Translations under genes and position numbers: made by a program
Part shown: positions 1 through 59,274 of the stretch, piece by piece
Layout of the letters: each line of letters opens with the position of its first letter
Numbering within the stretch: position 1 is the stretch's first letter
The notes under the pieces: model-generated
Seen by the model: the letters and a program-made list of their open reading frames with translations, nothing else
What the model was told of the DNA's origin: nothing
Database searches by the model: none
NCBI GenBank assembly: GCA_051941275.1
Contig: JAVEBF010000011.1
Coordinates: 1 to 59,274, forward strand
DNA: 59,274 nucleotides
From: Dirinaria sp. TL-2023a
Taxonomy: Eukaryota
Direction of reading: 5' to 3'

Positions 1-90
1 CCCTAACCCTAACCCTAACCCTAACCCTAACCCTAACCCTAACCCTAACCCTAACCCTAACCCTAACCCTAACCCTAACCCTAACCCTAA
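1..90 (+). repeat. Telomeric repeat (CCCTAA)15, chromosome end
   Basis: Fifteen perfect CCCTAA units at the 5' end of the window; this is the canonical TTAGGG telomere of filamentous ascomycetes. Confidence 0.98.
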
Positions 91-162
91 AATTGAGAGT
101 AAAGAAAGAGTTTATTGATTAAATCTAGAATCTGAAATCACGAAACTTCGATCGCTTACAAA

Positions 163-422
163 TGTCATGAACCTGATCTGAAAGCGTTTATGTGTGATCA
201 CGTGTCTGTCTTGAAGGACCCTTAGGACCCTGAAGGACTCTGATATTAAGGGGTTTTGCTTTATACCCTTCTAGGCGTGCTACTCGCATACCCGACCCCC
301 TATTTGTTGCTTGCACCTTCTGTACTTATACTTCTTCTTCTGATTCTTCCTTTTCTTCCTTATAGATAGTGTCCTAGTCTATTTGTACCCATATGTCATT
401 GAGCGCTGTGCAGGTCCTGACA
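163..422. mobile_element. Probable LTR relic (solo-LTR-like, ~260 bp) next to the telomere
   Basis: Starts TGTCATGAACCTG and ends CAGGTCCTGACA, giving TG...CA termini with an imperfect ~12-bp inverted repeat. Non-coding. No matching target-site duplication. A second LTR-like end (GGGTCGTAACA) lies at ~547-557. Confidence 0.4.
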
Positions 423-1905
423 TTAATGCCAAACACCTTAATCTTAGTTAGATAGATTTTCGATAGTAAAAGTCCCGGCAGCGTCAAAAGACTAACTAAA
501 CCAAGTCAAGGGACTTGGTGCCTATCTTACTACTTGGTGGTTTCCAGGGTCGTAACAACAAGATTTTCAAAATGCTCTTGTCATGTATCATAATTAGCAT
601 TCAGATGAGCGTTTGAAAGTTTGAGAAGTGGAAAGAATTTTCATGTGCCAAGCGTTGCGATTTTGCGAACTCCATCTCCACGGATCAGAACAAAGATACG
701 AAGATAAGATGACTTGACGATTCGACGCCCATCATTTCCAGCTTTGAATTTTCACCAATGTGGAGTAAAACTACGATTTTAGTAACTAAAGGACGAAGTA
801 AATAGGCAGTGAGGAGCCGGACTGGACGCTGACTATTCGTCCGGAGCTAGGCAAATGCTTGTTGAAGGCATCCACGCTAGATAATATCAATGCAATCATC
901 AGCGTCATAATCATATGCAAGACGTAACGTCGATCTTAACTCAGCCTCGTTGTTTCTCGAAACTGGACTTTTCATTCTTCCATTGTTGCTTCAGCAATGA
1001 CGCAAGAAGAACTGGAATTCTATCTAGTCGTGAGTCAACGATGAGTGAATTTTTCATTACATTGGAGTTTAGATTGTGGCTGTTCGACTTGCTCGCAATC
1101 TATTGATACAGTGGAGAAAGTCCCTGTTGGGTCAACTGCTCCTCAGCACTTTTATGATTGCGCCTCGCGTATGCATTTTAATTCCGATTTGACAAGTTCC
1201 CAGTATTTTGGTATTTCTAAGCCCATGATGATCTAAAGATAGAAGATCTATGCAGACGCACATCTTTTACCACACTCTATAACCCCAATAAATTACTAAC
1301 GCCATGTCAAGGCGAGGCGGCTGTGCGCCCAGACCGTCCTGCTGAATCTACTGTACTTCTACACGCGCATTCGACAAGACGTGCCATCCATGTTTTGCCG
1401 ATTAATCTCTGGCCCGGCTATTTATGTATACGATGTACAACCTGATGCTTGCAATTTTCTGCTTCCACCCCCAGCTCTCCCGTCTCCTTCCCCCCTCTCT
1501 CACGCAGCAGAAAGATGAATCACGAGTCGCATTTTCTAATGAGCTCAGTAAACCTGATCCTCATATACTTTTGCGTTTTGCCAGTCAGTCTCGATGCTGC
1601 GATGAAGATATTGAAAAGTTCCGAAGCAACGCTTTCTGTGATGAATGCACGTAGGAAGGCACCGTTATGCACGGGAAGGAGAAGGAAACGGGAGGCTGCA
1701 GGAGACTGCAGCCATTGCAGAGCGCGCATGCTTCGTACTACCTACCTAAGATGCTATGCTGGCTATACTATTATTCTGCAGGTATGGACGCCACTCTTAC
1801 TCTCTCAGGCCCCATTGCCTAGTCTGGGGACCTGACCTATGTATGTGTAGGATCCTCCTTTTCTCTCGCTCTTACCTTCAACGTCTCTCCTTATCACGTC
1901 TCAAC

Positions 1906-4631
1906 ATGCCTCTCAGTGAGATCTCTGGCTTGCCTCTCCTCTGCTCGTGCATCATTACCTTCACGGTAGCGTTGTTTACATCTATTAGCGTAGCTCAGTC
2001 TCCAAGTGGTACGTACGATCAATTTGCAGTGCGGTAAACTGCTAGAAGTTGCGCTAATTAGAGATAGTCACATTGCCTCGCGCAGTCTTGTCTATGCCCG
2101 CTTCCAGGTTGTCTTTCAGTCCAAATATATCTACGTCCGCGATCGGGAACAGCAGCTCCTGTTCACAGTGTACTGTTATGTTCCTTTCTCCCCAACAAGT
2201 CGTATGGTATAGCTCCACCATTACGCAGACACGGGACATCGTCTCTGTTATCGTTACACAATATAACGATACAGCTATTACCAGCACTAAATTCATGAGC
2301 CATGGCTTTCCATTCAATGTTGAGGACGGTGGTCTACCAACTACATTTACCGTACCCCACGATGTAATCTCTATCATGGAGCAGGACTACCATTTCGCCG
2401 AGCCATACGCAGACGTGGGTAATTTTCTACTAGTCAACCTTACAGATGGTCAGGTGGATGCTGCTACTTCGATCCCTTACCCCTCGGCCTATATGGCCGC
2501 CGGAACGATTGGCTATTGGGCTGTGAATGGACCGTGCTCCCAGTGTTCCAGTTACCAAAATATATTTGACCCTTTTGTCGATTCCGTCTTCACAGCTTCG
2601 AACCAGTGCGTTTATACGACTCTGTCCATTTCGCTGACAGATGGATATTATGAGAGATTGCCTATCCCAGCTTTCAAAACACCCGAGGGTTATGGTGAGC
2701 TTTCGGACACAGAGTCCGCTGCAGCTTGGCTTCGAACCAACTCTTATTTGCACAGCTTGGAACCAAATATTGGAGGATGTGCAGTTTTGAGCAATCTGGA
2801 AGGGCCTCCGCTAGTCAAGATTCCAGTATCTGCTCTTACCGGTACTGTGACCACGACCGTGCGGGGTCTCGGGCTGGCACCGCCACAAACAGCAGCGCCC
2901 GCAAGCCCTATCACAACCTCAATGGTTCTTGCTACTTCCACTTCATCGTCGCAGCACAATATTCCCACATCTAGCTCTCAGCTTCCTGGTTCAAAATCCA
3001 GTACCCAACTGCGGGTTCAAACGAGAGAACCTAAATCTTCGGAATCACCTTCCACAACGAAATCAAAAGTTAACCCAGCACCCAAGCTTCCCAATGCCCC
3101 GAAGCATCAATCGGAGCCCGAGCAAGTGCCTAAGCCGCAAGTCACTAATACTGAGACACGGATTTCCCCGGTCCCCGGTCCAAACATCGTGCAGGAAACC
3201 ACTGAACAAGCAAATTCAGACGGTCTCAAACCCGCTATTTCCGCTGTACCCAGACCTGCATTGCCGTTTGCTGGAACACTTTTCTCTCAAGATGTGAATT
3301 CGCGAATTGTCCTTCCAGAGGGTACTTCAACCCCAGGCGGAGCGTTAACGGTGTCCAGTACATCCATATCTCTTGCTCCTGGCGGGTCTTACGTGACCAT
3401 AGGTACTAGCATCCAGCAGCTGGCCTTTGTAACACCTCCAGCTTCCACAAGAATTTCGGCGATTGTCACAGCCCAAACCATTTATACTACTGATTCCGAC
3501 GGCAATTACCTCGTCAATAATCAAGTACTCACCAAAGGTGGCCTGGTTAGTGTATCAGATATTCCGATCTCTTTAGCTCTGGACGGTGGATATGCTGTTA
3601 TTGGCACGACTACCCAGGACCTCGTGGTTCCAAAGTCTCTATCAGACGCATCTGGTGGCACAGCCGCGATTGCGGGCTCAGCTTCTCGCTCGAATTTTGC
3701 CACAGCAGCTGGGAAATTTACATTTGGTGGCGCAACTTACACGGCCAATTCCGTAGGAGAGTTTATCATAGCGGGTCAAACGCTGAGCCCAGGTGAAGTG
3801 CTCACACTTTCTGGTACTCCAATTTCATACGCTGCAAACCGTGACGCTTTCGTTGTGGGCTCGAGTACGCAGCTGCTCTCCTCAGCCGAAAGACAGAATG
3901 TACCGATAATCACACTTGAAGGCTCACAATATACGGCAAACTCTGAGGGGAATTTTGTCATAGCTAGTCAAACCCTTACTGCAGGCGGTAAAATAATCTT
4001 ATCAGACACCCCTATTTCCTATGACGCTGCCAGGGGTGGAGATATCGTTATCGACTCCAGTACCCAGTATCTTGCGCAACCAGTCAAAAGTGGCTTCATC
4101 GTCTATGCTAGTTCAACCCACATCGAAGACTCGATCGGTGATTTCGTCATAGCCAGCCAGACGCTGAAGTCAGGTGGAGTCATCACCGTGAGCGGGACGC
4201 CGATCTCCTACGGTACTGTGAGCGATGGAGATATCGTCATCGGCTCAAGCACCCAATACATTGCTCAACCTGTCAAAAGCGGCTTCATTGTCTATGCTGG
4301 CTCAACTTACAAGGAGGACTCCGTCGGTGACTTTGTCATAGCGAGTCAGACGCTGACGCCAGGCGGAGTCATCACGGTGAGCGGGACACCGATTTCATAC
4401 GCTTCAGAAAAGACGGATGTAGTTCTCGGAACGAGTACTGAGGCTACGGAGACTGAATTAGGAGGGTATATTATAAGCGCGTTTGGAAACGACCCTAGAA
4501 AGCCCACCAATACTGCTAGTGCTACAGAAGCCGCTTTCACAGGCGCAGCTAGGAAATCAAGGGAGGAGAGGTCTTTATGGTTTGTGTGGATGGCCAACCT
4601 GATAGCTATTGCTGCGGTACTGCTAGGGTGA
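1906..4631 (+). CDS. Secreted, probably GPI-anchored Ser/Thr/Pro-rich cell-surface protein with ~6 degenerate beta-rich repeats (~890 aa)
   Basis: Exon 1 (1906..2008) encodes a hydrophobic leader (MPLSEISGLPLLCSCIITFTVALFTSISVAQ). Intron 2009..2067 (GTACGT...GCTAAT...TAG) joins it in frame to ORF 2073..4631. Cys-containing N-terminal domain, mucin-like linker, repeats G(D/N/E)F(V/I)IAxQTLxxGGxITxSGTPISY, and a hydrophobic C-terminus (FTGAA...WMANLIAIAAVLLG). Confidence 0.85.
4038..4415 (+). repeat. Intragenic tandem repeat, 189-nt (63-aa) period
   Basis: GGAGATATCGT(T/C)ATCG...GTCAAAAG(T/C)GGCTTCAT recurs at 4038 and 4227. The protein unit is GDIVI(D/G)SSTQY(L/I)AQPVKSGFIVYA...GTPISY. Confidence 0.85.
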
Positions 4632-5029
4632 ATATGTGAGAGCCGAGGTTTCCAATAAGTCTTGGATCTACTACTACGAAGTCATCATGCCGCTTTCAGG
4701 TATAACGTTTCAGCTGTCAAGTCTATTCTATACTCTCGTTGGCTACAGACTACTGAAATATCAGAGAGTTGACTCCACCGCGAGCCAAGTCTATTAAAGT
4801 ATGATCAGGAATAGTGGCAACTAAGTCGCATGTTTTATAGCATCGTCGCTCTGAGCCGCGCTAGAACGCAGAGAATCGAGAGATCAATACTTGAAAAACA
4901 TTCAATTGCCAGTTCGTATAGAACACTAGTTTAATCAAAATATGCGATGGTAACTTGATAGGATATCATTGAATTAGAAAATTTATCGAGCGTGCGTATT
5001 CGTGATCACGGGACTACGATATCATAGAA

Positions 5030-5760
5030 TTTTCGAAATACGATACTTTTGATTGTCTCGTTTCGATTTCTTCAAACTTTCGCTCTTCATTTCGAACTCT
5101 CGAAAATCGTTTCGATCTCGAATCGAGAAGAATTCGAGCCTTAATTGTTAAACTGAAAAGTTGATGTTTATTGAACTGGGTGACCCTATGGAGGTCGCAT
5201 TGGGTTCTATTCTGCATACTTCTTTGTGTATGCTTTGGTAGATTATATGGCAATCATTTGTGCGGAGCTCTATGCCCCGATTGGGCCTAGCGCCCGCTTT
5301 GCCGGGCATGCCTATGCTGTCTACTTTCCAACAGTGTTTTTGCTTATCATTGCGGCAGTCGACTCGATCGCGATAGAATTAATATTACAAGATAAACGCG
5401 ATCGTCAATTCAATCGTGAATTTACGAACGTATATAAAACATGTGATCGAAACGCATCAAACAACGTTATCGACGATCACGACATCGATGATCGGAGTCG
5501 ATATTTAAAAATCAACTCGAAATTATTGTTATTTTCGAAATAAATTATTGCAGCATTTATATAATATTGACAATTTTATTTTCCTCTGTTCTTATAAAAA
5601 AAGTAATTTTTTATTCAAAGTATCAAAAGTTCAAACTATAGAATTGATTAAAGAGAGATTTCTATCATGCAACAGACGAACGCATCAGTCAATTACTACA
5701 AGAAGGATGATAATAGAAATAACTATCTTAGCTGCGATAGTTAATGACTTAGTTTAGGAT
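5030..5760. other. Degenerate AT-rich relic (probably old repeat or TE DNA) depleted of CC/GG and rich in TCGA
   Basis: In 5357..5700 I see only about one CC and one GG by eye, while CG, CA and TG remain common. No credible ORF. Confidence 0.55.
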
Positions 5761-5807
5761 GATCCAAGTAAGCTTTCAAACTTTATCGTCTTTGACCAAG
5801 TCTTACA

Positions 5808-8800
5808 TCAGGAAACCACCTGTACAAGCAGAGGACAACTCTGATACCACTCCTCAAAACTAGCAAGCACCATACCCGGCTGATCCGCCACCAGATGATC
5901 CGTCAGCTCTTCCTCTCCGCTCCCAGGCGATACCGTCCCTAGCGGCGGTTGTTCATCCCAGCCCGCAAGCTTTGTCCAAACACTCACCAAATCCCTCGCG
6001 ATCTGACTGTTCACACCCGACCAAGCACTTTGCACTTTTGTCCACTGACTGCCATCCGTGGTCGGCGGAGCGGGAAGGCCGCCGGTCTGCTCTACAGGCG
6101 TTGGACGCAGGTGCGGTCGCTCGTCGAGAGCGGAGGGGTTGGGGGGAAGTAAGGGAGAGGATTTGCCTGTTGTTTCAATGTATAAGCCTCATTCATCGAG
6201 CCTTCACCCCTGCACAAAATCAAAACAGACTTACCACTCGGATTATTGCTCCCGTCCTGGAAAACTCCCTCCGACATCGCCGTAACAGCGTTGAACTCCG
6301 GCAGCACATTCTCTGGGTCAGGAAGCACTGGCGGAGGCGCAGTGAAAGTAAATCCTATGAGATGCGAATGCGTGGTGCCTGAAGCGTCAGGAGGGTTGAG
6401 GAGGGAGGATATATTATTGCTTTTGGATGCGATGGGGTCTTGATTGGGGTCGTCTGTCACACATCTTTGCGTCAATTCTCCAGTCACGCGATTTCGAAGG
6501 GAGGAAAATCAAGTGGCAACTTACACTGCGTCCAAAGCGCATCCGGCAAATTCTTCGTGCAGGCGCTTACGGTCCATGGTTTGTCTTTATCACTGGCAAC
6601 ATCGGTTGGAGGAACAGGCGATACAATGCTAACCGTCAAGAGTGAAGTGCAAGGACTGGTCAACTGCATCGGCCTCGTATAAATCGGTGGACTCGCCGCT
6701 GCAGGATCATTCGCGGCCCCTGCACTCTGTCTCCAACTCTGCATGATCACACCATCGCCCCAACTCAAATCATCAATCGGAAACTTGCATTCAATTCTGA
6801 AACTCACACCACCAGCCCGAACAGTCCAAATATCCCCCGTCTGCCCCTGGCCGCTCGTGATCTTTTCCGTCGCGGCGCCGGCAACAAGTGTCGGGACAAT
6901 CAGCGCCGAGGAGTTTCCTGTAGACGTAAGGTTGGTTGGAGGACGAGTCTGTCTCACCAACTCGAGGAAATCAGTCCAGTTGAGGGGGGTGGGCGCGTTA
7001 TTCTGATTGCCAAAGTAGATTGAGAAGTTATGGATCTTCAGATCAACATGGACGACGCCGCCGAAGGGCGGGCCGGAAAGGTTGAGCACCGCGGAGATAT
7101 CGGCGTGGATGTTGATGTGGATCAGACCGATGTCGCATTCAAAGCCGCAGCTAGATAGAGCGTCAGCACGATCCCTTCTGCAGCCAGACAAACTCGGCAC
7201 AGAGCACATACGTGACGGAAACACCAATCTCTGCTTGGAAGAAGAAAGGCTTGAAGTTGATCAGGAAAGATGCCCAGGCTCGGAAACTACAATACCAAGT
7301 CAGCTCTTAATCCCGCGTTTGAGAGCTCCGAAAGGGTCGAAAGAACATACGTCGCGTAGATCGGCCCGGCGTTGAAAGTCGCAACGAGTTGTCCACCACC
7401 CATACAAGCCTTTGGAGTGATTGCAAAATACCCCTGGCCGGTGACGGTCAAGACGTTGCTCAAGTTCCAATTGATTCCCACTCGAGGGACGACAGGGTAG
7501 TAGCTCGGGGGTTTGTATGCCGGATGGTAGCCACCTACTGTGAAGACCCAATCTCCTAGATCGCGGCAAGTTGCGCAGATCAGTAGCAGCAACCTTGGGC
7601 TGTCGTTATGGGCGAAGTGAACTCACCTGCATGGGGAGAGGGACCAAACCAGTAGCAAAGCGCAAAGCCTCCGACTAGATGGCAATCTGCTCGCATCAGA
7701 ATCACGACCTGAGAAGCCAAACTATATGGCTAACATACCCGGGTAGAGCACAAACGAATTCGGAGTCAGCTGCGCCTGGCAAGTCAAGCTCCCACCGGTA
7801 ATATCCAACGCTGCGACAACACCCAATTCGGCATACAGGAACATCTCATTCCTGTTCTTGACATGCGGCGGCATACTTGCTGATGCAATCCCAACAATCG
7901 CCACGGTAATATCTGATGCGCTGAATTGAACTAGCGCCGCGGCGTCCATGGAGATGACCTGCACTGCGTCAAGTTTGAAACCAAAAGCGAGCCACACGGA
8001 GTCCTGTTCGACTGAAACGAAGCGGGAGAAGTGCGTCAGTGTTTCCATTGGGTCATTGGATGCTGTGACGCCTTGAACAAGGGGAAAGTTGAGGACGTCT
8101 GCTGCATTTGGAGTTCGAATGCTATAATTATATCCTGTCGCCAACTGTCAGCGAACAAAGTCCGCCGCCTGGTTCCAATGAATCGTGGAGACGTTACCAA
8201 AACCTAAGGGAAAACCCTTGTCAGCTTCTAATCATGATGCGAAATTGGGCTTGCGAGGCACATACCAACTTCGACGCCCGAAATCTCCGCAAACTCCAGG
8301 GTCAACAGCGGCCCATCAAACCTGCCAAAAATGAAGACCGACTTCAGATCCGATGAATACGTATGCTGATATTCTCCGACAGCAAGAAGCGAGTAAGGAT
8401 CGATGCTAATCGCAAGCCCCCCCTTGTAGGCCTCGTACGCTGGTGTGCTATCGATCTGGAAGACGCCCGAGATCAAGACAGGAGGAGAATTGAAGTATAC
8501 GGACATGCCAGACAGTGCAATATCAAAGTCAGTGATAACGAGGTTTTTTAACTCGTTCAGGTTGAATCTGGAGAGGGGCATTCCGACGCCAAACTGCGTT
8601 TCAAATCATGTCAGCGCTGATGACAGAATCGGGAGGGATAATCTCACGCCCGTAACTGTCAGCTGTATCGGACCGAGTGCAACGGTCGCATCGAGCAACA
8701 TATAAAGGTATCCATTTTTTGTTTGCAGACCGATCTACGACAATTTAGTGCATTAGTCAGAGCTTCTACCTTGATTTGACCTACGTTGTGAATGGTCAAA

Positions 8801-11800
8801 GGACCAATTGATCGACTCAAAGGAGCTTTGGTGCTGCCAGAATCCTGCTGAACTGCTGGACCGGCTGCTGTATTATCATCGGCAATGCCCATCATAGCAG
8901 TTGCGGTGAAGCGGGCAGCGGTTGTAGTCTTTGACTTTTTGCTGTTCTTGGCAGCAGGGATATTTCTCGTATTGGTCTGTTTCACGCGCGATATCGTGGT
9001 TGAGGGTTTCGATGCAGATGATATTTCCGGAGTGGCAGTCAAGCTTGGTGTTGCTGCCATCAGCATGGCTTGTGGAGCCACCGGAGGCGCACCGCCCTTT
9101 CCGAAGAGGTGGTCGAGGATGACATTTCCGTTCGCCTGCACAAGGAAATGATGCCCAGCAAGCAAGACGTAGGGATTTGCATTTACCGAGGAGGCATTCC
9201 CTGGCGAATTGTTTTGAAGACTGGATTGTGTGTTCTTGAACGGGATGGAGTTGTCAGCAGACATGGTACTGTTGATAAGGGAAATATCAGAGAGAGTCAA
9301 GCCGGCGGTCTGCGCTGTATTGTCCACCGTCGAGTCTCCGATCCAGATGTAATCAATCGCATCCACCGGCTGTGGGATCGGTCCCACCACAGGAACACCG
9401 GGCACAGTTGGCAAACGATCGAGCAAGACACGAATCACCCGCTTGAAACCAGGCGGCGGCGTCAAAGCCGATGCTGCGGATCGAGCACCTTGGAGCTGGA
9501 TGTAGGTGAACGACAACGTGCCATTGGCGGTACTGATGGCGATCTGGATCCAGAATATGGTTTCTTTATCTGGTTCTTTGGTGATGGACAGCGATACCGG
9601 AGGTTGCGAACCAGCAACAGGAGTCGCAGCAGGAATTTCGATATTGGCCACGAACTGCACATCTGCCAAGGTATTCAAAACATCTTGATCAACACCAAGA
9701 GCCTGGATCAAGTCGTACAGCGTCGACGACTGGCTCATGTGCGACCCCAACGACGCACGGAATGTCCATGAACTTTGCCCTGGACTGGAGCCATGGAAAT
9801 ACTGATAGCTCAAATCTAGCTCGAAGGGGCCCACTCTCAAAATTCCTGTGACAAAAAGGTTTGCGTCTCCAGTCGAATAGTCCCAGATGACTTCAAGCTC
9901 AGGTATCTCCAGAGTGCCAAGGATATCCATGACTGCATCACTGGCATCAGAGTCGAACAGGTTGTAGAGGGTGGCGAAGGAAACGTTGACGGCAGAGCCA
10001 GTCACCTGCCACGAGCTGGACAGACCTTGATCAATGTACTCAACAGAAACAGTCAATTGAGAAGCCAAGGTGGCCGGGAAGTCCCGAGGTATGAGCATGA
10101 CGCTGGTGGACAAGAGAACATCGGTTCCAGCGCCCTTGCTGTATTGCAAGGAAAAATCCAGATCGCCTAGCACAATTCGGGGCACCCCAGAGCCGCTAGT
10201 CAGCGGGAGAGACTGCAGTGTCCCAGAGAAGAGATATCGCAACTGTTTACTGCTGTCGTAGGATGCCGTGAGTGTCAGCTCATAAAATGTCGGGGACAGG
10301 TTCATGCCTCCCGGTGGAGGCGTCACATCATTTCCACAAAAGTCCGCAAAATCAACAGCGCCTGTCGGTTGCCCAAGCGGAGTGTATCGATCATAAGGCT
10401 CGATATATGGGAGCAAGGCATATGTGCTCACGTCGGGTGCGATGGAGTTCCAGAGACGAGCCGTGATCGACGGACCTGGCCAATCGAGCTCGAGCGAAAA
10501 GATGGTTTTGTTGTAGACGCTAACTTCAAACAAGATGGTTGCCGCAAGGAGGGAGAAGCCGGAGGCTGAGCCAGGATTACCGAGCACCAACGTCACATTT
10601 CGCACGGCGAAGCTGATATTCGAGGAATTGGGAAGAAGCGGCGTAGGATCGATGGATCTGTCGTTGCTAGCACTCGAATTTGACAGTACGCTGACGAGCC
10701 AGCCTTGGATCTGAGACCAGGTATAACTGTTGTTGAACTCCAATACGATGCTTGTCTTATTGTATTCAAACTTGACCCAAGCACTGATGCTCAGGCTGTC
10801 AAAATTCGATCCGAGGGTGATTTGAGTCTCCAGCCCGCATTGCGAAGTCAAATCTCGCTGGACGAAGTCGCTTGGACACTCTGCTTTGCTCAACACTACA
10901 ATTGCTGTGTTGCTTAAAGTAATGGATCCTAGAAACGAAAAATTGGTCTGAAACGTCGTCGCGAAGGCGGGATCGGTGACAGCAAAACGAAGTCGAAGCC
11001 ATGTAGAGTAAAGCACGTCGGGCTTGAAGGTCAAAGAGCTCCTGCTTCCAAGCGATGTATCGATCGTTGTCGTCAGACTACTGACTGGATCAAAGCCTGG
11101 GAGACTGAAGCCACCCGTCGTCCCAATGGGCAGGTACGTCATGCCGAAATACGATATAATCTGACCGACCGTCAACTGTGCTTGACTTGTGCTCTGAAGA
11201 CCCAGAGTCATGAGCCCATAGTCTGTCACCATAGCATCGCCGAGAGCAGGAGGAGTGGCGACGGCGGTGGCACCCATGCTGATTGTGCTGGAAGCGTCGG
11301 ATGAGAACGTGAGACTGATGGGTGTGTCAGCGACGACACCGAGGTTCAACTGGACGTTGACGGCTGTTACGCGAGCAAAAGCATTCGCGGTGTCAATGTA
11401 TCCAACTAGACTGGCTTGCTGAATTCCCAACCTGTTGTAGTATAACCTTTGAAACCACTCGTCGGCCGCGTGAACTTTTGCTGAAACAGGTGCTGGCGAA
11501 GGCGGAGGCGTGTTGTTAGGGCCGGTTGCTGGTTGCTTCCATGGGGTTGCCAAGATGATGTAGCCATTGTTCAGGTTGGCTATCCAGTCACTGAATGCAT
11601 TCGATGTGGTTGCCGGTGAAAGCGGTGCTTGGATGGTGTCAGGCGTAAAGTGGGCGAAATCCGAGCCACACAGATAAAACGGCGATGCCGGGGGGGAAGC
11701 GTTTGGACTATCTGCGGCAGTCACTGTGGCGGAGGTTACAACCTTTGATTGAAGCGGTGCAACAGTCTTGTTTGCTTGAGTTGTTGTCCGTATGGGGATT

Positions 11801-14709
11801 GTAGCTCCAGCGATCGGTGCTGATGGAGTGGAAGCGACAAGTACGTGCTTCGGCGCGGCGGATGGGCTTGATTGAGTTGCAGGCTGAATCTGAACAAAAT
11901 CCTTCTGCACAGGCATCGCATCGCCCTTGACTTCTGGCATCTCCGCGTCTGAGTCTTCCGGCGTTGCATCGGAGCCTTGATTGTCTGACAGAATCTCGGC
12001 GTCGTTTTGCGAGTCAGGGACTCCGATATTGATACTAGGATCATAGCCACCCTCTTCATCAATGTCCGTGACGTCGAAATTGGCAGAGAGCATTTCGACG
12101 TCCTCCTGCTTGAGCGCAACGTCTGAGGCCTTGAGTTTCTTTTCTCGGTTCTCCGGCGTATCTCCCTTGGTACCGTCTTCAATGGCCCTCTTTTTCTTAT
12201 TCTCAGGCGTGTCATCGGTCACAGTCTGGGTGGGAGCACCTGGGGGGGGATCGGTCTTCGGAGGCGGAGCTGGAGTTGGATTGGGGTCCTTTTCGTAGAT
12301 AGCCCATTCGTGAAGCTTCGTGCCGGTGGCGCGAAGCTCCAGGAATCTCGCAGTCGTCCCGTTCATGACACACAGCAGGGACTGGTTGGCGGCTGGCAGT
12401 TCTGTTTGCAGTTGTCCGCAAATCTTCTCCCAAAAAATTTTCAAGGCGACCACCATGGCCTTTACTCTTTTCTTCTCCCAAGCCGTTTTGGCCGCAGCGT
12501 CTTCTGTCTTGTTGCCTGTCGCATCAGGTTTAGGCATCGAGGCGTCCAAAATCCAGAACTTGTTCAGAGGGTTATCGGCCACTGTTCCGCTGTACAAATT
12601 CAGCAGCTGCTGAATGAAGACCTGGTGGTCATCCGTCAGGGTGGTAGGCAGGACGTCTGGGAGCTTGTTGAAGTTATCACAGCTAAAGCCATCGTCTCGC
12701 ACCATCCACACCGGCCACACAAATCCGTACACACGCATCCATCGCGGTTTGATCGAGAGGTACAACGCATGTAGATACATGAGTATTTCGGGCCCTGTAT
12801 GATGAGTAGAGTCATTATCATGAAATCATTGAGGAAGGTACGAGATTTGACGACGTGCTTGCAGGATCACAAAAGTGCAGACATCGATACAACGTTATTC
12901 TCAAATGCATCCAACTAGGCGGCCACTGCATATTGCAATGCCTGACCGACTGTTGAGGATGACGACAGTAAGGTACTAAAGCAACGCCATGACGTGACTT
13001 ACGCGGGTGTCCTGAGCAAAATCCGGTGTCAGCATTGTCTCGTTCGCATGACTCTTCGGAAAAGTATTTACCGTGATGATTTTTCTCCCCTGCGGGCGTA
13101 ATTACAACATTCGGTAGCAAAGTATTCAAAAGCAAAGACGACGTGGAGCCGGCTCCCCCGTGACTGCCATCGTCAGGGTTCACTCACTCTCCTGATTCTA
13201 GCAGCACTCACTGACTAATCTTCATGAATGTCGTCTTGGGATCAGAATTAGGTGCAGCTAAGAGCCAAGTGGCAATACCCCCTTCAACGTCCCAGAAAGC
13301 ATCACCAGCCTAGAACACAGTCATCAGATCCACCGTGAAAGACCAAGAATCGTGCTTCAGAGAGCAGACAGGCCGTGAGACCTGCCATGGCAGAACACCT
13401 ACCATAAAGTGCCACAATTTCCAAGACGTCCCTTCGGGTGCGTTGTCAAGAGTATCGGTCGTTGAACTCAGAATCAAGCAAGCAATTGACGGGCAGTTCA
13501 TGGCTGCCGCGGTATTGCGGACACCCGTATATCGCTTCCCTAAAGACACAGACCTCTCGTCCACAATCCGTACAATCGGATGATGCACAAAGTTGTCGTT
13601 GGTTTTGGGTGGTGTTGGCTTGACAGGGGCTGCGACCGTGGCCGATGCAGCCAAAGGCGTGTTCCCAAGGATGACCTGATCGCCGGCAACGATGAACATG
13701 CGCGGCCCCATTGACTTTGTCAAAGAATGCGCTTTCATCAGCTGCCCCGGATTCTTGATGTTCGCGTATGTGCCCGCCGGCAATGGCTTGTTGTAGAAGA
13801 CGTCCACTCCCAGGTATTCGGAATAGTCGGCAACCACCTTGCAGAGATCAAAGAACTTAAATCCCTTCTTCGTAGCCTTGCCGCTCCCGATCTTGTAGGT
13901 GTAGTAGCCAAGCAGCCCCAGCGTGTTTGGGCCCCCAGGTGTGTAGCTGCCGCCGCCTCCTCCGCCGATGCCATGATTGCAAATGAAAGTCTTGCCACTC
14001 ATACTCACCTTGGGTCTGCTGTCTGATTTATCCGTGCCCAGGCGAAAGTTATCGTTGCGGTTAGTGTCAATGTACGGCATGTAGAAGGTTGTCAACAATG
14101 TCGCAGGCGCGATGGCGGTTGGGTCAGGCGCTGGGCCCGGGACAGGAGCAGCCCTGAAGATAGTCGTCGGTTCCCCACCGGCATACTTGAAGAGAGGCAC
14201 TTGGAGACCTGCTACCGTCACTGCTAGCTGCTTGATCTGGTCTTTCTTGCTGGTCTCGGAAGCTGTTTTCAATGCGTTGAGATCATCACGAGTATTTAGG
14301 TAATTCGATATGCTTTCCTGAAGGAGGTCTTTGAGGCCTCCCCAATGGTCGATGTCCCAATGCGTAAGAATCACAGAATCAAATTGCAGCTTGCCCTTGG
14401 TCTTGGTAGGGGCGAAGGTATAGCTGTTCTCAATTCTTTCGATGCAAGCTTTGATAGGCTCCTTGCCCGTGGACAATCCGCCGTCAATCAAGACAGCTCG
14501 ATAGATGACGGGCCATTCTGCTGAGTCCGTGCTGTCGTCCTTTGCTGCGGAATCATCCACGAGCAGATGGATTGCAGCGTCGCCAATAGTGACCTAGATT
14601 ATCATCAGCAATGCGGACATTTCTCGCTGGAGCAAGCCTGCAATGCTGGGTGTCTTTGAACGTGTCTTACATTGATATGATGACTATGGACAGATAGTTT
14701 GGTCGCCAT
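5808..14709 (-). CDS. Cluster gene A: giant protein (~2,600 aa) with N-terminal ComEC/Rec2-like MBL-fold metallo-hydrolase, acidic/Pro-rich linker, beta-rich middle region and C-terminal DUF6603-like region
   Basis: Hand splicing gives one open frame. Exons: 14709-14671 (MATKLSVHSHHIN), 14593-13403 (VTIGDAAIHLL..LIDGG..THWDIDHWGG..MNCPSIA..HFM), 13309-13212 (AGDAFW..MKIS), 13163-13072 (HHGG..NHH), 13011-13003 (GHP), 12794-8785, then about 10 more exons to the stop at 5808. All junctions checked are GT..AG. C-terminal motifs GPLTIHNIGL, LDATVALGP, GFGYN, YAELG, CHLVGGFA, GDWVFTVGGYHP and YFAITPKACMGGG are recalled as DUF6603 features. Confidence 0.85.
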
Positions 14710-15762
14710 TGCGACTTTTTCGCTGTCTTCTTGATCAGCTCATCTACGTGTAGGAGAAACACATCGTTGTCAATCAATGGCGTGCTCCTGTGTGCTGGAT
14801 TCAACTCCCAACATAGCCTCAAGATATGCAAGTATCATAGTTTGTATTACCCGGCCTCTCTATCTCGCCTGAGAGTGCGTCCGTTTTAAGAGACTATGCC
14901 CGAGATGGAGGAATGCTGCCATAGTCTTTGCAAGCAAAGACGGCGTTATTGATGAGGAAAAACCAAGGCAAGTCTAGCCGTGGCAGCGCTTTTCATCACG
15001 CTCAAAAGCCACCAGAAATCGAAGCGTGAAGCACAGATACGGTCATAGATGTTCAATCAGACCCGTTAGCGCTCTCGTATATGCAGGTGTGTCGGCCGCA
15101 ATGCGACGCCGGCTTTGATGGCTCGAGCGATCTTGATGCTCCCGACAGATTCCTTCCGTACCGCATCTCGCAGAATGATCTAGACCATCGGATTTCACGT
15201 GTGGCGCATTGAACATCTTGCTAGGGTCAATTTGGTATCATCACTACTACTTGAGGGTTATGACAAGTCATAGGCGTAGGCGCCAGCAGCCAATGGGTCT
15301 ACCCGTTGCCATTACTTCGTGTTTCAGTCTTCGAAGCGTTCGTGGATACGAGATGTGATCTTGGCGACAGATTCCTTGTCACGTTTCTCCGTGATGCTGA
15401 AGACCGTAAACTCTGCACATGACACTCAGTGGCGAGATGACATTTTGACTGTCGACGCTCTGAAAGCAAGAAAAAAGCTATTCGAAGTTTGCGTAGAGAG
15501 AAATTGCAACCCTAACCCTGACCACTTGGCAGTGCTAACTAAGGTACCTTAATAATTCTGATCCAATTGGTGAGTTCGGGCTTCTTCAATGCCCTTCAAT
15601 GCCAATGGATGAAACCGCGTTCAGCCTCCCAGCAAAAGTGTAGATACTACGATTACAACACAACAAAGCTTGCTGCATTGTCACCGAATCAATACGTCAA
15701 ACTGATGGGCTGTGAGCTTGCAGGAATACGATCGCTAGAGTCTTGCGTCACGGTCTCCAGCG

Positions 15763-18700
15763 TCACTTCCTCTGCAGATTGATTTGCTGAACAGCCGAGC
15801 CTTGATTAACCCATTTGGTCTTTGCCCCATCTGCATAGAAACCATAGACCTCCGTCACGGTGATAAAGACCAAGGGCGGGAGCAAAGGCGTTCCCACGGT
15901 GATGTCTTTCCCCATGGGCCCGGCAATCTCCACCTCGTTCAACTTGAAACTCAACTGCGTGTTCTGCACCACGGGAATCGACAGATTGAGCGTGCGAGGA
16001 ATGACGCGCAGGTTTAGATACGCTGGTTGAACATCCATGTGCACCACCCACCGCTGGTTCGAGAGCATTCGAGCAGACGAGCCAGGTGACGAATTCACCG
16101 GGACGAGCCCTAATCCGCCCAAGATGTCATTCTGGATGCTCTTGCGGAGGGCTGGGTCGCCAATCGGGATTCGAAAATCGATCTCATGCAGCCTCAATGT
16201 CTGATTCACGATGATGGTGGGACTGTTGAGCACGATGCTGAAGACAATATCAGGCGGAAATGGATTCTTGGTATCGACGTATCGAGGCGGCGCCAGGTTG
16301 GGGAAAGTTTTGGTGTAGACAAATGTCGATGGGTAGATAGCGTATTGGAACTGGGATACCTGGGGCAGCGGAGGTAGATTCGGGAACGGGTTCGAGGATA
16401 TCGCACCGCCAGGCGTTGCCATACCCAGATTGAGTGCTGGTATACCTGAAGCGCTGCTTGAAGGCGCTGCCGTTGCTGGAGAGTTCGAAGCGGCTGACGT
16501 TGTCAACACAGCTGGGCTCTTGGATGCAAGCTCTGTACTAGTTGCAGAGGTATCAATAGGCATGGTTTTCCGCTGGAGAGCAGCCGCACTCGTCAAAGTA
16601 TTCAAAGCCTGGGGCGTCTTGGCAAGGGACTGTGCTTGGATTGTGGCAGAGCTGGTGGGCAAAGGTTTGGGCAGCTGCTGCTTCACGACAGGTACGCTTG
16701 ATGTCGGGCCGGATACGACTTGAGGGGGGCGAGCAGACTGGTCTGCGATTGCTAAATGAGTGCCTGCCTCGACTGGAGGGGCAACGGACGAAATGGTATC
16801 CACGTAGAGCTGTCTCGGCAGGGTTATACCAGCTGGTGTCGTCACCGTAATGGTCGAAGGCAAGACTTCCAGGTACTTCACTGTGTCGTTTAGCTGGATG
16901 GCCGTCATGCTGCTTGTGAGCAGTGGTTTGACCGGAGGACCCCATTCGGCCGGCATTTCCTTGACCAGTCCATCCGAGCTACCGAACAGCTCCTTTTCGA
17001 TCTCAGCGAAGTTGAGGCATCGTGAAGTCCAGTCGTAGGCCAATGAAGTGTTATTGATCCTGGCAAACTTGTGAGGCTCGCCAACTTCATGCAAGGCGTC
17101 ATTCGCTGCAGCTTGAGATGCCGCCGTTCTATAAACCTTCCGAAACATAAACTCAATTGCGCTAGCATCAAGACTGTCCCCGGCACTAAAACACTGCTGG
17201 TGCACGGGCTGAGTGAAGCGTATCGACGAAATCTTGCCGCTGTCTGGAAGGCGGTCAAGCAGGACCATAAGAACATCACCGGCCACTCGCTTCTGCATAA
17301 GGATCGGCGCCAGTCCACTCTTTGGTCCTTCCGGTTCATGTATAGTCAGTTGAAGGTCGGGGAAGACCTTCACCACGGCCGAACGAAGGAAGAAGCCATA
17401 GAGCGGGACTTGAGGCAAATGACCGCTGCCAAGCGGGGTGGAAAGGTACCGGTTGATTTCAACCTTGATACTCTGACGAATAGCGTCGTCATCACGCGAG
17501 AGATGATTGGCCACGCTCAAGGCGCCGTCGATCATACAATCCAGCCATGTTGGATCAATATGAAAGAATCGGATAGACTCGGCGGGGAGATGAGCTGGAT
17601 CGGTGATGAGATAGTGAAGCGGGATGCCATCGAGATACAACTTGTCCATAATCCAGTTGAACAGGAATGCCCAATCGGTTGAGACGGGTGAACTCAAATC
17701 GTTAAAAGGGACAGCGGCTGCAGGGACAGTCGCTGCCATCATCACTCTGGCAGTGGACGCTGGACGGGCTTGCTCCTTCAAAGGAGCTGCTGAAGCTAGA
17801 TGAGCCATGCTGCTCTGAACGCCTTCGACATATGCACTTTTCCACCCCGGGTCTTTGATATCTCGGCGTGTCTTGGCTACCTTTTTGCCGGCGTCGATCC
17901 ACCGATCCTTCAAAGAAGGCGGCTCACTTTGGCCCTCGAAAGGCTTCGATAGCTGTACAAGCGTCTTCGCGGTGGCTGGAAGGGCGTTTAGAGCTTGAAC
18001 TTTACTTGTTGCTGTGACCTGTGGGTCGGCGACGGCCCTGTCAGCTGCCGCTGCACCGGCGGTGTGGGCTCTTCCACGGATCCGCATGAGTGCGGCTACA
18101 AACGCCATGTCTGCAGACGCAAGCGTCTTGCCGAATTGGAAGGCAGACGAATACGATACGTCCATGATTCCGACCCGTGAATCCAGGATCTGGAAGTCTT
18201 GGCCATTGTTGGAAAATGAAGGAAGAGCTGTCGGTCGCGCGACAATGACCGGAGCCAGTGGCGACCGAGTGAAAGCTACGGTAGGCTGTCCTGGACCAGT
18301 CCGATAACGGACCAAGGAATATCCGTCAAAGAAGCGTTCCTTGAGTACCGACTGAAGCGTCGATTGTTCCGCGGCGTCGGTGATATTGTGGAGAGCGTTG
18401 CTGGACAGCTGAGCGAGGACCGAATCGGAGTGACGCAGCAAAGAGCTTTGGGTCTCGATTTGCTCGCCTATGGCTCTCATGGCTACGGCAAACATCAGTA
18501 ATTGCACAAGGTCTAGAGGGTTTCACCTGCAGTCATACCATCCACAAAATTGACACTCAATGGGGGCTGGCAGAGATACGTCCAAGAGTAAAGAGAGACG
18601 AGCGCGACTAGATCGTTTGCCGGCGGCATGGTCATGTTTTCAATGTACTCGAGATTCAGGATATGAACCGCCTGAGTCCGTGGCGCCGTATTTTGAGCGA

Positions 18701-19685
18701 TATCGGTGGGACCGGTGCGGAGAGAATGGAGCACACTGAAAAGTCCAGTATCTTCGACACCTGAATCCGCCATACCCTGGGTATTGATATTGCGGACGTG
18801 CTGTTCCGGTCAGGAAGCAGACCATGGATTCATGAAGGAGTGTGGACTTACAGCACAGTATCGGAATTGGCTCACGTCTAGCTTGGCGGCATCTGTTCGA
18901 GATTGGAAAAGACGACAAAAGAGGGAGCCGTTCATGAAGATGACCTGCACGGGCGTGTTATCATTCTGCATGTCCGCCCAGTCACCGTTAGTTCGAAAGG
19001 GCGGTATATGAACCGGCGTCGCGCTCTTCGATGACGGCGAATCCAATTGTAGATATTGTGAAAGTGGCATTGTGATAGTCGCAGTCGTCGACTGAACCAC
19101 GGCCGAGCCATCGGAAGGGGTGTAGACGGCCCCCGAGCCAGCCAGCTGATCTGATGTCAAGCGAAGCTCTTGTGCAGTGTCAGGGCCATTGATATCGAAG
19201 GGCAAAGCGGCCAGCCAAGGAACCACATCGTCATCATCAAAGTCGTTGTTGGCTACGGCCACAGCGCGTTCCCATGGGGTATGAGGGTCGTTGAAGACAA
19301 TGTGAGGCAGGATCATGGGCTGGTCTGCGTGGCCTTGAGGCGGATAGGTCGAATGAACGGCATTAGGATCGAGGGCGAAACGTGGAGCGACAACATTGAA
19401 GCGTTGAGTACCCGGATTATCGGGGGGACTGCTGATGTTGTTGGTACTGGCGGGAAAAGGCCCTTGGGGAACCTGGACCTGCTGATTGATGTTGATCGTG
19501 TAGACTCCGCCCTCAAGAGCAGGTTTGTAGTAGTTGATCAGCTGGACATCGCCCGATGCTGCGAGAGGAAGAGCCGTCTCTTCAGCGCTCTCGGCCTGAG
19601 AGCTCGCCGTCGCCAGGTTCTGCGCCTGATTGCGGATCACCAGGGTTCGTGGCCGGACGCGCGTGGTGCTCATAGTCGTCGACAT
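15763..19685 (-). CDS. Cluster gene B: uncharacterised ~1,270-aa protein (conserved core, A/P/S/T linker, C-terminal beta-rich domain)
   Basis: Three exons from ORFs 18810..19685, 18513..18773 and 15763..18507, joined by GTAAGT..ACAG (YCA|HVRNINT) and GTATGA..GTAG (FVD|AMRAIG). Motifs YYKPALEGGVYTI, APRFALD, LPHIVFNDPHTPWER, PWLA, AHVR, LVSLYSW, RSPLAP, DVSYSSAFQFGKTLA, IPLHYLI..LPAESIRFFHIDPTWLDCMIDGALS, GFFLRSAVV. Confidence 0.85.
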
Positions 19686-20119
19686 GACGATACAGCGGAG
19701 CGTGCTGGAAGAACCTTCGCCGTGGGATCAAGGCGGGTACCAAAGACTGGTAGAAGCCTGACAGCCCTCCTGCAGGTAGAGTGTAAGGTCGAGTAGGGAG
19801 CGTCTTGGTGTGAGAAGACTGGAGAAAAGCCACCACGAGCCATAGTTGCTGGGAGCCCAAGTACCATGGCATACAGAGCGTCGACTAGCCGCAGCATATG
19901 CATCAGCATCGTGTTCGTGTCGGCGGCTTCTTTTGGCGTCGTTGATGCGTTGGAGTTGTGGCCAATAATGAACTTCCTTACGATGGTTGGTGGTGATGGT
20001 GTTCGGGAGACTTGGGACGGGAATGAGCCTAGCGCTATCTGGAGTCCTGATAGATGATAGATCGATCGAAATCGGATCGGGAATTCTTTATGCAGGTGTC
20101 AATGTGAATATGGAAGCAC

Positions 20120-20410
20120 TGAGGTATAGGGTACGAGGTTACAGAACTTACAGGTACCTTAGCTTGCCGAGTACGAAGGGGAGAGAGTTACTCCGTACAT
20201 GATACTACTAAGATACTAAAGTACCTACCGTATTAGAAGCTTTCTATCAATCGCTTAGACCCATGGTAAGATGATCTAAGATAAGGTACCTAAGGTAGTT
20301 CCTGTTCCGTGCTCGAGCCGTGGTACCTTTTGGAGCTTAAGGTACCTTACCTTACCTTACTAGTATAAGCCTTAAGGTAGGTACTCCCCTAACCCTAAGT
20401 AAAGTATTTT
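20120..20410. promoter_or_regulatory. GGTACC-palindrome-rich segment with a telobox (CCCTAACCCTAA, 20387..20398) in the divergent B/C intergenic region
   Basis: AGGTACCTTA at ~20152, TAAGGTACCTAA at 20282, TGGTACCTT at 20321, TAAGGTACCTTA at 20338..20349, and (CCTTA)3. A regulatory role is inferred from position only. Confidence 0.3.
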
Positions 20411-20948
20411 CTTTCTCCCTTAGCTCTGCAGCCTCGGTACAAGTTGCCTCATTAGCCGCCATACACGAGGGCTGACACATTCGAGTGACGCTTTCCATCG
20501 ACGGCGTGATCTAGTTCTTCATGTCTTGCACCCTCGCATCCTCAGTAATATATCTGCGACTTTCTACTGAGCACGATATGCAAGCCACTATCACCTCGTA
20601 TTTGCCCTTGCAAATTTTACGCTGCCTGAAGGGTCTCGACCCCAAGCCCGCCCGCCAGCCAGCCAGCCAGCCAGTTGTGTCCCAAGATACACCAAGAACG
20701 ACAACCCAATGCAGCGCAACAGGAAGCTGCGGAAATATGCGACGATGGCAGATGCCGCACTGACTTGGCTCGATGAGGCGCTATCTTCTGGCATCTCTTT
20801 GAGATCGATGAAAACTTTCCCCGCATGATGGTCGTGAGCAGGACAAGAGCTTGTACTTCATACTATCCACTCCGCAGCTCTGGGGACTCATGGAGTGAAA
20901 AAGCATACAAGACTCGGTTCAAAGCAAAGGGTACCATAGCTCTCCGTC

Positions 20949-23900
20949 ATGTCTGGTTCTAGCTCTGGTGGCTCCACAACTGCTTCCCAAGCGACAGTGC
21001 TTGTTCCCTTGAAACTCAACGCTTTTGCCTTGACCCCCGGCACATGTGCGAATACCAACAAGTACTCAATTGCTCCCATTGCCCAGCCAAACTACACGTT
21101 TCTCAGGTTGCACGACAATCTCATTGTGCCGGATATCCTCGACCATGTTGACCTCCATCAAGTCTCTCCGGCAAACCTGAATCCGCGCTTGACAGATCTT
21201 GGGACTGGCCAAACGCGTCAGAACCGGTTGGGTGTCTATATTCACTGGACTTTACCTCCCCTCTACCGTTCTGGGTCTGCTGCTGCTCCTACCGCATCAG
21301 GGACCGCCGATTTGGCTCAAGCAGATCGAAAGCTTCGTCAAGGGTTCCCGGCTTCCTCAGCAGCTGCCCCGAGCTTTGGAGCAGCAACAGATTACAGTAC
21401 TCCAGACTTCAGACCCGTACCCAATCGATGGTGAGTCAATTGGCCGACTTGTTCTCTCAATGCTCATCATCAGCAGGCTGGTTATTCGACATATCAATGC
21501 CGCGTCGATTGCACCAGCTGGAACCAAAATTCCAGAGTTCCAGTCCTGGGTCATTGAATCTGATCGCCTCAGGAACATCAACGATGACGACCTCACTGGT
21601 GCGGACCTTGAAGTCGACGTCTCGCCTTCGACCAACCCGGTCTTGTTGGATCCGTCCAGCGGCACTGTCGTAGAAGGACAGGCCGAAGCCTTCATCGGTC
21701 AATGCACCCCTGCAGCTTCATGGAGCGAGAGTGCCGCGAGTGCAGGAAGTCATATCGACCTGACGGTCATGACCTCCTCCAACCCGCTGTTTGCCGACTA
21801 TCAGCCCCACAACAGTAATGTCTTCAGCTTCGTGGACAATTTCAGCTACACCACTGCATCGGGCTCAACAGGCTATCTCACCAAGGCTATTTGTGACTAT
21901 CAGGTCATTGGGTGGCACTCGAGTAGCGATCATGATCCCTTCACAACCGATCCCAGAGTGTCTTCTCCACCACAGGCAAACCGTCTCCAGGACTGCCAAT
22001 TGGCTCTCAAGAATGGTGATTCGGCCTCCGCCATCGCTTGGTTGAACTCGAATGCTGCGACACGCGTCTTGTGCCATGCTACCATGTACGATGTTGCCTA
22101 TGACGTCGGGAGCGTCCCGCCGACGGTATTGGCAAATACTGCAGGGCAGCTGCTCCAGCAGAGTCAGTCAATCGCTGTCGGTGTCACTCCTCTTGATGTA
22201 AGTATGCTCTGAGGCGGAGCTGCGATCCCCATCACGTCACAGACTTGCATTCCAGCCGCACCCATACTATTCCTATGCCTTCCCACCCCTGAAGAGCAGC
22301 ACATCGTGAATCTCGCTTACCTAGACCCTCAGGCGCTCATAGCTTATTGCCGTGCACATGAGACGACGGACGCGACCAACTTGGCAACGCTTGAGCAGGA
22401 TCTGCTTCGCATACAAACGCTCTTGCTGAGCGGAGAGAGCGACGATGTTGATGCTCTCCAAGCGGCTGCAGACGAGAGCTTCGAACAAGCCTTTACCCGA
22501 AGCGATGGCGGCACGGTATGGCACTTTCATCAGGAAAGCGATCCGAGCAGTGTACCTAGTACAGACCAGGTGACAGCAATCAGGACTCTGAATCAAAATC
22601 AGAAGGTCTTCGATAGTGCTGCGCGGGAAACGGCGAGCAAAAGATGGGAGCTGTTTGCGCAGTGGTGGCTTTGGGGTGAGGCTTACCATATTGTGCTTAT
22701 GGGCGTGCAAATGATTAACTCAAATGGCGACAGTGTCCGGATTCGGTCAAAGCCAGAGTACTGCGACGTTCCAGTCGAATGTAGCCAGTGTAGCACAGAG
22801 ACTTTCCGACCTGACGGGTGCGGCAGGGAGACAGATGGAGCTCGCCAATAATATCAACTCAGCCAAGAGCTCTCTCTCCAATTTAGCTACTAATCAGCAG
22901 CCGCAACAGGGAACCGACGATCGTTTCTATCAGCGTAAAGATCCCACCGTTCTTTTCGGGAATATTCAAGCAGGTTTCGAGAGTGATTTCAACACTGCGA
23001 CTAAAGTACGTCTGCAGGATCAAGGTGTGTTTCCTCTTTGAAAGTTCCCTCGAATCCGGCAATCAACACAGTAATCCGACGACTCTGACAAGCCCATCAG
23101 TCGTCACTCCCCCAGCTGGTGCGCTCGTTACTGGCTGGGCTACGCTTCCAACCACTCTTACTTCCATCATTCCCAAGCTTCCTGTATCGCTGCAGTCAAG
23201 CGCTCAGGCTTTGGCCATGGAGTTCTATCAACTCAGAACCAGCAATAATGTGACATCAGCAACGCTGCCGCAGGTGTTACCCTGGTTCCACGATGAGGCC
23301 GCGCGTTCTGAAAGCCGTGGTCGAGATCGGTGGCAAGGCACGCAGCCATGGATGCCTCTGTTCATCGAGTATGAAGCAGTGTACTACCACATTCCATTTT
23401 CCAAGTGGAAGCTCAAGGAAGCTCCGATGCTTTCCAACTGGGGGGCGTCTGTACTTCAGTAAGTCCTTCGTGATTATCACCTGATATCAAAGCTTGACCT
23501 TTTGCAGCTACGGATTCAATGACGATGTCAGCAAAAGTTCCACAGTCGACGACAGGACTATTTCCGGCCGGGTCATCCTGGAGCCTCAGGCCGCTGCGAC
23601 TTTGAGCAACACCCTCACTCAAATTCTCCAAAACACCAACGAGGGCGACCTCGAGAATCTCTACGGAATGCCAAAGTCAGAACAAGCGAGTCTCCTGGCC
23701 AACATCAGTCAGATTGAGTTCGCCTCGTCAGGAATGTATAATCTTACTTCAGATCTTCTTACGTTGCAGCAAGGTGGACAGCATGTCAAGCCGACCATCC
23801 GTCTGACAAACTCCTCACCTATAGCAGTCCAAGCAGCTACGACGGCGGCTTCTGCTATTGGCTTCACGACTACATTAATGCAGGCCATGGACACGCAGAC

Positions 23901-25745
23901 TACAATGACGCCCTACGGAGATTCTGTCGCCATGGACACGGATGCACCGCCCATGAAGCTTGTCACGCATGGCCGTTGGTTCCCCAACTTCAAAGATAGA
24001 GAGCAGGAGCTGACCAAACGTTTTTAGAGCTCATGTTCACCAAACTCAATGTCATCGACAAGTTTGGTCAAGCGATTTCGGCCATCAGCCCTGCGCCCTT
24101 GCCTTACGGCGCTCTGGTCCCGACCATCAGTCCATGCCTCTCCGATACCTACTTCCCCGGCACCATCGGAAATGTGGACCCTGCTTCGGCTACTGCTCGA
24201 GCAAATTGCATCATCTCTCAAGGCAACAACAAGTCTTGCCCATTCATCAATCTTCCTCCAGGCATCAATCAGCCAGCTAGGCTGAATGCCAAATTTGTCT
24301 CCAACGTCAACGGAAGCTGGACAACGACCAGTGAGTGGGAGGTGAGCCATCGTTTGTCAGTTAATGGTCCGGGAATGACACTGACGACCATTAGAATCCA
24401 ATCTGGGGTTGGCTCGTTGTAAATTTTGCCGGTAAGAGTTAATTCCACATTGTGTCTGCAACGCTAAAGGTCCCCTTCCTCCACAGAACAAGGTCTTCAA
24501 GTCTTCCTTGCGGACGGCACTTTCTACCGCGAGGTGCGTTTCGGCGGCAGCGCGGGAATCCAGACCACGGCGAGATGGCTTCCTTATGATCCTCCAAAAA
24601 ATCTGCCCAACACCTCGCAGCTAGACTTCCTAATCCAACAATTGAGTGGTCTGCCATACCTTAGCGCCTTCGTAGACATGATCCTGCAGAGCACCGCGAG
24701 TAATCAAACGGCCGCTCCAGACTCATATGCGACTTTCTCCTCGGCCATCATCGGCAAACCCCTGGCGCTCGTAAATATTGGCTACTCCCTCGAACTGGCT
24801 GGCCCCGAGAACAAGAACTGGAGTACTGTCAACTCTCAAGGCCCTGACCTGCACCTGCTCCAGCCAGATGAGACTCCCTTTCCCCCAGGAGCATCAGGCG
24901 GCTACAGCTTTCCCGTCAAGCTTGGCGATGCCGACCGCACCTTTGATGGCCTTATAGGCTACTTTAACAGCGCTCTGGCAACCCAAGGCGGCGCAGCATC
25001 CGCGCCTACCCCCGCAGGACAATCCGATCTCAACCTCTCCTCGATCTACACTTACTATCCCTCAACCAATATCCCTGCCCCAGCCGGCGATCCTCGTGTA
25101 CTGATCTCCTCCACTGCGCAGAATTTCCCGCTTTTCACACCTTACTACCTCCCTGCCGGCAAAGCAGGCGATCCTATCCAAGACCAAGCGAAAAACATGC
25201 AAGTCTTTGGCGCAATCATGGACCCCTTTCTCCCCATTCATGCCTACAGCGCCATTCTACCCAACAAAGCCCTGAAACTCCCGGCATATACCGTTCAAGA
25301 AGCTCTCAAGAACATCAACGCGTTCTGGCGCATCGGTCCCCTGCTCGTCGCCGCCGATGTCCCTGCGGCTTATGATCCCGCTCGCGCGATGGATAGCAAC
25401 TCCGTAGGCGTCGTCGCCAGCAGCAGCAGCAGCACCCAGACAGCAGATCCAACAGCAACGAAACCGAAAATCGCGCTTCCCCTCCCTCCTCCCGCCGCCG
25501 CCGCCGACGGCGCAGATGCCATCTATCGCTACCTGCAGCCGTACGTGGTACCCACCATCGATCCGACAACGGGCGCGAACCTGGGGGACAGAACTGAGTA
25601 TAATGTCTTTGGTATCTCAGGGGATGCTGCGGCAAAAGGGGACGCGGTGCAGGCGAGGCTGGCTGATGGGCCGTATACGGCCGTGGAGGGGTATGCGCAG
25701 ATTGTGAGGAGGACTGCTACTGCTGCTGCTGCTATATCTTCGTAA
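20949..25745 (+). CDS. Cluster gene C: uncharacterised ~1,400-aa protein
   Basis: About 9 exons joined by GT..AG introns keep one frame (PNRW|LVIR, PLD|ALIAY, HG|QLMFTKLNVIDKFGQ, EWE|NPIWGWLVVNFA|EQGLQVF). Motifs LVPLKLNAF, GVYIHWTLP, WVIESD, FADYQPHNSNVFSFVD, YQVIGW, PWMPLFIEYE, GKPLALV, FPVKLGD..DGLIGYF, MDPFLPIHAYSAILP, FWRIGPLL. Confidence 0.85.
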
Positions 25746-26368
25746 AGGGGGGAAAAGAGAGTGGTTTCGTTTCATAAGACAAAGTGGTTATGGAAATATT
25801 GACAGAGAAAAGCAAGGGGTTATCTTAAGTACTTTCCGCTGCCTCTGCTCGTATGAATATTTATACCGTTCCCCTATAATCAGGAAAATGAATTCTTATC
25901 ATCCGCTTACACTTACTACTAGATCCTGAACTTCAAGCTATAAAGAGACGTGCAACAAATTTAGCATTCTGTTTCTGAAGGGTCCAAGGGGGTCATTCTG
26001 AACTATTACTAATAGTCAACCACTTATCAACGCCCTAAATTTCACCACATGGTTCGATAGAATATCGAGTATAAGCCATTGAAATACTCCATTCTAAAAA
26101 GACAGGGCAAAATAGAAATCGATGAGCAGTTCGAATACCTCTCATAGAATAATATACGCATTTCTCATTTGCATATTGTTGTTACTTTACGAAAGCAACG
26201 TTTTACAAGATCTGAGTCCAGTGGTAACCTTCGGAGAAATCAGGCGATCATTAGGAAAGAAATAGATGGGCCATCTTATAAGCTGCGAGGTTGGAAACGC
26301 TTGCGAGAGTTCTACTGGATAAATTTGCTTCCTACCTGACCTCGTTGTCAAGTGATTTGTTGCTCCTA

Positions 26369-27554
26369 CTACAACCTCGCTACGTCAACGCTAGTCGCCG
26401 CCGCCAACTCAATACTGAGTGCTACATCCTTTCTTAGTAATCTTGTCTATAAGCAGCGGCAGCAAGGCAACTGGACCTACCACCCAATTCAAAAGTTCCG
26501 GGCTTTCCCCGAGCTGAACACATGCCGGCAACAATCTGCGCAGCAGACCATATGTCATACCATGATGCTCGTACATTAGGACCAGAAGTTGTGATCGCCA
26601 AGAAGCATTTTTGGTCGTCTGTGTTGTGCGATGTGGCTGTTAGGCTCGAAATGTATCGGTCGACCGGTTTGGTTTCCCACTCACCAGAGTCCACGACGTA
26701 CGGAAGCTCCACGTCGACGTGATCTTTCCCGAATTCTCGTGGCGTTCGATCAACCTCCATCGTATCCAATATGGTCCGGCATGAATCCACAAACGAGGAT
26801 GGGAGCCTTGTTCGACCGTGGCATTGCGCGAGCTGCCCTCCTCGTCTCACGAGCACAGCTACGCCGCCGTCGCCTATTGGTCATTCGAATCAGTCATGCA
26901 GCTTGAGACGACTGCTTCCGCCACCACGTGCACATGGTTCAGACTTACCCAGTCCCTTTGCTATCCCACCGAAGCTCGGGATCTTCCTGTATATGCAATT
27001 CTGCACCACCGCTCTGGCGCCTATGGTAACCTCTTTCTCACTAGCCTCTGCTGACACGCGGCTCGGGTCCACGACAACTTCAATCACGCAGTTGCCATCC
27101 GCTGACAACGTGGTCAGTGCGTCGCCACTAGCTTGCTGGTTGAGGAGCATATACGGCTAACCCATCTTTGGGGCAGGTCAAAATCATACACCATTTCCCT
27201 ACCTCTGGGTCCCCAGGTCTTCAGGATACTGTCGTGTTCGTTCAGGGCCCAGAGCGCTTGTCCACAACCAATAGCACTCAGACCGCTTCCTAAATCTGGT
27301 ATACACCGATAGTTTACGTCCATCAATGTGCCGGTCGAAGATAATGTGCTATTGGTATTACGAGATGGGACTGACATCGTTCGAGCTGTACTGTTATTCC
27401 AAAAATCTTTCAGCTGCGATTTTGAGACGTTCGCTGCCAAAACTTGGGATACAGCAGCTGTCGTTGCATGGGCGAAGGCTGCATTCAAAAATACCACACC
27501 AGTACAAAGAAATAGACAACCAAGTCGAATCAAGGCAAAATTCGATCTATCCAT
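26369..27554 (-). CDS. Secreted Cys-rich protein with two tandem homologous domains (effector-like)
   Basis: Signal peptide MDRSNFALIRLGCLFLCTGVVFLNAAFA. Five exons via GT..AG introns (WVS|PDGNCVI, KGL|GDGGVAV, VDS|DDQKC, ELG|ALSIEL); stop at 26369. The pattern C-x(9-10)-C...LP..(D)..C...A..V...C...G occurs twice. Confidence 0.75.
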
Positions 27555-29865
27555 CTTCTAGATTCAAATCTCGCTATGCCCATAAGATTTCAGTGCGCAA
27601 TGTATTAGATTAGCTCAAGAGATATGCCTGTCGAGTAGGAACTTACAATGACCACGGCGGACTTTTGCCGTGAAATTGGGGATTTCATTCATCCATCATT
27701 TTCCAGGTTTTGAAACATAGATCGTGTTCTAGTGGGTGCACAGATCCAGGACAAGCGAGCGCATATCGGTAGTGTTTTTGAGCATTTGTAGCACAAAGGT
27801 CCAAGCGCAAGGCAAACTTCGCAAGTTTACCTGGAAAATAAGTCCGACTCCCGAAAGACAAGCAGCCATCGCGAGCCTGACCATCATTCCAAAGACTGGA
27901 GAAGCTTCTGCCATTGCTCACGACTACCGATTTGGACACTTCTCAAGTGCTTTGCTCCCCCGTTGCTTAATCGACATCACCTGATGGGGAACTTTAAGAT
28001 TTCAGCCAATTCAATCGCGCTGTCGATCGTCGAGCGTAAATCGTGTCTGAGTAGCGATGACGTTATTCTCTTGTCTCTGCGAGTTCAGACGTTCGATCAT
28101 AACTTGATTCTGGTATTGGAGCTCCGTCAACTGATCATGTTCGTTCAAATCGTTCTTCCATCTCGTGATACCTTCTCTGCAGTCGTGCGCAAGGACGCTG
28201 TTGATCCTCGACCTTTGAGGCTTTTTCAGATCTGGCAGTCAAACGCCAGCAAATCTTGTAACATGGCCAACGCGGATTATTATTCCTGCGCACAGAGCGG
28301 ATTGAAGAAGTATTGATCCAGAGAAGGGCAACTGCTTCCGTTGAGTGCCGCACATAGATTTGGCATCTGAATAAGATTTTTTAGCTGTTTTTTGAAGACC
28401 TTCAACATTCCGAGATGTTATTTGTTTCGACGAAGGAGTCAAGATTCGGACATCTCCACTTCCCCTGACTTTTGAGAGTGCAAAGCGACGAAAATAGCCT
28501 TGCCGTACTGCTCGAGCTCTAAGATCGAATAACCTCAATAGGGACAGATATTTGTCAATTTTGATTCTGGAGCCAACGCGGGTACTTGCAACTGACTTGG
28601 TACACATTCGTGATCGGCCTCGCAAGTTTAGTATCAAAAGGGTTGCGGGACGATAGTGTTCAACGTCCTTCACCTAGCATGGTATCGAATTCCTTCATCT
28701 GAGCCTCCATGTAGAGTGCGAATGAGTGGTTTTACCCGGTGCTCTGCAAGTGTTGGTAGAGCTGGGCATGGTTGATACATTGTCCATGCGATGATAATAT
28801 TCAGGTCGGTACTAGATCTTTTAAGTACGCGGGTCAATCCTGTCGAGACTAGATATTTCTTCCAGCGGAAATCAGCTGTGGTATTTACCAATCATAGAGA
28901 CGATTGACATCTGGACTGGCATGAGCAGCATCTGCCTAAACGATTAGGCCAGAAAGATTATTTCTGCATGCGACCATTAGCCAATGAATGCTTCTTGTAA
29001 GGTCATTTGAAGAGCGGTGACGCTCGATCTCTCCCAGCAGCGCTCAACGAGCCTAATAGACGGATCTGGGCTACCTCTGCGTAGACGCAATCCGTTGTGC
29101 GCTTTCGAAGAAAATGATAAGCTGAAAGTCTCTCGTACTATAAATTCTTGTTATAAATAAACCTTGCTAGCAGTCTATCTGATGCCTGACTACGAAAAGA
29201 GTATCAAATCACTCTTTCCCCGGAAGGAAAAAAAGGGAATGAAAACAGAGGAAGAAGCTACAGTTATGGTAATGTGTGATAGGTAATTATGTACGCATCA
29301 AACCGGCGTCGGACATGAGTGGTTTGAAGTATGGGGGGAAAAAACCAAAAAAAGAACCAGAGAAAGAACAAGAAGAAAGAAGATACACTAATATTTGAGG
29401 TCAATCTCACAGTACCTATCGATACCTTAGATTGGTAGTCACTCGGCTGGGACTGATCTTCGACTCTCTCAGTTCGCTGAAGCGATATCAAATAGCAAAT
29501 ATCTTACTACACTCGAGTAACCTCGGTCCATGTGTCACCTCGCGGGTAATTTTCCACTGAGTGCGACAGAAGATCCCGAGAGTCACAACCCGAGGCTATT
29601 TTAGGTTCAAATCTTTCAAGTTGAAGATCGACGCTGATCAGACAATACCGTGTTCCTGAAGATGGCCCCCACGGTCGCGTAATCCTGTGATAGAAATAAG
29701 TGGCCAGGAACATAGAATGTTGTGTTGCGAACCTATGATCAGCGGCTATCAAGGATCAGCGTAAATTAAATCCCGCGTTTCGGCAAGGCCAGTCTCTATT
29801 TAATCAATCTTCCGACATCGGTCGCCGTGACTCTCCTTAAAGGATGTATAGCTATAGCAGTAGCA

Positions 29866-30384
29866 ATGTTGTACATAATCACAATTTGCATTCTCCTTGC
29901 CTGTCATGGCAACGCCATCGCCGCGAAACCTACGAAGCTAACTCCTCGTGGCGCCTCTCGCAATGGGACCCTGCTACGCCTGCCTACCCATCCAGACATC
30001 CCTGAATGTCACTCGGTTAGCAGCCTGTCAACCACCAAGGGCTTTGACCGATATAGTTGCCACGTTGCTGCCCAGCAGGCGTGTTATAAGCTGACAAGTC
30101 CGTTCTACTTCCGCTGGCATGCTCGGGACAAGTGGATATGGATGGCTGAACCCCCAGGCTGTGCTGTGGGATATTATCTTCCAGCAAAAGCGCCGCTTCC
30201 GGATCTTAGACGGTGCGAAGTGTCTTTCATCGAGATAATCGAAAGTTGTGTGGTCGACTTGCATGCCAATGTCGGGTCAATCAATGTTGCTTCGCTGCCA
30301 AGCTCTACACAGCATGGGAAACCGATGACTGCTGGTCACGAGATGTACCTCGTAGCGCCGCAGGTATTGACATCGAAGGACTAG
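29866..30384 (+). CDS. Small secreted Cys-rich protein (~172 aa, 6 Cys in mature part)
   Basis: ATG at 29866 gives signal peptide MLYIITICILLACHGNAIA. Intronless ORF with YSCHVAAQQAC, GCAVG, RRC..F..I..SCV. Confidence 0.8.
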   Translation: MLYIITICILLACHGNAIAAKPTKLTPRGASRNGTLLRLPTHPDIPECHSVSSLSTTKGFDRYSCHVAAQQACYKLTSPFYFRWHARDKWIWMAEPPGCAVGYYLPAKAPLPDLRRCEVSFIEIIESCVVDLHANVGSINVASLPSSTQHGKPMTAGHEMYLVAPQVLTSKD

Positions 30385-32834
30385 GGTAGGGAAGCGCACC
30401 CTAGCAGTCAGCTGATTCCAAAGCTTCGGTTACCCATATCACACCATGCCGTTACCAATGGAGTCGGCGCGTTCTGGTAACTTACTTCCACTTGATTTTT
30501 GGAAAGATCTCTCACGATCAAGCCCCAGGCTGTTCGTTAGTCGTGTGTTCCGGCCGAATGATGAGGGTTAATTGGTCAATTCCGCACCGATTCCTCGAGA
30601 TGCATCAAGATTTCGGGTTCCAGCGCAGCATCATAAAACAGAATAGCATTTTCTGCCTTCGCTAGCATTCGATGGTGGACAATGTCTTGAATGTAAATAG
30701 CAGAGCACGTAGCTCATGCAATAAAACATGTACTAAAGACAGAAAATGTTCGAGCGGAAGATTTCAGCGACATCTTGTGGTCCATTGGTCGGCTCGCGCC
30801 TAGTGGTATTAGATCATGACGTTTTCAAGCTTAGAAAACATTAGCATTTTAAGGCAGTGATTGCACTGCTAGTGATGTCAGGCTTAGGAGAACATGACGG
30901 TCTCGACTCGAATTCGATGAAGTCGATAAAAGCTCCTTAATCAGCAAGTTTGGGTCCTTCTTCTGTAGCTCTTTCTCCGGCAAGTGTAGATATCGAGCAC
31001 GGTCGCATGGACCTCGAATCAGGTCTTGCGCCACAGCTTTTAGTTTGTGCGATTGATCATCCAAAACAATGTGCCACATTCAAGACATCGATAGATCTTT
31101 CGCAGCTGATAATGTTCAATGGGAATTTGAGGCTGAAAATAGCGTAGCGGTCAATTGAATAACCAGAATGACTAAATCTAATCGAATTGGTAGCTGAATC
31201 TTTGGGGGGGGGAATGTTATTACTCCTCTAGGCCAAGTCTTGGGTCAGATCTGTGGCTAAATCAACTTCTAATCAGACCTATCTCCAGACGTGTAGATCC
31301 GGAGCTAAGCGGTGACAATTTGACGATTATACGACAATCGTCGAAAAACAGAGTGGTTGGAGAAACCTTTCTCCGTTGCTATCTGATGATTATGTGTGTG
31401 TGTTGTGGAAAACAGAGAAAAGCAAAAGAGCAAATGCCGAGTCAAAGTTTGCTGACTAATGTTGCTGACTAATATTCGTTTACTCGGCAATTGGGGTTTT
31501 TTGCGACTGAGCAAGTACCAAGCTGTCGGATTCATCTTCTGAACAACGGCATCAATCGAAGAACTATATCATATACTGTATTTGACTATTCTGAGCGCAA
31601 AATGAGCCGTACCTCCACATGTTACTGAAAGCTAAGCATACTCCTGGATTAAATAGGGTTTATGATCAATGAATCCTAACCCCAGCAACCTAGATCACGA
31701 AAGGTGGCTTTCTTTTAGACATGACTCATGATCTTTTTTTGACTGAGATAAGTTCATAGTTGTGGATTTAACCAACAGGTACAAAGGTTGAATCTGGGGT
31801 GGGTCCCAACATTGCGTGTGCGGCTCGATCCTGCCGTCTTTCGATTCGTGCCGCAGATAGTTATTTCGACTATTTTTCTCATCTCGTTCTTTATTCTTGA
31901 TAAGAGAAACGTCTATGTCGTTGATCTACTATTCTGAGATTGAATATTTGCAAATATATTATTTCTTTCAGCAGAACATTGCAGTCACGTTACAACAGTG
32001 CTGAGACGATGCGATTTAGTCTCAGCACAATGCTATCTTGGTCCACAGCCAATTCTTACTTGACAAAGCACTATTCACCCTTCTTCACGATGAGCATCGA
32101 AGTTGACGATTTGAGTGTTTGGTCTCTAATCAGACATAATATCAAGCTTTGAAGCACAGCAGATACATGAGGCGCAGAAAAATTGCAATGCATGCGATGG
32201 ATACTGTGTATGATCAAAGTATTTCTGTTTGATAAATTTTTTCTCATACTTTTTTCTCTGAAGGGATGATCCAGTGTCTCAGTCATTGCTAAAATAGTAT
32301 TAACGGAGATGCATTTAACGGAAATGCTTCACGAAGCAGTCTTCTAAGCTCAATCGCATCGGCGATGAGAATGACGACCAGGGTCTCATTCATGATTTAG
32401 GACTGACACCCCTGTCATAATCTCAGATAGATTTCCTATCTTCCGTCAATGAGAGAGAAAAATGAACATATTAATAGAGTATATAATATTCTTACTCTTT
32501 GCTGCAAGGACGAAACATTCCAAAGCATCCTAATCGAGTCCAGAATTCGATTCCATGGTTCCTGATACTACAAAGAGCAAAGTGTCCAAGGGCAGCGACG
32601 ATATTAGGAAGCTTTTGGGGACTCTGAATTTTTATTGGTAGATCAATAGGGTACCTTGCGCATGAGACACTCAGCGACTGTTCAAGGGTTTCCTGTCGCA
32701 GCAATCACGAGATCGGCTACTGCCAGTCACTGTCTGGGTATGATTTCCTTTCTCAATAATGAAAATCGAGCCTCCGCTAGCAAATCAGACAACACCCTTA
32801 CTTAGTTTCAGAGTATCTAGGAACCACCCGCTAC

Positions 32835-33518
32835 TCAAGGAGGGTCAACGTTTCCAGCTTCGCCAAATCCACCAGCAGGAGTCGCCGGCTGCGCACCATG
32901 GCTTCCACCGGGTGCCACGCCACCACCGCCGTTACCGCCAGACCCGTGAGTCGTAACGCCAAAGTTATTCCCGCCAGCGCATCCAGTACCCCATTTACCC
33001 ACGCAGTTACCACTCGCCATCTCATAGGACGGCTGATTGACATCCACAGGGCTCCCACACCCACCACTCGGATCGCTGGGGTTTCCTGGATCGACGTTCT
33101 GCCATCCGCGCATGGTCGGAAGGTTATCATCAGGATTTGGTCTCTCCCCCGGGCTCACACAATTGTCGTTGATGGCTTGCAGCGCATTGGCGCAATCCGC
33201 AAAGAGGAGGCTGGCAGCGTTGTTCCTGCTCACAGCGATCGTGCAGGTGCCGCTGCTGGCTTGACGGTAATTAAGGTTCTGGCGGTCACTGGCGACAAGG
33301 TCACAAACTTGCTGCGTCGCGAGGTAGCAGCTGTAGGCGGAGGTCTTAGATTGACAGGACGTGATCCAAGTCAAGGGCGCCTCGCAGGAGAAGTCTGTGG
33401 CGGACGCATCGTTCGTTTCACGGCGGGAGAGATCCGTCAGACGTCTGGCTTCAGGAGCGGCCAGAGTGCCTGTACTGGCTAGGAAGGCAAGGGTTGCGAA
33501 CTGAGCAGCGAACTTCAT
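32835..33518 (-). CDS. Small secreted Cys-rich protein (227 aa) with dibasic pro-peptide and Gly/Pro-rich tail
   Basis: Signal peptide MKFAAQFATLAFLASTGTLA, RR sites (ARR, SRR), YSCYLATQQVC, GTCTIAV, ADCANALQAINDNCV. TATA-like TATATA at ~33651. Confidence 0.85.
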   Translation of the reverse strand: MKFAAQFATLAFLASTGTLAAPEARRLTDLSRRETNDASATDFSCEAPLTWITSCQSKTSAYSCYLATQQVCDLVASDRQNLNYRQASSGTCTIAVSRNNAASLLFADCANALQAINDNCVSPGERPNPDDNLPTMRGWQNVDPGNPSDPSGGCGSPVDVNQPSYEMASGNCVGKWGTGCAGGNNFGVTTHGSGGNGGGGVAPGGSHGAQPATPAGGFGEAGNVDPP

Positions 33519-34849
33519 ATTGGTGTCAACAGTATATGCTTGATATTTCTATTGAGTTTGAGTGTAGTGATATCGACTATGGGTTATTCGAAATTGTGAA
33601 ATACTCGAAGTCTTGAGAATGAAGAAAGAGATGGCCACGGCAGGAGATCTTATATACTGTACCATATGACACGTCGGCAAGCATCGTCCAAATCATTTCC
33701 CCGAATAACGCTTCTTAGGTATGACGATCAACTCGATGCTGTACCGAGACAACATGAAAGCTGAAAATATACCAAGGTGTAGAAGTTATCTCGGTCTTAG
33801 ATATCTTTACCACATTAGAAACGCGATCTACGCGAACGAATCATATCGAGATCTTCAGAACAGCGACCTTGTTTCAGATCGCCACCATCGAACTCGGAGA
33901 AGCTTGAATTAGCGACGGGGCAATGATGCATCGGCAATTTTAAGCAATGAGACGTTATGTCTCAGATTCTACGAAAACTTAGAACTACCTTACTAGCTTG
34001 ACTGTGGTTTAGCGCTACCTCATACAACGATTTTAAGTCAAAGATTTTTTTCGTGCAGTGACGAAAGCAGCATTTCAGGTACAATTCGAATATGAGCTTT
34101 ATGCCTCCCCATATTCGATTCACAGACACGTCTCATAGTCCTGATTGACATGACTTAAGTTTTCTAAATAATCGCGTTTCGATGACTCGCATCAGTGTAT
34201 TTCTACTTTAAGGTAAGCTCGTCTCGATCTTAAAGACCGATTCGATCCGGAGCCGTGGTAAACGAGCTGCGGCAATCACACCGCGAACGGAGAAACTCTC
34301 GAAATAAACATCTGTCACTTCATCAAAGACTCCAAAAAAATCATGAGACAAGACAGAATTCAGAGACGACTCAGAATTTAATATTAGATCAGCTTCATTA
34401 AGCGTCATGGGGTTGAAAAAACTCGATATTGCCTTTTAAGTTGTCGACATCCTAATCATAGATCAAACTTTCTATTATAACGATCACTATCGCTCGATTG
34501 CAGAAAGAATGACTGAGACCCTTTTGTGCTAATCCTCTCAAAATACGTAAAATGTACGTATTTAGCCATGCGAGGTCTCCAAGATAAAAATAAAAAAATT
34601 GAAAATACTCAGGCATTTTTCTATTTGACTAAGATCTTCTAGCCCAAGGGGTTGATGTAGACTGGGGTGACACCCCAATGTAGGAATGGCAATAGAACTG
34701 TACTACATCTACACCCCCCAGATACACAAAGCAGCTATCAGTGCTTGTAGTCACCCAAGACCCAAGGAAGAGAGTTTGAAATATTAAAACTGCATTCGCC
34801 GTCGAACACACGAACCCAAATTTCACAGAACTTTGATCGGAAAACCAAC

Positions 34850-35899
34850 TCAGTCGAGCAGCCACCTCTTATCTCCGCCTGTCTTCCCACAACCCTCGGA
34901 TTCGCAACACGGTTTCGCGATCGCAACTCCCACTTCCACCGATTTGCTGATGATTTCCAACTCCGGGAGGACAGCGAGAGCTTCCTCGATGGTGTCGAGC
35001 ACGCTAAGGCAGCTGAACGCTTCGCCAGGCCAGGTAAATGTGACATCGATATTCTATTCACAAGTTCAGTATCCAGGGCCGATGAAGGTGACTCACTCGT
35101 GTGGCGAATGGAGGAGGTCTCAAAAAAGAAAAAGAGGGCTACTGACCATGTATACACTTGAATCCGGCAACTCGATGTAAACATTGTCAGGTCCACTGCA
35201 GATATTCATCGTCCCATGCGTGCAATCCGCATTTGGCACGTTCGGCCCGTCTGGCAAGAGCGGGCTCCTCGCCATCATCTTCGCGTTCTGACAACCGCTC
35301 TTGTACCGCGTGGCTTTGCAGTTGGCCGATCCCGAGGCGGCGGTTTTCATCGTGTTCGCGAATATGCCAACCATACCGTCGCGTTCATCGTTGCTGTTAT
35401 AGTTGCTGTCCCGCACATTGAAAGTGAGGCTTCCTCCACCTAGGTTCCCTTGTTCGTCGATATGCGCAATGTCATCGATTATTGCGTTGTCGCCAGTACA
35501 ACTGCCGGGCTTGCCATTCGCTACGTCTGGGCACAGAGGCGTGACGGCCGACTTGATTTTCTTGACGAAATCGATCCCCGTGAGATCGCCGACTGATTGT
35601 GGAGTGTTACCTACGTGGACTGTGACGGTGCCAGTAGAGGATGGGGCTGGGACGGTGGATGACGGGCGAGCGTTGGAGCGCGTCGAGGTAGAGGCTGGGA
35701 TAATGGGTGACTGGTGAGGGATGGTGGATGACGGGTGCAGGAGGGAGCGCGTTGAGTTAGAGGCTACGCTGGCAGCGTGCTGAGAGAAGATACGGCCTTC
35801 AATGGATGAGAGGCCGAAGTCTTGAGGAGCGGCAGAAGCGAGCGGAGAGAGGAAGGTGAAAGACAATGTTGCTAGAGCGAAATAAATTGGTGTAAACAT
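34850..35899 (-). CDS. Secreted Cys-rich protein (~320 aa), unknown family
   Basis: Signal peptide MFTPIYFALATLSFTFLSPLASA, S/T/P-rich spacer and Cys-rich domain. One intron (VYM|GTCAGT...AATAG|NIDVTFTW) leads to a last exon ending KPCCESEGCGKTGGDKRWLLD*. Confidence 0.75.
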
Positions 35900-36997
35900 G
35901 ACGGGATGAACTATGAAAGAAGGATTGGAAATGCAGAAATGCTTTGACGATAACCAGGTAATTGAATCCGAAAGCGATGGTCAGAATAAATGATGGCAGA
36001 CGCAATGAAATAGTCCCCTCCTTCATATACTCATCCAAACTTATCGGCATATACCCTGAGCTTTACTGCCTCCATCTCGTTATGAAGGTTGGGTCTCCAC
36101 ATAGCGGGTCAATGACACAGCCTACGCAGTCAAATTAGGCTTGCAAGGACCCCTACATTGCCTCCCCGATTGAGCGTCGAAACATTGCCGGCCTGAACAT
36201 TGAGTACTCCAGATAATGAATAGGCGTCCAAGGAGGTTGCATCACATGATGCTGATTGCTGTCAGGAAGGAGCAGCCTTGTTTAAAGAAAATGACTTTGA
36301 TAAGCCTAGATCTCAGCTCCTACAAAGAAGCGAAATAGTACGTGATGATCCCTGGACAAAATACTTTCGGCATCCAAAAAGGTGGGGCAGTTTCAATATC
36401 TCACAAAGTGACCAAGTAGTGGCGAAGTGGCGAAAAGCGTAATAGCTGGGATGCAAACGGAAATTGGACCTAAGGTGGGAATAATCTGCGGTCATGCCCA
36501 CCAAAATGTAAACAGACAGCTGAGCCGCTAATACTAATTGTAGTAAGTATGCCGAAGCAGAGGCTGAAACCGCCCCCACGTCCTTCACCCTGGGAGCTTG
36601 ACCAGCTGCTGCGAAGCTCCATCAGAATTTTACCAGGTTTCGGTCTCTTTCTCTCGCGCCCAAGAAGTGTGAAGTGTGAGGCATGATTTTCGAAAGCTGC
36701 AGATCCGCCGCCTACAATATAATTTCACTCCGCCACTTGTTATTATCAGGCCAATGAGTTGCTTATCCCCCACAATGTAATTTTAACTGCCTTCCCTGAA
36801 ATACGTTGGTGATCTCATTGTCCTATGTGCATCCTCAACCAGTATTAAACGCAAATGATAATCGCTTTAAGGCGCTCATTATCTCTTGCCCGACATGTCG
36901 AGGAAAAGTCGACAGAGCTACTTCCTTGCGTTGGATGCTGAGCACTTGTCTCGACAGCCTTATATCGTGTCGATACAGTTTCATCAGTACAACTGCT

Positions 36998-38989
36998 CTA
37001 TAGGTGCAACCAGACTGCTCCCAATCCCACCAGAATCGCAGATGACAATCCAGACCAGGAGCTCAGGCTTGTTGACGAGCTGGTAAAAGAAGCTGGAGCT
37101 ATGCCCGGAGTGACTGTAGGACCTGTTGATCCGTTGGATGCTGTGGTTTTATTTTGATTTGACAAAGTCGTATTCTGAAGCTGCGCTGCATCAATGGTGT
37201 CCCAGAACTCGCAGACCGAATAGTCGATATATCCGATTGAGGTGGCATTCCCAATGTTCAGGCCTAATGAAGACGCACCGTTGAATGCTAGCCATTGGAC
37301 ACCCTCATATGAGGGATTCTTGGATGCCGCCATCGATGACCACGCCGATACTAGCGTCGTCGAAATAGCTCGTTCTGTGCTTGTAAGATTACAGGTACCA
37401 TTGGGTTGTGGTAGATTGACGTAGTTCCCGAAGACAAATGTAATCTCCGACGTGTGTGTTGGGCCAAGCAGTTCAAGATATTCCAGCGGAGTTTCCGGTG
37501 TCCACGGGCATGTAGGCGTGTGATCCCAGAGATAGGTGAACGTGTCGATTCCGTTCTGGATTGCGCCCTTAAGACCTCGATAAGCTGGGCATTTGTAGTT
37601 GACGTCTGTCACGACTGTTTCCATGGCATTGTATGCTGCCGTTGGAGTGGAGTTGGAAGCTGTTAGCGGGTATCTCTGGGCAACGGCAGAAGCTGCAGGA
37701 CCGAAATTTTGTTGAAGAAAGGTGGTATAATCAGCTTCAGTAACTTTCCGAGGATCTCCATACGAAGACAGCAGAAACAAGGTGGACTCCCGGGTGGCTG
37801 CGTGTAATTAGCTCGTTACTGATGCATGCCCGTTTGAAAGACCTCACTCGAGCCAAAGATGCTAGGAACCTTCACTCCTGCTCTGGACGGCTGCACAGGG
37901 ACCACCTCACCATCAACGTAAGGATTGAAGCCTGGCTGATCAACACCACTTATAGCGACGGCTGAAGATTGGGGCAAAGTGGCGTTCAATTCGTAAGGCG
38001 ACTTCGATCGAAGGCAGGCAGCCTACATTTTATCAGCTACATTTCCAATGCGGGATTTACGAATGACAGGTCTCAATCACTTACATCTGTCGCGCTACAA
38101 TTGAGAAGCTCAGCATAAGCCTTGCCGACCTTGTTCGCATTGGACTCCAATGGAGCATCTCGGCCACCTCCTGACTCCATGACAGCAGCATTGATCAATG
38201 CGGGCGCTTGTGGTAAAGTAGCTACGGTGAAGGTATCCACGGCACCAGCGGATTGGCCGAACAACAGAACTTTGGTCTACAAATTTGAATCAGTCTGCAT
38301 GAAGAACGCATTTGAGGACCTCTGAGGGCCTTACCCTGTCACCTCCAAATGCTCCAATGTTTTCTTGTACCCATTGCAGTCCGAGCAGAATATCCTGAAT
38401 CCCAAAATTCCCGCCAATATTTGCGCTTTTAAGGGCGAGAAAGCCAAGTGGACCGAGCCTGTAGTTGACTGATACAACAACTGTATGCGCCATTGCCAAT
38501 TTGCACCCATCGTATAGCGGGTTTGAGATGCCACCGCCTTCGTTTGAGCCGCCGTATATCCAGACCTTGACTGGCAACTTCGAATCTGCTGTAGCGCCTG
38601 CAGGAACCCAGATATCGAGATACAGACTGGCAAGATACTCAGCATCGAACCGCACTAGATCTTACGCAGCACGAGCATATCTACCAGTCTTCTGACGCTG
38701 TTTCATTCTCGATAAACATGGTCCCAAACTGGATGCAGCTTGGAGCTGGAACAGTAGCTTTGAGCGTCCCACCAGCATAGCTGGAATTATAGGGTTTAGG
38801 AGCTGCAAACCGAAGATTGCCAACAGGTGGCTGCGCGAAAGGGATTGCGCGGAATGATATTGCTTCCGAATTTGTGCATTGAATCCCTTCAACCGTACCT
38901 GCAGAGGTCGTTACCGTTGCCGAATCTGAAACTTGGGCGAAAGCGATGGACGAAAGCAATGTACTGAAGAAGAGTAGTGGAGAACGCAT
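36998..38989 (-). CDS. Secreted type-B carboxylesterase/lipase (alpha/beta hydrolase), probably GPI-anchored
   Basis: Signal peptide; IPFAQPPVGNLRFAAP; SEDC; VWIYGGSNEGG; VSVNYRLGPLGF; GNFGIQD; FGGD; nucleophile FGQSAGA; acid residue in GSTTRE; His in PTHTSEI; Ser/Thr-rich then hydrophobic C-terminus. Several introns. Confidence 0.93.
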
Positions 38990-39616
38990 AACGACAAAAG
39001 TCTCGGAAGACCCAAGAATATCAAGAGAGAGAATGGAAAAGCAGTCTTGATCGAGAGAGCGGATATCTGTCCATTGATAAATGAACGAGCAACCTGTTCA
39101 TAGCCGCTCGCGAAACAAACTCCATCTGTACAAGCGGCTTTTTATAGGTCACAAGAAAAGCCGAAGTCTAAGATTTCACATTTTGTGGCAGATTAGGTTG
39201 CTTCAGCCTCGCGCTGGTAACTGGATTGGGCTAGATTCGCGTGGGGAAAGCTCGTCGGAAATTCCATCACTAAGACGAAGTGACGTGCCTCTGCCTTTGA
39301 CAAAGTACCATAGATCATGACTGGTCTATTAGATCATGAGTGTGCCGTTGTTGTCGTACGGTTACCTGAGAAATCTGAATTCCTGTCAGCTTCTGCAGAG
39401 CTGGAGTGAAGCCGGGGTTTTACTTGGCTACAAGACTGTGTCGCTGCAAAAAAATCTCAGCACAGCGCGGCGAATGACATCAAGAGGCGATACGCGGTAT
39501 CCACTCAATCTGAAAACATCTGAAGCAGCGGAGTTCCAATTGCATACGATCGTGTAAGTCATATCATCTATGTCTGAGACGTGAAGCGGAAAAAGAGTAA
39601 CTTTACTTTACTGCAA

Positions 39617-40087
39617 TTTAGCGTTTCCGAAACCGTTGCGACAGCTTGGCGCTGGAAAAACACGAAAAAACACACAGATCTTCTCATAGAATTTGTATGA
39701 AGAATCCTCGAAACATCTTTTCTGTTCACAACGCAATCGAATGAGTACAGATTCATTCCGTAGCATTGTTTCTGAAGTCATAAACAGTCTGAATACTGAG
39801 TTTCATGATGTTGAGATCTTTTGCTCGTTGTCAGTAGAGTTTCGAAAAAACAGAAGAGCATTCGCCTCGATCGCACGATCGTTGCTCAGAGTTAGAGTTG
39901 AAATGAGATTTGCGACATCTTTGACATGATACTATAGTCAATCACGACAGCGAGCGAGGTCTCTGAACATTATGAAACTCAGAATACAGACTCATTATAG
40001 CTTCAGAAACAATGCTACGGAGCAAAATGTGCGTTTTTTTGTGTTTTTCCAATGCCAAGCTGTCGCAACGGTTTGGGAAACGCTAAA
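39617..40087. mobile_element. Non-autonomous DNA transposon (MITE-like, ~470 bp) with ~60-bp terminal inverted repeats
   Basis: Left TTTAGCGTTTCCGAAACCGTTGCGACAGCTTGGCGCTGGAAAAACACGAAAAAACACAC. Reverse complement of the right end: TTTAGCGTTTCCCAAACCGTTGCGACAGCTTGGCATTGGAAAAACACAAAAAAACGCAC. The interior is non-coding and CC/GG-poor. No clear TSD. Confidence 0.85.
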
Positions 40088-40892
40088 ACGAGATCCTCGG
40101 GGCTTGGCGCCAAGTCTATAGAGTCGGGCTCAGTCCTGTAGGTAAGAAAAGTGCACCAATCAACACTTGCAACGTTACAGATAACTTGTAGACATGTAAT
40201 CATCCAGAACACCGACAAGAATCGTATGCTAGTGGTTTTCAGGCAATTGCACTATGCTTAGCCATACACGCTGCCAATGTTGCTGACTGCATGCGTAGAA
40301 GCGACCACATACCTATGTGTCTCTATACGCGCACGAGGTGGAAATAGCATCAATACTCCCAAAAATACTGCGATGTAACCATTACAGTCTAACTTACTCG
40401 ACGCAACTGACGACGACTGAGATCCTGATTCCGGCTATGTGGGATTCATCTGCGTCTGACATACGAAGCTGCGAATCGACATCTGAGCGTTGCATCGCCC
40501 AGACATTTCTATACTCCTCTTTGTGGCGAACTGTTGCGAGAAATCATAGCAGGCTGGTTTGACGATAAGAAAGACGATTGCGAGTATCAAAGACTCGATC
40601 GGTAGCCTGACAAAGAACCAACCGGGTGACTCGTGGCTAATCGTCGTCGCCAGTCTCTCAAGTCGGCCCAATACTGACTTCGTACAGAGATCGCTCTCAG
40701 TGAGAACGGTGAGGAGCATCGGTAACTACATAATAGTTGATATTGCTGACTATCTCTGCAAGGATGTAGAACTTGGCTCCAAGGCTTGATTTTTAACTCT
40801 GGGATCTTCATAAACGTAAAATGTTTAGCCATATCATACGTTTCGATGTGATCCATTTTTCAGAGGGCATGGGAATCGTTTTCGTAGAGCTA

Positions 40893-43800
40893 CTACCAGG
40901 GATCAGGAGCGGACCTTCCTCTCCCCAGCGTTGACTTCATGGACGGTCTCGGGACAATTGTGTCACCCTCCCAACTAAGCTTGTCTTCAAACTCCAAACC
41001 TCCAGCAAATATGGCCACCTCGGTCCTATGAGCGACAATGATACTACCTTTGGACGAGACGTCCATAATGAGCGAGCTGGCGTTGTTGTGGTATCGGAAA
41101 GGAATGAAGAAATGACGGGTATAGTGACTATCTTCCCTCGAATTGGTGAGTCTCAACGAGCATATCCAGCCTTGATGGGTGAGGAAGATGAGAGAATCTT
41201 CGTATGCGCCGACGACAAACTTGATATCCTTGGCGAGCTGATCGTAAATGGCGTTGGCGGTTACCTTTCTGGGCTTCGCATCCTGTGTACTCTTCTCCCT
41301 GGTGTTGTGCTCGTCCGAGCCTTGAGAAACCGCCGTTAATTCTTTCGTATTCCAGACTCGCAAAGTTGGACGCAGAAGTTCTGCTTGAGATCCTGCAAGC
41401 AAGACGCATAAATGCGAAGCGTGGCTTGAAAGCATGGCTGCTTTCACTGCTGTAGCGCCCGATTCTGCAAGACATAAGTCCATCGAGGGTGGTGAATGAC
41501 TCGCCTCAACGAGGTCCCAGCTATAGAAGCTGGCGAAGCCATTCGAGATATGAATCAGAGGCATCACTGGCTTGGGAGCTTGTATCCAGCGCGAATGAGC
41601 TCGATCTTTTAATCTTGAGATCTCACCGAGAATGTTGGCTGTCGCGAGTTCCCATATCTCGTCTTTATTTGGCATACTCACCAGTATTTTCGTCCCATTT
41701 TCGCTGACCAAAATCTGCTCTACTACGTTGATAGCTCTTCTGTCCATCACGATTGCACCTTCCGTCACTTGAAGACCCTGGGAAATCTTTAGTCTGCGAG
41801 CGAGAATTCTCCCTGATCTGTCAGCGCTAACAAGGAGTTCTCCCGAATGACTAAGGCTCAGAAATGTCACAGCAACGCGCTTTGCGTGACTGGTTAGTTC
41901 TTCTAGCAGATCACCCGTCAGAGCGGAGCGCGCGGCAATCGAACCATCTTCCCGACCACAGAAGATGATTTCAAGACTGTGAAAAGCAGTCATTGCGGTA
42001 ATGGCTTTCTCATCCTCATATATCTTCGCAGTGACAGTAGGTGGGGCGACGCTCGATGCATCATCACTAGGTTCTATGCTTGATTCGTCATTCATCTCAG
42101 CCCGGCGTACAAGAACTGATGGCTCCCAGATATTACAGTGATCACCTCTCACATCAAGGAATCGAAGACCATCGATGCTGAAAGCAAGATCTCTAATCCC
42201 TAATTCATCGGAGTTGATCTTGTATAGAATCTTGAGAGTCTCAAAGTCGTACAGAGTGATCTTGCCATTATTATCACCGCTAACCAAAGTAGTGCCGTCT
42301 TTACTACCTTGCATTACTGTAATGTCTGCGTTGACACTAGCGCATCTCCGTTGAGTCCACGGGTCGAACGCTACGATCTCTCCGTCGTCGTATGCGGCAG
42401 CTACAAGCTGGACCTCTGCTTTTGGATTGAAGATGAGAGCGAAACATTGAGGTCCTGGATATAGATTCGTTTCTTTGTTATACTGACCCACATATGAACA
42501 ATCTTCGAGGTCCCAGAGAACGATTGGCCGTTGTCGGTACACAACTGCAAGGAGGTTGAGCCCTGGCGAGAAGGCTGCATGTGTGGGAGCCCTGGCATGC
42601 GGATGTTCTTTTCCGGTCGACTCATTGATGTCAGAGAACTGGAAGCTGTTGACCAGCTCTCCAGTAGTCGAATTCCAAAACAACAGCAAATTGGATCTTG
42701 TTGCACCCATCAGAAGAGTATTGTCTTCGTTAAAACACAAAGCCAACAGAGGATCCTGGAGCTTGTATTCCCATCTCATGTTCATCGTTGTACAATTCCA
42801 TAATCTTATTTTCTTCCGGCTTGCCGTTGCCAAATATTGATCGGTGGTAGAGAACTCGACAAAGCGAACTTGATCTTGATGGTTGAGTACACGCTGTTCT
42901 TGCATTGTAGACGTTTCATATATGTGGACAGTCCCATCAGAAAAGCCGACTGCAAATGCGATGTCCTCACAAGTGACCGAGAGTGCCTGTTGTCCAGGAT
43001 TTATAATGCACGAAAGTCGGTCGTCCCATTCATCCTCAGACAGCCCAAAGACCCGCATTGCCTTTGGGTAATCCGCAAACGACCGGTGGATTATGGAGTT
43101 AGATGGGCAGACAGGCGGAACCAGAAAATGGATTGCCGCTGGATTTGTCATCAAGGGTTTGCCAAAAGACGCTACAAGACGACTGAGATCCGTAGCCCAT
43201 GCTGTGACATCTTGTATTGCCTGCCCGATCGGTGCATGATATTTTGCACGCCTGACTAAATAAGTCTTCAAATTTTTGGCGGCTTGTACAATTGGAGTCA
43301 GATCCTTATTGGCTGCAACAATCTCAATCCAAGTCAGGGAGTTCGAGGAGAAGAATGCTTGAATGTCACCAAGGATCGTCGCCTCGTTAGATTGTGCCCT
43401 AGCAATGTGATCAGAGAAGTGTTGTACCGCGTAGTTTGCAAAGTGTGAACGTTTTCCACTGCCGGCTCTGCTGGTGCCTCGACGATACCTTGCCACCTTG
43501 AGTTCTGGCCCGCGAAGATAATCTAAACATGTCCGTGCAATGTTTAAATGATCACGGGATCCAATGATGGTAAAGTGATCGGCTGTCAGAGCGTGAGGGT
43601 GATCACGAGTGAGAAATGACCGTACAGTCTGGTGAGCCAACTGAGCCTTGTTATCGCTGTCGACATATGTAAGGTTTCCCGTAATTGACCCGAGAGTCAG
43701 CTCAAGACGTGGCAAAGTGACATTGATATCAAGCCTTAAGGCTTCTTTCAGCTCCTCAACTGTCAGAGGTCGACTTGAGCAAACTGTCCATTTGAGTATT

Positions 43801-45650
43801 GCTTGTGTTATAGTCCTATTCCGGGAATTTTTCATCAGTGCCTCAAGGATGCGGGAGTACAGCTCATCCATGCCATTTGGGACTGAGTCCAGGACTTCAT
43901 ACGCTTGCTGGACGCTTAGGGTTTCGGTCAATTCCTGTAAGACGAGACTTGTCCACAAAAAATTGCCATTTGACCGATTTAAGATCCGGGTGAGCAGCCG
44001 ATCTCTCGCAGACTCGTCCTCTGCAGGCAAGAACTCTGCATTGGCTTGGAGATACAAACGAATATCCTCAAGTAGCTCTCTGATGGAAATTGTCTCGGCA
44101 ATGCGATCCAGTTTTTCTTGCGTGAAAAGCCTGTCAATGGCCAAAACAGGCCGGCTAGTGGTGAAGATTCGTAGGGGATGCTGTTTCTCTACCTTCGACA
44201 GCAAAGGAAATAGAGCATGATAATCCAAGCACTCGTCGAGAGCGTCAATGATCCAATAGCACGGTTGCCGCCATTCAAGCCGTAATATGCGTGCTGCGAA
44301 CACATTTCTCCAGATAGAGCCTTCGTCCGCTTTGTCCACAAAATGGCCATGCTCTGCCATAGCCAATAGCTCTTGTCGCACGGGTAAATTTGCTCGTGCC
44401 ATTTGCCAGGCAAGGGAGCGCAAAAGGACGGCGATAGTTGATTGGGCGCTGTCTCCGTGTTTAAAGAAGAAGAAAGCACAGTCGCCGTTGGTTTCTTCTA
44501 TGTACCTTATAACATGACCTGCGATTGTAGATTTGCCCGTTGCTGGTTCCCCATCAAGCCAGAAGAGTCGTGGTGAGTCAGGCAGTCCCAACCAATTTTG
44601 GAAAGATTGCTTGTCTGTGAGCCACTTGCAAGAGCCCTCCGTCTGTCTCTGGTTTAGTCTTGCGAGTTCGGATTCAGGGCGGTCTGCAACTCCAAGATAC
44701 TGAGACAAGATCTGCATTTGCGTAAGATGCTCAGTCCGTTTGTTTGACAGCCACGTCTTCTCAATGGACTCGATACTTGCCACAAATGCATTGCGTAAGC
44801 TGCCGTAGTTGCTGTCTTGCCGATTGTCAAATTTACAGACGTGGCGATGATCAGCGTTTAATAGTTGCACCCGTTCTCCTGGTAGTCCGATCACTGCGGA
44901 TTCTCTATCAACGATCAATCCTACGCTGGTGCTGACAGTTTCGAAGAACGACCAGAGTTGCACTCCCTGATAGACGTTGCGAAATTCGTCGTTGATAAGC
45001 TGTGTACTCATCGATCCAGGTGCCAAGTCTTCAACATACGCTTTATTGCTGGTGACATTGAGGAGTTTGCGTAGCAGCTGGACGCTGTCTGCACCTCTAT
45101 GTGGTGTAGCCAGAAAAAACATACTGTGAAATCTACCCACGAGCTTTTGGCAATGAGGGTCTCGCTTGGCCAGTAAAAACGCTTTCTTGATAACAATACC
45201 TCCCATGGAATGCCCTACTAGGACAATCGCAGTGTTCTCGTTGTGGCCAGACAGATCGGGTGAATTCAAGATCTCTCCCAAAAGCGCTTGCCCAAAATCG
45301 TGCACAGTCAAGCTGCTGCCTTTCCTCTCTCCCCAGTCTGAATTGTATCCAAAGGAATGGATCCGGACATTCTTGAACCTTGGCTCTAAAGGTAGCCATT
45401 GCTGTGGCCAATAATGGCGTATGTCGTCTGTCTTGCTCCAGGTTCTGCGAGATCCGCCACGCAGCCCGTGGACGAAGATGAAATCGATGAGGGGCTCTGA
45501 GGGCGAATACAGCAAATTCAGGCCTAGAGCGCCGCGTAACTCGTCAACGGACTCCGGTTGCCGACGGCCCGGGCTCAGGCTATGGAACGACCTGTCAAGG
45601 AAAGACGTTGCTGTTGTCGATTTGCGCCGCAAGGGATCCATCAAAGCCAT
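40893..45650 (-). CDS. Fungal NLR-like protein: SesB/PGAP1-like alpha/beta hydrolase + NACHT + WD40 (~1,585 aa)
   Basis: Single long ORF. FIFVHGLRGG, VLVGHSMGG, FLATPHRG, LNADHRHVCKF; Walker A GEPATGKS; Walker B WIIDALDEC; GNFLW; C-terminal WD-like strands (GTVHIYE, KIRLWN, PIVLWD, GKITLYD). Confidence 0.93.
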   Translation of the reverse strand: MALMDPLRRKSTTATSFLDRSFHSLSPGRRQPESVDELRGALGLNLLYSPSEPLIDFIFVHGLRGGSRRTWSKTDDIRHYWPQQWLPLEPRFKNVRIHSFGYNSDWGERKGSSLTVHDFGQALLGEILNSPDLSGHNENTAIVLVGHSMGGIVIKKAFLLAKRDPHCQKLVGRFHSMFFLATPHRGADSVQLLRKLLNVTSNKAYVEDLAPGSMSTQLINDEFRNVYQGVQLWSFFETVSTSVGLIVDRESAVIGLPGERVQLLNADHRHVCKFDNRQDSNYGSLRNAFVASIESIEKTWLSNKRTEHLTQMQILSQYLGVADRPESELARLNQRQTEGSCKWLTDKQSFQNWLGLPDSPRLFWLDGEPATGKSTIAGHVIRYIEETNGDCAFFFFKHGDSAQSTIAVLLRSLAWQMARANLPVRQELLAMAEHGHFVDKADEGSIWRNVFAARILRLEWRQPCYWIIDALDECLDYHALFPLLSKVEKQHPLRIFTTSRPVLAIDRLFTQEKLDRIAETISIRELLEDIRLYLQANAEFLPAEDESARDRLLTRILNRSNGNFLWTSLVLQELTETLSVQQAYEVLDSVPNGMDELYSRILEALMKNSRNRTITQAILKWTVCSSRPLTVEELKEALRLDINVTLPRLELTLGSITGNLTYVDSDNKAQLAHQTVRSFLTRDHPHALTADHFTIIGSRDHLNIARTCLDYLRGPELKVARYRRGTSRAGSGKRSHFANYAVQHFSDHIARAQSNEATILGDIQAFFSSNSLTWIEIVAANKDLTPIVQAAKNLKTYLVRRAKYHAPIGQAIQDVTAWATDLSRLVASFGKPLMTNPAAIHFLVPPVCPSNSIIHRSFADYPKAMRVFGLSEDEWDDRLSCIINPGQQALSVTCEDIAFAVGFSDGTVHIYETSTMQEQRVLNHQDQVRFVEFSTTDQYLATASRKKIRLWNCTTMNMRWEYKLQDPLLALCFNEDNTLLMGATRSNLLLFWNSTTGELVNSFQFSDINESTGKEHPHARAPTHAAFSPGLNLLAVVYRQRPIVLWDLEDCSYVGQYNKETNLYPGPQCFALIFNPKAEVQLVAAAYDDGEIVAFDPWTQRRCASVNADITVMQGSKDGTTLVSGDNNGKITLYDFETLKILYKINSDELGIRDLAFSIDGLRFLDVRGDHCNIWEPSVLVRRAEMNDESSIEPSDDASSVAPPTVTAKIYEDEKAITAMTAFHSLEIIFCGREDGSIAARSALTGDLLEELTSHAKRVAVTFLSLSHSGELLVSADRSGRILARRLKISQGLQVTEGAIVMDRRAINVVEQILVSENGTKILVSMPNKDEIWELATANILGEISRLKDRAHSRWIQAPKPVMPLIHISNGFASFYSWDLVEASHSPPSMDLCLAESGATAVKAAMLSSHASHLCVLLAGSQAELLRPTLRVWNTKELTAVSQGSDEHNTREKSTQDAKPRKVTANAIYDQLAKDIKFVVGAYEDSLIFLTHQGWICSLRLTNSREDSHYTRHFFIPFRYHNNASSLIMDVSSKGSIIVAHRTEVAIFAGGLEFEDKLSWEGDTIVPRPSMKSTLGRGRSAPDPW

Positions 45651-46677
45651 CAATATATTTTGAACCCTATGTCATAGTGCATTGCTCCAGGGCCATTAAA
45701 GCACTCATTATACATTCGAGATTTCGTCTGCCGGTCGATTGTCCCTCTCTGCCTTGGACATCGAAGTTTGTGAACAAAAGTCGAACAGGCACGCGAAGCC
45801 CACTAGCTGACGGGACGGAAGCTTTCCCCGGCGCTTCGCGAGCCTAGGCTCGAGCACTAGGTGCCACCAGTGTCTGCGACCCCCGGCTGTCTACAGAGAT
45901 TAGCATGAGAAATGCAGTTCTGTAACGAGCTGGTACTCTGTACACTGAGTCCGGCACGGATGGAACCTATCGTTGCATATTGGTATTTTCGCCGAGCCAA
46001 TCACTGTGTGACTGGGATCCAGACCTTGCATCTAATCGTAGGTTCCTGGTGGCTATTGGCCGGGAGCCCACACATCTCGTTTAAGGCCTGCAGGCTTAGC
46101 GCCTACCAGTTCAATTAACGGAAACGTAACCTGTACCTGTTCTCGCGGTTTGCAGAAGAATTCGGACTCAAAGCTAAGCCTAGCCGAGAGTCCCTATCAA
46201 ACATCTCTATTCGCAGCATGTCTTTAATTAGCTTCTTCGACTCTGAGCTATGCTATGAATACTTTTGTCGTTTTCACTCTGATAGAAAGTCAAGTAGACG
46301 TTCCAAATACAAGACCTCAGTCGACTGTCCCAGCTAAGCTTACGATTGTTCGAGTGTTATCACAAATGGCGAACTGATATCCTTGGGCTATCCCGGCCAA
46401 AAAAAGGATTGTAGCAGTAAGCTTTACCGAGAGCGCTAACCGGAAATATGCTCACGCTGTGGCTTTTCCTTATTCCTATGACTTGTCCCACCCGTGCCAT
46501 CCCTTTTATTGCTCTGTGATGTCGTATTTCCCGAATATGCTCTCGGCCCGGCTTGCTGTCCCGATGATGTGTGTCAACCGGAAGGATCTTAGCGACGTAA
46601 AGCTGCATTGACATTCTCACCCAGTAAGCCTTTCGCCGTGCACAGGACGACCGAAGTCCTTCAGATCCCCAGCTAAA

Positions 46678-48065
46678 ATGTCTGACACCGGGCCCACGCC
46701 CGAACAGTGGCCACCAATTGACCTTATAGCAGGTCTCTCGTTAAAGACGACCGCTGATTCGGAAAGTGAGCTTGATGAGAGAGTCTATTCCGGTATGGTT
46801 TTCCTAAGGCTGTGAATCGCCCGTTCTTTCACGCTTCATCCTTTCCCATTCATCTTTGCCAATTACCTGGAGCCTTTGGCCACATAAACTTTCTGACCTT
46901 CATCTGCAAGCTTCATACTAACAGTGGATTATCATTCAGAGCTCCCTCCGGGAAGCAAAGTCATCGAAATAACACCATCTGGAGCAAGTGCGTGGGTCCA
47001 AACTGTCCGCATTCGAACCCACCAAGAAAATGGGACATCGAAAGACTTTTTTAAAAAGGTGCAACGTATGGTCTATGATGGAAACACTTAATTAACGCTA
47101 CTGCCAGAGCCAAGGCGGCAGCGTGGGTCGAAGAATGATGCTTGGTACATTTGCGTCGGAAAACGCTTTCTACAACTTTGCACCACGGAATATCCCCAAG
47201 CCCATAGCATGGGGCAATTACAAGTCAAATGAGGACATGTGGTTCTACCTTGCTGAGTACCACGACATGACTGACGAAGTCCCTGACCCTCAACAATTTG
47301 TCTCCATCATAGTCAAGATCCATCGGGAAAGCTCAGGCAAATCACCAACAGGCAAATTCGGGTTTGAAGTACCAACTCACCTAGCCAATATTCCTAATGA
47401 CAATGAATGGGAAGAGACATGGGAGAAATTCTTCACAAAGGCAATGAGTAGGATGCTAGAGCTGGAGGAGCTAGCTCATGGCAAGGATGATCAAGAATTC
47501 GAAGAGCTTAAGGAGAAACTGCTTACCAAAATCATACCAAGGCTCTTGAGGCCACTTGAGTCTGATGGGCGGAAAGTGACTCCATGCCTGGTTCACTCGG
47601 ATCTGTGGCCGGGGAACTGCATGCCTGACGTGGATACCGATGAAATCATGATCTTTGATTCATGCGCTTATTGGGGTCACAATGAATCCGACCTTGGAAG
47701 CTGGAGAGCACCGAGATACCGAATGGGAAAGCCATTCCTGAAGGAGTATCAGAAACAGATGTCCATGTCATATCCAGAAGAGGACTGGGATGATAGGAAC
47801 GCATTATACGCGATGTAAGCACAAAGTCGAGGCTCATGTCCTTCAGATCCGGACCCGCTGATGGTCAGGCGCACACAGGCGTTATGATCTTCTGAACTCT
47901 GCTCTATTCCCGAACTCAAAGAAGTTCCGCAACCTGTGAGTGGCTACTTTGACCTCTTGAGAGGTGATTTTAACGTAATACAGTGCGAAGGACGAGATGA
48001 AGCGCATGTCAGAAAAGTATCCAAATGGTTTCAACGACTTCGAGAAGGTCACTTCCGAAAATTGA
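46678..48065 (+). CDS. Fructosamine-3-kinase / protein-ribulosamine kinase family (APH-like kinase fold)
   Basis: Five exons from ATG 46678. KDFFKK, PKPIAWG, SPTGKFGF, PCLVHSDLWPGN, IFDSCAYWGHNESDLG, DDRNALY; stop at 48063-48065. Confidence 0.88.
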
Positions 48066-48420
48066 AGGCCATTCAGGTTATATGGCGGATTTAGATTTAG
48101 CCCATTGTAGATGGAGAGTACAGTACAGAGATCTTGATTTGCGATCTCGAGATGTACGTGCTTGGTGATGAAGGTGGTATAAGTAGCAGACTAGCATTTG
48201 CTCCAGTCGGTACACTGATGTATCATGAAGTGAATAAGTGTGCTTGCTGAATATGTCGATGCTCGCCGTGAACCCTGGAGTAACCCTAAGCTAATCCTCG
48301 CTCCAAAAACGTTGTTTCAAAGCTACCTAAGCTGGGATAATATTATTCGCATGATTTGGATTCACCATGCTTCAAAAGTGTGGATAATGCCTCGACCAAT
48401 GTTGAATCTTGGACTGCAAA

Positions 48421-50105
48421 ATGAACGACGAAGTCAAGGCACCGCCAGTTGGGGAGTCCCTTGATGCTTCCACCGATGCTGAAGAAAGTCACCGTGTCTC
48501 ACAGGATAGCGATCGGCCATATTCCTGCTTCAGTCAAAGACAGAAGAGATGTATCTCTTTCCTAGCCTCATTCTCGGCAATGTTCTCCGGGCTTTCCTCT
48601 TTCATATACTTTCCATCGATCACGGCAATCTCAGCCTCTTTACATGTCTCTATTGAACTCATCAACCTTACCATCACATCTTATCAAATAGTCTCTGGCA
48701 TAGCACCGTCAATCCTGGGCGACCTAGCCGACCAGAGTGGACGCCGTCCTGTATGCCTCATCGCGTTCACCCTTTACTTCGCGGCAAATTTAGGTCTCGC
48801 ACTTCAGAATAATTACACGGCTCTGGTCGTGTTGAGATGTCTACAAAGTGCTGGTGCATCGAGTATGTCCTTGCGATCCTTAGATCTGAGGTGTTCGGCT
48901 CAAATCGAACTTCAGGCACTATCTCCATTGCATATGGTTTTATCGCAGACATCGCTCCACCTTCGGAGCGAGGCTCATACGTCGGCATTCTTCAGGGATT
49001 GTGAGTATTCCCTAGTAGTCACTGTCATGCGTGGGCAGCGATGTCGATGATCCAGGACAGCACCAATTCTGCTCCAAGCCTAGGTCCCATCCTCGGTGGT
49101 GTTTTGACTGAGACTCTTTCATGGCACTGGGTATTCTGGCTGCTGGTAATCATGTCGGGAATCAATCTCCTTATCCTGAGTCTCATCATGCCGGAAACGT
49201 CCCGAAAGATGGTCGACAATGGAAGCATTCTCCCGCCCAGGCTTATCAGCAGGCCACTCTTTTCGCACCTAAAATCCTCTACGTCCCGTCGCAGTGATGC
49301 TACAGTGGCTCCAAGGGGGACAGTCCGATTTCCAAACCCGTTGACGTGTCTGGCCGCGTTGTGGCAAAGAACGTCTTTCCTCGTTATCCTCGTTGGAGGA
49401 ATTCAATACACCATATACGGATGTCTTGCCGCCTCTTTTTCGACATTGATGATTCGACTGTATTCCCTAAATTATTTGACTGGAGGCCTTGTATACCTTC
49501 CATGCGGGATCGGTGGAATAGTCGCAGCCTACACTACCGGCAAGCTGCTCGACAGAGATTACATCCGTACAGCGAAACGCTACAACCTCCCTGTTGACAA
49601 GTCAACCAACGATATCTCTAAGTTTCCCATCGAGCATGCTAGACTTCTTTCAGTTTTTCCACTGCTCATGATCAGTACCACAGCAACTGTTGGATTTGGA
49701 TGGGCACTCTATCAGCACACCTCTATCGCTGTCCCACTGACTCTGACTTTCTTCAGCGGCGCCTCTCAAGTGGCTATCTTCACAGTATGTGGGACACTCC
49801 TGACAGATCTGAACCCGAATCAGAGCGCCACTATACAGGCAGGTTATAATTTGATCCGATGCACACTGAGTGCCAGCGGTATCGCTGCTTTGCAACCTCT
49901 GATCAATGCGATAGAAGTTGGCTGGTGTTTTACCATTTACGGGATCATTGGAGCGCTTTGCATACCAATCTTCGTATTATTAAGGACTCGTGGTATGCAA
50001 TGGCGGACCGAATCGAGTCATCCGCACGGCTGTGAGGGAAGAACAGAAGAAAGCTCGCAAGACGTGCGAGCTCTAGGCACTATTTCAGAAAAACGGAGCG
50101 TGTAA
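48421..50105 (+). CDS. MFS transporter, DHA1/QDR-like drug:H+ antiporter
   Basis: IYFPSI, INLTITSY, GDLADQSGRRP (motif A), LRCLQSAGAS, PSERGSYVG, LGPILGG, MPET, FPIEHARL; about 12 hydrophobic segments; 2 introns. Confidence 0.92.
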
Positions 50106-50977
50106 TTTCCTTCAGTTTAGTTCAGATGTTTGCAGCATGACCTCTGGCATGCGATTTTAGATGCCTTGCTCCTATATTACGAGCCACAGAATGAGAGAAA
50201 TGCTCAGCAGTAGCAACTCCTTGGGCGTATTTGTTTTGATACAGCTGCAAACGTCGCAAATGATTCTCGCCGTTCCCAGCCCGCTAGCACGTCTTCCAAC
50301 TCTGGAGACTTCGCTTCTTAAACAGGGTAGCGCTCGCGCACACCTTGTAAAGGTTTTCTAGTAGAATAAGTAGCTTACGATTCTCACTGGTCACGACACC
50401 TGCTGTCTCATCTCTTCTTGTCTGTTTATGACGTGGTATAGGTCCGAGTTATAGGTCAGAGCCTCTTGTGCCTTGCACAGAAGTCTTTCCAGATCTTTTT
50501 TCGAATCTATGGAGCTCAAAGCCAGGAGCGAGACATGATTGTCGCAGTACAACCTGTGCTACGCGTTACTGGCCTTCTCGTTTGCCATATGGTGGGTTGG
50601 AACGACAGCGATCCAGCGCCAGTCCCTCCAGCTCTCCATGATATGAGGTTAAAGCGGTTTAGACTCCTTCTAAACGTCTTTCAGCCCGCCGATTGGCTTC
50701 CACTCTAACATACTGTTGTGCTTCCCGTTGCCGCCCAAGTACGTACGCCAGCTCTTGCCTGTACGAATGCACAGAGCTCCTAGACCTTTTCAACACAGAT
50801 GAGTCCAGCACGAACCAAAGGGCCCTCGACTCACAGGTGTGAGCATCCATATCCGATTGCAGATAACAATGTGGTTGAGAAGCATACAACGACACTAGAG
50901 GATAATCTTAACGCGAAAACAATAATAGGTATTACAGGCGTAGAAGCAAAAAGTTTGAAGATATGATAGCCGAGGTG

Positions 50978-51551
50978 CGACTTGCTTCGGGACAGTACAC
51001 ACCTGGCAGTACACATGCCTTATTTCCGGGCATCAGCCACCTACCTCGCCACTTCCACCCCCACGTGCGAGTACATTATTTGTGAAGCTACTTAAGGTAC
51101 CATGCTTCTTACATACTATCTACCATACCTTACGCATGATTTTTTCGCATGGTTTTTTCTATGACAGGCAGTATGACAAGCAGTATGAAAAGCAGTAATT
51201 TTTTTCGCATGATCTTTTCTATGACAGGCAGTCAGGCAGGCAGTAAGATTTTTTTTCTATGATTTTTCTCATGGGAGTTTTCTATGACAGACAGTCAGGC
51301 AGATAGTCAGGCAGGCACTATGACAGATAGTATGACAGGCAGTATGGCAAGCAGCAATGGCAGACAGTAAGATTTTTCGCATGATTTTCCTATGATTTTT
51401 TTATGACAGGCACTATCGCAGGCAGTACAGTATGAATTTATAGAGGTCGATAGTTGGTGATCAGTGCGATGGGCTTGGCATGCGGCTGTGGCTAGGTAGC
51501 CGGAAATAAGGCATGTGTACTGCCAGGTGTGTACTGTCCAGAAGCAAGTCG
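50978..51551. mobile_element. Non-autonomous Mutator-like (MULE-type) element, 574 bp, 52-bp TIRs, 9-bp TSD
   Basis: TIR CGACTTGCTTC(G/T)GGACAGTACACACCTGGCAGTACACATGCCTTATTTCCGG at 50978..51029 and inverted at 51500..51551 (1 mismatch). Flanks are GCCGAGGTG (50969..50977) and GCCGAGGTA (51552..51560). Confidence 0.85.
51130..51430 (+). repeat. Minisatellite-like interior of the MULE element
   Basis: Alternating units ATGACAGGCAGT/CAGGCAG and GATTTTTTCGCAT/TTTTTCTATG, repeated many times. Confidence 0.8.
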
Positions 51552-51742
51552 GCCGAGGTACCTAGGGAGCTAGGGTTAATCTAGCCTTCCTGGGACTTTG
51601 CGGAATTACCTTACCTAATGATGTCTTGGCAAATCCTCGACAGCAACAAATAAACAATGGAATTTCAACATGATCAACAATCGTATCTAATTCATCTCTC
51701 CACACATGCTGATGCTCGCTGGCGTCAGGCTTCTCAGCCGGC

Positions 51743-53271
51743 ATGACGATCACGTTGTACCCTCCATACCAAGTATGCCGGGAACATAATGTTCATCAAT
51801 CGATTCCTAAAAGCTCTCGTAATATCTGCTTTTATCATCCCGGCTACACAAGTCAGAATCTCCTCTTCACTCTCCCTGGCTACGATAGCCTCGAGGGTGG
51901 GTTGGATCGCAAGACAGCGCTACTCGCATGTAGCCTCATCGCTGGTAATCGGTGGGACGGGTACTTATCAACATCACTGTTAGGGCGCCCAGTTGAAGAA
52001 AACGAGCTTCTGACCAAACAGGACTATTATTTTTTTGTTCCGGCTTCATTCAGTGAGTAAAGGCCCCACTAAACAGTCATGATTATAGGAGAACTAATCA
52101 TCGGTCTCGGTTTCCAGGCTCCAGCAACGCTTCTGCCTCTGCTTTGCAGCCCTATCGATACCCGATTGTTCCATGCTTCAAGGAATGGAAATTTCCCCAC
52201 CGCTTTCTTCCCCCGCTCTGGATGACACTACCAATCATGAACAACTTACCTATCGGATCTACATCTAATGCAGTCATCCTGAGAGACGGCTCCTGTCGAA
52301 TCACGAAACATACTGAGGAATGTGACGCGGCACATCTATGCCCTAAATCGGAGGAAGCTTGGTTCATGGACAACGACATGGAGCAGTATGGTCGGCAGAA
52401 ACGAATGACGGATCTCGCGATCAACGATGCGTCGAACCTTCTTCTACTCCGAGCCGACCTCCATCGCCAGTTCGACAAATCACAGTTCGTCTTTCTTCCT
52501 AAGAATGGGGGAACTTTGGTCACACACGTGCTCAAGAACTCAGAAGAGGCCCGCTTATTATATCATAACACGGCTCTGCATCCTACAGATGTTGCGCCTG
52601 AATTCTTGTTGGCTCGATTCGCTTGGGCGATTTTTTCACTGGTTGCGGGATTCCTAAGAAAAAATCAGTCGAGGCTGCTACTTCTAAATTCGGAGAATAG
52701 CGAACGAGAAGCCAGTGCCGAAGAATGTTACAATTTCAGCGTGTCGGCGTCCGGTCGCTCTAGAAGTATAAGTCCACAAAAACCGGCTAGCCCAGCGAAA
52801 CGAACGCGCCTTGAGCGAGACGGACGTGACATGTTGGAAACCCAACATCTTCGCACGATCAAGCGACTGAAGTCCAAAATGCAGGAATGCTCAGAGAATC
52901 TGAATGACGGGCACAGTCAGCGCACGCAGATGCCAAACACTCCCCCTGTTTCAGTCAGTGCTCGTAGCTACAACGGGCAGGTGGCCCAACCCCTAAGTCC
53001 CTTTCCAATCTCACAGCCGGCGTCACCAAAAGGTTCCAATCTGAGTGTTGAGTGCTATGATGAATTAACACTGAAAGAGATGAAAGAGCAAATGCTTCTA
53101 AAGGAGCGCGAGCGGTCTGATCCTAAGTCTACATGGTCGAAAGAACAAGACTGGCTTGATTGGATACTGGATAATGGGGGAGCGCTGGACGCAAAGGAAA
53201 TCCCAAGATTTATGGCTGCCTTGGGAAAGGACATCGCGCCAGAGGCCTCGGATCTGGACCCATACGAATGA
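51743..53271 (+). CDS. Fungal HNH-family (HNH_2-like) putative endonuclease (~490 aa)
   Basis: Exon 1 has HPGY..LFTL..D..GG..ACSLIAGNRWDGYLS. An intron (GTGAGT..CCAG, ~52053..52117) keeps the frame. Then YPIVPCFKEWKFPH, RDGSCRIT, AAHLCP, WFMDNDM, NLLLLRADLHRQFD, FLLARFAW. Confidence 0.87.
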
Positions 53272-54557
53272 CGGTGTCTGGAACAGAGAATCAATCTTAC
53301 ATGTAAGGCGCCCTCCAAAGGAATCTATCCAAATCGGGCCGACCGGGACAGAAGCAGGTTCATCCAGATCCAATGGGGTGTGGATAACCCACTCATCGAC
53401 CCTGCGCCACATACGCCGAACCGCTTCTTAGCCCGTCACACAGCTTTGACTATCCATAATAGCACGCCAAATCTGCCATCAGCCCATTTTGCCGACCAAG
53501 GGTATAGTCTCTCGGTATCCGATGCCTATGCTTCTGAGTTGTCTGCTTAAATGCTAATCTCTAACGCTAAAGAATCGACTTATAAATCAAGCTCGCAGCA
53601 TCAAAATCCCTTCATGGCGGCGGTCCACAAAAATTGAAGACTGCTTCATGAGCCCGCCAGGCAGAAACAAGCAGTACAGAAAACTATACTATTGTACCGA
53701 GACAGGTTGGGAGCTTGCAAGGTATTCCAGGGACATGATATGATATAGAAGGAATCTGTCAAGAAGCGGGAAGACAAGGTTGCTCGATTCCAATCCATCA
53801 ACGCAAAAGGTCACAAACCACCGCTTGAAGTTCGTAGACATTCAATTCTATCTTTCATCACGATGAATGCGAGACTCAGCGAATACTGACAACTCAGCGC
53901 TCTCTCGACATTCCAGTCCTTCTCGTAATCCAGAGTTGTCGTGCAGCGAAGTTAATTGCAAATCAAGGTATTACCATGAAGGAGATAGTCAACTACTCTT
54001 ACTGATGAGCCAATCTCTCGCCGTTCTCCTCTTACTTTGACCCCGCTCTTCCAGTTTAGTCGAAAGTTAGATGAGCGATAGTCGATCAAAGACCGCTCAC
54101 ACGCAAAGCATGAGCAGACTGAGTAACAACGAAGACATCTGATAATCCCGGTTCGTTTATTGACGCTATGAATGCGTCCTCACGATCGCATACTATGAAT
54201 CGTCTTTGGAAAGGCAGTTTTCGAAACTTAGGATTCCGAGATCTAGCCTCTTCCATTTACTTCCTCGCTCCCAATTTGCACGTCGCTGAAACATCTTGTA
54301 TCGGACGACCTGGCATTAGGAGCAGGATTTTCCTCATCTGCTCAGATGCTCCGACGCTTCAACGATCCAATTGCAAGTATCGCCTTTGCTCATCAAACAG
54401 AGTGAGCTCCCAGCCGAGCGAGTCTCTTAATGGCTGCCACCTACTATCTAAACGAAGCCGCACGCCTAATTGAAGCTCCAACTCCTCTTTCTTGTTACCA
54501 TTTACTCCGAACTTGGGGTAAACCTACGTAGGGTTCTCTTTAAAAAGGAACCCATCC

Positions 54558-54583
54558 AAAAAAAAAAAAAAAAAAAAAAAAAA
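54558..54583 (+). repeat. Poly(A) tract (26 nt)
   Basis: Run of A downstream of the minus-strand MFS gene. Confidence 0.9.
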
Positions 54584-54728
54584 TTCGCGTTAGATCCCAT
54601 GCAAGCTAACAGTATAGCAATTCTCTACTAAAGAGGGAGTCGAGAAGCTAAATATGGATGCTCCCGATTCTCTTCTACCATTTTTTGAAGACGCTAGACT
54701 TCTTAATGCTTTGTGCCTCATTATCTAA

Positions 54729-56645
54729 TCAAATCTCCGACTTCTCCTTCGCCGCTCCGCTGATCTCAGCACCGGCATTCTCCTGTGGCTTCTTAAGGAC
54801 GCTTCTCCACTCTAGCGTAACGGCACCGAGGACTGCAAGACAAGATACGGTCAATCCGACCTGGAACACTTTCCGCAGCGCCTCATTATAAGCTGTGAGA
54901 ACCGTCCCTCGTAGGTTTGCAGGTAGGGAGCTGAGCACTGAAGTTGCACCACCCGAGGTGACCAGTCCCGAATTGAAGCCAGGGATCCCAGAAAGCCTCA
55001 GCAAAAGCTGGTTGCCCAATACGTTCTCCCCAACAGCGACGAACACCGCTGCACCCAAGAGCTGACCGAACAACATCAGAGTCAATCCCATTGTCACATC
55101 GTTCTTCGGCAAGACTGTCTGCGCAGCGAGGTTTGGTACTTGGAAACATAAACCCAAGCCGATTCCGTACAGGACCTGATAACCGATCCACTTCCCTTCG
55201 CCTGTGTTGACCTGAAACGTCGTGAGGAGCCCTGCTCCGACTGACATGATGCAGGATCCTAGAATAGCGAACGGAGTGTAGTATCCGATCTTCGAATTGA
55301 ATATTCCACCGGAGATTGACCCGATAACCATTGATAGCATCATAGGCAGGAGCCGTATACCGGATTCCACTGCCGAGACACCTTTCACGGACTGAAACCA
55401 GATCGGGACGAAGTATACTATGATCAAAGTCAGTCATAGGGTGATGAAGCCTGGGTATGCTTTCTTCTTACTAAAAATATAGTTCCCAGAGCCAACGCAG
55501 ATAGTTTGCCAAAAGCCAGCCACGACGCTGCGATGTTTGAAAATGCGTGGGGGCAGCGTTGCTGTCGTGGGAAGCAATATTTGAACAGCGATGAAAGCAA
55601 GAAGCAATACTCCCATAAGAGTTAACAATGCTATGATACGCGTATCGCTCCACTGGAGACTGTCAATGAACTGCAAAGCAAAATTGGGTGGTGCGAGTAG
55701 CAACTCACATGGTATGTCTGGCCACCCCACTGAAGTGCCAACAGAAGACAGACCACACCAGGTACCAGTAGTGCAGTGCCAAGGGCATCAAGTTGCGAGA
55801 GCTTCTTCGTCCAGGGAACCTTGGTGTCTCCGTCGGGGACCTTGAGGCAAAGGGCAATGACAACCATCGCCACGCCACCAAGGGGTAGATTGATGTAAAA
55901 ACACCACCTCCACGTTACATTTGACGTAAAGGCACCACCAATTAAGGGCCCCACAATCGAAGCAATGCCAAAGAGGGCGCCGAAGAGACCTTGTATCTGT
56001 GGGCGCTTTCGCAAAGGAACCGAGTAGACTATGCATACCATCTAGAACCACCAGTCAGCAATTAAAGCGGATCCAGGGGGCAAATAGCAGTGTATTTACA
56101 GTTCCAGCGAAAATGCCAGCCGCGCCGAGTCCGGAGATTGCTCTTCCAACGATGAATGCTACTGAGTTCGGAGCGGCTCCACAGAGGGCAGAAGCAACCT
56201 CAAACAGCAGGATACTCGTCAGAAAGGTGGTTTTGACCGAGTATAGCGTGTACACTTTCCCATACAACAGCTGGAAGGCGCAAGTCGTCAACAAATACGC
56301 GCTTCCGTACCAGCCAACGTCATCGAGGGAGCTGAATTCATCAGTGATTTGAGGTATCGCCTGACGCGAATAGGTCAGCACATCGTCTCGCAGAGAGCGT
56401 ACTCATACCGTGGAGATGATGGTCCTGTCTAAAGCAACTAGGAACATGCTTAAGAAGACCGAGATTAGCAGGAGAACGGTCCGCGCAGTCGACTGCTTCT
56501 GCTGGGGATCGTCGGGTTTGCTTGGGTCATATTTGACTTCGACATCTTCATACGCGTCGCTGTTCTTTGTATGTACAGCCACGTCTGACGAAACTGGAAC
56601 AGTCGATTCGGCATTTTGGGGAGTCGTTGGGCGTGGAGACACCAT
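54729..56645 (-). CDS. MFS transporter, DHA2 (14-TMS) efflux pump of the AflT/GliA/ToxA type
   Basis: [84 protein letters not shown]; several GT..AG introns. Confidence 0.93.
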
Positions 56646-56822
56646 GCTGACCGTGAAACCTGTTGCGACCGACGATGATGATTGTCTGGCTTGTGGGAAA
56701 TTAGAAAGGAGGTACGCCTTGGGTCAGAAGCCGAGATGAGTTGAATGGTATCTCTGAGGCTTCAGGTTTATTAAGAAATGAGGTTGCCATGACATGGAGA
56801 GAAAACCAGAAAGACATGTTGT

Positions 56823-57018
56823 CGGGCTTTCGGAAAGCACAAGATAGAAGGGGATGGTTGTACTCACTTCATATGCCGTCGACCACCCGAGTTATAAAGA
56901 AACTCCTTTCCGGGCTTTGATAAAGCCCGACCTGACAGGAGTAAATACTGCTGTGTTCGGGACGTAGAAAAGCCCGAGCTTGGCGAAGCCTTATGTGCTC
57001 GGGCGTTTCAAAAGTCCG
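56823..57018. promoter_or_regulatory. Array of CGG-N13-CCG inverted-repeat sites (candidate Zn2Cys6 transcription-factor sites)
   Basis: 56911..56929 CGGGCTTTGATAAAGCCCG; 56958..56976 CGGGACGTAGAAAAGCCCG; 57000..57018 CGGGCGTTTCAAAAGTCCG; degenerate copy at 56823..56841 CGGGCTTTCGGAAAGCACA. All lie between the divergent MFS and SDR genes. Confidence 0.65.
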
Positions 57019-57878
57019 AAATGGCTCTGAGCAGTGAGAAGCGAGCCTTAACCCAATCGAGAAAAGCGCAAATTCTTTTCTTTGGAAGGCAATCAATTTC
57101 ATTCAATTTCATTGGTTGATGTCAAGGAAGAAGAAAGTCAAGTAGGTCGAGGCGGCAGTCTTGAAGATAGAGACGTAGTCTCGAGACGGAAGGCATCGCG
57201 TCCATACACGGCTGCCAAGGCAGATGCGTTATGATATGGCCATCGTATGCTAAGTGCGCAGCCAAGTATATCTATGTCTGCCTTGTTGATCTTCTCGACG
57301 CTGCCATCGTGATGTTCGACAACCATCAATGGCCGGCAACAATGCCTTCAAGGCCAACTCTGGAGCCATAAAACACCACTGCACAATTGGTATTTGACAG
57401 GGTTGCGTCTCCCTTGCATCTTCCATCCCTCTACCTACTTCTTTAGGGTAATGCTCTCAGTCTTCATCCAATCCTCCGGCTTGATCGTCTCCTTTTCATC
57501 CCATGTTCCCATGTGAAAATTTCTCCTTCATATTCCTTCAGGATTCTTGTTAATCGACGATTTCGCCATTTCTCCGATGCTTTAAGTCCGCTGCTGTTAC
57601 ACAAACAGAACATATCATTTTAATACCTTAGTAATTGATACCTTAGTGATCCCCTTCAACACTCAACGCAGTCCTGCTCAGAACCTGAAGAACCTTTTTC
57701 TGGCTCTTCCCCCCTTTCCCTTCCTCCTCTCCCGTCCCACAGTCGCCCACAGTCGCAAAATCCACGTGTATGAGCTTCCCCTAAGACACAGTAAGCCAAC
57801 AGCGTCTTCTTATTCCCTTCTCCATCCGAACGCAGGTCCAATACCTTCGACCCCGTATGCACCAAACCTACAATCAAG

Positions 57879-59000
57879 ATGGACTCGGTATACGGTGACA
57901 AAGCGTCCGCTGAAAAGGTCGCAGACAATTGCAAGGATGCAATCAAGGGCAAAGTCATCCTCACAACGGGTGTCACCCCTGGCGGCATCGGCGCTACTTT
58001 CATGGAAGTGCTCGCCAACTACGCGCCAAAGCTCTTGATACTCACTGGCCGCGACACCGCCAAATGTGCCGAAACGGCCAAAGCTATTGCTAATAGAAAT
58101 CCCCATGTCAACGTACGAGTCCTAGAACTAGATCTGAGCTCACAGGAACGAGTTCGTAAGGCTGCGGCCGAGGTCAACGGCTACGCAGAGCCCATCGATG
58201 TTCTCTGTACCAATGCCGGTCTCATGGTGCCCTCGTGGGGTCAGACGAAAGACGGTATGTTTGGTTTCAGCTCTTCTCTGCACTGAAGGGAATGATGATT
58301 GATTGTGCATGCGAATTCAATGTTAACTCTGACTCCTTTCCAGGCATCGAAACAACATTTGGAATCAACCACATCGGACATTTCCTCTTCGCCAACCTCA
58401 TCATGAATAAGCTGCTAGCGTCTCCGCACGGCGCCCGAGTCGTCAGTGTCAGCAGCAACGGGAACCGTCTTGGCCCCGTGCGATTCCAGGATTGGAATTT
58501 CGATCACGGCAAGACCTACGATGTCTGGCGTGCCTACGGTCAGAGTAAGACAGCCAACAACCTCTTCGCCCTTTCTCTTGCCAAGAAATACGGTGATCGG
58601 GGTTTAGTCGCAACAAGCGTTGATCCGGGTGTGGTTCTCACAAACTTGATGCGTTATTTGGGTGAAAAAGAGTATAATGCGCTGAGTAAGGCCGTTTCTG
58701 CCTCAAACGACTCGGGACTCGACAAGCTGACGGTAGCACCAAATAGGACAGATGGATCGAGACTTAGGGTACACAGACTACTGGGCCGGCTTCGACCACT
58801 TGGTCAAGACACTCTCGCAGGGCGCAGCGACCCATGTCTACGCAGCCTTCGACCCGAATTTGAAGCAGTACAATGGCTCCTGCCTCGCTGACTGCAAAGT
58901 CTGTCCCGCTGAGAAGACCCCGCCGTGGGCCAGGGATCCGGTTGCTGCCGACATGCTATGGAAGCTCAGTGAGCAGCTTGTGAGCCAGCAATTCGAGTAG
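57879..59000 (+). CDS. Short-chain dehydrogenase/reductase (retinol-dehydrogenase/WWOX-like SDR)
   Basis: TGVTPGGIG, LDLSS, NAG, FGINHIGHFL, RVVSVSS, catalytic YGQSK, VDPG, QGAAT, LWKLSE; 2 introns. Confidence 0.93.
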
Positions 59001-59274
59001 GGATAGACTTTACCTCACGCTCACTTTGCTCGGTATGGCACCTAGCCAGACTTACGCAGATGCACACTAAAGTAACAGTCAAAGCACATGTCGATGTCCT
59101 TAACTGCAGGTAGATACAACCAAGCATACGTGAGCTCTTTGAAATCGTAAGACAAGCGACAGTAAAGGAATGTTCCGAGATGATATCCAATACATTCAAC
59201 AATTTCCGAGAGGTAGCTATATTCACGCTGCCCCACAACACCAGCAATATAGAAAAAAACCCCACCAGACACCA

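Follow-up and report, generated by a model that had tools for sequence, protein, structure and literature searches.

Introduction

Tc (ABC) toxins are composed of three very large leaderless subunits, lack an NTPase, carry a variable enzymatic component and occur sporadically in bacteria. The prokaryotic cassette marked by DUF6603, a Pfam domain of unknown function, is uncharacterised; the DUF6603 family comprises 4,405 sequence clusters at 50% identity, and a full-text literature search on DUF6603, PF20248, IPR046538 and six fungal locus tags found no paper. Fungal NLRs bear N-terminal effector domains, and MBL is absent from the NLR effector families listed in the part of PMC9815663 cited here. 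The MBL domain of ComEC is described as a nuclease in the cited sections of PMC12455585 and PMC13539106. The enterobactin operon of yeasts is a multi-gene bacterial unit clustered and expressed in a fungal genome, and according to the cited part of bioRxiv 10.1101/399394 it encodes a metabolic pathway, occurs in a narrow clade of yeasts and has a donor family that is named.

In the window (the whole stretch of DNA analysed, 59,274 nt from a lichen fungus), positions 5808..25745 are filled by three neighbouring large genes, here called A, B and C. The trio and its bacterial cassette resemble the Tc toxins in the number of large proteins, in similar sizes, in being leaderless and without an NTPase, in a variable enzymatic component and in sporadic presence in bacteria; the Tc enzyme lies at the C-terminus of the cocoon subunit, whereas in the trio and the cassette it occupies the N-terminus of A or a separate upstream gene. 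Like the fungal NLRs as described in the cited part of PMC9815663, A has an N-terminal enzymatic domain on a very large cytosolic protein, and the trio shares with them a patchy, multi-copy and subtelomeric distribution, but A, B and C have no NACHT, NB-ARC, WD40, TPR or ANK. Its B and C are homologous to those of the prokaryotic DUF6603 cassette, and an enzyme stands beside A in both. The fungal trio differs from that cassette in its introns, separate promoters and shuffled order and orientation, in the fusion of MBL to A, in a fungus-only middle region of 850 residues and in a B that is one single gene with an extra C-terminal domain, and the window shows no separate "D" gene downstream. Unlike the enterobactin operon, the trio consists of three giant non-enzymatic proteins found across fungal phyla without an identified donor.

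Gene models and transcription

The final spliced model of gene A (14709..5808, minus strand) has 15 introns and encodes 2,599 aa; gene B (19685..15763, minus strand; 1,271 aa) has two introns, 18851-18801 and 18538-18483, and equals the deposited protein P0121; the final spliced model of gene C (20949..25745, plus strand) has eight introns and encodes 1,423 aa. By these models, 1,263 bp (19686..20948) separate the divergent genes B and C, presumably as a promoter region common to both. All 25 introns are GT-AG and splicing leaves no in-frame stop, which bears out an earlier note on this DNA that had described three big adjacent genes open after about 25 canonical introns. In the deposited annotation A is broken into two models, one fragment being P0243 (Q9191_000239, 2,102 aa), which starts at about residue 481 of the new model, and the deposited C model P0001 (1,457 aa) retains sequence that is spliced out according to RNA joints.

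The RNA evidence consists of 41 contigs from one lichen metatranscriptome, 95-99% alike and derived from a close relative, not this strain. Ten RNA joints (five in A, one in B at 18482->18539 and four in C) confirm 11 of the 25 introns, and one loose end, in C, backs a 12th. A micro-exon of gene A (8198..8203, minus strand; 6 nt, GTTTTG), lying between introns 8265-8204 and 8197-8135, completes the GFGYN motif, and the RNA joint 8135->8264 has three letters between its ends. Co-expression had been named beforehand as a check on the joint function of the genes, and spliced RNA of A, B and C is present in this one sample. Among the coding differences from the relative in the RNA sample, 32 of 38 are synonymous, and the trio is under strong purifying selection.

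A telomere repeat, (CCCTAA)n, occupies positions 1..90 (13 matches against 0 expected from shuffles) and so places the trio 5.8-25.7 kb from the chromosome end; an NLR gene lies 15 kb from the trio in the same window. That A, B and C are mere neighbours without joint function, or a product of bacterial contamination or misassembly, is extremely improbable. The exon GC of the trio (0.52-0.58) is slightly above that of the other window genes (0.49-0.53) and A and C lie on different scaffolds in some fungi (e.g., Orbilia oligospora ATCC 24927), both of which would suit this explanation, but the 25 spliceosomal introns, 11 with RNA-joint support, and the telomere repeat and ordinary fungal genes on the same contig argue against an artefact, and an adjacency that recurs in bacteria and fungi despite rearrangement argues against mere neighbourhood. 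The spliced RNA, together with the bacterial HMM matches and metagenome linkage given below, contradicts it.

The motifs by which the earlier note had tied the genes to three families are all found in the models: GFGYN, GGYHP and YFAITP in A; LPHIVF, PWER, DVSY, ESIRFF and DGALS in B; and GVYIHWTLP, PNRWLV, WVIESD, DKFGQ and GWLVVN in C. The polar N-termini of the three proteins (hydropathy) agree with its view that no signal peptide is evident. In B and C every 19-residue window has a hydropathy of 1.6 or less, and in A this value is surpassed by only two windows, which are adjacent and lie within DUF6603. A motif scan of the three proteins found no Walker A.

Domain organisation and family searches

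From its N-terminus, A consists of a ComEC-type MBL domain, a variable acidic/proline-rich linker, a middle region, DUF6603 and a conserved C-terminal tail, with conservation profiled over 42 fungal A proteins; its identity to the ortholog P0241 is 62.9% (global alignment, 2,650 columns). The middle region (about residues 850-1700) is fungus-specific and has no match anywhere in the bacterial loci searched. The DUF6603 exons lie at approximately 6790..8650 (minus strand), where PF20248 matched the ORF pieces 8228-8605, 7722-8147 and 6484-7260 with 48.5, 99.2 and 67.6 bits (gathering 27; E 1e-13 to 3e-28), and P0243 matched with 471.7 bits (3.5e-141) over profile positions 2-499; DUF6603 was thus found in the C-terminal part of A, as the earlier note had expected, and the MBL domain that it had ascribed to A was located by Pfam at the N-terminus. 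One fungal A carries three H-type lectin domains.

The MBL exons (12700..14709, minus strand, the lower bound being approximate) encode about residues 1-520, with the metal-binding motif THWDIDH and the motif KISHHGG, and scored 28.3 bits against the Lactamase_B cut-off of 22.7. A profile of 25 fungal A proteins matched ComEC MBL domains in the PDB (9ic4_A, 2.5e-10; 9vc6_A, 1.6e-9; 30bt_A, 4.4e-9). Among the metal ligands, H100, D104, H105 and D433 show no variation in these 25 proteins, and conservation is 90% or higher at D102, H463, H464 and H495. The domain shares its subtype and the HxDxDH, GD, HHG and GHP motifs with ComEC and with Avs1a, LmuA, RTasMBL and PDC-M48B of PADLOC; its likeness to the defence effectors is weak (LmuA, 1.4e-9; Avs1a, 2.5e-5), and its scores against ComEC and these effectors are all under the family cut-offs where such cut-offs exist. 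Here the domain is associated with DUF6603, B and C and has no STAND NTPase, SMC-like protein, reverse transcriptase or membrane channel as partner. Judged by its sequence, the MBL domain of A is ComEC-type and nuclease-like. As a whole, A was rejected as a ComEC/Rec2 competence protein (TIGR00361), since it scored 30.7 bits against 190, at profile positions 600-654 only, and lacks the hydrophobic segments.

For B, no Pfam or NCBIfam family was found at E<=1, and none for C; in a scan of 32 members of the C family, no Pfam family recurred in a second member. Neither B nor C had a PADLOC, PHROG or PDB match. None of bacterial A, B1, B2, C and D or fungal B and C matches a family of PADLOC-DB 2.0, whose weak matches to fungal A concern the MBL part only. 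Three known classes were rejected at this level. A contractile injection system or phage-tail-like particle is contradicted by the lack of a PHROG or Pfam sheath, tube, baseplate or spike family in the A core, B and C, the sole PHROG "tail protein" match being the MBL stretch 447-504 of P0241; an NLR, STAND or AVAST-type protein by the lack of a Walker A motif and of NACHT, NB-ARC or AAA Pfam matches in A, B and C; and a Tc (ABC) toxin, at the sequence level, by the lack of a Tc, SpvB, Rhs or neuraminidase-like Pfam family in A, B, C or their bacterial homologues. These proteins likewise contain no pore-forming Pfam family, and one bacterial A and one bacterial C had no tblastn match in 50,697 phage records.

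The bacterial cassette

Adjacency of the three families in bacteria, as given in the earlier note, was confirmed with 51 bacterial loci picked by DUF6603 alone and HMMs made from fungal B and C alone: the neighbouring ORFs were matched by B at 49, by C at 48 and by both at 46 of the 51 loci. In tblastn, fungal B and C matched the same 10 plasmid records, 9 of which were also matched by A, and judged from the best places listed the order is A-B-C on one strand in 8 of these 9. Start and stop codons in the bacterial cassette overlap or abut, which suggests coupled translation. The tail of A plus DUF6603 is homologous to the bacterial DUF6603 protein (hhalign E 1.2e-58). In a sample of 151 Bacteroidota genomes, the 4 with B are also the 4 with C, and each has an adjoining DUF6603 gene; as 8 genomes of this sample have DUF6603, some DUF6603 genes occur without a recognisable B and C.

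The slot directly upstream of bacterial A holds different enzymes: Lipase_3 in all 9 Bacteroidota loci scanned, a separate MBL gene in a Leptonemataceae (spirochaete) genome (fungal MBL profile, E 2.1e-10) and a subtilase in a divergent cassette. As to other neighbours, the Moorena cassette carries a ConA-like protein, one Streptomyces cassette has a 2,280-aa chitinase/ricin-lectin protein upstream, and one plasmid copy adjoins VgrG-, PAAR-like- and nuclease-toxin-type genes.

One explanation of these contents, in line with the toxin delivery proposed in the earlier note, is that A, B and C form a large particle, exported or released by lysis, that attaches to a target cell and brings in the MBL nuclease, or elsewhere a lipase or protease, as payload, in a Tc-like manner though unrelated to Tc. 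Three giant subunits without an NTPase, a swappable enzyme slot (lipase, MBL or subtilase), lectin-type modules in some cassettes and the aforementioned Streptomyces and plasmid neighbours would all fit such delivery, which we nevertheless regard as unlikely: the fungal proteins have no signal peptide or membrane segment by hydropathy, we know of no export route for a leaderless fungal protein of 2,599 aa, and there is no Tc, Rhs, contractile-tail or pore-forming Pfam family and no PHROG tail family for the A core, B and C. Furthermore, MBL domains of the ComEC type are more familiar as effectors acting inside the cell or in defence, and the PADLOC matches of this MBL are to such effectors.

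The cassette is found in few genomes and in a scattered pattern, as accessory systems are. When the genome on which each sample was centred is left out, C is present in 3/150 Bacteroidota, 0/150 Actinomycetota, 0/100 Myxococcota, 0/100 Spirochaetota and 3/100 Cyanobacteriota genomes, the last comprising one strong match, one contig-end fragment and one weak match. Most carriers are microbes of filamentous or otherwise complex habit (Streptomyces, Chitinophaga, Myxococcales, Moorena and filamentous fungi), and the module occurs in archaea as well as in bacteria and in three or more phyla of fungi.

This range of carriers, the strong purifying selection and an MBL nearest to the strand-degrading nuclease domain of ComEC could also be explained by a machine without any role in conflict, such as a DNA-processing assembly around a ComEC-like nuclease or a complex with a structural or developmental role in filamentous multicellular microbes. 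We hold this to be quite improbable, since the lipase or protease in the slot of other cassettes indicates that DNA is no constant substrate, the module is rare and patchy in every phylum sampled, and its plasmid, subtelomeric and multi-copy occurrence fits poorly with a core cellular function.

Fungal linkage and ancestry

The earlier note had placed the trio "sporadically in ascomycetes"; ascomycetes do carry it, but the restriction fell, as the named matches span most Pezizomycotina classes, Saitoella, several Agaricomycetes and one chytrid. At least 12 named fungal species have the genes under adjacent locus tags or on one contig, and some genomes hold the trio in several copies. The linkage that the same note had expected in fungi was seen in metagenomes, where 15 of 20 loci of at least 12 kb carry all three genes in varying order and orientation; in the window, the three homologues lie within about 20 kb, our operational definition of a cassette. 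To our knowledge, conserved clusters of three non-metabolic genes across fungi are rare, especially with shuffled order, and clustering despite such shuffling points to strong selection for co-inheritance.

A shared bacterial origin had also been suggested, to be examined by phylogenies. In unrooted trees, a single branch sets the fungi apart (SH-aLRT 100 for C, 98 for A and 100 for B), and they form one group in all three; this fits a single acquisition as a unit without proving it, and because the trees are unrooted, the direction and number of transfers are matters of inference. Branching among the fungi departs from the species tree, and in the A tree the fungi group with the trio-type bacteria to the exclusion of a divergent type of prokaryotic cassette. 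Taking linkage and trees together, we consider it highly probable that the trio is functionally linked and has common ancestry with the bacterial cassette.

Discussion

The interpretation in the earlier note stood with regard to domains, bacterial neighbours, fungal linkage and transcription, and failed in its ascomycete-only range. We tentatively take A, B and C to be the fungal counterpart of a three-gene module of prokaryotes that acts as one unit, a reading that we rate at slightly less than an even prospect. The DUF6603 part and tail of A would join B and C in a large soluble cytoplasmic complex that uses no NTP, and the N-terminal ComEC-type MBL domain of A may serve as its enzymatic arm, most likely a metal-dependent DNase, in the slot held in bacteria by a separate upstream gene. 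The nuclease would be kept inactive until the scaffold is triggered. The role may be biological conflict, in which a non-self cue would set off defence or a regulated death of the cell, or in which the system would act in antagonism; a conflict system with a nuclease effector is plausible at just under even confidence, and if it is one, it probably acts inside the cell rather than after export, though by a modest preference. As to history, the module would have passed as a unit from a prokaryote to an early fungus, gained introns, the MBL fusion and the middle region there, and then been kept clustered under purifying selection.

Several observations count against this explanation. The approximately 5,300 residues of A, B and C contain no NTPase, sensor or signalling domain, a lack that is uncommon among immune sensors and more in keeping with toxin or particle proteins that self-assemble, and the core of A, B and C has no PADLOC match. 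Lectin-type modules, namely the ConA-like protein of Moorena and the H-type lectin on a fungal A, suggest surface targets, half of the Bacteroidota DUF6603 genomes lack a clear B and C, and A and C are on separate scaffolds in some fungi. In its fullest form, the proposal that A, B and C are the core of an unrecognised NTPase-free, multi-megadalton conflict machine of bacteria, archaea and fungi, which has a swappable nuclease, lipase or protease arm, moved as a unit into an early fungus and has stayed clustered for hundreds of millions of years, is possible but speculative.

If the three proteins form one machine, they constitute a widespread system without a functional description. If the conflict reading is true, it would add a case to the short list of conflict systems common to filamentous fungi and complex bacteria, and it would represent a system, whether for immunity, cell death or toxin action, that crosses kingdoms and has no relation to NLRs, gasdermins, Tc toxins or phage-tail devices. 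The fusion of MBL to A in fungi is a Rosetta stone that physically ties the variable enzyme gene of bacteria to the DUF6603 protein, and it makes the function of the trio testable.

Gene models and transcripts of the trio

The three genes were modelled by a dynamic programme on codons and splice sites, followed by ortholog-guided junctions, RNA joints and one junction read directly. Gene A (14709..5808, minus strand) encodes 2,599 aa with 15 introns, gene B (19685..15763, minus strand) 1,271 aa with 2 introns, the same product as the deposited protein P0121, and gene C (20949..25745, plus strand) 1,423 aa with 8 introns. All 25 introns have GT-AG borders, and their number agrees with the figure of about 25 given in the earlier note. 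The GFGYN motif that the earlier note had read in A is obtained through a 6-nt micro-exon (8198-8203, minus strand), which is needed for the motif and is confirmed by an RNA joint; according to the ortholog alignment, A may contain a second micro-exon of 9 nt, coding for HPR (13003-13011, minus strand). The deposited annotation of A (P0243, locus tag 000239; 2,102 aa) begins near residue 481 of our model and seems to split the gene in two, whereas orthologs and the canonical splice path favour a single gene of 2,599 aa. The deposited model of C (P0001, 1,457 aa) retains intron sequence that is removed by RNA joints, for example at 22198-22332.

RNA evidence came from three RNA-seq runs of a single lichen metatranscriptome sample, in which 5-8% of the words sampled from the B-C stretch were present. 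Forty-one RNA contigs, covering parts of A, B and C, align to 5790-25780 at 95-99% identity, which indicates that they derive from a close relative and not from the strain of the window. Ten joints are seen, of which A has five, C four and B one; each coincides with a modelled intron or lies no more than 3 nt from it. Because one joint spans the 6-nt micro-exon and thus covers two introns, 11 of the 25 introns are confirmed; a loose contig end at 22733 supports a twelfth. The splicing shows that the contigs are RNA-derived. Co-expression of the three genes is seen in so far as RNA of all of them occurs in the same sample, in contigs that cover parts of the genes and carry neither expression ranking nor strand. 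Synonymous changes account for 32 of the 38 coding differences found among the 40 letter differences listed (of 194), so that A, B and C are all under purifying selection.

Domain content of gene A

Pfam places Lactamase_B at the N-terminus of A, with 28.3 bits against a cut-off of 22.7; DUF6603 lies towards the C-terminal end, as the earlier note expected. When a profile of 25 fungal A proteins was compared with the PDB, the ComEC MBL (metallo-beta-lactamase) domains were the only match (9ic4_A, 2.5e-10; 9vc6_A, 1.6e-9; 30bt_A, 4.4e-9), and the metal-ligand columns HxDxDH, GD, HHG and GHP are invariant or nearly so in these 25 proteins. Weak, sub-threshold matches of the MBL stretch to ComEC, Avs1a, LmuA and RTasMBL were found in NCBIfam and PADLOC. 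As described in two papers (PMC12455585, PMC13539106), the MBL domain of ComEC is a nuclease that degrades the non-imported DNA strand.

In the alignment of 42 fungal A proteins, the MBL domain reaches from residue 1 to about 560, a variable linker spans about 600-850, and a middle region that is conserved spans about 850-1700; DUF6603, at about 1800-2250, and a conserved tail follow. For the N-terminal 1,750 residues of fungal A no homologue was found in the bacterial loci. The middle region has no counterpart among the bacterial ORFs of the fetched loci, gives no match to the first 2,000 residues of the giant Bacteroidota A (hhalign probability 0.2) and shows no clear internal repeat, the best window pair being weak.

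DUF6603 is present in all 49 long or mid-length A relatives scanned; Lactamase_B at E<=0.001 was detected in one of them and H_lectin domains in one, and they contain no enzyme domain besides Lactamase_B. A custom profile recognized the MBL region in 49 of 156 proteins, and the forms of about 1,600 aa may be split gene models. Both MBL motifs are kept in nearly all full-length (>2,100 aa) fungal A proteins, including that of the chytrid Spizellomyces punctatus. Fusion of the MBL domain to A is the rule in fungi.

The prokaryotic cassette

The bacterial link that the earlier note proposed was borne out by tblastn against plasmids, an HMM test at 51 loci and genome samples. Among 72,556 plasmid records, fungal A matched 15, B 10 and C 10; the B and C matches fall on the same ten records, nine of which A also matches. 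Taking the best places, the order A-B-C on one strand within 10 kb is seen in eight of these nine. In annotated examples, hypothetical proteins of some 715-750 aa and 1,050-1,150 aa come after a "DUF6603 domain-containing protein", and one or two more come next.

We then took 51 loci from species-representative genomes, chosen by DUF6603 patterns only (35 from Streptomyces or Kitasatospora, 12 from Bacteroidota and one each from Myxococcales, an unclassified bacterium, Moorena and Leptonemataceae), and screened the ORFs of these loci using HMMs derived solely from the fungal B or the fungal C proteins. Of the 51 loci, 49 gave B, 48 gave C and 46 gave both, always beside A. Two of the misses were truncated by contig ends, one had a partial B and no C, and in two further loci C lies upstream of A and B falls beyond the fetched stretch. 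The stop and start codons of the bacterial cassette overlap or abut. The A protein of Bacteroidota reaches a giant size, about 3,200 aa, and two genes there share the B sequence; in the Leptonemataceae genome, B lies just upstream of C.

In the genome samples, where genomes with a match at E<=0.001 were counted, Bacteroidota (151 genomes) gave 8 for DUF6603, 4 for B and 4 for C, and Actinomycetota (151 genomes) 4, 2 and 1. DUF6603 and C were searched in 101 genomes each of Myxococcota (DUF6603 in 2, one over the cut-off; C in 1), Cyanobacteriota (2 and 4) and Spirochaetota (1 and 1). The same four Bacteroidota genomes hold B and C, all four with an adjacent DUF6603 gene. The only genome with C in each of the Actinomycetota, Myxococcota and Spirochaetota samples is the one on which the sample was centred, and one of the two actinomycetotal B matches is weak and adjoins a DUF6603 gene. 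The cyanobacterial C matches comprise two strong ones with A on the same contig, one contig-end fragment and one weak match. These counts indicate that B and C travel together and with A, and that DUF6603 is the wider family. Where a genome has DUF6603 but no clear B and C, its cassette is of a more divergent type, in which the gene after A is weakly B-like in two of the three loci fetched.

Rotated orders were found in one Bacteroidota genome (C-X-X-A-B) and in the Leptonemataceae genome (B-C-X-MBL-A); together with A-B-C-X they look as if one cyclic order had been cut differently. At a single locus, that of Streptomyces lasiicapitis, an open frame of 2,280 aa stands just upstream of the cassette (L036:1490-8329, plus strand) and contains endonuclease/exonuclease/phosphatase, hemopexin, three ricin-type lectin repeats, GH18 chitinase and ChiC domains.

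The position directly upstream of A is taken by a class-3 lipase in all nine Bacteroidota loci scanned, by an MBL protein of 521 aa in Leptonemataceae and by a subtilase in one divergent cassette. The fungal MBL profile matched the Leptonemataceae protein with E 2.1e-10 in the same two motif regions; a pairwise BLASTP comparison was not significant. The N-terminal domain of fungal A therefore corresponds to a gene of the cassette, here in fused form. This ComEC-type MBL domain is conserved and keeps its metal ligands intact; in bacteria the equivalent position holds a variable enzyme.

Families B and C

Neither Pfam nor NCBIfam has a family that B or C matches at E<=1, and searches of PADLOC and PHROG for the A core, B and C were likewise empty. 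Searches of the PDB with the alignments of A (A1), C (A2) and B (A3) gave nothing significant, apart from the ComEC matches of the 25-protein A profile, and a relaxed Pfam scan of 32 C members revealed no recurrent family. The profiles of B and C are unrelated to each other (hhalign probability 0.1). One bacterial C and one bacterial A had zero tblastn matches in 50,697 phage records. The ESM Atlas includes sequences identical to bacterial C and B, whose feature matches were only to unnamed "hypothetical protein" clusters. A weak lead connects the C-terminal domain of fungal B (P0121, residues 1040-1271) with the N-terminus of D, the bacterial gene after C (L038-L053): hhalign gave a probability of 62.6 with E 7e-5, a single weak genome match fell on the ORF after C (E 2.4e-5), and a direct HMM search of the domain against the D gene was empty.

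Distribution and linkage in fungi

At E<=0.001, 135 relatives of C and 134 of B were found among the scored candidates. The 120 relatives listed of each include named members from Lecanoromycetes, Dothideomycetes, Leotiomycetes, Sordariomycetes, Eurotiomycetes, Orbiliomycetes, Pezizomycetes and Geoglossomycetes, as well as Saitoella (Taphrinomycotina) and a small number of Agaricomycetes. For A, a chytrid and an Amanita can be added. One C-family protein, P0118, has its record filed under the tree Carpinus fangiana.

Locus tags are adjacent or a few numbers apart in Dirinaria (000239/000240?-000241-000242), Polycauliona (003377-003379), Glutinoglossum (004950/004951), Orbilia oligospora TWF569 (008600/008602), Aspergillus tanneri (008793/008797), Villophora and Agyrium. 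Gene pairs on one contig occur in Xylogone, Lindgomyces, Polyplosphaeria, Saitoella, Glonium, Septoria linicola, Dactylella, Dactylellina and Rostrohypoxylon. There are counter-examples: separate scaffolds carry the paralogues of A and of C in Orbilia oligospora ATCC 24927, and one A of A. tanneri is on a contig other than that of B.

A metagenome scan with the fungal C alignment yielded 60 loci. Among the 20 of at least 12 kb, A was present in 17, including its fungus-specific middle region, B in 16 and all three genes in 15, which documents the linkage directly at the DNA level. The order of the window (A<- B<- ->C) was seen in two metagenome loci, <-B ->C ->A in five and <-A ->C ->B in four, the rest being otherwise arranged. 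Since the trio stays together in spite of such varied order and orientation, its linkage survives rearrangement.

Beside the trio in 7 of 24 fungal metagenome loci we observed a gene for a small membrane-like protein (about 300 aa), which has conserved cysteines and is predicted from its hydrophobic stretches to form four helices. Two related kinds exist, one in four loci (L083:7465-8373, L099:2658-3629, L101:18228-19403 and L117:14329-15291) and the other in three (L073:8641-9549, L081:15027-15890 and L094:3627-4712). Homologues are absent from the window and from the bacterial loci, the PDB gave no match, and the two kinds may be an optional membrane partner of the trio.

Ancestry

Quick maximum-likelihood trees (LG+G4) were made; they are unrooted, have SH-aLRT support only, sample bacteria thinly and contain long branches that meet. 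A single branch separates fungi from the rest in each of them: 41 fungal from 20 bacterial rows for C (support 100), 42 fungal from 28 for the DUF6603 domain of A (support 98) and 34 fungal from 21 for B (support 100). In the A tree, the divergent prokaryotic cassette type groups with a haloarchaeal copy and lies outside all trio-type sequences, both fungal and bacterial, so that the fungi branch within prokaryotic diversity. These trees would fit a single acquisition of the complete unit, either in an early fungus or in some fungus from which it later spread to others; they leave the donor and the direction of transfer as matters of inference. Branching within fungi departs from the species tree in the trio trees: for instance, a Dothideomycete is the neighbour of the chytrid copy (support 95), and Saitoella falls among Dothideomycetes and lichens. 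Several fungal genomes hold multiple copies.

Genomic setting

Dirinaria is a lichen-forming ascomycete (Caliciales, Lecanoromycetes), and at the start of the 59-kb contig the telomere repeat CCCTAA occurs in 15 units (1-90), which marks the whole window as subtelomeric; the trio lies 5.8 to 25.7 kb from the chromosome end. At 15 kb from gene C, an open frame of 1,592 aa (40893-45671, minus strand) encodes a typical fungal NLR with a PGAP1/DUF676-type esterase, NACHT (NPHP3_N) and WD40 repeats. A Ser/Thr-rich protein of 857 aa (2058-4631, plus strand) has a hydrophobic C-terminus and, at 4008-4385, tandem repeats in units of 189 nt. It resembles a GPI-anchored protein of the cell wall and has no relation to the trio. 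An HNH_2 endonuclease domain (E 8.7e-13) is found in an open frame at 52057-53271 (plus strand), surrounded by fragments of an MFS transporter, a fructosamine kinase, a carboxylesterase and a short-chain dehydrogenase.

Novelty and possible function

A full-text literature search, covering article text as distinct from supplementary tables, found no paper on DUF6603, PF20248, IPR046538 or six fungal locus tags. Compared at the sequence level, the core proteins resemble no described system; at the fold level they may be remotely related to some known type of machine. What is new here is the fungal form, the MBL fusion, the expression, and the conserved but shuffled clustering.

A, B and C are co-inherited, co-located, selected and transcribed, and are homologous to the prokaryotic cassette. 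They contain no NTPase, Walker A motif, membrane segment, strongly hydrophobic segment or signal-like N-terminus. Their products would form one large cytosolic complex, of which the MBL domain would be the catalytic arm. The main rival is the toxin-delivery system proposed in the earlier note, which gains from the lack of any NTPase or sensor domain in the trio and from lectin-type modules in some cassettes, namely a ConA-like protein in Moorena and, in the Xylographa A protein, three lectin domains of the H type; the fungal proteins, however, have no export signal. A housekeeping role in DNA processing or structure is less likely, considering the variable enzyme and the patchy distribution. 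We favour a role in biological conflict, since a fixed core with a swappable hydrolase is typical of conflict systems and since the distribution is patchy and rare, with occurrence on plasmids, in a subtelomere here and in several copies in some genomes. With only moderate confidence, therefore, we regard the trio as a probable conflict system, which in the fungus would act inside the cell, in defence or in regulated cell death through DNA degradation.

What the first reader, a model, noticed from the sequence alone, without database searches (positions are those of the whole stretch)
12781..14709. Hidden ComEC/Rec2-like MBL-fold nuclease domain fused to the N-terminus of gene A
Seen: the ORF track shows only fragments, but five small introns join the full motif series HINVTIGDAAI, LIDGG, THWDIDHWGG, MNCPSIACLI, FMAGDA, KISHHGG and P.VVITPAG..NHHGHPR, running in frame into the 1,373-aa ORF. 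Established: this order, with HxDxDH in place of HxHxDH, is typical of ComEC/Rec2-type MBL hydrolases, which include nucleases. The expected metal ligands are present. An acidic, Pro-rich linker (PTPAPPPKTDPPPG...DIDEEGG...EDSDAE) separates it from the scaffold. Inference: a tethered and possibly exchangeable enzymatic effector, as in polymorphic toxins.
Basis: partly seen in the sequence, partly recalled or inferred. Interest (0 to 1): 0.75.

Follow-up and report, generated by a model that had tools for sequence, protein, structure and literature searches.

The report
Fungal nuclease fused to unknown carrier
This fungal gene, hidden by introns, joins a probable DNA-cutting enzyme to a giant protein of unknown function, and it belongs to an unstudied gene cluster shared with bacteria, where the same position holds a separate, interchangeable enzyme.

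Summary
Five GT-AG introns join a complete ComEC/Pce-type metallo-beta-lactamase (MBL) domain to a 2,599-aa DUF6603 protein. An annotated orthologue matches all five junctions and a relative lacking introns 2-5 matches those four. All ComEC-type metal ligands are present; a homologue's model matches ComEC (Z 19.8) and Pce (Z 18.3). The fusion is normal in fungi: 45 of 46 full-length homologues carry this MBL (59), and MBL and scaffold trees agree, so it is not swapped like a polymorphic toxin there. Exchange is seen in bacteria: the gene just upstream of DUF6603 is a separate MBL in 8 of 56 loci, and an EEP-family enzyme, peptidase or phosphatase in others. Five of those MBLs group with the fungal clade (98/94), apart from ComEC and Avs1a-like proteins. 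Best reading: fungi took up the cassette and fixed a DNase cargo by fusion; nuclear-localisation-like basic clusters follow it. Activity, expression and target are untested. DUF6603 and PF20248 gave no paper. This scan noted the bacterial cassette and its exchangeable front enzyme before, on other DNA (37); I found no note on the fungal form.

The parts
14671..14709 (-). Gene A exon 1 (start codon, first MBL strand, aa 1-13)
   Evidence: aligns with homologue N-termini; same intron position seen in L056
13403..14593 (-). Gene A exon 2: GD, DGG, motif II H91-W-D93-I-D95-H96 (14362-14345), two large insertions, N379 (13498)
   Evidence: Pfam Lactamase_B over cut-off; residues mapped
13212..13309 (-). 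Gene A exon 3: bridging D413 (AGDA) and KIS
   Evidence: junction reproduced by P0258 and L056
13072..13163 (-). Gene A exon 4: H443-H444-G-G; G446 stands where ComEC has a substrate-contacting Ser
   Evidence: PMC12455585 passages
13003..13011 (-). Gene A exon 5, 9 nt (G-H475-P)
12795..13002 (-). Intron 5, 208 nt, phase 1, directly after His-Pro; position conserved in the family
   Evidence: 77 of 81 short database hits with the His-Pro motif have S/R/G/C next, the residues of N|GT codons (12 of 93 short hits lacked the motif)
12289..12794 (-). Start of exon 6: last MBL helix and strand (RPEILMYL..YGFVWP) and a helical subdomain, aa 477-645
   Evidence: matching elements H345-357 and E369-371 in the homologue model
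11688..12288 (-). Low-complexity linker aa 646-846 (Pro-rich, basic, acidic); 28% identical in the orthologue
12130..12198 (-). Bipartite nuclear-localisation-like basic cluster, aa 676-698
   Evidence: own regular expression from a recalled consensus; function not tested
8785..11687 (-). Beta-rich N-terminal scaffold of gene A (rest of exon 6)
   Evidence: no Pfam match; homologous to fungal DUF6603 proteins
6796..8746 (-). DUF6603 (PF20248) domain spread over small exons
5808..14709 (-). Whole gene A, 16 exons, 2,599 aa, open frame
15763..19685 (-). Gene B of the cassette, 3 exons, 1,271 aa, intact
   Evidence: matches a profile of bacterial B proteins at E 3e-85; no Pfam, NCBIfam or PADLOC match
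20949..25745 (+). Gene C of the cassette, 9 exons, 1,423 aa, intact, divergent from B
   Evidence: homology to other C proteins; pieces scanned gave no family

Best explanation
Gene A is one spliced gene whose first 645 residues are a two-metal phosphodiesterase of the ComEC/Pce branch, most likely a DNase, carried on a giant beta-sheet scaffold (DUF6603) that works with genes B and C. Shown: the splice model, the ligand set, the fold of a homologue, the cluster, the bacterial counterparts. Inferred: fungi acquired a bacterial cassette whose front gene was an MBL of this clade, fused it to the scaffold and kept the fusion. Inferred and weaker: the enzyme is cargo of an A-B-C machine, is held quiet by its insertions or by the scaffold, is freed at the variable linker and enters a nucleus (a competitor's or the cell's own) by the basic clusters to cut DNA. 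My odds: fusion real 0.93; DNA as substrate 0.6; cargo of a release or delivery machine 0.45.
For: Junctions reproduced by orthologue P0258 (all five) and by L056, which reads through the positions of introns 2-5 in one frame. P0078 has the same 2,256 aa in a metagenome call and in a genome annotation. A paralogue in the same assembly has the same fusion with other introns. 45 of 46 homologues of 2,100 aa or more carry the MBL; 50 of 57 MBL hits of 500 aa or more carry the scaffold. Ligands H-D-D-H, N, D, H-H are shared with ComEC, which PMC8579336 (passages) defines by Asp in motif II and Asn in motif III and shows to be a Mn-dependent nuclease. Best solved matches are ComEC by sequence (E 3e-10) and by fold (Z 19.8, rmsd 3.2, 239 aligned). 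Bacterial slot: MBL in 8 of 56 loci, at most 32 nt from the DUF6603 start; EEP, peptidases and PhoD-like enzymes in others. Tree: 17 fungal rows 100/99, with 5 slot MBLs and L104 98/94. Bipartite basic pattern in 20 of 78 linkers against 3.5 shuffled and 1 of 691 scaffold windows. A fungal sister form without the scaffold carries a SAP DNA-binding domain (L054, E 2e-11). Bacterial fourth genes carry collar, LamG, propeller or S74 domains.
Against: No transcript, protein or activity data. Pce, which is not a nuclease, is nearly as good a fold match (Z 18.3). The Ser after HHG that aids ComEC nuclease activity (PMC12455585 passages) is Gly in gene A and Ala in 81 of 166 family members counted. 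46 of 78 linkers lack even the short basic pattern, related sequences are not independent, and the pattern is my own. Three of the 8 slot MBLs lie outside the fungal sister group, and the tree is unrooted with 228 columns. No bacterial MBL-DUF6603 fusion was seen in 56 loci. The folded protein was a homologue (P0061), 29% identical to exon 2, not gene A. No protease or fibre-like fourth gene was identified in the fungal cluster. MBL-less or degenerate fungal forms exist (P0091, P0095, P0102, P0110, P0114), so the enzyme may be dispensable, though some may be split annotations.
Confidence: 0.45

Rival explanations
1. The domain is a phosphodiesterase for a non-nucleic-acid substrate (phosphocholine on walls, a phospholipid head group or a nucleotide messenger), and the scaffold is a groove or surface that presents that substrate.
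For: Pce is the second fold match (Z 18.3, rmsd 3.8, 241 aligned). The bacterial slot also holds PhoD-like and EEP enzymes, which include non-nucleases. The scaffold model is a long antiparallel beta-meander.
Against: Motif II has Asp as in ComEC, where Pce has His (PMC8579336 passages). Basic clusters and a SAP domain in relatives point to DNA. Related defence MBLs were inactive on a phosphocholine ester (10.1101/2025.09.03.673762 passages).
Confidence: 0.22
2. It is a self-directed cell-death or immune nuclease: a gated pro-nuclease like Avs1a, HamM or CanC, opened by a host protease after an alarm, with A-B-C as sensor rather than carrier.
For: An insertion lies before the motif III Asn, at the same place as in Avs1a-like proteins (median 27 aa in fungi, 66 in gene A, 47 in Avs1a-like rows, 7 in ComEC), and is the low-confidence loop of the model (248-255). 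No export signal by hydropathy. L054 and L058 carry a papain/OTU-like motif after the MBL (by eye). An NLR-like gene lies 15 kb beyond gene C.
Against: Fungal MBLs do not group with the Avs1a/LmuA-like clade. Their LmuA scores (24-67 bits) equal those of ComEC controls (50-60 bits), against 200-274 for true members. No linked protease was found. In bacteria proteases replace the MBL in the slot rather than pair with it.
Confidence: 0.22
3. It is a fungal polymorphic toxin with a frequently swapped N-terminal domain.
For: P0093 has a fungal-type scaffold (54% to P0061 in DUF6603) but a different MBL. The MBL diverges faster than DUF6603 (29% against 47% mean identity).
Against: 45 of 46 carry one clade, the trees are congruent, orthologue conservation is even. 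No unrelated enzyme was found on a fungal scaffold among the proteins examined. No conserved immunity gene was seen.
Confidence: 0.07
4. The MBL is a separate small gene and the fusion is a prediction artefact.
For: No RNA evidence. Intron 5 is long and holds two other AG sites that give 487- or 517-aa products. Some public models are split (P0201/P0260).
Against: Those products lose the last helix and strand and score lower. L056 has no intron there. A member of P0201's cluster is a 2,172-aa protein.
Confidence: 0.04

Closest known systems
ComEC beta-lactamase-like domain (PDB 9IC4; PMC8579336, PMC12455585)
   Same: Fold (Z 19.8), HxDxDH motif II, Asn in motif III, bridging Asp, HHG and GHP motifs.
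   Different: No competence or OB domain, no membrane segment; motif II to Asn spans 288 aa in gene A against a median of 67; HW instead of HP; Gly for the Ser after HHG; fused to DUF6603; eukaryotic and spliced.
Pce/CbpE phosphorylcholine esterase (PDB 2BIB, 1WRA)
   Same: Fold (Z 18.3) and most ligands.
   Different: Pce has His in motif II where this has Asp; sequence match weak (E 0.24); no choline-binding repeats.
Protease-gated MBL nucleases of anti-phage systems (Avs1a, HamM, CanC, LmuA-MBL; PMC12799240, 10.1101/2025.11.14.688446, 10.1101/2025.09.03.673762)
   Same: Same ligand set; insertions relative to ComEC, one at the same place.
   Different: Separate clade; profile scores no better than ComEC controls; no linked protease or sensor ATPase found.
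Bacterial DUF6603 cassettes
   Same: DUF6603 giant with B and C partners; an MBL of the sister clade directly in front.
   Different: In bacteria the enzyme is a separate, exchangeable gene in an operon that has a fourth, fibre-like gene; in fungi it is fused, fixed, spliced, and gene order varies.
Polymorphic toxin systems (PMC3482391)
   Same: An enzyme on a large carrier; varied nucleases and peptidases in the bacterial form.
   Different: Enzyme is N-terminal; not variable in fungi; no immunity gene seen; 'lactamase' does not occur in the held part of that paper.

Membership tests
MBL fold superfamily | Motif II HxH/DxDH with a two-sheet alpha-beta-beta-alpha fold | tested here: met
   Pfam over cut-off; homologue model pLDDT 83, pTM 0.88; all top fold matches are MBLs
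ComEC/Pce branch of MBLs | Asp in motif II, Asn in motif III, bridging Asp, HHG, GHP | tested here: met
   H91, D93, D95, H96, N379, D413, H443, H444, H475; definition from PMC8579336 passages
ComEC protein | Competence membrane domain and full-length family score | tested here: not met
   TIGR00361 14 bits for exon 2 and at most 25 for homologues against a cut-off of 190; no hydrophobic 19-mer above 1.9 in gene A
ComEC-type nuclease | Metal-dependent cleavage of DNA | not testable with these tools
   needs an assay
Gated MBL pro-nucleases (Avs1a/HamM/LmuA) | Membership of that clade by profile and tree | tested here: not met
   scores at ComEC background; separate clade; none of my Avs1a-like rows passes the NCBIfam cut-off
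Gated MBL pro-nucleases (Avs1a/HamM/LmuA) | Insertions that block the active site | tested here: inconclusive
Gated MBL pro-nucleases (Avs1a/HamM/LmuA) | Linked activating protease | tested here: inconclusive
   no protease family found in the parts of A, B and C scanned; B and C were not folded
DUF6603 family (PF20248) | Profile match over cut-off | tested here: met
   four exon pieces over the cut-off
Polymorphic toxin system | Toxin domain varies among close relatives | tested here: not met
   in fungi; the bacterial slot does vary
Polymorphic toxin system | Adjacent small immunity gene | tested here: inconclusive
   no frame of 100 aa or more between A and B; extra ORFs in other fungal loci share no family; small spliced genes could be missed
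Tc, Rhs or contractile injection systems | RHS/YD repeats, TcA/TcB or sheath, tube and baseplate families | tested here: inconclusive
   no such Pfam or NCBIfam hit in A, B or C; fold searches of the scaffold's C-terminal 1,100 aa gave only generic beta-sheet matches (TM at most 0.15)

The most novel reading that the evidence does not exclude
A, B and C form an undescribed protein-release or delivery machine shared by bacteria and fungi. Bacteria load it with interchangeable nucleases, peptidases and phosphatases; fungi took it over by gene transfer, welded a DNase to it and added nuclear-targeting signals, which would make it a fungal weapon or death switch aimed at eukaryotic nuclei, built from proteins with no known structure.
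Probability: 0.35. Interest if true: 0.88.

Novelty: new variant of a known kind. Interest (0 to 1): 0.68.

Why it matters
The enzyme is of a known kind, but its carrier is not: DUF6603 with partners B and C has no paper in the library searched, no family for B or C, and no specific fold match for the scaffold part modelled. The cassette is not rare: 830 proteins passed E 1e-20 in one search, names span many ascomycete genera and two basidiomycetes, and it occurs in 8, 15 and 8 of 401 sampled genomes in three bacterial phyla. The fused MBL gives the first simple handle on it: a predictable active site, an in-vitro assay, and culturable non-pathogenic fungi that carry it. If it is a nuclease cargo, fungi have a protein-based conflict system of bacterial origin that has gone unnoticed because introns and the DUF label hide it.

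Tried and rejected
RNA runs: none was listed for 12300-14800, so no reads were laid. Homologue search with exon 2 among 696-2,000-aa proteins found nothing; full-length relatives are longer. LmuA/Avs1a profile hits first looked specific but ComEC controls score the same. Separate origin of the P0093 MBL: not shown. Gene B's C-terminal domain as a fused copy of the bacterial fourth gene's first domain: no profile support. A suspected frameshift in gene C near 22,700 was an intron. Scaffold fold searches gave only generic beta-meander matches with rmsd mostly 12-19 A; this excludes no family. ESM Atlas: no usable hit for a bacterial DUF6603 protein outside PF20248; MBL and ComEC/Rec2-labelled clusters for the fungal domain. 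Complex prediction of a bacterial slot MBL with the first 440 aa of its DUF6603 partner returned no verdict. Paper searches: DUF6603 0, PF20248 0; searches listed nothing on this system (listings only). Earlier-notes searches by place, by sequence and with fungal words returned nothing. The own genome was searched for further copies by protein and family only.

Full report
1. The observation. The window is fungal DNA with short introns. Ten more introns complete a 16-exon gene of 2,599 aa ending at 5808, with DUF6603 in the small 3' exons. Exon 2 passes the Pfam Lactamase_B cut-off. Against a profile built without the window's sequence, this model beat 7 alternatives (intron retention, two other acceptors in intron 5): 212.2 bits against 200.0 or less.

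2. Is the fusion real? No RNA run was listed, so the evidence is comparative. An annotated orthologue from another lichen fungus (P0258, 2,535 aa, Pfam PF20248 plus PF00753) has the same residues at all five junctions; a second (P0259) agrees at three, its model skipping exons 4-5. A metagenome contig of the same subclade (L056) reads through the positions of introns 2-5 in one frame, including the His-Pro-Arg-Pro-Glu junction; it is too short to show the scaffold. P0078 has the same length in a metagenome call and a genome annotation. The own assembly has a paralogue (G000:C507, product P0001) with the same fusion and different introns. Intron 5 is a family trait: of 93 short hits in the representative search, 81 had the His-Pro motif and 77 of these continue with a residue that an N|GT codon encodes. 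The last helix and strand of the fold lie beyond intron 5, so a stand-alone product would be incomplete.

3. The enzyme. A profile of 16 fungal N-termini finds ComEC beta-lactamase-like domains first in the PDB (E 3e-10). An AlphaFold2 model of homologue P0061 aa 1-386 (pLDDT 83, pTM 0.88) matches ComEC 9IC4 (Z 19.8) and Pce (Z 18.3), well above RNase Z and RNase J (13.7 or less). PMC8579336 (passages) defines the ComEC site by Asp in motif II and Asn in motif III and shows Mn-dependent phosphodiesterase and nuclease activity; gene A has H91, D93, D95, H96, N379, D413, H443, H444. Against a simple equation with ComEC: the Ser after HHG, implicated in substrate contact in PMC12455585 (passages), is Gly here and Ala in 81 of 166 members counted; and the domain has large insertions (motif II to Asn 288 aa, ComEC median 67). 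One insertion lies where protease-gated anti-phage MBL nucleases have an inhibitory loop (PMC12799240, 10.1101/2025.11.14.688446, 10.1101/2025.09.03.673762; passages). But the profile hits to LmuA and Avs1a are no stronger than those of ComEC controls, and the trees keep the fungal clade apart from both.

4. The cluster. Gene B (19685-15763, 1,271 aa) and gene C (20949-25745, 1,423 aa) are intact and match no family in the pieces scanned. Of 68 metagenome loci found with the MBL profile, 10 (L041-L050) have the scaffold directly downstream and 2 more have B or C nearby but end early; three fungal loci (L054, L058, L059) have no scaffold, four are too short to judge, and most of the rest are ComEC-like. 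A model of the C-terminal 1,102 aa of a homologous scaffold is a long antiparallel beta-meander (pLDDT 78, pTM 0.55) with only generic matches. Gene A has no hydrophobic stretch suggesting a signal peptide or membrane helix by a crude scan.

5. Is the enzyme exchangeable? In fungi, hardly. Of 120 proteins listed (of 830), 46 are 2,100 aa or longer and 45 carry this MBL; the other (P0093) carries a different MBL. Trees of MBL and DUF6603 for 30 proteins agree (Mantel r 0.57, p 0.0005; 6 of 7 strong splits shared, one conflict). In the orthologue the MBL is 69% identical, the scaffold 64%, DUF6603 77%, the linker 28%. In bacteria, yes. In 56 DUF6603 loci (23, 33; two lack upstream DNA, four are near-copies from Paenibacillus) the gene directly upstream is an MBL in 8, an EEP-family enzyme in 5 (two scanned, three near-copies of one of them), a peptidase in 6 (C39, M91-like, S8 twice, M64, M14), PhoD-like in 2, and GIY-YIG-like or DUF4135 in one each (the PhoD and GIY-YIG hits are below cut-off); the rest are non-enzymes, unassigned or absent. 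None had the MBL fused to DUF6603. Five of the 8 MBLs, from three phyla, group with the fungal clade and with L104 at 98/94; three do not (17 rows of the tree were dropped to make room).

6. Hints at DNA and the nucleus. The linker after the domain holds basic clusters: a bipartite pattern in 20 of 78 proteins (3.5 in shuffles, 1 of 691 scaffold windows), a short pattern in 32 of 78 (9.6 in shuffles); gene A has one at aa 676-698. The patterns are my own, from a recalled consensus, and more than half of the proteins lack them. In a scaffold-free fungal sister form the MBL is followed, across introns I did not model, by a SAP domain (L054).

7. Mechanism. Shown: a fused, conserved, apparently catalytically complete ComEC-type phosphodiesterase on an unknown scaffold in a three-gene cluster of bacterial kinship. 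Inferred: it is a DNase cargo, fixed by fusion after gene transfer, released at the linker and aimed at a nucleus (0.45). Rivals: a non-DNA phosphodiesterase (0.22), a self-directed gated death nuclease (0.22), a swapped polymorphic toxin (0.07), a separate gene (0.04). The direction of transfer rests on the fungal clade being one branch among diverse bacterial MBLs in an unrooted tree and on the operon structure in bacteria; it was not tested with a root.

8. Novelty. The fusion is visible in database annotations (P0006, P0258) but I found no paper: DUF6603 and PF20248 gave 0 hits in the library searched, and searches listed nothing on it; subscription journals are mostly missing and no supplements were read, so a table there could mention it. 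PMC3482391 (passages; first 300,000 characters held) has no 'lactamase'. This scan had noted the bacterial cassette in at least 8 genomes, but no fungal form. I class the finding as a new variant of a known enzyme kind on a carrier that may be new in kind. Interest 0.68.

Noticed in passing
L054:9929-13411, L058:8964-12453, L059: Fungal MBL of the same clade without DUF6603, followed by a papain/OTU-like motif (by eye) and, in L054, a SAP domain; a dynamin-like gene lies beside L054.
   Followed up: partly
L104:9959-15529: Low-GC, apparently bacterial 1,857-aa protein: MBL of the sister clade fused to a long beta-rich region with no Pfam match. A possible parallel fusion on another scaffold.
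   Followed up: partly
P0093: Fungal-type DUF6603 scaffold with a different MBL (canonical HxHxDH); possible replacement, origin not resolved.
   Followed up: partly
P0091, P0095, P0102, P0110, P0114: Fungal DUF6603 proteins with a degenerate MBL (ligands lost) or none.
   Followed up: no
L011, L147, L162-L166: Bacterial DUF6603 proteins of 3,000-3,500 aa with over 2,000 aa of unassigned N-terminal sequence.
   Followed up: no
L138-L140, L150-L153, L155-L159: A second cassette subtype: shorter DUF6603 protein followed by a gene that does not match my B profile.
   Followed up: no
window 40893-45671 (-): NLR-like gene: alpha/beta-hydrolase, NACHT-type and WD40 domains, 1,592 aa in one frame.
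   Followed up: no
window 52057-53271 (+), 47096-47818 (+): HNH_2 nuclease and fructosamine-kinase-like genes.
   Followed up: no
window 26400-36000: Several frames that look like small secreted Cys-containing proteins; those scanned had no Pfam match.
   Followed up: no
window 2058-4631 (+): 857-aa Ser/Thr-rich repeat frame with a hydrophobic C-terminus, like a wall-anchored protein; no Pfam match.
   Followed up: no
window 20130-20420 and 15500-15560: Short repeated palindrome-like words and telomere-like hexamers in the spacers on both sides of gene B.
   Followed up: no
window 8203-8198 and 13011-13003 (-): Micro-exons of 6 and 9 nt in gene A, which gene callers are likely to miss (P0259's model skips the 9-nt one).
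   Followed up: partly
G000:C507 (L006): Second cluster in the assembly: gene C homologue divergent from the MBL-DUF6603 gene, a 152-aa frame between them, no gene B on this 16-kb contig.
   Followed up: partly
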